From an uncultured Clostridium sp. (GTDB lineage Bacteria > Bacillota > Clostridia > TANB77 > CAG-508), in the NCBI GenBank assembly GCA_947073285.1, contig CAMTJT010000005.1, positions 12,351 through 76,350 of the forward strand: a stretch of DNA of 64,000 nucleotides, read 5' to 3'. Each line of letters opens with the position of its first letter. Position 1 is the first letter of the stretch. Under the pieces are notes generated by a model that did no database searches, was not told the DNA's origin, and worked only from the letters and a program-made list of their open reading frames with translations. Below are positions 1 to 64,000 of this stretch, piece by piece. The position numbers and the translations under genes are program-made.

Positions 1-1130
1 TCTACCATTTTTTTGATATACCCTTGTACTTCTTCATCTTTAAATCCCTTTGCAATTCCATTTAAGTTTTTTGAAATTACTTTTGCAACTGCTGTTGATA
101 ATACTCTTGCATCTGTTCTAGGGTAAGTTACTAGCTTTTTTTCATATAAATTTTGTACAATTTCTAAGGTTTCATCTGGTTTTATTTTAAATCTTTTCGT
201 TGCCTCATTTTGAAGTTCTGCTAAGTTAAAAAGTAGTGGTGCATTTTCTTTTGTTTTAGATTTTTTTACTTCTGTAATTATTGCTTTTTTATCTTTTAAA
301 GAACTAATAAATTGTTTTGCCACTTCTTCTTTTCGAAAACCTGATTCATTGTATAATTTAGGAGATTCCCACATACTAGAATCTTGTGTTACTTTCCATT
401 CTGCTTTAAAAGAACTTTTTTCATCTCCAAATTCTCCTATGATTTTATAATATGGTGTTTTTACAAAGTTTTTAATTTCTCTTTCTCTTTGTACTACCAT
501 CCCTAACACACATGTCATAACTCGACCAACTGAAATAGACATTTTTTCTTCTCCTATTTCTTTGGCAGTTCTTCTTCCATAAATGATAGAAAGTAGTCTT
601 GAAAAATTAATTCCAATTAAGTAGTCTTCTTTTGCTCGCAAATAAGCAGAACTACAAAGACTATCATAACTACTTAAATCTTTTGCTTCTTCAATTCCTC
701 TTTTAATTTCTTCTTCTGTTTGAGAATCTATCCATACTCTTTTTCTTTGTTTCTCTTGAATTCCTACTTGATTTTCTACTAAACGATAAATATATTCCCC
801 TTCACGCCCAGAGTCAGTTGCAACATAAATACAGCCTACATCTTCTCTGGTAAGTAGACCTTTTACTACGTTATATTGTCTTTCTACACTTGGAATTACT
901 TCGTATTTATACTCTTTTGGCATAAAAGGCAGGGTATCTAGTCTCCAAAATTTTAAGTTTTCATCATATTTTTCTGGATAGCTCATAGTTACTAAATGCC
1001 CTACACACCATGTTATAATCCAAGTTTCTGATTCGATATAACCATCTTTTCTGTTTCCACCACATTTTAGTACTTTGGCAAATTCCATAGCAACTGATGG
1101 TTTTTCTGTAATTAGTAAGTTTTTTGCCAT
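1..1130 (-). CDS. topB: DNA topoisomerase III, N-terminal ~376 aa; the gene continues beyond the window start
   Basis: Reverse-strand translation from ATG at 1128-1130 reads MAKNLLITEKPSVAMEFAKVL...ETWIITWCVGHLV...ATDSGREGEYIYRLV, which carries Toprim and topoisomerase IA motifs. The ORF is open to position 1. It is absent from the ORF track because there is no stop inside the window. Confidence 0.8.
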   Translation of the reverse strand, partial: MAKNLLITEKPSVAMEFAKVLKCGGNRKDGYIESETWIITWCVGHLVTMSYPEKYDENLKFWRLDTLPFMPKEYKYEVIPSVERQYNVVKGLLTREDVGCIYVATDSGREGEYIYRLVENQVGIQEKQRKRVWIDSQTEEEIKRGIEEAKDLSSYDSLCSSAYLRAKEDYLIGINFSRLLSIIYGRRTAKEIGEEKMSISVGRVMTCVLGMVVQREREIKNFVKTPYYKIIGEFGDEKSSFKAEWKVTQDSSMWESPKLYNESGFRKEEVAKQFISSLKDKKAIITEVKKSKTKENAPLLFNLAELQNEATKRFKIKPDETLEIVQNLYEKKLVTYPRTDARVLSTAVAKVISKNLNGIAKGFKDEEVQGYIKKMV

Positions 1131-1219
1131 GATTGTTTCTTCCTTTTTTCATGGGTTTATAATAGTATTTTGTTTATTTGTTTATTTTTATAACTCTTAT
1201 TAACTAATTTTATTTGCTT

Positions 1220-2060
1220 TTACTCATATAAAACAATATCCATTTCTGAGGTAAAATTATTGTTTCCATAAGCAAAAATAATATATAGCTCTCCTTCTGC
1301 TCCTAAAAAATAGGTTGTAATATTGGCTAATTGATACATTTTGTTATTTAAATCTCTATTATACACTGTATAGCCAGATTGTACTAGAGTTTGAGCATCT
1401 TCTTTTGCCTTTTGTATGGTACTATTTATTTTTTTACTTGCTTCACTTTGTATAATATTTCTTTTTGCAAGTAAGTCTACTAGTTTTACTTCTTCACCTG
1501 TTGCCATATCATAGTTATAGGTTTGCACAATTACTCTTTGAGGATTGTTTCCTTCTTTTAAAGTAGATTGTATTACTAATGATAAGATATCTCCATTGAT
1601 AAATCCTGCATAACTCACACTATATATTACTTTATTGGTAGTATTTTGGCTATTTAAAATTTCTGCTGCTTTATTAACAAATATAGTTTGTGTCATGTTA
1701 TTAAATTTTGTTGGAATTGTTGCATTTATATTAATGACTGGTATATCTATTTTTACTTCATAATTTTCTTTTTGTTCTTCTATATGAAATGCTGTATAGA
1801 TAAGCTGTTTACTTGTATCTAGTTTTTGAATATTGTGGCTAGTTTCTAGTGGCTCATTTGTAAATAAGCTTGCAAAACCGCATTTTGATTTCTTCTTGTG
1901 ATTTTGGAGTAACTGTATTTTCGTCCCCTTGATTTAAAGGTGGCATAATGATATTGTCTTTATCTTCATCACTTACAAAAAATTGTGCATATATTCCAGA
2001 GCCAATTGCTACTACACAAAAAATGCTAATTAAAATATATAGTATTTTAGGATTTTTCAT
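1220..2060 (-). CDS. Membrane-anchored DUF4163/DUF3298 (RsiV-like) protein, split into two frames by an apparent +1 frameshift at CGG (1878-1880)
   Basis: N-terminal frame: MKNPKILYILISIFCVVAIGSGIYAQFF (signal/TM) ...KSQEEIKM-R(CGG)-FCKLIYK*. The +1 frame continues GFASLFTNEPLET...ENYEVKIDIPVININ...MTQTIF... (DUF4163/DUF3298-like) with no start codon of its own. An RBS (AGGAGAG) lies upstream of ATG at 2060. Confidence 0.55.
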
Positions 2061-2408
2061 TTTACTTAATACTCTCCTTTTTTTCTTCTTCTTGTATTTT
2101 ATCGTATTTGTTTTAAAAAAGCTAGTAGTTATGAAAAGTTTTTGTGCCAAGAAATAGTATTGAAAACATGAAAAGAATAAAAATATATATTAATAATTAA
2201 TTTAGTGTCTATTAAGAAAGTTTCTAAAGGCGGAACAGGTAGCCCCATTGCTAGGAAATGTAGGAATATCACCCTACCTAAGCTTTCGCAAAAAAAGATG
2301 TCCTAGATAGGGCACCTTCTTTTTAGTTATAAATTTCTCTTAACTATTTTATTTCTCTATTTCTAAAAATACTTTCTTTTGTCTATTTTTCCCATATATT
2401 TATATGTA

Positions 2409-3125
2409 TTAGATTATCTTATTTAAAACAGTGGAAATTACTAGCTTAGGTGTAAGTTTTATATCTAATTGAAAATATGTTTTTATTATTTCTGGATTTT
2501 GATACAAATAAATATAATTAGTTGCTTTTATTATATTGGTCTTTATATTGTTTATACTCTTATTATGTTTATATGCTATATATTTGTAAACATTTTTTTC
2601 TAAATTATCTAACAAGTCTAAATTATTATTACTAATTATATCAATTATTGCCTCTAATATATATTGAGTACCTTTGTATTTAGAGTCATACCCTATAAAC
2701 TTTAACTCATTTGTAATTTGTTGTTTTATATTTTCTGCATGATTCAAATAATTTAGTTCATTAATTATTCTTTTAATTTCATTATAAATAAATTCACTAG
2801 TTGATAATTTATTTATTACATTTAAATCATTATAAGTCCTTTTTACTATATTGCTTAATTCTACATTCCCTGAAATTATTACAATATTTGGTTTTTTTAT
2901 ATTTGTTATAGCATTTATCTTTTCAATTATTTTTATTCCTGTATCGTCTGGAAGTTTTAAATCTAAAAAGATTAAATCTATGTGGTTGTTTGTTATAATC
3001 CTCAATCCTTCTTTAACAGTTGTAACTATATGAGTTACACGAAAATTATTAAATCTATTTATAACGGTATTTAATATATTCTTTGCATAATGCAAATTAT
3101 TTTCTATAATTACTACATTAATCAT
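2409..3125 (-). CDS. Response regulator with an N-terminal receiver domain and a Spo0A_C-like DNA-binding domain
   Basis: Receiver motif LIFLDLKLPDDTG. The C-terminus (KGTQYILEAI...NVYKYIAYKHNKSINNIKTNIIKATNYIY) aligns with the Spo0A effector domain (KGYLYLREAI...[24 protein letters not shown]). Confidence 0.6.
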   Translation of the reverse strand: MINVVIIENNLHYAKNILNTVINRFNNFRVTHIVTTVKEGLRIITNNHIDLIFLDLKLPDDTGIKIIEKINAITNIKKPNIVIISGNVELSNIVKRTYNDLNVINKLSTSEFIYNEIKRIINELNYLNHAENIKQQITNELKFIGYDSKYKGTQYILEAIIDIISNNNLDLLDNLEKNVYKYIAYKHNKSINNIKTNIIKATNYIYLYQNPEIIKTYFQLDIKLTPKLVISTVLNKII

Positions 3126-3146
3126 TTTGTAAACTTACTTTCTCCT

Positions 3147-4130
3147 TTATTTGTTAAATAAATTCCAATTTTCTATAAATTCTTTATCTTCTATATTGTT
3201 AATATTTTCTATTGTATAACCTTCTCTTTCTGGAACTTGTACATCTTCATCTGTTACAGTATTTTCATAAAATGAATAATACGTTTCACTATATTGTACT
3301 CCATATATATCATCTATTTCTTTAATTGGTATTTGTCTTTCTTTTTCTATCCATACTTCATGATAACTTGTTTTATATTCGTTTCTTAACACGTAGCATT
3401 CTTTACCATTTAATCTATCTGTTCTTACTTTAAAGCTACTTCTTAATATAAAATTCATGATAAATCCTAAATCAGTATGATAAATGTTTAAATAGGTATA
3501 CATTCTACTAAATATTTGCCCTTTTGAAACCAAATTATAATTTGCAACAATATTTGCTATTGTCTTATTTTCATCTGAAATTTGAATTTGCTTATTAGAG
3601 TTAATTTCTCCAAAGTATAAATGCTCATTATTTAATAACTTGGTATGTATAGCCTCTCCATTAGTTACTTCTTTGTATTTTCCATCTTTATAATAGTATT
3701 TTTGAGTAGAAAAGTACTCTTGTTTTGTATCATAGTTAATACTATGTTCTTTTATATTCAAGTTATAATTATTTAGTTCGATTAACTGTTGTTTCTTTTG
3801 AAATAAAGTATGAATAATAGAATTAGCATAACTGTAATTTATTATTTTTCCTCCACCTAATATGATTATTGCTGACATAAAAATTAATAAAATTATTTTT
3901 AAAAGTAGTTTTTTTCTTTTGTATTTTTTTAAATAACTTACTTCTTCTGTTTCCATTTTATCGAAGTTTTTTTCCTCTTCCATTTTCTCTGTTTTTATTT
4001 CTTCCAAAATTTTCCTACAGTTTTGACAGTCTTTCATATGAGTTTCTATAAATTCTTTAGAATCATTGTTCAATAATTCTTCAATATAATTTGGTAATAA
4101 ATCTCTTACAATATTACATTCTTTTTTCAT
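3147..4130 (-). CDS. Anti-sigma factor with an N-terminal zf-HC2 zinc finger, one TM segment and an extracytoplasmic domain
   Basis: HxxxCxxC motif (ETHMKDCQNC), then TM segment LLLKIILLIFMSAIIILGGG. The gene overlaps the 3' end of the upstream ECF sigma gene by 17 nt. Confidence 0.6.
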   Translation of the reverse strand: MKKECNIVRDLLPNYIEELLNNDSKEFIETHMKDCQNCRKILEEIKTEKMEEEKNFDKMETEEVSYLKKYKRKKLLLKIILLIFMSAIIILGGGKIINYSYANSIIHTLFQKKQQLIELNNYNLNIKEHSINYDTKQEYFSTQKYYYKDGKYKEVTNGEAIHTKLLNNEHLYFGEINSNKQIQISDENKTIANIVANYNLVSKGQIFSRMYTYLNIYHTDLGFIMNFILRSSFKVRTDRLNGKECYVLRNEYKTSYHEVWIEKERQIPIKEIDDIYGVQYSETYYSFYENTVTDEDVQVPEREGYTIENINNIEDKEFIENWNLFNK

Positions 4131-4626
4131 TGCTTAATAATTCCTCCTTTATTTTAATTTTTCCTCTATAAAAAGTTACTCTAGCCCATTCTTCTGTTTT
4201 GCCTATTATTTCTCCAATTTCTTTAAAGGATAGTTCTCCTTTTATTCTTAAATAGAATACTTCTCTTGTTTCTTCATCTAAATGATGTATTTCTTTATAT
4301 AATTGTATTTTTTCATTTTGTTCATCTATTGAATTGGAAATGTTATCTTCTATTAGTATCTTTTCTATATTTTCATCAAAAGCTACTGTATTAATTTGAC
4401 TTTTTTCTATTAGATAATTCTTCCATTTATTTTTTGCTATTTGACATAGCCATACTGTAATTTTACTCTCACCTTTAAAGTTATTGATGCTTTTTAATGC
4501 ACCACAAAAGGTTTCTTGCATTAATTCTTCTGATAACTCTTTGTTTTTCGTAAGACTATACAAATAACGGTAAACAAGCTTAGAGTACTTTTTATACAAT
4601 TCCTCCATTAGATATTCCTCCTTCAA
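4114..4626 (-). CDS. ECF-family RNA polymerase sigma factor (sigma-70 regions 2 and 4)
   Basis: YRYLYSLTKNKELSEELMQETF (region 2) and ELSFKEIGEIIGKTEEWARVTFYRGKIKIK (region 4 HTH). Translationally coupled to the downstream anti-sigma gene. Confidence 0.7.
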   Translation of the reverse strand: MKEEYLMEELYKKYSKLVYRYLYSLTKNKELSEELMQETFCGALKSINNFKGESKITVWLCQIAKNKWKNYLIEKSQINTVAFDENIEKILIEDNISNSIDEQNEKIQLYKEIHHLDEETREVFYLRIKGELSFKEIGEIIGKTEEWARVTFYRGKIKIKEELLSNEKRM

Positions 4627-4856
4627 TATATTAAGTCTTAAAGATAAAGAATTCGTTACAATTTTTCTATATATTTTTAAATACTTCGTTAAAAAAATTT
4701 ACTTTTTTGTTATCTTTTGTTATCTTTTCTATACTGAATACTAAATTTATGCTATATTTCTAGCATAGAATTTTAACTATAGTTTTGAAGGTTAAGGCAA
4801 TAGCCTTTTCCAAAAAGATAGGATTAGGTGTACAACAAATTGGAGGTAATTTAACT

Positions 4857-5324
4857 ATGAAAAAAACTAATCGGATTTTCTCTTTGATATTGGCACTGGT
4901 TATGTGCCTTTCCATGTCCATCCCTGCATTTGCAACAGAAGTTCCCACTGAAGATAATATTCTCGTTTCGCAGTCTAATGAAGGCATCACGCCAATGTCT
5001 AATATTAGCGGATATGGAAGTGCCACTATCAAACCTGGCAAAAGCGATTTTGTTGTTGTTTATTGCCAAGGCAGTGGTATTGGTGGTATGGGAATCACTG
5101 TCAAAACTACATGCTCTGCTGGGACTGTGAACAACGTTACGTTTGCTGGCAAAGCTACAAGTAGTGTTCTTGGAGGAGCAGAGATTGATGGTACTATGAG
5201 TACTAATGCAAGCATGAGTTATCATAATCTTTACAATGGAGGAGTTTCTGTGTACTCAGTCTTAGTTCAAATACCAGCAAATGCACCAGGAAATGTTTTT
5301 GTGGAAGTCTGGGTTTATGGCTAA
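4857..5324 (+). CDS. Small secreted Gly/Ser/Thr-rich protein (signal peptide), GC-rich relative to the surrounding genome
   Basis: GGAGG RBS 8 nt upstream of ATG at 4857. Signal peptide MKKTNRIFSLILALVMCLSMSIPAFA. Local GC is about 42% versus about 28% in the flanks. The gene uses an in-frame CGG Arg codon. Confidence 0.55.
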   Translation: MKKTNRIFSLILALVMCLSMSIPAFATEVPTEDNILVSQSNEGITPMSNISGYGSATIKPGKSDFVVVYCQGSGIGGMGITVKTTCSAGTVNNVTFAGKATSSVLGGAEIDGTMSTNASMSYHNLYNGGVSVYSVLVQIPANAPGNVFVEVWVYG

Positions 5325-5418
5325 TCCATAGTTCCATGCATCAAATTTTGTTGCATAACTAACTAGCAAACCTTAACATCTAATCCTATCTAAAAATCAT
5401 TCCAGCATTTGGATGATT

Positions 5419-5453
5419 CCCACTAGCTCTCATAAGCTGGTGGTTTTTATTTT
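5419..5453 (+). terminator. Rho-independent terminator downstream of the secreted-protein gene
   Basis: Hairpin cccactagctc-tcat-aagctggtgg followed by a TTTTTATTTT run. Confidence 0.55.
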
Positions 5454-5623
5454 AATTTAATTGTAACATATTTACTACTTTTTCCACTATCCTATTTCTA
5501 AAAATATCTTTCTTAAATTTCCCTTAAACTAACGAATTCCATTGACTAATCTACTAATTTGCTGTATCATATAGTATGAAATGATAATGATAAAAATTGT
5601 TAAGAATGGAGTTTTAAAAATTT

Positions 5624-7981
5624 ATGTTATGTTCAATCTGTAATAAAAACACCGCTGTTATTTTTATAAATAAAGCTGATGAAAATGGGAAACAAAAATT
5701 AGAAGGTTATTGTACCAAATGTGCTAAAGAACAAGGTATTAACCCTATGGAAGCACTTATGAAACAAGCGAATTTATCTGAACAAGATTTAAATGATATG
5801 ACAAAGCAAATTGAAAATATGGTAAGTAATATGGCTGAAAACATGGATATGGATCATTTATCTGAGCAAATGTCTGAACAAATGAATGATATGGATTCAG
5901 AAGAGTTAGAAAATATGCAAGGTATGCCAATTGGTTTTGGAGCTATTCCTTTAGGTTCTATCTTTTCTAATATGTTTAATCCAAATGGTGAAGAGGCTGA
6001 ACCGACTGCTACTCCTAATTCATCAAGTGAAAAGAAAAAGGTAAAAGTAGATAAAGAAAAGAAAAAGGATAAACGTAAAAAAGCTTTAGAAACTTATGGT
6101 ACTAATTTAACACAAAAAGCAAGAAATAATTTATTAGATATGGTAATTGGTAGAGATAAAGAAATTCAAAGAATGATACAAATTTTAAATCGTCGTTCTA
6201 AAAATAATCCATGTTTAATTGGAGAACCTGGTGTTGGTAAAACTGCTATTGCACAAGGTCTAGCTATTAAAATTGCTAACGGAAAAGTTCCTGCAAAACT
6301 TTTAAATAAAGAAGTATATTTATTAGATATGACTGCTGTTGTAGCAGGTACTCAATTTAGAGGTCAGTTTGAAGCTCGTATGAAATCTATTATTGATGAA
6401 TGCAAGTCTTTAGGAAATATTATTTTAGTAATTGATGAAATTCACAATATTATTGGTGCAGGTGATGCAGAACATTCTATGAATGCTGCTAATATTTTAA
6501 AACCTTCGCTTTCTAATGGTGAAGTACAATTAATTGGAACTACCACTTTAAAGGAATATCGTAAATATATTGAAAAAGATACTGCTTTAGAAAGAAGATT
6601 TCAACCTGTTATTGTAGAAGAACCTTCTGTTACAGATTCTATTGATATTTTAGCAGGTGTAAAAAAGTATTATGAAGAATATCATAAAGTAAAAATTTCT
6701 ACTGATGTAATTAAACAAGCGGTTATTATGTCTGAAAAATATATTCATGACAGATTTTTACCAGATAAAGCTATTGATATTTTAGATGAGGCTTGTTCTC
6801 GTATAAATTTAAACAACCAAGAGCTATATCAATTAGAAGTATTAAAAAATCAATTAAAAGCAGTACAAGAAGAAAAAGAAGAGGCAGCCTTAGCAGATTC
6901 TACTGAAGATTACAAAAAAGCTGCTGAACTAAAATCTAAAGAATGCAATTTAATGGAACAAATAGATGCTTTGACTGAAAAAATGCAACTTAAAAGTTTA
7001 ACTGTTCAAGATATTGCAGAAGTAATTGAAAGTTGGACCAAAATACCTGTGAAAAAAATTACAGAGGCAGAAACACAAAAACTTTTAAATTTAGAAACTA
7101 ATCTTCATAAAAGAGTTGTTGGACAAGAAAATGCAGTTGATGCAGTTTCAAGAGCTATTCGTCGTAATCGTGCAGGTTTAAAAAGTACCAAAAGACCACC
7201 TTCATTTATTTTTGTAGGTCCTACTGGTGTTGGTAAAACAGAACTTGCTAAAGCTCTTAGCTATGAAATGTTTGGTAATGAAAATTCTATTATTCGTATT
7301 GATATGAGTGAATATATGGAAGGACATTCTACTTCTAAGTTAATTGGCTCTCCTCCTGGCTATGTAGGCTATGATGATGCTGGTCAATTAACAGAAAAGG
7401 TAAAACGTAATCCTTACTCTATTGTATTATTAGATGAAATTGAAAAAGCACATCCTGATGTATTTAATATTTTATTACAAGTTTTAGATGATGGGCGTTT
7501 AACAGATAGTCAAGGAAATACCGTTAATTTTGAAAATACCATTATTATTATGACTTCTAATGCAGGTTCTAATCAAAATACCAATTCTATTGGCTTTGGT
7601 GGCTCTCGCATGGATGAAAGCAAAGTAATGAATAGTTTAAAAGAAACTTTCCGCCCTGAATTTTTAAATAGGGTAGATGAAATTGTTACTTTTGAGCAAT
7701 TAAATACAGAGCAATTGCTAAATATTGTTGATTTAATGTTAGAAGATACTAAAAAAGCATTAGCTGATAAAGATATTACTATTGGCTTATCTGAAGAAGC
7801 TAAGAAATTTTTATTACAAAAGGGAACTGATATTAAATATGGTGCAAGACCTTTAAGAAGGGCAATTCAAAGATATTTAGAAGATGAACTTTCTGATATG
7901 ATTTTAAGAGGAGAACTTTTAAATGGACAAACTGTTACTGTATCTGAAAATGGTATTAGCTTAACTTTTAAAATAAACTAA
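5624..7981 (+). CDS. clpE: ATP-dependent Clp protease ATP-binding subunit, ClpE-type (N-terminal C4 zinc finger plus two AAA+ modules)
   Basis: CSIC...CTKC zinc ribbon. Walker A motifs GEPGVGKT and GPTGVGKT. IGF loop (NSIGFGG). Length 785 aa. Confidence 0.85.
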   Translation: MLCSICNKNTAVIFINKADENGKQKLEGYCTKCAKEQGINPMEALMKQANLSEQDLNDMTKQIENMVSNMAENMDMDHLSEQMSEQMNDMDSEELENMQGMPIGFGAIPLGSIFSNMFNPNGEEAEPTATPNSSSEKKKVKVDKEKKKDKRKKALETYGTNLTQKARNNLLDMVIGRDKEIQRMIQILNRRSKNNPCLIGEPGVGKTAIAQGLAIKIANGKVPAKLLNKEVYLLDMTAVVAGTQFRGQFEARMKSIIDECKSLGNIILVIDEIHNIIGAGDAEHSMNAANILKPSLSNGEVQLIGTTTLKEYRKYIEKDTALERRFQPVIVEEPSVTDSIDILAGVKKYYEEYHKVKISTDVIKQAVIMSEKYIHDRFLPDKAIDILDEACSRINLNNQELYQLEVLKNQLKAVQEEKEEAALADSTEDYKKAAELKSKECNLMEQIDALTEKMQLKSLTVQDIAEVIESWTKIPVKKITEAETQKLLNLETNLHKRVVGQENAVDAVSRAIRRNRAGLKSTKRPPSFIFVGPTGVGKTELAKALSYEMFGNENSIIRIDMSEYMEGHSTSKLIGSPPGYVGYDDAGQLTEKVKRNPYSIVLLDEIEKAHPDVFNILLQVLDDGRLTDSQGNTVNFENTIIIMTSNAGSNQNTNSIGFGGSRMDESKVMNSLKETFRPEFLNRVDEIVTFEQLNTEQLLNIVDLMLEDTKKALADKDITIGLSEEAKKFLLQKGTDIKYGARPLRRAIQRYLEDELSDMILRGELLNGQTVTVSENGISLTFKIN

Positions 7982-8101
7982 TTTTAAGTAAATTAATTTA
8001 GAGTATATTTATTTGAACTTAAAATGCAACCTACTTTCATACATCATTTTTATATGATATATGAAACATACAATAAATCTATTAGACTAAGGAGATTTTT
8101 T

Positions 8102-8710
8102 ATGGCAAAACATATACCAAATATCTTAACTGTTGCAAGATTTTTCTTGATTCCTTTTATTATCTATTTTATTATCGTAGATAAATATCCATTTGCTCTT
8201 GTATTTTTAGTTCTTTCTGGACTAACTGATGTTTTAGATGGATGGATTGCAAGGAAATTTAACTTTATCACAAACTTTGGAAAATTAATTGATCCATTAG
8301 CAGATAAAGCTACTCAAATTGCAGTACTACTTACACTTGCTTTTAAAAGTATTATTCCTTTTTGGATTATTATTGTAGTAGCAATTAAAGAAGCTACTAT
8401 GATAGCAGGTGCCTCTTTTCTTTATGGAAAAGAACTAGTTGTTTCTAGCAGATGGTTTGGCAAGCTTTCAACTGTGTTATTCTATGTAGCAATTGCTTGC
8501 TCATTTGGTATTAGATATTGGAATAATATTGCTATTACTCCTGAAAATTCTGTGGCTCCTTTACCACAATTTGATTTATGGATTTATTACTTAGCTTTAG
8601 CTACTACTGTTTTTTCTTTAGTGGCTTACTATATTACTTTTTATAAACAAGGCTATTTAAAAAAAGAAAATTTGAAAATTGAAGACATAACTAAAAATAC
8701 TCATTCATAA
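8102..8710 (+). CDS. pgsA: CDP-diacylglycerol--glycerol-3-phosphate 3-phosphatidyltransferase (CDP-alcohol phosphatidyltransferase family)
   Basis: RBS AAGGAGAT before ATG at 8102. Motif DVLDGWIARKFN...GKLIDPLADK (D-x2-DG-x2-AR...G-x3-D-x3-D). Confidence 0.75.
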   Translation: MAKHIPNILTVARFFLIPFIIYFIIVDKYPFALVFLVLSGLTDVLDGWIARKFNFITNFGKLIDPLADKATQIAVLLTLAFKSIIPFWIIIVVAIKEATMIAGASFLYGKELVVSSRWFGKLSTVLFYVAIACSFGIRYWNNIAITPENSVAPLPQFDLWIYYLALATTVFSLVAYYITFYKQGYLKKENLKIEDITKNTHS

Positions 8711-8805
8711 TTTAAAGTATTCGTTTTCACAATTTTTAAATTAAAATTTGAAAAATATGATAAATAAAATCACTGGTTAATACTGTTGTTCCAGTGATTT
8801 TTATT

Positions 8806-9399
8806 TTATTCATAATCTTCTAAGGTAGAATAAAGGTTGGCATCTCCTATTACCTCTATTCCCTTTCTTATTTTTTCTAAGTCTTCTTCTGGTAAATACA
8901 TGGTTTGAATTTCGGTATCTTGTTTTAAAGTTTCTTTTCCAGTTTCATCTACACTATAAATTCCAATTACATTTCCATGTTCTTTTATTTTATAATGCTG
9001 ACCACAAAAGCCTTCTTTTTCTTGTGATATTACAATTTGCGCATTTGCAAACTCTTCTATTTTCCAATGTTTTGTATATGCCTTTTCAAATTCACTTTTG
9101 GTTTTATTAATATCTTGCTCTGGCATTTCTTCTGCCTCTCTAATTAAATGATCACATTGTTTATAATATATTTTTTTAATTAATATACATTGTGGTGAAA
9201 TTTTTTCTTCTGTTGCTATGGTTGACACAATATTTTCTTGTTGCACATTATTTATGTATTCCTCTTGCCATGCAAGTTCATTGTTTCCAAAATTACTACC
9301 ATCATTTGATATTTCTTTTTGTTTATATACATATATTCCTGCTATAATACTCACAATTAATAGCAAAAATAGTACTATTCCTATTATCCAACCTTTTTT
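8806..9399 (-). CDS. Hypothetical membrane-anchored protein
   Basis: The likely start is MKKGWIIGIVLFLLLIVSIIAGIYVY (TM segment) with GAGGAATGAGG upstream. No recognisable family. Confidence 0.4.
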   Translation of the reverse strand, partial: KKGWIIGIVLFLLLIVSIIAGIYVYKQKEISNDGSNFGNNELAWQEEYINNVQQENIVSTIATEEKISPQCILIKKIYYKQCDHLIREAEEMPEQDINKTKSEFEKAYTKHWKIEEFANAQIVISQEKEGFCGQHYKIKEHGNVIGIYSVDETGKETLKQDTEIQTMYLPEEDLEKIRKGIEVIGDANLYSTLEDYE

Positions 9400-9596
9400 C
9401 ATACTTAACCTCATTCCTCTCATTTGCCTTGCTAACACATATTTTATTTATGAAATGTGTATTCTTTTACAGTTAGTATGAGGTTTTTTGGCAAATTTAT
9501 TCATTTTTTTAGAAATTTTCTATTTTGCTTACAATTCTTTCTTATTTTACTCAAAATTTATGCCACTCTCTACAATTCATAGCAAAATTTAATAGC

Positions 9597-9648
9597 CAAA
9601 AAGAACATCTGACTTGCTTTAATTAAAGCAAGCCAGATGTTCTTTTGC
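9597..9648 (-). terminator. Rho-independent terminator for the 9690-10529 gene
   Basis: Near-perfect 18-bp inverted repeat gaacatctgacttgcttt/aaagcaagccagatgttc, flanked by A/T runs on both sides. Confidence 0.6.
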
Positions 9649-9689
9649 CTAGATTTACAAATCTCCTTCCTATTTGTTGTTATGTTTGA

Positions 9690-10529
9690 TTAGCTGTCAA
9701 ATACGCTGAGGTAGTACAATGTTCCATCATTCATTTCAAGCTTAAACAGTACCTGCTCCTTTTCAGGAACCTGATAGGTAAAGTAGCTATACTCTGCTGC
9801 GTTGGTCAACTGTACCTCGGTGTAGTCTGCTGTTCCAACCACTGCATAAACTTTGCTAACCTCTCCATACATGTTTACTGTGATTTTTCCGTGGGTGTTC
9901 AGCTCTAGCTTTGTTTCCAGCAGTGAAGTGGTAGCATCGCTTGTCACCTTAGAGGATGCCTTCCTTACGCGATCTTTGTAATTGTTTTCAATCACAACTA
10001 CCTGGGGTGGCTCACATACAACCGGTGCCTGCGGTGTTTGGTTCGCCCCTTCTTCTGTAGGAACCTGATCACTTACAGGAGGCCTTGATGGTGCATATGA
10101 CTCTTGCTCAATGCCTGAACCTACTTCTCCAGCTGTAACACTCATCCACCACTCATACATCGCTTTGAACTCTTCGTCAGTAAGCTCTTTACCATTGGTA
10201 GTATTGGCGGGCTGGTTGGTATTGCTTTGGTCGCTCGGCTGTTGGTTTATGGTTCCCTGATTGTTCTGCTGGTCATTTATCTGGCCAGTAGCGGGCTGGT
10301 TTTCAATCTTGCCGTTCTTGAAATCCCTCACAATAAAACATACGTTACCAAAAAGGGAAATCAGCAGCAGTATTGCTAAAATCGGCGTAAGCTTGCGCCG
10401 ACCGCGGGGTCTTCTGGTACGATTTTCTCTCATGTCGTCCTCCTCATATGCACTGGTTTCGTCGTCAAAAAGATCCGCAAACTCGTCGTCCTCTTCGATA
10501 GGGGTCGCTCTGCTTGTGTCCTCTGCCAT
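9690..10529 (-). CDS. GC-rich single-pass membrane protein with an acidic cytoplasmic N-terminus and a Pro/Gln-rich extracytoplasmic region
   Basis: The likely start is MAEDTSRATP, preceded by GAGGAGG and a TGn-extended -10 (tgtgTTATAAT). TM segment ILAILLLISLFGNVCFIV follows the basic stretch RRPRGRRK, which uses in-frame CGG. GC is about 47%. Confidence 0.5.
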   Translation of the reverse strand: MAEDTSRATPIEEDDEFADLFDDETSAYEEDDMRENRTRRPRGRRKLTPILAILLLISLFGNVCFIVRDFKNGKIENQPATGQINDQQNNQGTINQQPSDQSNTNQPANTTNGKELTDEEFKAMYEWWMSVTAGEVGSGIEQESYAPSRPPVSDQVPTEEGANQTPQAPVVCEPPQVVVIENNYKDRVRKASSKVTSDATTSLLETKLELNTHGKITVNMYGEVSKVYAVVGTADYTEVQLTNAAEYSYFTYQVPEKEQVLFKLEMNDGTLYYLSVFDS

Positions 10530-10630
10530 GATGTGTTTCCTCCTCAAACATTTTTTTATTTTTCAAATTGGAATTTATCCATATCTTTATTATAACACAT
10601 TATGTAGCTTTTGGCAATTCATAGTATATT

Positions 10631-11686
10631 TTACTCCACCACAATATATTGATAACTACAAGCTCTAATTAATCTATTGGTAATTGCAAGCCCTATCCCT
10701 TGGTTACCACTTCCTTCTATTAATACTAAATTTACTTTTTCTTTATCTACTTTTCTTAAAAGAGTAAAAATGTTTTTTGCTATTTCGTCTAAATTCTCTC
10801 CTATGTTCCATTTTTTCGTAGCTATGTAATTTTCTAAGTTTTGTTTTTTTCCTAAAACTAATACTTCTTTTCCTTGTTTACTATACTGATTTGTTATTTC
10901 ATTGATTTTTTCTATCATTTTTTTGGTATTTTTTCCATATACCATTATACATTCTGTATTAGGTGCATAATGGCGATATTTCATTCCAGGTGAACTAACT
11001 TGTTCTCCACTTTTCACCTTTCCTAATATATGGCTATCAATTACAACTGAGCTTGCTACTTCTTCTAATTGTTCTTTTGTAATTTTTCCAGGTCTTAAAA
11101 TTGTGATTTGGTTTTCTTCTACTTTTATTACTGTAGACTCTAACCCAATATCTGAAAAACCTCCATCTAAAATATAGTCTACCTTTTCTTGTAATTCTTC
11201 TATAATATCGGGAACTTTTGTACCACTTGGCTTTCCAGATATGTTAGCACTTGGTGCTGCAATTGGAACTCCTGCAAACTCAATTAGCCTTTTTGCTATT
11301 TTATTACTTGGCATACGAATTCCAACTGTATCTAAATTAGCAGTTACTACATTAGGAATAATTCGATTATTTTTACGTTTAAAAATAATCGTTAATGGTC
11401 CTGGCCAAAATGTTTCTATTAGCTTTTTTTCTAATGGTGTTATTTGCTCTACTATTTCTTCTACCATTTGAATATTAGCAACATGTACTATTAGTGGGTT
11501 ATCTGCTGCTCTTCCTTTTGCTATAAATATTTTTCTTACTGCGTTTTCCTCTAAAGCATTTGCTCCTATTCCATATACAGTTTCTGTTGGAAATAGCACT
11601 AAATTTCCTTTTTTGATTTCTTCTGCTGCTTGTTTTAATTCATTTTCATTTATCTTTTCTTTTTGATTAGAATATTTTGCTATCAT
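10631..11686 (-). CDS. tsaC: L-threonylcarbamoyladenylate synthase (Sua5/YwlC type, with C-terminal domain)
   Basis: LVLFPTETVYGIGANA...PGPLT...SAN and a Sua5 C-terminal domain. Length 351 aa. Confidence 0.8.
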   Translation of the reverse strand: MIAKYSNQKEKINENELKQAAEEIKKGNLVLFPTETVYGIGANALEENAVRKIFIAKGRAADNPLIVHVANIQMVEEIVEQITPLEKKLIETFWPGPLTIIFKRKNNRIIPNVVTANLDTVGIRMPSNKIAKRLIEFAGVPIAAPSANISGKPSGTKVPDIIEELQEKVDYILDGGFSDIGLESTVIKVEENQITILRPGKITKEQLEEVASSVVIDSHILGKVKSGEQVSSPGMKYRHYAPNTECIMVYGKNTKKMIEKINEITNQYSKQGKEVLVLGKKQNLENYIATKKWNIGENLDEIAKNIFTLLRKVDKEKVNLVLIEGSGNQGIGLAITNRLIRACSYQYIVVE

Positions 11687-11943
11687 GTTTTTTTATTTCT
11701 CCTATCTCATGCTTACAAGATTTAACCTTTACATTGTTTTTTTGTGGCTTTATAAATGTTTCTAACTAGCTATTTATTAGCTTTTTCTTCATTCATTATA
11801 CTCCCTTTTTTATGTTTGTGCAACTGTATTTAGTTTCAGTTCAAGGCAATCAATTTTTATCACCTTGTGGAATTTACTTTTTTAATTAACCCAATTCAGG
11901 GCAATTTCATTTAATATTACAATTTTGTAATGGTAGATGAAGC

Positions 11944-14481
11944 TACTGTAGTTGCAGTTTTGGTCTGATTTTTATTTTTCCGTTTTTAGTAACTGTTATT
12001 GTTATTTCTCCATTTGAATCTGTTCTATAAATAGCTGTACCGCAGACTTTCTAAGCTATCTAAAGTAATTTGACTTGGATGCCCAAATTTATTGTTTTCT
12101 CCTACTCCGTATAAGTGCTATTTTAGGTTTTACTAGTTCTAACCATGGTTTTGTAGAAGAGGTTTTAGACCCATGATGTGCAACTTTTAAAACTGTTGCT
12201 TCTAAATTTTTAGTGGTTTGATATAGCTCTATCATTTGATTTTCTGCTATTTGTTCAATATCGCCAGTAAATAGCATACTAAAACTAATTTGCTTATTAT
12301 TTTGCATACAAAATTTAGCTACAATAGAGTTATTATTAAGTACATTAGAAGAAATGAGTTGTTTTTGTGGAAATAAAATTTCAAAGTAACAGTTTTTATC
12401 TATTGGTACTTTATCTCCTGCAGTAACTACTAATATTTTAACTTTTTTCTTTTTTAATAAATTTAAGAGTTGTTTAAAATTATTAGAAACTTCACCTTGT
12501 TTGCTAATAATAATATTTTTTACTTGCAATTTTTCTACTATGGTTACTAAACCGTTTACAATGGTCTGAATCAAAGTGTGAAAACATCATATAGTCTATT
12601 TTCGAAATTCCTTTATCTAATAAATATGGTAGTAGTGTTTGCTCTCCTACATCAAAACTACCTATATCACTGCCTCCACCATCTATTAAAATTTTCTTTC
12701 TAGAGGGTGTTTCAATAAGAATACTATCTCCGTTGCCCCACATCTATACAATGTATTTTTAGCTCATTTGTAGGAAAAATTTTTAGAAAATTGGGAAGAA
12801 TAAGAAGAAAAACAAGTAGTATATAAGTTCTTTTAACAGTTCTTTTTATTATTTGATTTAAATCTATTTCCAAGTTTACTTTGCATTTTAGATTTAAAAA
12901 TTGTAAAAATTTCGTGAAATATTTTTCAATTTTGCTTTTATTGAAAAGTAAATATACTAATAAATAGTAGATAAAAATTTGCCATAGTTTTGGTGTTGGT
13001 AAAAATATTTGTGAAAATGGAATTTGACTAGCCAAATTAGTGATTTGAATAAATATTTGCAAAATGAAATTTAAAAAATAAGAAATAAAATGTGCTAATG
13101 GCTTACATATTATTAGAAATATTATAAAAACTAGACCTGTTATTAAGCTTATTCCAAAAATACTAGTTGCTAACAGATTAGAAATTAAGAAGGTAAGTGA
13201 TATTGTATTAAAGTGATAAAACATAATAGGAAATACCATAAGATTTGCCGCAAGTGAAACTTTTATAATTTGTTTTACTGCATTTAGTTTATTCTTTATG
13301 ATTGTATACTTAGCATTTTGCTGTTTTTGCTCTTGCATTCTTTCTTTTTCTAATATAGTTTTTGAAATTTTGATTTTCCCCATAAATGCTATTATTCCAA
13401 TTGTTCCACCAAAAGAAAGCTGAAAACCTATATCTAATACCGTATAGGGATTTATAAGTAAAATCATAAAATTACTAATTGCTAAGTTTTGATAAACATC
13501 TGCTTTTAAAAATAATATGTCTGCTAATAAGGTTAATATACACATGATGCATGCTCTTGTAACAGATGGTGTAAAATCTACTAATGCCATAAAAAAAATT
13601 AGAAACAAAATAATAAAAATTTTACTCCATCTTTTATGTAGTTTTAGTTTTTGAAAAAATGTATTAATTCCTAATAGCAAATAAGATATATGTGCCCCTG
13701 AAATAGCAAGCATATGTGATAAACTACTTTTTCTAAAACTATCCTTTATTTCTTTTGATATATCGCTCTTATCTCCTAGCAAAAGCCCAATACAAACACT
13801 AGCTGTGTGCTTTGGTAAAGTACTTTTTATTTTTTCTATTAATTTCATTTTAAATTGATATAACTTTGTAGAAATATAATTTGCTTGATTTTGTGCTATT
13901 TTAGTATAATTATTAGTTGTAACTATTCCTGCTATTTGCTTTGTTTTTAAGTATTGTTTATAATCAAATCCGCCTTCATTTCTAGCTATAGAGGGTATTT
14001 CATAATTTGCTATAAGTTCTATTTTATCTCCATAATTTAAGTAACTAGTATCACCTTTATTTTTCTTTATATGACATAATATTTTAAATTTTGTAAAACT
14101 TCTTTCTTGTGTGTTTATGTTTTCTATTTGTGTTACTTTTATTTGATAAGTATCTTTATATTCCTTTTGTTCTGGTTTAGAAATAATAATTCCTTGTATT
14201 TTTACTTCACTATTTCCATATTGTTTGTACTTTTGTTCATATTGTTTTTCTAAAAATATGGTATAACTAAAAAATACCATAAACGAAATAGCAAAAATAA
14301 GGAAAATTTTTAACTTTTGTTTTAGAAAAACCTTTATGAAAATACCTATCATTCCTATTATTATGCATATTATAAGAAAAAGAACTATACTATTTAAGTA
14401 TAGTCCTGTAAAAATTGCTAGTATAATTCCTACAGAGGCAATACAAAATGGTTTCATTTTTATCCTTTCTATTGCCCCCAA
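11944..14481 (-). CDS. comEC: Competence protein ComEC/Rec2 (DUF4131 + competence domain + metallo-beta-lactamase domain), broken into 5 frame segments by four +1 shifts, each at an in-frame CGG
   Basis: Frame segments: 12724-14481, 12504-12743, 12089-12574, and the tail to 11944. Removing the C at 12730, 12554, 12109 and 12042 restores IDVGQ-GDSILIETP...ILIDGGG, HFDSDHCK-GLVTIV, KIALI-GVGENNKFGHP and SLESL-GTAIYRTDSNGEITI. Confidence 0.6.
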
Positions 14482-14593
14482 TTTTTTATTTTTCTAGTTT
14501 CTTTTATTGTTTTACAAACTTCTTTTGTTTTAAATGTTTTTTCGTTTAGATGCTTACACAGTTTGTACTAAAAGATTTTTTATGCTAATTTGC

Positions 14594-15979
14594 TTAAATT
14601 AATCTAAGTCCTGCATAAAATCTTCCTGCATACATGGTGTTCAAACTTGAAATAGTAACTGTATACGTAGTTGTTGATGCATGTATAAAGTCTCCATTTC
14701 CTATATAAATACCACAATGGCCAATGCCTTTTCCTGTGCTATAGTCTGTTAAAAATACAATATCTCCTGTTTTTAAATCACTTTGTTTGGTTATTTTTGA
14801 CCCTTTTCCACTTTTATATTGTGAAGTTGCACCATGTGGAAGGGTTATTCCAAAGTGCTTATATACATACATCGTAAAACCTGAACAGTCAAAAGTACCT
14901 TTACTACCATCTCCCCCATATACATATTTATGCCCCATATATTGTTTTGCATAGGCTATAATATCAGTTCCTTTGGTGGTAGTATTACTTTCATTTTTAA
15001 CTGTAGTACTTTGCTGTGAAGTTTGTTTTTGTTCTTCTTTAGGTTGCTCGTTTTTTTCTTCTACTTGATTTATTTCTTGTGTTCTTGTTTGATTACTTCT
15101 TGATGTTATCTTTTTGCTATTTGAAACAAATTCTTTTGAAATATAGCCTGTATCATTACCAGATTTTACTTTATACCACGTACCCTCTTCTCCAATAATC
15201 GTAATTTGTGCATTTAAGGTAAGTACTTTTACAATAGCAGTATTAGTTCCTGCTCCTTTTCTAAGATTAACATATTCTTCATTAATGTAGGCTGTTTTTT
15301 CTGTGCTTGTTGTAGAGTTTGTTTCTGTATTATTTCCTGATGTACTTCCTGCTAAATTGCTAGATGTAGCATCTCCTTCTGTTAAACAATCATTTCTAAC
15401 CCAACCACTAATGGTATCTGCTTGGATATATGACCATGTAGTTGTTTGTGTAAGTAAAATAACTTGATTGCCTTTTTTCATTTCTCCTATTTTACTTGAA
15501 TATATTAATGGCAATATTTTTACATCTGCATTTTTAGTAAATTTTTTATATACTATGTTATTTTGAGTTTGATTATCCTCTTTTGGTTCTTGCTCAGTAT
15601 TATTATTTGTGTTTGAGTTATCACTATTTGAACCATCATTTGGCTTATTATCACTTGAATTGCCATTTGTTTCATTTGTGTTTGGTTTTTCTTCTGGTTT
15701 TATATTTGGCTCTTCTACCAAACTAGCATATTGTTTACTAATATAACCTGTATAATTTTTATATTTTATTTGATACCAATCACCTTGTTCTTTTAGTAAT
15801 TCACATTCTACCCCTTTTGAAATCATAGCAATTACTGAGCTACTAGTAGAAGGCTCTTTTCTTATGTTTAATGTATCTCCTGTAACTTTAACAGTTGCTG
15901 CTTTTGAAGTTACATGCATAATACAAACCACTGTTGCCATTAATATTCCTGTTAAAATTATTTTTCTCAAAAGTTTCAT
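14594..15979 (-). CDS. Secreted cell-wall hydrolase: signal peptide, two SH3b domains and a C-terminal NlpC/P60 endopeptidase
   Basis: SH3_3-like segment TGDTLNIRKEPSTSS...GDWYQIKYKNYTGYISKQY appears twice. NlpC/P60 motifs DCSGFTMYVY ... GHCGIYIGNGDFIHAS. Confidence 0.8.
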   Translation of the reverse strand: MKLLRKIILTGILMATVVCIMHVTSKAATVKVTGDTLNIRKEPSTSSSVIAMISKGVECELLKEQGDWYQIKYKNYTGYISKQYASLVEEPNIKPEEKPNTNETNGNSSDNKPNDGSNSDNSNTNNNTEQEPKEDNQTQNNIVYKKFTKNADVKILPLIYSSKIGEMKKGNQVILLTQTTTWSYIQADTISGWVRNDCLTEGDATSSNLAGSTSGNNTETNSTTSTEKTAYINEEYVNLRKGAGTNTAIVKVLTLNAQITIIGEEGTWYKVKSGNDTGYISKEFVSNSKKITSRSNQTRTQEINQVEEKNEQPKEEQKQTSQQSTTVKNESNTTTKGTDIIAYAKQYMGHKYVYGGDGSKGTFDCSGFTMYVYKHFGITLPHGATSQYKSGKGSKITKQSDLKTGDIVFLTDYSTGKGIGHCGIYIGNGDFIHASTTTYTVTISSLNTMYAGRFYAGLRLI

Positions 15980-16080
15980 AAAAGATTTCTCTCCTTTTTA
16001 TATCTTATGCATTTTTCTTGAAATCTCTTACAGTATATAATTAAATACCCCAAAAGTCAATTCATAACCGACATTTTTCA

Positions 16081-16461
16081 CTATTTTTCTTGTTTTGCAA
16101 AATAAATTTGCTTATTTTTATTATCTATTTCAAATTCATGTTCTGATACTCTTATAAGTGCTGTTCCAATTGGCAAATTCAAATACTTTATAATATCTAA
16201 GTCATAATTACAAATCGTATTAATTGAAAATATATTTACATTAGAAACTTCATTAATATATTCCTCTGTTTCATCTCCTTTCATAAATCTCCAACCACTA
16301 TCTGGTCTTCCTTCATCTGGCTTTTCTCTATACATATACCCTACTTTCCAACCTTCTTTAGTAATTTTATTAGAAGCAAGACATCCTTCTCCATTTGCCT
16401 CTTTCCAATCAATTAAATTTTCTATTTCAATTTTTATAAACCCTTTTTCATCATATTCCAT
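16081..16461 (-). CDS. DUF2185/Imm33-like small protein
   Basis: RPDSGWRFMKGDETEEY motif resembles DUF2185 (assigned from memory, moderate confidence). Confidence 0.4.
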   Translation of the reverse strand: MEYDEKGFIKIEIENLIDWKEANGEGCLASNKITKEGWKVGYMYREKPDEGRPDSGWRFMKGDETEEYINEVSNVNIFSINTICNYDLDIIKYLNLPIGTALIRVSEHEFEIDNKNKQIYFAKQEK

Positions 16462-16552
16462 TTATTTTTCCTCCATAGTTTCTTTCAAAACAAAATGAGA
16501 CGTTTACAATTTCTTGCATACGCCTCATTCTTCTTATATTATTAAGCTTAAA

Positions 16553-17755
16553 TTAAGCAATAATTTCAGATACTACACCTGAACCTACTGTACGTCCACC
16601 TTCACGAATAGCGAATCTTAATCCGTTTTCGATAGCGATTGGAGTAATAAGTTCGATTGTCATATCAATGTTATCTCCTGGCATAACCATTTCTGTACCA
16701 GCTTGTAAATCAATAACACCTGTAACGTCTGTTGTTCTAAAATAGAATTGTGGTCTATATCCATTGAAGAATGGTGTATGACGTCCACCTTCTTCTTTTG
16801 TTAGAACGTATACTTGTGCTTTGAATTTTGTATGTGGATGAATTGTTCCTGGTTTTGCTAATACTTGACCACGTTCAATTTCATCTCTTGTTGTTCCTCT
16901 TAATAGAACACCAATGTTATCTCCAGCTTCTGCTTGGTCTAATGTTTTTCTAAACATTTCTACACCAGTAATAACTGTTTTGCTAGATTCTGCTTTTAAA
17001 CCAACGATTTCAACTTCGTCTTGTAGTTTAACAACTCCTCTTTCAACTCTACCAGTAACAACTGTACCTCTACCACTGATTGTCATAACGTCTTCGATTG
17101 GCATTAAGAATGGTTGGTCTGTTGGTCTGTCTGGTGTTGGAATGTAGCTATCAACTGCTTCCATTAATTCTTTCATTGGAGCATATACAGCATCATTAGG
17201 ATCTGTAGCTGAGCTCTCTAATACTTTTAATGAAGATCCTTTTACGATTGGAATTTCATCTCCTGGGAAATCATAGCTTGATAATAAGTCTCTAACTTCC
17301 ATTTCAACTAATTCTAATAATTCTGGATCATCAACCATATCACATTTATTTAAGTAAACTACGATATATTTAACACCTACTTGTCTTGCTAATAGGATAT
17401 GCTCTCTTGTTTGAGGCATTGGTCCATCAGCTGCTGATACTACTAGAATAGCACCATCCATCTGAGCTGCACCTGTAATCATGTTCTTTACGTAGTCAGC
17501 ATGTCCTGGACAGTCAACGTGTGCATAGTGTCTATTTTCTGTTTCGTATTCTACGTGAGCTGTGTTGATTGTAATTCCTCTTTCTCTTTCTTCTGGAGCT
17601 TTGTCGATTTGATCATAAGCTTCATATTGTGCTTTACCAAATAAAGCTAGGTATTTTGTGATAGCTGCTGTTGTTGTTGTTTTTCCATGGTCAACGTGTC
17701 CGATTGTACCAATGTTAACGTGTGGCTTTGTTCTTTCAAATTTTGCTTTAGCCAT
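16553..17755 (-). CDS. tuf: Elongation factor Tu
   Basis: [17 protein letters not shown] and NKCD motifs. Length 400 aa. Confidence 0.97.
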
Positions 17756-17767
17756 TTTATTTTTCCT

Positions 17768-17832
17768 CCTTGTTATAAGTTAGCTCTTAGCGAGCTTGCG
17801 AGCTTTACAGATAACTTATACAGAAATGCAAA
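17768..17832. repeat. Structured intergenic element (copy A) between fusA and tuf, related to repeats at 20084-20234
   Basis: The reverse complement contains ctgtaaagctcgCaaGctcgctaaGag, matching the 20.1-20.2 kb repeats ctgtaaagctcgTaaActcgctaaCag. It is flanked by the imperfect inverted repeat taagtta/taactta. Confidence 0.45.
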
Positions 17833-17968
17833 AGCATTTGCATAATCTTTATAAAAGCTCCTTCTCGCCTTGCTACTATTTATTTTTAAATATTAAAAAC
17901 TTTGTATACATTTGCATTTTATAACATTTCTTTTAAAAATGCAAGTGCTTTTATGATTTTTTAAGCTA

Positions 17969-20053
17969 TTAATCTTGTTTTTTAGCTCTTGATGCAACAA
18001 TTGTATCAAATACTGATTTTGGAACTTCTTCATAATGGCTTGGTTCCATTGAATAAGTACCTCTACCTTGTGTTTTTGAACGTAAGTCTGTTGCATAACC
18101 AAACATTTCTGATAATGGAATAAATGCTCTAATTACTTGATTTCCTTGAATAGCTTCCATTCCTTCCATTTTACCACGTCTTGAGTTAATATCTCCAATA
18201 ACATCTCCCATGTATTCTTCTGGAACTGTTACTTCAACTTTCATGATTGGCTCTAAAATAACTGATTTAGCTTGTTTACATCCTTCTTTGAATGCCATAG
18301 AACCAGCAATCTTAAATGCCATTTCTGAAGAGTCAACTTCGTGGTAAGAACCATCTACAAGTGTTGCTTTAAAGTCAATTACAGGGTAACCTGCTAAAAT
18401 ACCGTTTAGAGAAGCTTCTCTAACACCTTCTTCGATTGGTTTGATGTATTCTTTTGGAACAGCTCCACCAACGATTTTGCTTTCAAATTCAACTCCGCTT
18501 CCTGCCTCTAATGGTTCCATTTCTAACCATACATCACCATATTGTCCACGACCACCAGATTGACGAATGAATTTACCTTGTACTTTAACTTTGTTTCTAA
18601 TAGTTTCTTTGTAAGAAACTTGTGGTTTACCTACACTACATTCAACTTTGAATTCTCTTTTTAAACGATCAACAATGATATCTAAGTGTAACTCACCCAT
18701 ACCAGCGATGATAGTTTGACCAGATTCTTGATCTGTCCAAGTTTTGAAAGTTGGATCTTCTTCAGCAAGCTTTGATAAAGCAATTCCCATTTTTTCACTA
18801 TTTGCCTTATCTTTTGGTTCAATAGCGATATCAATAACTGGCTCAGGGAATTCCATTGATTCTAGAATGATTGGGTGCGCAGGATCACATAATGTATCAC
18901 CTGTTCCAACATCTTTCAATCCTACTGCTGCTGCAATATCACCTGCATATACTTTATCAATATCTTCTCTGTGATTTGAGTGCATTAATAGAATTCTTCC
19001 CATTCTATCTTTCTTATCTTTGTTTGCATTTAAAATAGTTGAACCTGCATCTAATGTACCAGAATATACTCTAAAGAAGCATATTTTTCCAACAAATGGA
19101 TCTGTTGCAATTTTAAATGCTAAAGCTGCAAATGGTTCACTATCAGATGTCTTTCTTTCAGCTTCATTTCCATCCATATCAACACCTTTAATATCTGCAA
19201 TATCAAGTGGTGATGGCATAAATTCTACAACTGCATTTAGTAATTCTTGTACACCTTTATTTTTATATGAAGAACCACAGCATACAGGAATAATTTTATT
19301 TCCAATTGTACCTAATCTAATACCTTTTTTGATTTCTTCTTCAGATAGTTCTCCACCATCTAAATATTTCATCATTAATTCATCATCTTGCTCTGCTGCA
19401 GCTTCTACTAATTTAGCTCTGTATTCTTCTGATTGTGCTTTCATATCTTCTGGTACATCTGTCTCTTCGATTTCTTTTCCTAAATCGTCTTTATGAATGA
19501 AAGCTCTCATTTTAATTAAGTCTACAACACCTTTAAAATTTTCTTCTGTTCCAATTGGTAATTGAATTGGAACTGCATTTGCTTTTAATCTATTTTTCAA
19601 TTGATCAACACAAAGCATAAAGTCAGCACCAGTAGTATCCATTTTGTTTACATATACCATTCTTGGAACTGAATACTTATCAGCTTGTCTCCAAACTGTT
19701 TCTGTTTGTGGTTGAACACCACCTTTAGCTGCTAATACTGTAACAGCTCCATCAAGAACTTTTAAAGATCTTTGAACTTCTACAGTAAAGTCTACGTGTC
19801 CAGGTGTATCAATGATATTGATACGGTGTCCTAGCCATTGACAAGTTGTAGCAGCAGAAGTAATTGTAATACCTCTTTCTTGCTCTTGAACCATCCAATC
19901 CATTGTTGCTCCACCATCGTGAACCTCACCAATTTTGTGAGTTTTTCCAGTATAGAAAAGTATTCTCTCTGTTGTTGTGGTTTTTCCTGCATCAATGTGA
20001 GCCATGATTCCTATATTTCTTGTTTTCTCTAAAGGAAACTCTCTTCCAGCCAC
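17969..20053 (-). CDS. fusA: Elongation factor G
   Basis: AHIDAGKTT and DTPGHVDF motifs. Length 694 aa. Confidence 0.97.
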
Positions 20054-20083
20054 CTTTTTATCCTCCTATTTATAATTTTTATT

Positions 20084-20234
20084 TATAATACAACCTTGCT
20101 AATTGCTTTAGTTGTATCTAATAACTGTAAAGCTCGTAAACTCGCTAACAGTCTAATTTTGTTTGTAATACAACCTTGCTAATCGTTTCGGTTGTATCAA
20201 ATAACTGTAAAGCTCGTAAACTCGCTAACAGTTA
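20084..20234. repeat. Two tandem ~70-bp structured repeats (copies B and C) between rpsG and fusA
   Basis: Both copies follow the pattern atacaaccttgctaat(t/c)g(c/t)tt...gttgtat...aataactgtaaagctcgtaaactcgctaacagt, at about 90% identity. Each copy has two hairpins: atacaacc/ggttgtat and aataactgt/acagttatt. Confidence 0.6.
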
Positions 20235-20705
20235 TTAGAATTTGTAATGAGCAAAAGCACGGTTTGCTTCAGCCATTTTATGCATATCTTCTTTCTTTTT
20301 GAATGCTCCACCATTTCCTGCTACTGCTTCCATGATTTCATTTGCTAATTTCTCAGCCATTGTTTTTTCATGTCTTTTTCTAGCATATATAACAAGCCAT
20401 CTTAAACCTAAAGTTTGTCTTCTTTCTGGTCTAATTTCGATTGGTACTTGGTATGTAGCACCACCAATTCTTCTTGCTTTTACTTCAAGAACTGGCATAA
20501 CATTTTCTAAAGCTGCTTGGAAAACTTCTAGTGGATCTTTTTGCTCTTTTTCTTTTATCATATCAAATGCATCATATACAATTGCTTGAGCAACTGTTTT
20601 TTTACCATCTAACATAACATTGTTGATTAGTTTTGTTACAACTTTGCTATTATATATTGGATCTGGTAAAACTTCTCTTTTTGCAATATATCCTTTTCTT
20701 GGCAC
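20235..20705 (-). CDS. rpsG: 30S ribosomal protein S7 (GTG start)
   Basis: AAAGGAGGG RBS followed 7 nt later by GTG CCA AGA AAA GGA (VPRKG...). The ATG at 20732 used by the ORF track would place the RBS inside the CDS. Length 156 aa. Confidence 0.9.
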
Positions 20706-20984
20706 TATTCTTCCCTCCTTTTTTATTTTCATACATATTTTGTATGTTTTTCGGTACTCTGAATTTTAATTTCTAATTTTTTTGTATAATAAAAGTGCTT
20801 TGCTATATAATAAAAACTTATTAATTTTAAAAGTTCAACTTTTTAAGTTTAATATTTTTTACAAGCTCTTAGAAATCAAATTCCGTATAGCGCTATATTT
20901 AATCTAAATTTAAGTACCTTAAATTAGTAATTGTATAGCACCATTATTTAATTTTTTAAACCAAATTTAAAACTATTTATTTTA

Positions 20985-21398
20985 TTATTTTTTTGGTTTT
21001 TTAGCTCCATACTTAGAGCGTGCTTGCATTCTGTCTTTAACACCTGCTGTATCTAATGTTCCTCTAATGATGTGGTATCTAACACCTGGAAGATCTTTTA
21101 CCCTTCCTCCTCTAATTAGAACGACACTATGTTCTTGTAGGTTGTGACCAATACCTGGAATATAAGAAGTTACTTCATATCCATTAGATAACCTTACTCT
21201 GGCAACTTTTCTTAAAGCTGAGTTTGGTTTTTTAGGTGTTACAGTTTTTACAACAGTACATACACCTCTTTTTTGTGGAGATCTTCTATTTGTCATTTTT
21301 TTATTCATAGAATTATACCCATGTTGTAATGCTGGTGCTGTTGACTTTGTACTTGAACTTTTTCTTCCTTTTCTTACTAATTGATTGATTGTTGGCAC
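20985..21398 (-). CDS. rpsL: 30S ribosomal protein S12
   Basis: [12 protein letters not shown]...PNSALRKV... Length 137 aa. Confidence 0.97.
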
Positions 21399-21564
21399 TT
21401 AAATTTCACCTCTTTTCTTATTTTTTGTTTTCTTTTAGTTTTTTGTAATATTTATTACATAACTGTTCAAATAGAATAAAATTTAAAATAAGCAAAACTT
21501 ATTACATTTTGCTATATAAATTATAGCACTTTTAAACAATTATGCTTTAATATTACAATTGTAT

Positions 21565-21625
21565 AACATAAAAGAACCATTAGGGAAATACGCATTATAC
21601 GTATTTTACACTAACGGTTCTTATT
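21565..21625 (-). terminator. Rho-independent terminator downstream of the 888-aa coiled-coil gene, separating it from rpsL
   Basis: 11-bp stem agaaccattag/ctaacggttct with an internal hairpin aatacg/cgtatt. A T-run follows on the minus strand. Confidence 0.5.
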
Positions 21626-21735
21626 TTATCATTTTTATCGTTTAAAGTCAAGATATATTGCGAAGTTTATGGAATTTTTGAATAAAGTTTTATATTATTT
21701 CAACTAGTAAATTTTAGAAATACTCTAATTTTAAA

Positions 21736-32338: not shown

Positions 32339-34429
32339 TTATTCACTTTTTTTCGTTACTTTCTTTTTACTTGTAGATTTTTTTGTTTTTGTTTTTTTCT
32401 TGGTTGTTTTACTCTTTTTAGTACTAGTTTTTTCTTTTTCTGGCTCCCATTTTTCACCTACTTTTGGTGGATTCCATGATATATATTCACAAGTTTTTCC
32501 ATTGTTTTCGCATACATAGAATTTTCTTCCTCTTCTGGTCTTTTTTATTTGAACAGTTCCACCACAAACTGGGCATGGTACATCAATTGTTTCTACAATT
32601 GGTTTTGCATTTTTGCATTCTGGGTAACCTGGGCATGCTAAAAATTTACCATATCTACCATATTTGATTACCATCATTCTACCACATTTTTCACATGGTA
32701 CATCAGATACTTCTTCTACTAGTTCTACATGTTCTAGTTCTTTTTCTACTTTTTCTACTGTTTTCTCAAATGGTCCATAAAATTTACGTATAGTTTGTTT
32801 CCATTCTTCTTTTCCTTCTGCTATTTCATCAAATTCTTGCTCTATTTTTGCTGTAAATTCTACATTAATAACATCTGTAAAATTTTCTACTAATAAACCA
32901 TTTACTATTTTTCCTAAATCTGTTGGTATAAGTTGTTTTTGCTCTTTTTGTATATAATGTCTTTCTAAAATAGTGGTAATTGTAGGTGAATATGTACTTG
33001 GTCTTCCTATTCCTTTTTCTTCTAATGCTTTTACTAAGCTTGCTTCTGTATATCTTGGTGGTGGTTGTGTAAAACTCTGCTTTGATTCTAGCTTTTCTTT
33101 TTTTACCTCTTGCCCTACTTTTAATTCTGGAATAGAAGTATCTTCTTCTTCGGTTTCTCCTTCTATTGTTTCTACATATAAAGTCATAAAACCTTTAAAT
33201 TTTAATGTTTGGCCACTTGCTTTAAAATGATAATTATTAACTTGTATTGTACTACTAATAGTATCGTAAATTGCTACTGCCATTTGGCTTGCAATAAAGC
33301 GATGGTAGACTAATCGATATAATTTATATTGGTCTGCAGTTAAGTATTCTTTGATTTTGTCTGGTGCTAATTCTACGTAGGTTGGGCGAATTGCCTCATG
33401 GGCATCTTGTGCATTTTGCTTTGTTTTATAAAATCTATTTTCGTAATAGTTAGCTCCATAAGTTTGTGTAATATAATTTTTAGCAGATGCTCTTGCTTCA
33501 TCTGAGATACGTGTTGAATCTGTTCTCATATAAGTAATTAAACCTACAGTTCCTTTTTCTCCTACATGAACTCCCTCATATAGGCCTTGTGCTACTGACA
33601 TGGTCTTTTTTAAAGTAAATCCTAATTTTCTAGATGCCTCTTGTTGCATTGTACTTGTTGTAAATGGTGGTGCTGGTGTTCTTTTCTTTTCTCCTTTTTT
33701 TACATCTATTACAGTATATTTTCCTTTTTGTATTTGATTTAATATTTCTTCTACTTCTTCTTTTTGATGTAATTCTTGCTTTTTACCATCTTTACCATAA
33801 AATACAGCTACAAATTGTTTTTTGCTTTCTGGGTCTAGTAAAGTAGCATAAATATTCCAATATTCTTCTGGTATAAAATGCTCTATTTCTTCTTCTCTAT
33901 CTACAATTAGTTTTACTGCTACTGATTGTACTCTTCCTGCTGATAAGCCTCTTTTTACCTTTTTCCATAATACTGGACTTATTTTATAACCAACTATTCT
34001 ATCTAATACACGTCTTGCTTGTTGGGCATCTGTTAAATTCATATCTATTTTTCTAGGTTTTTTAATGGATTCTCTAACTGTTTCTTTGGTTATTTCATTA
34101 AAGGTAACTCTACAGTCACTATCTTGTGGTATTTCTAGAATATGTGCTAAATGCCATGCTATTGCTTCTCCTTCACGGTCAGGGTCAGTTGCAAGATATA
34201 CTTGTTTTGCATCTTTTGCTTCTTTTTTTAGTTTTTTTATTAGATCTCCTTTTCCACGAATATTAATATATTCTGGTTCAAAGTCTTCTTCTATTTTGAT
34301 TCCCATTTTTGATTTTGGTAAATCACGTATATGCCCCATAGAAGCCATTACCTTTGTACTGCCACCTAAGAATTTTTTAATTGTGTTTGCTTTTGCAGGT
34401 GACTCTACAATAATTAATTTATCTGCCAT
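32339..34429 (-). CDS. topA: DNA topoisomerase I with C-terminal zinc ribbons and a Lys-rich tail
   Basis: Toprim MADKLIIVESPAKA. Active-site region ...YMRTDSTR... C4 motifs CEKCG/CPGYPEC and CPVCGG. Length 696 aa. Confidence 0.92.
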   Translation of the reverse strand: MADKLIIVESPAKANTIKKFLGGSTKVMASMGHIRDLPKSKMGIKIEEDFEPEYINIRGKGDLIKKLKKEAKDAKQVYLATDPDREGEAIAWHLAHILEIPQDSDCRVTFNEITKETVRESIKKPRKIDMNLTDAQQARRVLDRIVGYKISPVLWKKVKRGLSAGRVQSVAVKLIVDREEEIEHFIPEEYWNIYATLLDPESKKQFVAVFYGKDGKKQELHQKEEVEEILNQIQKGKYTVIDVKKGEKKRTPAPPFTTSTMQQEASRKLGFTLKKTMSVAQGLYEGVHVGEKGTVGLITYMRTDSTRISDEARASAKNYITQTYGANYYENRFYKTKQNAQDAHEAIRPTYVELAPDKIKEYLTADQYKLYRLVYHRFIASQMAVAIYDTISSTIQVNNYHFKASGQTLKFKGFMTLYVETIEGETEEEDTSIPELKVGQEVKKEKLESKQSFTQPPPRYTEASLVKALEEKGIGRPSTYSPTITTILERHYIQKEQKQLIPTDLGKIVNGLLVENFTDVINVEFTAKIEQEFDEIAEGKEEWKQTIRKFYGPFEKTVEKVEKELEHVELVEEVSDVPCEKCGRMMVIKYGRYGKFLACPGYPECKNAKPIVETIDVPCPVCGGTVQIKKTRRGRKFYVCENNGKTCEYISWNPPKVGEKWEPEKEKTSTKKSKTTKKKTKTKKSTSKKKVTKKSE

Positions 34430-34829
34430 TTTTTTAGTTTTTGTTAGTTTTAAGTATAACTAACTTTTCTCCTTATAAATAGATTTAGGTTTTTTAATAA
34501 GGTTTTGCCTATAAACCTTTATCTTTAAATATTATAAATTTATTTTAATATTGTAATTTTTATTCTCTCTCATCTTTCTAGATTTAAGCTTATAGTATCA
34601 TAGCTTACTTTTCTAAATTTTGCAAGTGTATTTTTAAGGCTTCTAAATTTTAATAAACTTTCTATTTTTTTAGTATCTTGAATATAAGAAAAAATATATG
34701 ATTAAGATAAAACTAGCAAAATTAAAACACTTCTTTTTAAGTATATACTACTTAAAAAGAAATGTTCCTTCCTTTTTTCTAAGAGAGTATGAGGCAATTA
34801 ATTTGTCTAACCATTTTCTCCCTTGTTTT

Positions 34830-35141
34830 TCACTGTAACACTAAATCTTCTAGTACATATCTCAAATCAATTGGTGTTACTTTATTTTTTAGTAAGATTT
34901 TTAACAATTTTTCAACTTCTTCTTTTTCTCCACAAATATGATTAAATTCTTGTTTTTCTTCGTTTAGTTCGTGATTTGTTACTTCTGTTTTTATCACGCC
35001 AACACCATATTGTTTGATATGCTTGCTAAACTTGATGTCTTTTGTTTCATAGTATTTTAGCTTAATAGTTCTGGGTTCTTCTTCTACATCTTTTTGAATA
35101 GTGGTTTCCCCATAAACTTTTGTAAAATTGTACATAATCAT
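34830..35141 (-). CDS. Hypothetical small protein
   Basis: 103-aa ORF. No recognisable family. Confidence 0.3.
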   Translation of the reverse strand: MIMYNFTKVYGETTIQKDVEEEPRTIKLKYYETKDIKFSKHIKQYGVGVIKTEVTNHELNEEKQEFNHICGEKEEVEKLLKILLKNKVTPIDLRYVLEDLVLQ

Positions 35142-35434
35142 ACTTCCCCTTTCTTCATTCGTTCACGCAAAATTCTACCAAACATTTCCAGATATTACAA
35201 GTTTTTTCGTATGCCATATTGTTACAAAGTTCGACACTTTGTAAACTTATAAGTTAATTTGTTCCTGATTTTTTTGTCGAATACTTTACCATTATAATAT
35301 ATAGGTTAATATTTTGTTTTTAAAATATCACTGTTTTATTCTTGTTCTAATAATATAAAATAAAAAATAGAATATAGCTTTTGTGATAATACTACATTCT
35401 ATTTATTATTAAATATACTTAAAATAATTTAGAA

Positions 35435-36557
35435 CTATAAACTAATACTTTTCTTTATTTCTTGATAAATTTTTTGTTCTACATTGATTATAGCAATTGT
35501 ATTTGCTCTTTTTCCCATTTCTAATAATTTTTCTTTATCTTTTACCATTTCTTCTATTTGCTGATTTAATTTTTCAGAAGTTAAGTTCTTATCTAAAATA
35601 ATTTTTGCTGCTCCTACTTTTTCTAATACTTTCGCATTATATTCTTGGTGGTTCTCTGTGGCAAAAGGAAATGGAATAAAAATAGCTGGTTTACCTACAT
35701 TGGCAATTTCAGTAATTGTCATAGCGCCACTTCTACATACTACTAAATCTATAACATTTAGCATTTCTTCCATATTATAAATATATGGTACTATTTTTAC
35801 ATTTTCAATTGTTTCTATGTTTAACCCATGCTTTTCTTTTAGGTCTTTTTTTATTTCTTCATATTGGCTAGGACCTGCTGCCCACATAATTTGATAGTTT
35901 TTGTTTTTCTTTTGATTAATTATTTCTAATAAACTTTGGTTAATACTTTGTGCACCTTGGCTACCACCAAAAAACAAAACAATTGGCATATTTTCTTTTA
36001 AATTATTTTGTTTTAGTAATTCTTGTTTTTGGCTTTGTTTCAGTATTATTTTTTTTACTTTTGTTGGTGTTCCTGTTACTATAATTTCTTTGGCTTTTGG
36101 AAGCCTTGTTTTAGCATCTTCAAATCCTACTAATACTTTATCTGCTTTACTAGATAGCATTTTAACTGCAACTCCTGGAAAAGCATTACTTTCATGTAAA
36201 ATAATAGGTACTTTCTTCTTTTTAGCTGCTATTCCCACTGGCACACAAATATATCCACCTGTTCCGAATAATAACATCTGGTTTAAATCTTGCTATAATT
36301 CGTTTGGCTTGACTAATGGAACGAAATGTTTGATACATTTTTTTTATATTTTTAAGTGAAATGGTACGATCAAATCCATAAGCATTAATTGTTTTTAGCT
36401 TATACCCTGCTCTTGGTACTAAATCGTTTTCTAATCCTCTATTCGTTCCTATAAAAATAATTTCGGAGTTTGGTTCTTGTTTTTTTATTTCATTTGCAAT
36501 GGCTATTCCTGGGTTAATATGCCCTCCTGTACCTGCTGCTGCAATAATCGCTCTCAT
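35435..36557 (-). CDS. murG: UDP-N-acetylglucosamine--N-acetylmuramyl-(pentapeptide)-PP-undecaprenol GlcNAc transferase MurG, with an apparent +1 frameshift at CGG (36264-36266)
   Basis: N-terminal frame MRAIIAAAGTGGHINPG...FKPDVII-R(CGG)NRW... The +1 frame restores PDVII-GTGGYICVPVG (MurG G-loop). The C-terminal frame carries the GT28 C-terminal domain. Confidence 0.75.
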
Positions 36558-36688
36558 TTTGTACCTCCCTATTAATTTATATTAAGCTAAAATAGCATAT
36601 TAAAAAAGCAAAGTTTCATATTTATATGTATGTAACTGCATTTTTAATATGCTAAATGACAATTATTTTTTAAACTTTACTACCTGCT

Positions 36689-37844
36689 CTAGAAATATTG
36701 AGAAGTATACCGCATACTACTTAATAAAATAAATAGTGCTGTTCCTCCTGCACTGAAAAAAGGTAGTGGAATTCCTGTATTTGGTATAGATGATGTAACA
36801 ACCCCTATATTTAAAATAACTTGTATTGCTACTAAACTTGTAATTCCGAACTGCTACTAAGCTTCCAAAGGTGTCTGGTGCTTTCATAGCTATTAAAATT
36901 CCTCTCCAAATTAAGATAGCAAATAAACAAATTATAATGACACAACCGATAAAGCCAAGTTCTTCTGCAACAATAGAAAAGATAAAGTCATTTTGTGGTT
37001 CTGAAATATATAAATACTTTTGTTTACTTTCTCCTAATCCTGCTCCAAATAATCCTCCTGAACCTATTGCATATAAACTTTGTATTACTTGCCATCCAGC
37101 TCCTTGTGGATCTGCCCATGGATCTAAAAATGATAAAATTCTAGTAATACGAAAGCTACCTTCTCCACTTCCTCCAGAGGTAAGCTTATATACTAAAATG
37201 GCCCCTATTCCTGCTCCTCCAACCATTCCTGCTGCTATAAAATGTAACATTCTAGCACCTGCTATTATTAACATAATGCATGTTATCATAGCAATAATTA
37301 AAGAGGCACTTAAGTGATTTTGTACTAAATATAAAACTGCAATTGGTGGAAGAAGAAAACAAAGTGGTTTTACAAATCCTTTCCAAAAATCTCTTAGTTC
37401 TTCTTTATGATCTGTTAAATAACCTGCGTAAAAAACAATCAGCCCAATTTTAGTAAGTTCTGAGGGTTGAAATTGCCCCAATCCTGGTATTGCTACCCAT
37501 CTTTTCGCACCATTTACTGATACTCCTAACCCTGGTATTACTACTAATAATAAAATTGCACATGAGGCAAAATAAATTGGCCAATAAAATCTTTTGTAAA
37601 AACGATAATCTATTTTCGATAAAGCAAACATTGCAATAATGCCTAAAATGCCGAACAATAGCTGTTTACTTGCATAGGTATAACTTTTTCCATTTTCTGC
37701 TAAGGCTGATGGTGCAGAGGCAGAAAGTACCATAACAATTCCTAATGCTAATAATATAAAAACAATGATACAAAGTGCAAAATCAAATGGTTGATTTACA
37801 AACTTTGATATTCTTTTCCCCTTTTTTGGTATTGTTTTTTGCAT
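36689..37844 (-). CDS. ftsW: FtsW/RodA/SpoVE-family peptidoglycan glycosyltransferase with an apparent +1 frameshift at CGG (36846-36848)
   Basis: ...DTFGSLVAV-R(CGG)NYK... versus the +1 frame GITSLVAIQVILNIGVVTSSIPNTGIPLPFFSAGGTALFILL (SEDS C-terminus). A second in-frame CGG at 36710-36712 could move the end to 36671 (...SSM-GILLNISRAGSKV). Confidence 0.7.
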
Positions 37845-37970
37845 TCGTGTTCTTCCTTCCCTATCTTTATTACTTTTTGTATCATAACATATTGCTAAAC
37901 TTCAATTTTATAGATACTTTTCACTTTTTTTATTTACTTAAAGCTCTATTAGAGTTAGTAATATATTTTA

Positions 37971-38981
37971 CTAGATAGCTACTAGCCCAACAATACAGCA
38001 TACTAATGTAACTAAACTAAATACTGATACTATTTTATTCTCGTTCCAACCAGATAATTCAAAATGATGATGAATTGGTGTCATTTTAAATACTCTTTTT
38101 CCTGTTTTCTTAAAATGTTTTACTTGTATCATAACAGAAAGTGTTTCTAATACTGGTACAAGTGCAATAATAATTAGTAATAATGGCATTTTTAAATATA
38201 GTGCTAAGCTTGCAATTGCTCCTCCTAATAAAAGTGAACCTGTATCCCCCATCATGACTTTTGCTGGGTGCAAATTAAATAGTAAAAAGATTAAACATGT
38301 TCCTATTAAAATACTACCAAATACTGTAATTTCTTTTATTCCTAATATAATACCAATTACTGTTAAACAGGTAAGAATAATGGTAGTAACACTTGTAGAA
38401 AGTCCATCAATACCATCTGTTAAGTTGATAGCATTTGTAGTTGCTAACATTACAATTACACTAAATGGAATGTACAGCCAAATAGGTAATACAATTGTAT
38501 TTTTTATAAATGGAATATAAATATCTGTTCCTATTTGCAAAAAGTTTGTTAAACATAAGCTGAAGCCTACTGAAATGATTAATAAACCAATCATTTTATA
38601 GGCTGGTTTTAGTCCTTCTGTATTTTTGCCAATTAATTTTTTTAAGTCATCAATTAAACCAACTATTCCAAACCCAACTGTTGAAGCAATAAGTGGTACT
38701 AAGCATATTGCCAGTTGCTTTTGAGTTTCTACCTCTGATTTGTAGTAATCAAAACACATAAAACCTCCCACTACTAGAATAGTAATAATCATAATAATTC
38801 CCCCCATTGTAGGAGTTCCTTGTTTTTTTAGGTGTGATTCTGGTCCTTCTTTTCTTTCTAATTGTCCTACTTTTAATTTTTTCAAAATAGGAATGGCTAT
38901 AATAGCTACTATGAAACTTACTGCCATAGAAAGCAGTATGATTTTGGTTTGAAATTCCATTTGTTCCTCCTTAGTTAGCAA
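37971..38981 (-). CDS. mraY: Phospho-N-acetylmuramoyl-pentapeptide transferase
   Basis: Ten-TM protein with NAINLTDGIDGL and HHHFE motifs. Length 336 aa. Confidence 0.9.
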   Translation of the reverse strand: MLTKEEQMEFQTKIILLSMAVSFIVAIIAIPILKKLKVGQLERKEGPESHLKKQGTPTMGGIIMIITILVVGGFMCFDYYKSEVETQKQLAICLVPLIASTVGFGIVGLIDDLKKLIGKNTEGLKPAYKMIGLLIISVGFSLCLTNFLQIGTDIYIPFIKNTIVLPIWLYIPFSVIVMLATTNAINLTDGIDGLSTSVTTIILTCLTVIGIILGIKEITVFGSILIGTCLIFLLFNLHPAKVMMGDTGSLLLGGAIASLALYLKMPLLLIIIALVPVLETLSVMIQVKHFKKTGKRVFKMTPIHHHFELSGWNENKIVSVFSLVTLVCCIVGLVAI

Positions 38982-39069
38982 GATTTGAATAATTCTTTAG
39001 CTTTACTTAAAAGTATCATATCATTTTTTGCAAGTTAAAGTAATCTAAAAATGATATTGTATTTTTTAT

Positions 39070-40552
39070 TTAATCATTGCTTTTACTTAAAATCTCTTTA
39101 ACAATTTCTCTTTCATCAAAAGCATATTTTCTACCTTTTATTTCTTGTTTTAATTCATGCCCTTTTCCTGCAATTAATACTAAATCTTTTTTATGTGCCA
39201 TTTGTATTGCTTTTTCAATTGCTTCTTTTCTATCTACAATACATTCATAGTTTCCTTTTGTTTTTTTCATGCCTTGTTCTATTTGTGTTATAATTTCTTC
39301 TGGTTTTTCTGTTCTTGGATTATCTGATGTAATAATAGTATAATCTGCAACTTTTCCTGCTACTTCTCCCATAAGAGGTCTTTTTCCAGCATCTCTATCT
39401 CCCCCACAGCCAAATACACAAATTACATTTCCTTGTGTATAGCTTTTTACTGTTTCTAAAATATTTTGTAAGCTTTCTGGAGTATGGGCATAATCTATCA
39501 TAATAGTTAACTCTTTTTCATTTGCAACAAGCTCACTTCTGCCTGGCACACGTACATCTAACAATGCCTCTATGATATTTTCTGGTGTAACACCATATTT
39601 TAAAGCTACGCTAATAGCAGCTAAGGAATTATATACACTAAATCTACCTGGAATGCCAGTTTTTACTCTTTGATTTTTATCTCCTAATTTTGCTTTAAAA
39701 TCTACATAGGCATTTGTTACTGTAATATCTTTTGCAAGTAAGTTTGCAGGATTATCAATACCAAAAGTAGTAAAATTGCATTCTGGAACTAACCCTGGCA
39801 GTTTTGCTCCATAAATATCATCTGCATTAATATAAGCATATTTACACATTTTAAACAACTTTACTTTTGATTCAAAATAGTCTTCCATACTAGAATGTTC
39901 TTTTGGGCTGATATGATCTTTTGAAAAGTTAGTAAATATACCGAACTTCAAATTGACACCCATCTACTCTGCCCATTTTTAAGCTTTGTGAAGAAACCTC
40001 TGCTACTACATATTCACATTTTGCTTTTACCATTTTGCTTAATAGTTCTTGTAGCTCTAGTGCTTCTGGTGTTGTTCTATCATTATCTCCTAAGTTTTTA
40101 TCTCCAATATAAGTGCAAATTGTTCCAATTAGCCCTACCTTATACCCTTGTTTTTCTAATAATGACTTTATCATAAATGTGGTAGTGGTTTTTCCCTTTG
40201 TTCCTGTTACTCCTATTAATTTTAGCTTTTTAGAAGGATTTTGATAATAGTTACAAGCACAAATAGCTACTGCATGCCTTGTATCTGGTGCTAAAATAAA
40301 GGTAATATCTGCTGGTAAGTCTTTTACCATTTCACGTGTTAATTTATCTGCCTGTGCCATAATAACTTTGGCCCCATTTTGCACTGCTTCTGTAATATAT
40401 TGATGACCATCTGTATCAAATCCATCAATAGCTACAAACATATCTCCTGGCTTTATCTTTTGAGAGCTACTTTCTATTTTGGGAATATCTATTTCTAGGC
40501 TTCCTTTTACTTTTAAGCCTTCTATTCCTGCTAAAATACTTTTTAATTCCAT
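39070..40552 (-). CDS. murE: UDP-N-acetylmuramoyl-L-alanyl-D-glutamate--2,6-diaminopimelate ligase MurE, with an apparent +1 frameshift at CGG (39941-39943)
   Basis: N-terminal ORF ...GVTGTKGKTTT...SSQSLKMGRVDGCQFEV-R(CGG)YIY*. The +1 frame restores GRVDGCQFEV-GIFTNFSKDH (compare B. subtilis [22 protein letters not shown]). C-terminal ORF: Mur ligase C-terminal domain. Confidence 0.75.
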
Positions 40553-40690
40553 AGGTCTCTCCTTATTTCTCTATTTTTCCATGTACATTATATAACGAAA
40601 TCTTTTTTTTGTATACCTTTTTTTGACTTTTTTTGAGCCACTTATTACTCTAAAGCTTTTAAGAACTCAAAAATGATTTTTATAAATCTA

Positions 40691-41003
40691 TTAAATTTTT
40701 ACAATGATTTTCGTTCCCTCATATACATTAATTCCCTTTTTAGGTATTTGCTCTTTTATTATTGTTTCTTCTTTGTTGTATTCTTCTGGTTCATTTTGTA
40801 TTTGCATTTGCAAGTTTCTTTCCTTTAGTAATTGTGTAGCCTCTTTAACACTTATTCCTTCTATTTCTGGAACTTCTACTTGTTTTTTTATTTCTTCTTC
40901 TTTTTCATTATCTTTTTGTAATTCTAAATATGGAAGTACCTCTGATAAAACTTGCCCTCCTACTGGTGCTCCAACAGCACCTCCTTGGCTTACCCTCCGT
41001 TTA
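40691..41003 (-). CDS. 3' segment of the split class-B penicillin-binding protein gene (end of transpeptidase domain plus PASTA domain); no start codon of its own
   Basis: The reverse frame reads ...SQGGAVGAPVGGQVLSEVLPYLELQ...VPEIEGISVKEATQLLKERNLQMQIQNE...KGINVYEGTKIIVKI*. The open frame runs back to 41060 without ATG or RBS. It joins in-frame to the 5' segment at 56649. Confidence 0.7.
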
Positions 41004-41059
41004 TTGCAGTAATAATCTAAAAAAATAAATCTAACTTTTTTTGCTAAATTTAGGTAGTT

Positions 41060-42559
41060 TTATAGATTAAAAGTAATTTCAATTCTACTGCTTGAATATA
41101 TTTCAATTTTATTTATCATTTCTTTTAGAAAATTATTATTTATGTACTTCCCATTTTTGAACTCATTTGCAATGTCTTTTATTCTTTCTTCTAACTCATT
41201 TTCGTTATTGTGCTTAAGTTTTCTAATTAAGTTTTCATATTTTTTTATTTCTTCTTTGGCTTGTATATATTCTGCTTTAAACTCCTCTACTTTGATATAC
41301 TGTTCACATTTCTTTTTATATAAAACACTCTTCTTTCTTTCTAGTTTTTCAATTTCGTTTTGGTACTCCTTTATCTTTTTCATATTTTCGTCATTTTCTT
41401 TATAATAATCGATTAGTTTATTTGTTGTCTTATCTATCTCAATTAGTTTTAGTCTTTTTACTACTTCCTTTTTTACAATTTCATTTAGGTCTTTTTCTCT
41501 AATGTATATTTCATTTTTACATTTCTTTTTATATAACAAACTACAATTAAGTCCTGCACTATCATATAAAAATCTTTGTTTATCTTTTGACCTATAAACC
41601 TTATATTGCATTCTTGTTTTGCAATATCCACAATATAATAAATCTCTTAATAAATATTCATGTTTTACACCTGCTCTTCCCTTTTTTGCTTGTTTTATTT
41701 CTTGTACGATATCATATTTTTCCTTTTCAATTATTGCCTCATGAGTATTTTCTTTTATCATCCAAGTATCCCTTTTTTTATTCTTTTTACAAGTCTTTGC
41801 TATATAATTAGTTTCATACTTGTTCATTACTGTATTTCCTGCATAAAACGGATTACTTAACATATCGTTTATTTGTTCTGCATTCCATTTTTTAGCCTTA
41901 TTTTTCAATTTCATATATCTACTCGGATTTTTTATTTTATTCCTATTAAAATAATCTGCTATTTGACTACTTGTTTTTCCACTTATATACATATCATATA
42001 TTTTTCTTATATTATCTGCTACATTTTCATCTATCATGATTTTATGTTTGTCTTCCTCTCTTTTTTTATAGCCGTATGGTGCATAGTGTTCAACAAATTG
42101 TCCTGATTGTTTCATTGCATTTTTATTAGCTCTTACTTTTTTAGATATATCTGTAATATAGTATTGATTTGCTATTCCACGAAGCATTATGCTGTCATCT
42201 ATCTCATATCTTTCTCCACTATCTATAAACTCTGTTACAGATATAAATCTTACATCATTGTCTGGAAAAAATACTTCTGTGTACCAACCTGTTTTATTTT
42301 TATTACGAGTTAATCTACTGATATCTTTTACAATTACCATATTGATAAAACCTCTTGCTATATCTAACATCATTTCATTAAGTTTTGGTCTTGAATCTAA
42401 TATTCCAGAATACCCATTGTCTACATATTCTTTCACTATTTTATACCCATTTTTAATTGCATACCTAGTTGTAATTTCTCTTTGTGCCTCTATACTATTA
42501 TTTTCTTCTTCATGTTCTTTTGATAACCTTAAATATAGTCCTGCTCGATACTCTTTCAT
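41060..42559 (-). CDS. Large serine recombinase (resolvase catalytic domain + recombinase domain + zinc ribbon), second gene of the tandem pair
   Basis: The likely start is MKEYRAGLYLRLSKEHEEEN (catalytic Ser in RLS). Cys cluster CGYCKTRMQY. ATG at 42557-42559 lies 1 nt after the upstream gene's TAA. Confidence 0.8.
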   Translation of the reverse strand: MKEYRAGLYLRLSKEHEEENNSIEAQREITTRYAIKNGYKIVKEYVDNGYSGILDSRPKLNEMMLDIARGFINMVIVKDISRLTRNKNKTGWYTEVFFPDNDVRFISVTEFIDSGERYEIDDSIMLRGIANQYYITDISKKVRANKNAMKQSGQFVEHYAPYGYKKREEDKHKIMIDENVADNIRKIYDMYISGKTSSQIADYFNRNKIKNPSRYMKLKNKAKKWNAEQINDMLSNPFYAGNTVMNKYETNYIAKTCKKNKKRDTWMIKENTHEAIIEKEKYDIVQEIKQAKKGRAGVKHEYLLRDLLYCGYCKTRMQYKVYRSKDKQRFLYDSAGLNCSLLYKKKCKNEIYIREKDLNEIVKKEVVKRLKLIEIDKTTNKLIDYYKENDENMKKIKEYQNEIEKLERKKSVLYKKKCEQYIKVEEFKAEYIQAKEEIKKYENLIRKLKHNNENELEERIKDIANEFKNGKYINNNFLKEMINKIEIYSSSRIEITFNL

Positions 42560-42560
42560 A

Positions 42561-44123
42561 TTAAGCCACCATATTGAATATGTCGTATTTGTAATAGATG
42601 TGTATTTGATTATTATTATCAATTTTTATATCAGATATTATTTCTAATATAATGCTTTTATTCAATTCTTTCATATTTAATATATTTTTCACTAACTCAT
42701 TTACTTTTTCTTCTGTAACAATTGTTTTATCATTTTGTTCTTTTTCTAAAATTTCTAATTCCCTCTTTATTCTATTCTTTTTATTAACCCTTTCTTGATA
42801 ATATTTTCTGTAATCTTCTTCATCTAGTAAACCTTCTTTATAATCTAAATACAATACTTTTATTTCATTTTCTGTTTTCAATATTTCTTTGTTTAGCAGT
42901 TCTTTATTATAATCGATACCATTTACTGCATTTTCATTTTGTTGTTTTATGATTAATTTTTTCATTTTTTCTTTATCTAATGTTCCTATGATTTCTCTTA
43001 AATTTTTGCAAATGATTGTATTAAGAATTTCCTCGTCTATTCCTTTACTTCCTCTAATACACTCTTTTCCTCTATATCTTTTTAATCCATTTAGGCAACA
43101 TATCTTTTTAGATTTTAATTCTTTAGGATTATTTCTTCTATATTCAACCTTTAATGTCATTTTAGCTCCACATTCTTTACATTTTACAAGTCCATTTAAA
43201 CTCCATTCGTGTTTTTTCCTTTTTATTGTTTTATTTGTGTTTCTTTGACTTTGTACTTTATCAAACAACTCTTCTGTAATAATTGCCTCATGTGTATTAC
43301 AAGCTATTTTCCATTCTTCTGGTGGAATATACTTTCTTTTTTTAGATTTATAGCTTAAATTAATTTTTTTTCCGTATTCTGTATGCCCTAAATACACTTT
43401 ATTACTTAGCATTCTTCTTATTGTTTCTTCTCTCCATTTATACCTTACTTCTCCATTATTGCTACTATTATTTGGACTTGGAATATCATCTGCTTGTAGT
43501 TCTTTGATTATTTGAGTAATAGACTTTCCTTTGCTATATTCTTCATATATTCTTTTTACTATTCTTGCTTCTTGTTTACTTATCACAAGTTTGTGTTTAT
43601 CTTCTTTTGATTTTTTATAACCATATGGTGCTATTGACCCCATATATAACCCTTTTTCTTTTCTAGCCCAAATACTCGATTTTACTTTTCTTGAAATATC
43701 TTTACTATACCAATCATTAATAAGAGTTTTAAATTGTATCATATCATTATTTGCATTTTTAGTTCCTGTGTCTACATTGTCTAATACTGATATATATCTT
43801 ATATTTCTCTCTAAAAAGTATAATTCTATATAATAATTTGCTTCAAAACTATTTCTTGAAAGTCTTGATAGGTCTTTTGTAATAATACAATTGATAGTTC
43901 CATTTTCTATATCTTGTATCATCCTTTGAAAACTTGGTCTATTAGTATTAAGTCCTGTGTAACCATCATCAATGTAATAATCTATTAAAAAAAATTCTTC
44001 GCCTAACTCTTGTATTTTTTTCTCTATTATATTTTTCTGACTTACTATACTATCACTTACATCTTTATCACCATCTTCCTGCGACAACCTTAAATAGCCT
44101 GCCACTTTATATTTTTCATACAT
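42561..44123 (-). CDS. Large serine recombinase, first gene of the tandem pair
   Basis: MYEKYKVAGYLRLSQEDGD...; C-terminal CKECGAKM zinc ribbon and coiled coil. Length 520 aa. Confidence 0.8.
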   Translation of the reverse strand: MYEKYKVAGYLRLSQEDGDKDVSDSIVSQKNIIEKKIQELGEEFFLIDYYIDDGYTGLNTNRPSFQRMIQDIENGTINCIITKDLSRLSRNSFEANYYIELYFLERNIRYISVLDNVDTGTKNANNDMIQFKTLINDWYSKDISRKVKSSIWARKEKGLYMGSIAPYGYKKSKEDKHKLVISKQEARIVKRIYEEYSKGKSITQIIKELQADDIPSPNNSSNNGEVRYKWREETIRRMLSNKVYLGHTEYGKKINLSYKSKKRKYIPPEEWKIACNTHEAIITEELFDKVQSQRNTNKTIKRKKHEWSLNGLVKCKECGAKMTLKVEYRRNNPKELKSKKICCLNGLKRYRGKECIRGSKGIDEEILNTIICKNLREIIGTLDKEKMKKLIIKQQNENAVNGIDYNKELLNKEILKTENEIKVLYLDYKEGLLDEEDYRKYYQERVNKKNRIKRELEILEKEQNDKTIVTEEKVNELVKNILNMKELNKSIILEIISDIKIDNNNQIHIYYKYDIFNMVA

Positions 44124-44210
44124 AATTCAACACCTCTTTTGTGAAGTATATATATTCATATGAATGTATTTTATAAATATTAGTACCTAATTACAAATGT
44201 GCAAATTGGA

Positions 44211-44360
44211 TTAAAGCTGTGAAATTGCATATTTGCATATAACATCATATAATTTATTTGTATTTTGCACATTTTCTACACATTTTGTTATTACTGTATA
44301 TTTTTTATTATTTATTTTGTAAGTTGTTACATCTTGTCTTTTTTTATCATCTTGTACCAT
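44211..44360 (-). CDS. Small ORF (49 aa) upstream of the recombinase pair; possible recombination directionality factor or regulator
   Basis: AGGAGG RBS 8 nt before ATG at 44360: MVQDDKKRQDVTTYKINNKKYTVITKCVENVQNTNKLYDVICKYAISQL. Below the ORF-track size cutoff. Confidence 0.35.
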   Translation of the reverse strand: MVQDDKKRQDVTTYKINNKKYTVITKCVENVQNTNKLYDVICKYAISQL

Positions 44361-44401
44361 ATATACACCTCCTAATTTCTCTTTAAAAATATGATTATGG
44401 T

Positions 44402-44548
44402 ATTGAATTTATGACTAATATAAGAAAGGCGTGCGTTAACGGAAGTAAAACTTCCAACACACACTTGTGCAAGTTGCTTCGCAACTGCACAGACTAAGGA
44501 AACCTAACCTTGTTGTATAGGAAAAATCTGTGATTTTTTCCTATACAA
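44402..44548. repeat. 147-bp GC-rich structured repeat, copy 1 (possible small RNA); the inverted copy is at 62945-63092
   Basis: Three hairpins: ggaagtaaaacttcc; ttgtgcaagttgc-ttcg-gcaactgcaca; ttgtatagg...cctatacaa. About 90% identical to the other copy. The first hairpin shows a compensatory double substitution. Confidence 0.6.
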
Positions 44549-44550
44549 TA

Positions 44551-44595
44551 AAAAATGAGATTAAGTTAAAAATATAACTTAAATCTCATTTTTCT
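44551..44595 (-). terminator. Rho-independent terminator downstream of the giant surface-protein gene
   Basis: aaaaatgagatttaagtt-aaaaatat-aacttaaatctcattttt. Confidence 0.55.
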
Positions 44596-44651
44596 ATAGG
44601 CTTTTACAGCCTTCTTCTAAGAATTTTATTTACTATATAATAACAAATTTA

Positions 44652-47600
44652 TTAAAATTCTCGTAAACCAAAAGTGATAAATCTTACTACTTTATTATCA
44701 GCACTTGTTATATCTGCTTGTGCAATATTGTCTAAATTCCAAATGCTTTCATCTAAAAGTAATCTATTTGTGTAAAATTCTTTTGTCAACAACTCAGCAT
44801 TAGTAACTACACTTATACCGTCTATTGTATCACTTGCTGTTCCATTTGCCTCTTCATTTTCATAGCAATTTTCAAAAGTTGCATTTGCTCCATCTACTAC
44901 ATTTCCTATAAATTTGTTAATTGGATTGTTATTTTGTTCTAGCTTATTAATCATTGCTGAATTTTTTACAGTTAAGTTTCCATCTCCTACTTTGGCAACA
45001 AATCCGCTCCAAGTTCCTGCATTGCTAGCTGAGCCACAACTCATATAGATATTGGCTATTACATTTTCAATGGTAACATCTCCTTTGCTTAAGGATACTA
45101 CACCACCATTTTGCATACCGCTTCCATATAACTCTCCTTGTACATAACAATTCTTGATACTTCCTCCTGTTTTAACTGCAACCATTGCTGATAGTTTGCT
45201 TCCATAACTTCTACCATTTACATAAGCCTTTTCAATATGAATATTTTCATAAGTACAATTTTCATCTTCCACAACCATAGTTGCAACACCTGTATTTCCT
45301 AGCATAGTCATATTAGTAAATTTCATATTGGTAAATGTTGCATTAGTTGCTTTTAGTGCAAAAGCTGCAATCTTAGATCTCATTGGGTTACTTGAACTCC
45401 AATTAATAAATCCATCTTTCCAATTTACTCCATAAGCATAATCTTTCATGTTTAGTCTATCTACTTTTCCTGAAAAATGTTCAAATAGTGCTGCATTTGC
45501 TAGGTTAGAAATAGTATGGTTATTACCTCTAATTTCTCCATAAAATTCTCCTGTTATGACTGACCATGACCCTTTCCAATCATACTTCATATTAGAAAAG
45601 TCTATATCATCTTCGATGGTAAATATAGCATCTGGATGCGCTTGTAATAATTCTTTAAATTCTTCTGCAGAATGTATTGCATAGGTATCAACCTTATTAA
45701 TTAATGTTTTTTCATTTGGATCCCCATTTTTTAACTTTGGAATACATTCTTGGCTTACATAGCTTAAATCCCAAACTTTGGTATCAAATCCTAAAGTATT
45801 CGTATAAAATGCTTCATTCGTAATATCTTGCTTGGTTGCTACACTTATTCTTCCTGTAAAATCAATATCTTCTCTTGCCCCAGTTGAAATTCCTGTATTT
45901 TCTTCGTATTCGTAATTTCCTTCAAAGCCTTCTATCTGGTCACTTGCTGTTCTTCCATCAAACTTATATTGTTTCATTTGATTTCCTAGTGCAATATTAT
46001 TCTTAACTACAGAATTTCCTTCTGCTTTTCCTAATAGTCCTGCTACACCTGCATTTCCTAGCACTTTCACTGTACTAAAGCACTTTGTTATATTAGATTC
46101 TCTTAAAATTCCTACAAGTCCTCCTATATCTTGATTTCCTCTGGCATTTCCTAGAGAATAACAATTTTCAACGGTCGTATTGTTAATTGCTTCTCCTATC
46201 AATCCTCCACAAGCATTTCCAGAAGCTATCGCAGCACCATTACTGCTACTTTCTTTGATATGAGATGCTCCTACATAACCTGTAAGTATTCCTACTCTGC
46301 TAGTTCCTGTAATATTTGCTCCAATGATATGTACATTTTCCAAATTACTAGAAGTCATAATACCAATTAGACCACCTGTATTATTATTTTTATTAGTTAC
46401 TTTAATATCTTTTGCTAATACATTTGTAAGTTCTACTTTGTCTGCTATTTTAGCAAGTGCTCCTACATCTGTTTCATTTTTATTGATATTGCTTCCTTCT
46501 AATTTCAAATTAGCAAGTTTTGCATAACGAATTGTATGGAAGATTGGAACAGTATTTCCTTTTAAGCTATGATTTTTTCCATCTATCTCTCCTATAAATT
46601 CACCACTAATGATATCCCCCGTACTTTCTAAACTAGATAAGTCAATATCATTTTCTAATGTAAAGTTTTCATCTGGATACTTTTCTATTAAGGTTCTAAA
46701 TTCTTCTTCGGTACGTATTTCATGAACTGGTACATGAATTTCCATGCTCTCATTTGGGTCACTATTCTTTAAGGTTGGTGTTTTGCAAGACGCAACTGTA
46801 CTAAAGTCCCAAATTTCCTCATTCCAGCCTAAAGTATTGGTATAGAAGTCTTTACTTGTTACATTTTGTCTGTTTGCTACGTTTATTTTTCCTGTGAAGT
46901 CAATGTCTCCTCTTGCCCTAGTAGAAATACCTTTATTTTCTTCATATTCATAATTTCCTTCATATGTTGCTAGTTGTTCTTGAACCGTTTTACCATCAAA
47001 TTTATAGTGCTGTCTAACTTGATTTCCTAATGCTATGTTGTTTTTAACAATAGAATTTGTAATAGATTGCCCTACAAATCCTGCAACACCATCTGTTCCA
47101 TCTACTTTTGTTATACTCAAAGAATTGCTTATTGTAGATGCTTTACTTAAAAGTCCTACAAATCCACCAACATTTTGGTTTCCTTTAGCTGTTCCTCTTG
47201 CATAACAGTTTTCAACCATTGTTCCATTGGTGATTTCTCCCATAAAGCCACCAACAGCATTACCTGTACCAGTAGCAGTTCCATTACTACTACATGCTTT
47301 TATGTTAGAATATCCAATATATCCTGCAAGTGTTCCCACACGGTTAGTTCCTGTTACATTTCCTCCAATGACATGTACATTTTCTAGGTCTCCATAAGTC
47401 ATAATACCAATTAATCCACCAGTATCATCTCTTCTGTTTGTAACTGTGATATCTTTTCCTACCACATTTTTAAGTTCTATATTATCTGCTATTTTAGTAA
47501 GTGCTCCTACATCTGTCTCATTTTTATCGATGTTACTTCCTTCTATTTTTAAGTTTTCAATATAAGTATGTCGAGTTGTATGGAAGATTGGTACTTTGTT

Positions 47601-50600
47601 GCCTCTTAATGTATGGTTATTTCCTTCAATTCTTCCCATAAACACACCATCAATAATGGTAGTCGTACTTTCTAAAGTAGATAAGTCAATATCTTGTTCA
47701 ATTACAAATGTTGCTTCTCTATGTTCTTTTAATAGACTTTCAAATTCTTCTGCATTAGTTATGCTATATCTTTCACCTGTTATTGTTATATCATTTGGGT
47801 CATCATTTTTTAATTTTGGTAATCCTCCACTTGCTATTCTACTAAAGTCCCAAATATGATTATCCCAAGTTAAAGTGTTTGTATAGAAACTTTCTTTCTT
47901 AACTTCTGTTCCTTCTACCTCTGTAATTTTTCCTGTAAAGTCAATACCTGCTCTAGTTGTTGTTGATTTTCCTACATTGACTTTATTTTCATAGTTTCCA
48001 CTAAAGTTCTTGAATTTATCACTAGCTGTTCTACCATCAAACTTATATCCTACAGTTTGATTTACTAAGGTAATATTATTTTTTATAATAGAGTTATTTG
48101 TTGTTTGTCCTACAAAGCTTGCTATACCAGCATTTCCTGTAGCTTTTGTATTACTAAAACAGTTCATAATATAAGAAGTATTGACATAGCCAACTAATCC
48201 ACCAATATCTTGGTTTCCTTGTACTTCTCCTATTGTATAACAATTTATAAGAGTTGTTTTACTATAAATTTCTCCTACTAGTCCTCCAGCTGCATTTCCT
48301 GTTGAACGTACTTTTCCATTTGCACTACACTCTTCTACTTGGCTTTGACCAACATAACCAGAAATTCCTCCAACTCTTGTTGTTCCTATTACATTGCTTC
48401 TAGTTACATGTACATTTTTTACAAAACTGTATACTGTACTACCAATTAGTCCACCAACTTGTTTATTGGTAGCAGATATGGTAATGTCTTTTCCTTGTAC
48501 ATTTTCCATTTGGCTATATTCTAATGTTTTAGCCAAAGCTCCTACATTCATTAAACTACTTGTTATATTACTATTTTCTACTTGTAGATTAGAAATATGA
48601 GCAAATTTAATGGTGTTAAAGATTGGAATCGTATTTCCTGTTAATTTGTGTCCTTGCCCATCTAATTTTCCCATAAAGTATCCATCTACAATAGCATTTC
48701 CTTCGGTTATGCTAGAGAAGTCAATATCATTGTCTAATACATAGTAAGCACAAGGATTTTGAGTTAATTTTTGTTTAAATTCTTCTGCTGTTTTGATATG
48801 AACTTTTTGGATATTTCCATCTAATACTTCTGCTCTAAAATCATCAGTTACACGTTTTAAGTAATGGTAATTCACTCTTCTTATATTTGTACTATTGCTA
48901 ACATTTCTATCATTGTTTGCAGCATCTAATTTTAATGCTTCTACATATTTTTCTACTAATTCGTCTGAATTTAAGTATGGAATGGTATTCCAACTGTTTT
49001 CCATTAACTCATAACGCTGCGTTTTAAATTTCTTCCAAGTCATATCTGGGTCTTTGGTTACTTTTTGAATGGCATCTAAGTCATTTTTACTCTTTCCACT
49101 AAAGTAGGTAACATATCCTCCGTCATATCCACCAATTCCTAGCATTTGCCATGCTGTATAAGTAAATCCATAAGAATGGGTTCTTCCTTTTTCATTATAT
49201 GGTTGATACCAACGTCTTATATACATACCTTCAGAACCATATAGTCCTTGTTCTCCTGTTTGTGTAACTGGTTTAGTTACACCTGGTTTAATGGTAATCT
49301 GATTATCATAAATGTCTTCAACTGTTTTTAAGTCCATTTCTTCAAATTCTTCTTTAGTAATTGGTTTCCATCCTACATTAGCATAATTTCCTGGTGCATT
49401 TGGATAGTAAATTTGTACTGCCACTTTTGATTGTTCTTCTGGTGTTAATTGTAAAAATGCTTTTGCTTCTGCATAGTCTAAAAAGTCTATGGCTTCAAAC
49501 ATTCTTTTATAATAACTTTCTATTTTTTCTGTAGAGTTAATTCTTTCAGTGGTTAAGTTTGTGGTGATTACTTGACTACTATTATAGTTGTAGCTTAAGT
49601 TAAAGTTTACTGCTCCATCACCAAATCCTTGGGTTGTATTTCCATCTGTATAATCCTCTGTTCCTGAGCCATCATTATTGTTACAACCACCAACTGGTCT
49701 AAATCCATTTCTCTTAAAGAATAAGAAGTTACATTGGTTATGTCCTGTCTCGTGTGTCCAAGTACGTCCATAACTTGTTAATATGTTATCAACAACATAG
49801 TAAATTCTTTGGGAACCAGAATAAGCTGCTACTGCTCTTATTGTAAACCATTCATTTAATAGTTCATTAAAGTTTTTACAGAAAGGGTCAGTTGATGTTC
49901 CTTTTTTCTGTTCTCCTAATACAGGTAGAACAGTTGTGTCAATTGCTACATCACATACTTTATTAAAAATAGATGGTTCTATAAATCCTGCTGCTGTGGT
50001 ATAAAATACACCAACTTGGTTAGCAAAATTTTTCATTAAATTTTCTAGGTTTTGAATTTGGGCTTCATTTCCTGGTTCTCTTATATAAAGTCTTTGAGAA
50101 CCTACTAAAAATGTCGTTGGTGCTGATATCATATAACCTGAATCTTCTGGCAAGGTTAACATTGGTAAGATAAATTTTTTCTGTTTCTTTAGTTGTGTCC
50201 AAGCACGATAATCAATACTATCTTCATATCCTTTTGCTGGCACTTCTACTAACATACCATTAAAGTTCTCTGCAAACCAATCATTTGGTTCTTGATTATT
50301 GGCAAACATTTTAATGTTATGTTCCACAAATTCGCTAACTGTTGTAAAGCCAACACAAGGTCCTAAGCTTTCTTCATAGAATAAGTAAGAAACGTGAGAA
50401 CCTAATGAAGTACTTGCTAAACATAAATTTACTAAAGTGTTTGTATTTACACCTGTATTGTATAGTTCTCCTTTAAAGAATACAATATCACTTACTTTCA
50501 TATTACTAACTTTAAAACCATAAAAACGTGAATAATAGTTATAAGCAAACATATATTGTTTTAACTTATTCGTACTTTTGGTTAAATAATCATAAATATA

Positions 50601-53600
50601 TTGGTCTAAAATAGGATTATCTATGGTTATACTATATCCATTCACATTTCCTAAAAAGTTTAAAACAAATTCTTTTGCATTTTCTTCTGTTTTAATTGTT
50701 TCATCAAAGAAGTCTTTATAAATACGGTCTCCTAAGTTGATTGGCGCTACTAATGGTTTTAAGTCTTTGTTATAATCTAAAGTTAGAATATAGTCCACTA
50801 GTTTTTTTACAACTTCTGAATCTTGTTTCAAAACATATTTATCAAAGTTGTATTCAATTCCTAGTTCTTCTAATTTATAAGATACCACATGGTTATTCAT
50901 ATTTTTATACTTTAATTGGTATTGCTTTGTGGTGTCATCTACAAATACTACATTAATATGGTCTATGCTTTGATAGTTTTCTTCAGTAAGAGTTAACACA
51001 AATTCATTTTTAGCATTATATGGTAAAATGGTTTTAATTTGTTTTTGGTTTAAAACGTCGTCTTCACTAATTCTTGCTCCATCTACTACTAAATATTTTG
51101 CGTCAAAGAATGGCATTAATTTGTATAGGTTTGAATAGGCTACTTCCTTGTTTGGATCATAGTCGCTCATCTTCTTTAATCTTTCTACATCTGGAATATA
51201 GTTTCCAGTAGTTGCCCCTTCTTGTTTGCTATTTGGGTCATAACCTTTTAAAGTTGGTATGTTTTCATAGTTTTTGTCATCTAAATTCCAAATTTGGTTA
51301 CTAAATCCTGCTTGTTCTAAGCAGAAATCTCCATTAAATTCATTTTTAGCAAATTCTTTAATGAGTCCATTTGAATTTTCTGCATTTGCTGTTAAATTCG
51401 ATTCTATCATTTCATAATTGAAGGTATCTGGGTCTAATGTAATAGCGCTTCCATGTGTTTTATAAGATTTGCTACCTTGTGCTAAACTAATATTTTGTAC
51501 TAGTTTAATTCTTCCTGCACCATTTGCATTTCCAGCAATTCCTCCTACATTACCAGGTCCTGATGTTCCATTGATATTTACTTTTGCAATACAATGTTTA
51601 ATGGTATTTTGTTGATACATAGAATCTTGAACACCACCAACAATTCCTCCTACTTCCCAAGATCCTTGAATATCTCCTGTTACATAACAGTCTTCTATGG
51701 TTGAACCATATCCTATTTCGCCAACAATTCCTCCTACTCTTCTAGAACCCTCTCCTCTTTGTGCTACTATGGATAGATTGGTAACACTACATTTTTCAAC
51801 TCTACTACCACTTAATCTTCCAGCTATTGGTCCAAATGTATAGAATTGTTTATAAGTAGAAATGGTTGAATTTTTGATGTGAACATTGCTAACAACTGTT
51901 TTACTATAAATTTCATTAGCAATAAATCCTTTTTGCCATACACCTACTTTGCTTGTTATATAAGCATTTTCTATTACAAGGTTTTTAATCGTTGCTCTTT
52001 CTATTTCATTAAATATTGGTTTTTGCAAATTGTAGATAGTATGCCCATTTCCATTAATAGTTCCTTCAAACATGCCATCTCCAAAATAGGTTAAGGTATC
52101 TACTTCATATTCAGAGGCATCATAATCTTTGGTTAGGTTAAAGGTTGCTGTTGGGTATTGTCTCATTTGGTAAAGTAAATCTTCAAAAGATTCATTTTTT
52201 ACATAAGAACCTGCATTTCCCATTACACCAAAAGGTACTTCTACTTTTGCCTGTCTTTCGTCTCCTTTGTAAATTATGGTGTTTTCTACATCTAATTCTA
52301 AAAGAACTTTCCTTTGCTCAATTCTACAAGCTTTTACATTAGTATGCATATCTGGCATATTTTTCATTTTTACTTTTGCCACATAATTTTCTGGATTTTC
52401 AATTATTTCATTGCTATCAATATTCTTTACTTCCATTGGAAATCCATAATATATATGGTATAATCTTACATCTTGTATATCTTTTAGTTGGATTTTTCGT
52501 TCTGTAAAATCAATTTCTTCTTGTAATATTACTTGTTCTTCATATTCATTTTCGCCAGCACCTAAAGCATTAGTGTCTAGGTCATAACTAGCTTTTACCT
52601 TAATGTTATAGTATTCACTATCTATTTTATCGAATGTAATTTGATTATTACCTATTACCAAATTTTGTGTTTTTATTTCATTTTTATGGTCATCAAAAAT
52701 TACAATAGTTCCATTTGAGATAGTTGTTTCTACATCCTCTAAGTTAAAACTTGCAACTACCTTATTTTTATCTGTATCGTCTTCTTTGTATCCAAAACCT
52801 GTAATGTTTGGTTTTTCTTTTAGCACTTCAATTTTTATCTTTTGTTCTGGTTCAATGTCTAAAAATCTCTTATTGTTTAATATAATGGTTTCTAATTTGT
52901 ATTCTTTTACACCACTTTCTTCTAAGCCTGCTAATTTAGTGGTATACTGGTTGGTTCCTTCTATGTGTTTTAATACATATTCTTCTCCGTTTATGATAGC
53001 TTTTTCTGGTAAGAAACTAGTTGCATTTGTACAATTAAAGCTTAGTATAATTTCTTTGTTTTTCTCAAAATATTTTGTGTCTTTTTCTTTATTGGCTGTT
53101 TTTAAGTCACTTACTTGTAAGTTATAGTCCCCAACTAGCATAATTCTTGCTTCTCGAATGACTTGGTCTTCTTCTATGTTTTCGTCACCTTCTGGATAAC
53201 GATTATAGCTTGCAATAAATCTTGCTGTATATTCTTTGTCAATTTCTACATTTTCGAAAACTACTTTTCCATGTTCACCTTCTCTTTGAATGGTTGGCTC
53301 TTGGATTACTTGTTCTGGGTTTCCATCTACTGCTGGTTTTACCAATTGTACTTTTCCTGTGATAAAGCTACTATCTGGATCTACTAATGTAAAGGTAACA
53401 GTTACTTGATTATTCTCTAAATTGTCTTCTTGTTTAATTTCTTCAATTTTTGGTATATCTCTTAATACATTTACTTCTACTGTATTGTCTACGGTTGCTT
53501 CAGCTTGGTCAGCAAAGATAATTCTACTAGCTGTTAACTCTAATACTTTTGCTTCTTCTCCTACTTCTGTAATTACTTCATATTTTCCATTTGCTATTTT

Positions 53601-55289
53601 AGTAGCAATGCAATCTAGGTTATTGACACGAATTTTGGCAACTTCACTTTCACTATTTGTTTCAATTTCATAAGTGATTTTTACAGTTTTATTTTTCTCT
53701 GTTGTAGCTGGTTCTACTTTTGCATTTACAATAGTTGCAAAACGATTTGCTGTAATTTCTCTTTCAAATAGAACACTGTCTGTTATAATATGGTCTTCTG
53801 TCTCTTGGTAAGTTGCAATTACTTTAATAATGTAACTATCTGTTGTTTTGGTGTTAAAGATTTTTTCTACATTTCCATTTTCTATTTCTTCTGTTGTTAT
53901 ATCTTGACTTGCTATAATATTTTCTCCACTATCATAAAGTACTACTTTGGCTGATTGAATTGATTTTGCTACATCTTCAATGTGGAAAGTTACTTTTATA
54001 TTTTTTTCTTGTACATTTTCTTCTGTTTCTAGGTTAGAGATAACTGGTTTTTGAGCATCAATTGTAATGATTACGGTATTTCCTGTTTCTAATACTATTT
54101 CTTTTCCATTTTTTAATTTTACTTTTTCGATGGTAATTGTATTTTCTCCTGTTTGCTCTAACCCATCAATTGTTGCTAAATAATGGTCTTCTTGTTTAGT
54201 TACTTCATATTCTTTGCTACTTACTGTTATTGTGCTTGGCTCAAAGTTTTGACTACCTGTATTTTCATAAGCAATATTGGTACTGTCAAATTGAATAGTA
54301 ATTGGTTCCTTTTTAGCAAATTTGTTGCTTTGTTGACCATCTTTTAATGTTTGTATGTCACTGATACTAAGTTGGTAATCAAGTGCCATAATAAATTCTT
54401 TGCTATAAATAAAAGATTCTGCTTGATATTCTTTTCCTTCAATTTGGTCTTTAGCAAGGTTATATGCTACATTAATAACAACTCTATAAGTTTTTCCTTC
54501 TTCTACTGGTACTTCTTGTCTATTTTCTCCTGCTGTTATATTAGTTTGTACGATTTCTGTTTGTGAACCTTCTGTTTGCTGAACCTCTGCTAATGTATTT
54601 GAAATTTCATAAACACTAAATTGTGCAGATGTAATACTTTGTTCTCTATCTACTAAATTGAAGTTTATATATGCTTTTCCTTCAAATGTTTCTTCTAACT
54701 TATAGCTACTTTCTTCTATAAAAGGTTGTTCTTTTAAAACACTTACAGTAAATGTATCATTCATTTTTACTTCTGCATCTGTATTTAAAATAACTTTACT
54801 TATCTTATACTCTTGTTTTCCTGCTTGCTGCCCTACATTTAGTTTTATTTTATAAATTCCATTTTCGTTTTGTACGTTATATTCTTGCTCATTTATTATC
54901 ACTTTTTTTAATCTTACATCATCATAATTAATAATAGCTCCAAATGTTATTTCTATTTCTTCATCTTTTTTAGGATAATAATTTGGTGTATCTAATTCTA
55001 TTAGTTCTACTGTATATTCTCTTTCATTTTCTATTTTTTTAATTAAAAGTGATAAATCAGTTACCATGATTTCTCCATCACTATCCATATCTGCATCATC
55101 AATTTTATCTTCTGGTAACTCTTGTATATGTATTAAATGACTTTCTAACAAACTAACATCACTATAATCTATTATGCCATCATCATTTAATTCACCTTTA
55201 GAAGAAGCATAAATAACTCCTAAAAATACCATTAGGAACAATGCAGAAAAAATACTACTTATGATTATTTTTCTTGTTTTTTCTTTCAT
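44652..55289 (-). CDS. Giant (3545-aa) secreted multi-domain protein: signal peptide, N-terminal type-I dockerin, ~10 Ig-like repeats, HExxH zinc-metallopeptidase-like domain, then five modules pairing a ~110-aa domain with a GLUG-motif beta-helix
   Basis: Signal MKEKTRKIIISSIFSALFLMVFLGVIYA. Dockerin NDDGIIDYSDVSLLESHL / DMDSDGEIMVTDLSLLIKKI. Repeated ~100-aa beta-sandwich modules. WTHETGHNQ (HExxH). Reiterated GG(L/I)(V/I)G GLUG-type repeats with F(I/V)G(E/R)IDG(N/K)(N/G)H(T/S)(I/L) modules. One uninterrupted 10.6-kb ORF. Confidence 0.75.
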   Translation of the reverse strand: MKEKTRKIIISSIFSALFLMVFLGVIYASSKGELNDDGIIDYSDVSLLESHLIHIQELPEDKIDDADMDSDGEIMVTDLSLLIKKIENEREYTVELIELDTPNYYPKKDEEIEITFGAIINYDDVRLKKVIINEQEYNVQNENGIYKIKLNVGQQAGKQEYKISKVILNTDAEVKMNDTFTVSVLKEQPFIEESSYKLEETFEGKAYINFNLVDREQSITSAQFSVYEISNTLAEVQQTEGSQTEIVQTNITAGENRQEVPVEEGKTYRVVINVAYNLAKDQIEGKEYQAESFIYSKEFIMALDYQLSISDIQTLKDGQQSNKFAKKEPITIQFDSTNIAYENTGSQNFEPSTITVSSKEYEVTKQEDHYLATIDGLEQTGENTITIEKVKLKNGKEIVLETGNTVIITIDAQKPVISNLETEENVQEKNIKVTFHIEDVAKSIQSAKVVLYDSGENIIASQDITTEEIENGNVEKIFNTKTTDSYIIKVIATYQETEDHIITDSVLFEREITANRFATIVNAKVEPATTEKNKTVKITYEIETNSESEVAKIRVNNLDCIATKIANGKYEVITEVGEEAKVLELTASRIIFADQAEATVDNTVEVNVLRDIPKIEEIKQEDNLENNQVTVTFTLVDPDSSFITGKVQLVKPAVDGNPEQVIQEPTIQREGEHGKVVFENVEIDKEYTARFIASYNRYPEGDENIEEDQVIREARIMLVGDYNLQVSDLKTANKEKDTKYFEKNKEIILSFNCTNATSFLPEKAIINGEEYVLKHIEGTNQYTTKLAGLEESGVKEYKLETIILNNKRFLDIEPEQKIKIEVLKEKPNITGFGYKEDDTDKNKVVASFNLEDVETTISNGTIVIFDDHKNEIKTQNLVIGNNQITFDKIDSEYYNIKVKASYDLDTNALGAGENEYEEQVILQEEIDFTERKIQLKDIQDVRLYHIYYGFPMEVKNIDSNEIIENPENYVAKVKMKNMPDMHTNVKACRIEQRKVLLELDVENTIIYKGDERQAKVEVPFGVMGNAGSYVKNESFEDLLYQMRQYPTATFNLTKDYDASEYEVDTLTYFGDGMFEGTINGNGHTIYNLQKPIFNEIERATIKNLVIENAYITSKVGVWQKGFIANEIYSKTVVSNVHIKNSTISTYKQFYTFGPIAGRLSGSRVEKCSVTNLSIVAQRGEGSRRVGGIVGEIGYGSTIEDCYVTGDIQGSWEVGGIVGGVQDSMYQQNTIKHCIAKVNINGTSGPGNVGGIAGNANGAGRIKLVQNISLAQGSKSYKTHGSAITLDPDTFNYEMIESNLTANAENSNGLIKEFAKNEFNGDFCLEQAGFSNQIWNLDDKNYENIPTLKGYDPNSKQEGATTGNYIPDVERLKKMSDYDPNKEVAYSNLYKLMPFFDAKYLVVDGARISEDDVLNQKQIKTILPYNAKNEFVLTLTEENYQSIDHINVVFVDDTTKQYQLKYKNMNNHVVSYKLEELGIEYNFDKYVLKQDSEVVKKLVDYILTLDYNKDLKPLVAPINLGDRIYKDFFDETIKTEENAKEFVLNFLGNVNGYSITIDNPILDQYIYDYLTKSTNKLKQYMFAYNYYSRFYGFKVSNMKVSDIVFFKGELYNTGVNTNTLVNLCLASTSLGSHVSYLFYEESLGPCVGFTTVSEFVEHNIKMFANNQEPNDWFAENFNGMLVEVPAKGYEDSIDYRAWTQLKKQKKFILPMLTLPEDSGYMISAPTTFLVGSQRLYIREPGNEAQIQNLENLMKNFANQVGVFYTTAAGFIEPSIFNKVCDVAIDTTVLPVLGEQKKGTSTDPFCKNFNELLNEWFTIRAVAAYSGSQRIYYVVDNILTSYGRTWTHETGHNQCNFLFFKRNGFRPVGGCNNNDGSGTEDYTDGNTTQGFGDGAVNFNLSYNYNSSQVITTNLTTERINSTEKIESYYKRMFEAIDFLDYAEAKAFLQLTPEEQSKVAVQIYYPNAPGNYANVGWKPITKEEFEEMDLKTVEDIYDNQITIKPGVTKPVTQTGEQGLYGSEGMYIRRWYQPYNEKGRTHSYGFTYTAWQMLGIGGYDGGYVTYFSGKSKNDLDAIQKVTKDPDMTWKKFKTQRYELMENSWNTIPYLNSDELVEKYVEALKLDAANNDRNVSNSTNIRRVNYHYLKRVTDDFRAEVLDGNIQKVHIKTAEEFKQKLTQNPCAYYVLDNDIDFSSITEGNAIVDGYFMGKLDGQGHKLTGNTIPIFNTIKFAHISNLQVENSNITSSLMNVGALAKTLEYSQMENVQGKDITISATNKQVGGLIGSTVYSFVKNVHVTRSNVIGTTRVGGISGYVGQSQVEECSANGKVRSTGNAAGGLVGEIYSKTTLINCYTIGEVQGNQDIGGLVGYVNTSYIMNCFSNTKATGNAGIASFVGQTTNNSIIKNNITLVNQTVGYKFDGRTASDKFKNFSGNYENKVNVGKSTTTRAGIDFTGKITEVEGTEVKKESFYTNTLTWDNHIWDFSRIASGGLPKLKNDDPNDITITGERYSITNAEEFESLLKEHREATFVIEQDIDLSTLESTTTIIDGVFMGRIEGNNHTLRGNKVPIFHTTRHTYIENLKIEGSNIDKNETDVGALTKIADNIELKNVVGKDITVTNRRDDTGGLIGIMTYGDLENVHVIGGNVTGTNRVGTLAGYIGYSNIKACSSNGTATGTGNAVGGFMGEITNGTMVENCYARGTAKGNQNVGGFVGLLSKASTISNSLSITKVDGTDGVAGFVGQSITNSIVKNNIALGNQVRQHYKFDGKTVQEQLATYEGNYEYEENKGISTRARGDIDFTGKINVANRQNVTSKDFYTNTLGWNEEIWDFSTVASCKTPTLKNSDPNESMEIHVPVHEIRTEEEFRTLIEKYPDENFTLENDIDLSSLESTGDIISGEFIGEIDGKNHSLKGNTVPIFHTIRYAKLANLKLEGSNINKNETDVGALAKIADKVELTNVLAKDIKVTNKNNNTGGLIGIMTSSNLENVHIIGANITGTSRVGILTGYVGASHIKESSSNGAAIASGNACGGLIGEAINNTTVENCYSLGNARGNQDIGGLVGILRESNITKCFSTVKVLGNAGVAGLLGKAEGNSVVKNNIALGNQMKQYKFDGRTASDQIEGFEGNYEYEENTGISTGAREDIDFTGRISVATKQDITNEAFYTNTLGFDTKVWDLSYVSQECIPKLKNGDPNEKTLINKVDTYAIHSAEEFKELLQAHPDAIFTIEDDIDFSNMKYDWKGSWSVITGEFYGEIRGNNHTISNLANAALFEHFSGKVDRLNMKDYAYGVNWKDGFINWSSSNPMRSKIAAFALKATNATFTNMKFTNMTMLGNTGVATMVVEDENCTYENIHIEKAYVNGRSYGSKLSAMVAVKTGGSIKNCYVQGELYGSGMQNGGVVSLSKGDVTIENVIANIYMSCGSASNAGTWSGFVAKVGDGNLTVKNSAMINKLEQNNNPINKFIGNVVDGANATFENCYENEEANGTASDTIDGISVVTNAELLTKEFYTNRLLLDESIWNLDNIAQADITSADNKVVRFITFGLREF

Positions 55290-55334
55290 TGTGTATATCC
55301 TCCATTTTTAATTTGGTTAATTTATTTTTTAATA

Positions 55335-64000: not shown

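Follow-up and report, generated by a model that had tools for sequence, protein, structure and literature searches.

Four adjacent genes of an uncultured gut Clostridium constitute, judged by their sequences and conservation, a previously undescribed but recurrent unit. All four open reading frames are confirmed and encode a putative envelope-stress ECF sigma factor, a membrane anti-sigma factor, a response regulator (RR) with a receiver and a Spo0A_C domain, and a divergently transcribed secreted protein (sec). The sigma, anti-sigma and RR genes form a single predicted operon with sec as its probable dedicated output, and the RR, classified from its sequence and modeled structure as a diverged Spo0A paralogue and not Spo0A, most likely switches on the neighboring sec gene. 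The DNA analyzed, called the window, is the whole 64,000-nt stretch of the uncultured Clostridium sp. assembly GCA_947073285.1 (contig CAMTJT010000005.1, 12,351-76,350, + strand). The cluster of an ECF sigma factor, a zf-HC2 anti-sigma factor and a Spo0A_C-type receiver protein proposed in the first-pass annotation is upheld by Pfam gathering scores and by the fold match of the RR C-domain.

The sigma/anti-sigma/RR operon and its conservation

The sigma gene (4114-4608, - strand) encodes a 164-residue protein with regions 2 and 4 only (Pfam Sigma70_r2, 55.3 bits; r4_2, 26.4 bits). Its score of 92.1 bits against TIGR02937 (ECF; cut-off 42.9) places it in ECF group 4, and it scores under the cut-off of every named ECF subfamily model in NCBIfam, the nearest being SigM with 97 bits against a cut-off of 148. 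The TTG start at 4626 was replaced by the ATG at 4608 (MEELYKKYS), which is the start common to all homologues (MEEIYKKYS). The intergenic region shared with sec is therefore 248 bp long (4609-4856), correcting the 230 bp (4627-4856) given earlier. A candidate ECF-type promoter of the operon (4635-4660, - strand) consists of TGTAAC (-35), 16 nt and AGAC (-10 region), leaving 26 nt between its end and the sigma ATG. The motif TGTAAC-N16/17-nGTC precedes the sigma gene in 13 of 14 cassettes compared with 0.18 expected from shuffled sequences, and in all but one of the 13 motif-bearing cassettes it ends 20-26 nt before the sigma ATG. Examination of the intergenic region for ECF-type -35/-10 elements, as the earlier annotation had proposed, located them on the sigma side only; the sec strand has no TGTAAC-N16/17-nGTC. 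The sigma factor has both a cognate anti-sigma factor and an autoregulatory AAC/CGT-type promoter, the latter predicted from sequence.

The anti-sigma gene (3147-4130, - strand; 327 residues) starts at 4130 and shares its first 17 nt with the end of the sigma gene (stop at 4114). The protein has an N-terminal zinc-binding anti-sigma domain, one transmembrane segment (approximately residues 74-97) and an extracytoplasmic domain of about 230 residues. The zf-HC2 domain scores 26.8 bits (Pfam gathering score 22.2), is followed by one hydrophobic segment and is present in all 12 family members. Cys5, His31, Cys35 and Cys38 are invariant in the same 12 proteins and make up the H-x3-C-x2-C signature of ZAS-type anti-sigma factors, which predicts zinc binding, and the RsiW anti-sigma domain is matched with E = 0.003. 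A faint match to DUF2092 (LolA-like) in 6/12 members (best E = 2.4e-4) suggests that the extracytoplasmic domain is possibly LolA-like; sequence searches with this domain found no solved relative.

The anti-sigma stop and the RR start are separated by 21 nt. The only terminator-like hairpins are those that follow the RR gene and sec, and none lies between the anti-sigma and RR genes. The hairpin at 2299-2314 has T-runs on both strands (the + strand version was listed by the search and the - strand T-run, ATCTTTTTTTG, was read from the sequence), is located about 95 nt downstream of the RR stop, and is the likely end of the operon. The gene behind it had been described as an RsiV-like DUF4163/DUF3298 membrane protein. 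This description is not supported: the region contains two open reading frames in different frames (1854-2150 and 1220-1696), a gene split by a frameshift, and the joined reading scores 15.2 bits against PdaC/DUF4163 (PF13739; E = 0.05, gathering score 29.1) with no match to DUF3298 (PF11738). The split gene is absent from homologous cassettes and on these comparisons is not part of the unit.

Gut MAGs and metagenomes contain the cassette in no fewer than 13 additional loci, two of which lack an intact sec gene. Searches that started from RR homologues recovered sigma, anti-sigma and RR genes together in L007, L008, L009, L011, L088 and L090. Searches that started independently from sec homologues (L093-L100) found the divergent sigma/anti-sigma/RR genes on every contig with enough flanking sequence. 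The cassettes occupy different genomic contexts: L090 lies on a chromosome, L088 adjoins a T4SS coupling protein, and L011 adjoins a Mob_Pre relaxase and an integrase. Most cassettes have sec and sigma side by side, different subfamilies have different types of anti-sigma factor, and L001 consists of an RR/sec pair without sigma or anti-sigma. In the wider family the RR and sec-like genes form the apparent constant core, with the sigma/anti-sigma pair as an exchangeable input module.

The secreted protein and its promoter region

The sec gene (4857-5324, + strand) encodes 155 residues. The start at 4785 was replaced by the ATG at 4857, which has a ribosome-binding site (GGAGG) at 4842-4846. 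By the family alignment and an AF2 model, the protein consists of a signal peptide (predicted cleavage between AFA and TE, after residue 26), a flexible linker, and an eight-strand β-sandwich that is closed by a W-x-Y-G motif invariant in the family alignment. The model has a pLDDT of 86 overall and mostly 91-98 over residues 50-155. The family has no match in Pfam, NCBIfam, PADLOC or PHROG, structure comparison gave no convincing match, and relatives are limited to 169 cluster representatives among 1.84 billion, with all full-length matches being stand-alone proteins. The sec gene is GC-rich (0.408 compared with 0.20-0.26 for the three regulator genes). Its divergent orientation and GC content had been noted correctly, but the term compositionally foreign is not appropriate: sec GC and GC3 exceed those of the neighbors likewise in the five other cassettes measured, so high GC is a trait of the gene family and not a mark of recent import. 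An intrinsic terminator found by the hairpin search follows sec (5420-5443, + strand; a 9-bp stem with 5 G-C pairs, then TTTTTATTTT), and sec is predicted to be monocistronic.

Two tandem 7-bp boxes (TGTTATC; 4708-4724, + strand) spaced 10 bp apart are candidate RR binding sites. They are centered at about -54 and -44 of the predicted sec transcription start. The 64-kb window contains the exact tandem TGTTATCnnnTGTTATC a single time, compared with 0 in 100 shuffles, and every cassette has one to five phased box copies, mostly two to four. The putative sec -10 element is an extended -10 (TGcTATATT; 4750-4758, + strand) located 28 nt downstream of the proximal box, and the promoter has no recognizable -35 element. 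With anchors chosen by eye, 13/13 cassettes have a box-like 7-mer followed after 27-28 nt by a -10-like hexamer; in several of these the nearest clear TGTTATC-type box is one or two helical turns further upstream than the box-like 7-mer. The region shows no excess of generic sigma-70-type sites (24 compared with 25.6 in shuffles).

Two loci inspected after the pattern was defined separate the boxes from the sigma gene. In L105, the sec-like gene is downstream of the RR gene instead of beside sigma and is preceded by TGTTATC-TTT-TGTTATC, 28 nt, and TATACA. In L001, which has no sigma gene, TTCTATC, 28 nt, and TATAAT precede the sec-like gene. Retention of the architecture in both loci indicates that the boxes go with the sec promoter and the RR rather than with sigma. 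The boxes also change with the regulator: the RR subgroup L010 and L102 has the helix NIANNISK instead of NIKTNIIK, and its repeats are TTCTAC(A/G) with a 12-bp period. This co-variation is a single event, and we infer the RR-to-box link from it and from co-occurrence. Activation rather than repression by the RR is suggested by just two features, the missing -35 element and the position of the boxes.

The same promoter features bear on two other explanations for the repeats and for sec expression. The repeats could be bound by another regulator, for example one of the PhoP/OmpR type, or could be simply phased curved DNA, with the RR controlling the sigma operon or genes other than sec. Read on the complementary strand, the boxes give ATAACA with a 10-bp period, which resembles a PhoP-type direct repeat (TT(A/T/C)ACA in B. 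subtilis), and they sit in phased A/T tracts that could act as curved DNA or as an UP-like element. This explanation is nonetheless rather unlikely, because boxes are found only beside sec-like genes linked to the RR family, the exact tandem is unique in 64 kb, the boxes accompany the RR/sec pair even in loci that lack sigma or are arranged differently, and their sequence changes where the RR recognition helix changes. Still less probable is that sec is a direct member of the ECF sigma regulon and that the RR has a different or accessory role. Divergent genes beside ECF operons are often sigma targets, and sec adjoins sigma in most cassettes; however, the ECF motif is confined to the sigma side of the intergenic region, and the box/-10 arrangement is kept where the sec-like gene is away from sigma (L105) or sigma is missing (L001). 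The earlier proposal of sec as a regulon target stands for its functional membership in the cluster, and direct transcription by the ECF sigma factor is unlikely.

The predicted sec 5' leader contains a hairpin (4790-4811, + strand) with an AAGGC/GCCTT stem and an outer GG/CC (-10.1 kcal/mol, z = -2.7), and hairpins of differing sequence occupy the same place in 13/13 leaders (z = -1.4 to -4.7). The motif ATAGGATTAGGT (4818-4829, + strand) is located between the hairpin and the ribosome-binding site and is kept as ATAG(G/A)ATTAGG in the leaders compared. Conservation of the hairpin and motif points to an additional layer of control outside the cascade model presented below.

The response regulator is a putative diverged Spo0A paralogue

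The RR gene (2409-3125, - strand) encodes 238 residues that comprise a receiver and a Spo0A_C-type six-helix DNA-binding domain by Pfam, NCBIfam, AF2 and hhalign analysis. The receiver scores 41.3 bits against Response_reg (PF00072). A search with Spo0A_C (PF08769), the check proposed in the first-pass annotation, bore out the domain assignment (38.2 bits; gathering score 25). The AF2 model (pLDDT 89.8) has six helices at residues 151-237, and this C-domain aligns with 1fc3_A (TM 0.79, 1.9 Å) and with the 1lq1 chains (TM 0.82-0.84, 1.9-2.0 Å). The profile match to 1lq1 has E = 4e-5, and hhalign against B. subtilis Spo0A gives 98.1% probability over the full length. The RR C-domain also matches a 111-residue phage family (phrog_24603).

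The receiver active site in the window RR consists of Glu8, Asn9, Asp55, Ser85 and Lys106, with Asn in place of the second acidic residue. Within the family, position 8 is acidic in 41/42 members and position 9 in 34/42; Asp55 is retained in 37/42, Ser/Thr85 in 40/42 and Lys106 in 39/42. Conservation of Asp55, Ser85 and Lys106 in 37-39 of the 42 members makes phosphorylation plausible, and no histidine kinase is encoded in any cassette examined. The receiver is degenerate in the L011/L094/L098/L100 subgroup, in which the acceptor Asp is lost and the domain is truncated, and this state fits sigma-driven synthesis as the primary control.

The output domain also bears on whether the RR acts on DNA. 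Since the RR, anti-sigma and ECF sigma factors are encoded together, a phosphorylated RR might bind the anti-sigma factor to free sigma, instead of or besides binding DNA, by the partner switching that operates in PhyR-NepR-EcfG. This is very unlikely given an output domain that is of the Spo0A DNA-binding type and not sigma-like, an anti-sigma factor of the membrane zinc-binding type that differs among subfamilies, and the existence of the L001 RR/sec pair. 

Spo0A is normally a single-copy gene near spoIVB/recN, and its recognition helix reads the 0A box TGTCGAA. The window neighbors of the cassette are a topoisomerase-III-like gene, a Clp ATPase gene and a CDP-alcohol phosphatidyltransferase (pgsA-like) gene. 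The RR helix is KSINNIKTNIIKATN, with Asn193 and Asn197 invariant in the family, and departs from the Spo0A helix and 0A-box pairing. Full-length homology to Spo0A, a receiver whose best PDB sequence matches are Spo0F and Spo0A, and the absence of a second spo0A within the 64-kb window would suit the genome's own Spo0A in an unusual neighborhood, but this identity is highly improbable for an RR that scores 60.9 bits against the Spo0A equivalog TIGR02875 (E = 1.1e-16, residues 2-223; cut-off 200), is missed entirely by tblastn with B. subtilis Spo0A, has a recognition helix (KSINNIKTNIIK) unlike that of Spo0A and repeats that are not 0A boxes, travels with mobile elements, and is truncated or without the acceptor Asp in some lineages. 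The earlier annotation took Spo0A_C to be normally restricted to the master regulator of sporulation, a view that is now outdated. Spo0A paralogues are reported in Clostridiales, with two spo0A genes in each of ten genomes (10.1101/2022.02.25.481979), receiver-less Spo0A effector domains are encoded by gut phages (PMC10294663), and PF08769 is enriched on mobile elements of gut Firmicutes (PMC6907783).

Proposed cascade and comparison with known systems

The complete cascade, in which an envelope signal leads through sigma release and RR synthesis to RR binding at the boxes and sec transcription, is considered moderately probable. An envelope signal would inactivate the anti-sigma factor through its extracytoplasmic domain, and the freed sigma factor would transcribe its own operon and raise RR levels. 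RR molecules would then use their Spo0A-type helix-turn-helix to occupy the phased direct repeats in a head-to-tail arrangement, in the manner of Spo0A at tandem 0A boxes; the window RR may also need phosphorylation of Asp55, for which the phosphoryl group would come from an unlinked kinase or small phosphodonor. The bound RR would activate the -35-less sec promoter, and the sec protein would be exported through its signal peptide. A more speculative extension, which we regard as improbable, is that the cassette is a closed protein-based signaling loop on chromosomes and mobile elements of gut Clostridia, in which the anti-sigma factor, through its extracytoplasmic domain, detects sec either as an extracellular ligand or as a self/kin marker. 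If true, the path from sigma through a private Spo0A-like regulator to sec and back to the anti-sigma factor would be a quorum- or kin-sensing switch, and evolution would have given a diverged Spo0A lineage, along with an 0A-like box of its own, a role that has nothing to do with sporulation.

Among known regulators the RR is closest to Spo0A (structures 1fc3, 1lq1 and 1qmp). Both have a receiver, a linker and a six-helix Spo0A_C domain, the C-domains superpose at 1.9-2.0 Å with 27-28% identity, and the GxxxKGxxYLxEAI and LLxxxxKxxY motifs are common to both. Spo0A binds tandem 0A boxes near -40/-50 of its target promoters, as analyzed with 1lq1, and the RR is predicted to occupy tandem 7-bp direct repeats with a 10-bp period in a similar position. 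The RR differs in failing the equivalog model, in its recognition helix and box (TGTTATC versus TGTCGAA), in a shorter linker, and in deletion of the segment before the last helix in most family members. Its gene also belongs to an ECF sigma operon that is often carried by mobile elements, and it has one adjacent dedicated target by our prediction in contrast to the large Spo0A regulon. Location of some cassettes on mobile elements and degenerate receivers are traits shared with the Spo0A paralogues and phage effector domains; the reports on those proteins, which may include members of this family, describe no ECF sigma/anti-sigma linkage, dedicated secreted target or binding motif.

The input module resembles B. 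subtilis SigW-RsiW, SigX-RsiX and SigM, in which a group 4 sigma gene is co-transcribed with an overlapping gene for a single-pass anti-sigma factor. The HxxxCxxC zinc motif, the RsiW domain match and the predicted autoregulatory promoter with an AAC -35 and a CGT/GTC -10 extend the likeness, and the SigX consensus is TGTAAC-N17-CGAC. Differences from these pairs are a sigma factor under all named cut-offs and an RR as the third gene of the operon. Streptomyces sigE-cseA-cseB-cseC also combines an ECF sigma factor and an RR in one operon and one envelope-responsive circuit. There, the OmpR-family RR CseB acts upstream with its kinase CseC to activate the sigE promoter and no anti-sigma factor is present, whereas the cassette has an anti-sigma factor and no kinase, and its RR apparently works at a separate promoter, downstream of sigma in the circuit. 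The Alphaproteobacteria general stress response has the same triad of RR (PhyR), anti-sigma (NepR) and ECF sigma (EcfG) factors, but PhyR has a sigma-like output that functions by partner switching, whereas in the cassette the RR carries a DNA-binding Spo0A_C domain and the anti-sigma factor is a membrane protein of the zinc-binding type.

A conserved sigma, anti-sigma, response regulator and secreted-protein cassette

The four-gene observation of the first-pass annotation was largely right. All four ORFs are present. The ECF sigma gene (4114-4608, minus strand) encodes sigma-70 regions 2 and 4 only and passed the ECF superfamily model; its true start is the ATG at 4608, which is preceded by AAGGAGG, and MEEIYKKYS opens all homologues. 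The gene for its zinc-binding membrane partner, the anti-sigma (3147-4130, minus strand), shares 17 nt with the end of the sigma gene. The anti-sigma passed the zf-HC2 model and consists of the zf-HC2 region followed by a hydrophobic segment and about 230 residues. Residues C5, H31, C35 and C38, invariant in 12 family members, form an H-x3-C-x2-C zinc motif, and the profile matches the RsiW anti-sigma domain. The outer domain has a faint DUF2092 (LolA-like) match in half of the members, and PADLOC and PHROG returned no informative family for the anti-sigma. The response regulator gene (2409-3125, minus strand) starts 21 nt past the anti-sigma stop, and the divergent secreted-protein gene, sec, runs on the plus strand from an ATG at 4857 to 5324.

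Homologous and related loci from gut MAGs and metagenomes (L numbers) were reached from both ends of this arrangement. Response regulator homologues led to sigma, anti-sigma and response regulator genes together in L007, L008, L009, L011, L088 and L090, usually with a divergent sec, and sec homologues led to divergent sigma, anti-sigma and response regulator genes on every contig with sufficient flanks (L093-L100). The two independent entry points thus agree on the cassette. Its neighbors are a Mur ligase in L090, a T4SS coupling protein and DUF5697 in L088, and a Mob_Pre relaxase and a tyrosine integrase in L011; the window copy is chromosomal, set among a Clp ATPase, a CDP-alcohol phosphatidyltransferase (pgsA-like), comEC, the str operon and the dcw cluster. 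Because neighborhoods vary between loci, the four genes travel as a unit. More remote response regulator homologues have variant arrangements, of which there are three: a different sigma and a DUF4179-type anti-sigma followed by an opposite-strand sec-like gene and then the response regulator (L010, L012, L102); sigma, a non-zinc anti-sigma, response regulator and then a sec-like gene (L105); and a response regulator with a sec-like gene and no sigma (L001). The constant core is the response regulator plus the small secreted protein, with sigma and anti-sigma as an exchangeable input. The cassette is conserved, is built from known kinds of parts and is apparently undescribed.

The downstream neighbor had been called RsiV-like, which is not supported. 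The membrane protein at 1220-2150 (minus strand) is split into two ORFs in different frames whose joined reading gives a sub-threshold PdaC/DUF4163 match and no DUF3298; it is missing from homologous cassettes, and a terminator-like hairpin separates it from the response regulator operon. Adjoining it is a Toprim (topoisomerase-III-like) ORF (1-1150, minus strand) that is cut by the left edge of the window. A murF-like ligase is also divided between two overlapping minus-strand ORFs, one with the N and M domains (39929-40552) and one with the M and C domains (39070-39963). This gene is essential yet frameshifted, which suggests an assembly or sequencing error, so the frameshift in the PdaC-like gene may be an error as well. 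Within the dcw cluster, four minus-strand genes at 41060-56270 lie between the PBP/mraW genes and murF-mraY-ftsW-murG. They encode two large serine recombinases, a 311-aa dockerin protein and a 3545-aa M26 IgA1-protease-like protein with GLUG repeats and an N-terminal dockerin; the segment resembles a mobile insertion that brought in a giant IgA-protease-like gene. Elsewhere in the window, adjacent genes for two more proteins with sigma-70 regions 2 and 4 and a long C-terminal extension (29756-30607 and 30863-32152, both minus strand; 283 and 429 aa) are located upstream of topA. The gene for an Imm33 immunity-domain protein (16081-16461, minus strand) has tuf on one side and a gene for an SH3/NlpC-P60 cell-wall hydrolase on the other.

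The sec product has 155 aa and a classical signal peptide, and residues 50-155 are confidently predicted to form an eight-strand beta-sandwich (pLDDT mostly 91-98). Its invariant features are SGxGGMGxT and a C-terminal W-x-Y-G. Pfam, NCBIfam, PADLOC and PHROGs contain no family for it, no member was found in the viral contigs searched, and structural matches are generic ones only; sequence matches in the PDB are to Fab signal peptides and were discarded as artifacts. Among 1.84 billion sequences, 169 cluster representatives match at E <= 0.001, and those that match over the full length are all stand-alone proteins of about 140-190 aa. A mirror-tree comparison of sec with the anti-sigma extracytoplasmic domain gave a partial correlation of 0.31, no better than controls. 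The GC content of sec is 0.408. Its GC3 is 0.31, and the 12 other window genes measured, tuf and fusA among them, all fall at 0.13-0.19. The earlier description of sec as compositionally foreign was rejected, since the GC and GC3 excess is common to the other cassettes measured. An excess in GC3 of about twofold is found in sec of L007, L088, L090, L093 and L097, and the measured proteins are 35-40% identical to that of the window. That diverged cassettes have the same excess argues against recent import, and amino-acid composition does not account for it.

Promoter architecture of the sigma-sec intergenic region

The intergenic regions of 14 cassettes were compared. The first-pass annotation had pointed to this region as a place to look for ECF-type motifs, and one is found on the sigma side (4635-4660, minus strand). 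The motif TGTAAC-N16/17-(A/C)GTC occurs in 13 of the 14 cassettes (0.18 expected from shuffles), and in 12 of the 13 that carry it the distance from its end to the downstream sigma ATG is 20-26 nt. It is close to the SigX consensus and has the form of a classical ECF promoter. Its position in front of sigma implies that the three-gene operon would be positively autoregulated.

The sec side carries a different architecture. The cassettes compared carry a 7-bp box, TGTTATC or a near match, between one and five times (usually two to four), with a 10-bp period. The window has two (4708-4714 and 4718-4724, plus strand), which are candidate response regulator sites; a search for the exact tandem finds this one copy in 64 kb and none in 100 shuffles. 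A reading of TTATC as a DnaA box was dropped, with only five of nine positions fitting the DnaA-box consensus. Past the end of a box-like 7-mer there are 27-28 nt and then a -10-like hexamer, in many cases preceded by TG; in the window the putative sec -10 is TGcTATATT, at 4750-4758 (plus strand). In several cassettes the nearest clear box is one or two helical turns further upstream, and no -35 element is visible in the sec promoter regions compared. The leader, about 90 nt long, contains a hairpin, and between hairpin and start codon lie the conserved motif ATAG(G/A)ATTAGG and a ribosome-binding site, in that order. Hairpin and motif lie at 4790-4829 (plus strand) in the window and at equivalent positions in 12 other cassettes. 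Each leader folded singly forms a stable hairpin, with a sequence that differs per cassette (z of -1.4 to -4.7); RNAalifold returned no consensus from the poor leader alignment, and Rfam had no match in the whole window. The hairpin may be an attenuator or a 5' stabilizer. A- and U-runs flank the stem in L011, L094, L096, L098 and L100, giving it a terminator-like appearance.

Two loci were checked after the pattern had been fixed. In L105, TGTTATC-TTT-TGTTATC, 28 nt and TATACA precede the sec-like gene, which itself follows the response regulator. L001, which has no sigma, shows TTCTATC, 28 nt and TATAAT ahead of its sec-like gene. These architectures indicate that the boxes go with the sec promoter and the response regulator. 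Response regulators with the recognition helix NIANNISK pair with other repeats, TTCTAC(A/G) with a 12-bp period, which points to co-variation of boxes and helix. These comparative data speak against another protein at the boxes and against mere DNA curvature. They also speak against direct control of sec by sigma. The earlier proposal that sec is a likely regulon target stands in that sec is tied to the cassette; its control is probably exerted through the response regulator and not directly by sigma. Partner switching is argued against by the same comparisons.

A diverged relative of Spo0A

The response regulator scores 41.3 bits for Response_reg and 38.2 bits for Spo0A_C (gathering score 25), which bears out the output domain first assigned to it. 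The family alignment (n = 42) matches B. subtilis Spo0A with 98.1% probability from the receiver to the first effector-domain helices. In the AlphaFold model (pLDDT 89.8) the C-terminal domain consists of six helices. They superimpose on 1fc3 and 1lq1, two structures of the effector domain of Spo0A, at 1.9-2.0 A (TM 0.79-0.84, 27-28% identity). The protein is a full-length relative of Spo0A. The comparative data argue against a reading as true Spo0A. The response regulator is very probably not Spo0A: it scores 60.9 bits against TIGR02875, the NCBIfam Spo0A equivalog model with a 200-bit cut-off, is missed by BLAST, and has a recognition helix, KSINNIKTNIIKATN, that is near-invariant in the family and differs from that of Spo0A. 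The tblastn search of the window with B. subtilis Spo0A gave zero matches, the response regulator included; a canonical spo0A is thus absent from the window, and the response regulator has diverged beyond the reach of BLAST.

In all, 159 cluster representatives of the family can be detected, and they come exclusively from metagenomes or MAGs labeled uncultured Clostridium, Clostridia or Lachnospiraceae, with human, infant and rabbit gut among the sample sources. One cluster member, identical to the window protein, is encoded on a 95-kb NCBI contig. The sole member with a source name is called 'LytR/AlgR', which is misleading. A genome-collection scan with the family alignment was swamped by generic receiver-domain patterns and yielded at least six true family loci; none was found in the plasmid collection. 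At least some hosts, those of the L105 lineage, retain spore-coat genes, since cotJA, cotJB and cotJC (Mn-catalase family) adjoin the cassette of this Hadza gut MAG (378-1183, plus strand, about 1.1 kb upstream of sigma).

Receiver residues D55, S85 and K106 are retained in most members, which makes phosphorylation plausible; in the window protein Asn takes the place of the second acidic residue, and no histidine kinase is linked to the cassettes examined. The receiver is degenerate in one subgroup (L011, L094, L098, L100), where Asn or Lys stands in for the acceptor Asp in a truncated domain that is often separate from the Spo0A_C part. A truncated receiver lacking the acceptor suggests that sigma-driven synthesis can be the main control.

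Proposed circuit and relation to known systems

Sequence comparison shows how the operon is built, that two promoter architectures are conserved, and that the response regulator and the boxes are linked with sec. In the proposed circuit, an envelope signal would take away the anti-sigma, and free sigma would transcribe the sigma, anti-sigma and response regulator genes. The response regulator would then occupy the boxes at about -40 to -60, activating the -35-less sec promoter, and the sec protein would be secreted. We found no description of such a two-tier circuit from sigma to response regulator to effector. It makes a testable cis prediction, namely TGTTATC repeats, a fixed 27-28 nt to the -10, and helix/box co-variation. 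Transcription would be expected to start near 4628 (minus strand) and 4765 (plus strand), with sigma, anti-sigma and response regulator on a single transcript. Its sole visible output is a rare, new secreted protein family of uncultured gut Clostridia.

The first-pass annotation had Spo0A_C normally confined to the master sporulation regulator, which the literature contradicts. Spo0A paralogues are known in Clostridiales (10.1101/2022.02.25.481979), gut phages carry effector-only copies (PMC10294663), and PF08769 is over-represented on mobile elements of gut Firmicutes (PMC6907783); occurrence of the domain beyond the master regulator is already known. Some cassette copies are on conjugative or mobilizable elements, and the cassette may help explain that enrichment. 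Spo0A-type domains are usually discussed solely as a sporulation switch. The diverged family would represent a new use downstream of an ECF sigma, with a single dedicated target and a predicted recognition sequence not shared with Spo0A. The degenerate receivers of the one subgroup resemble the receiver-less Spo0A homologues of gut phages. In 1lq1, Spo0A effector domains bind 0A boxes in a head-to-tail fashion, and the sec boxes are like this arrangement in being tandem direct 7-bp repeats spaced by one helical turn.
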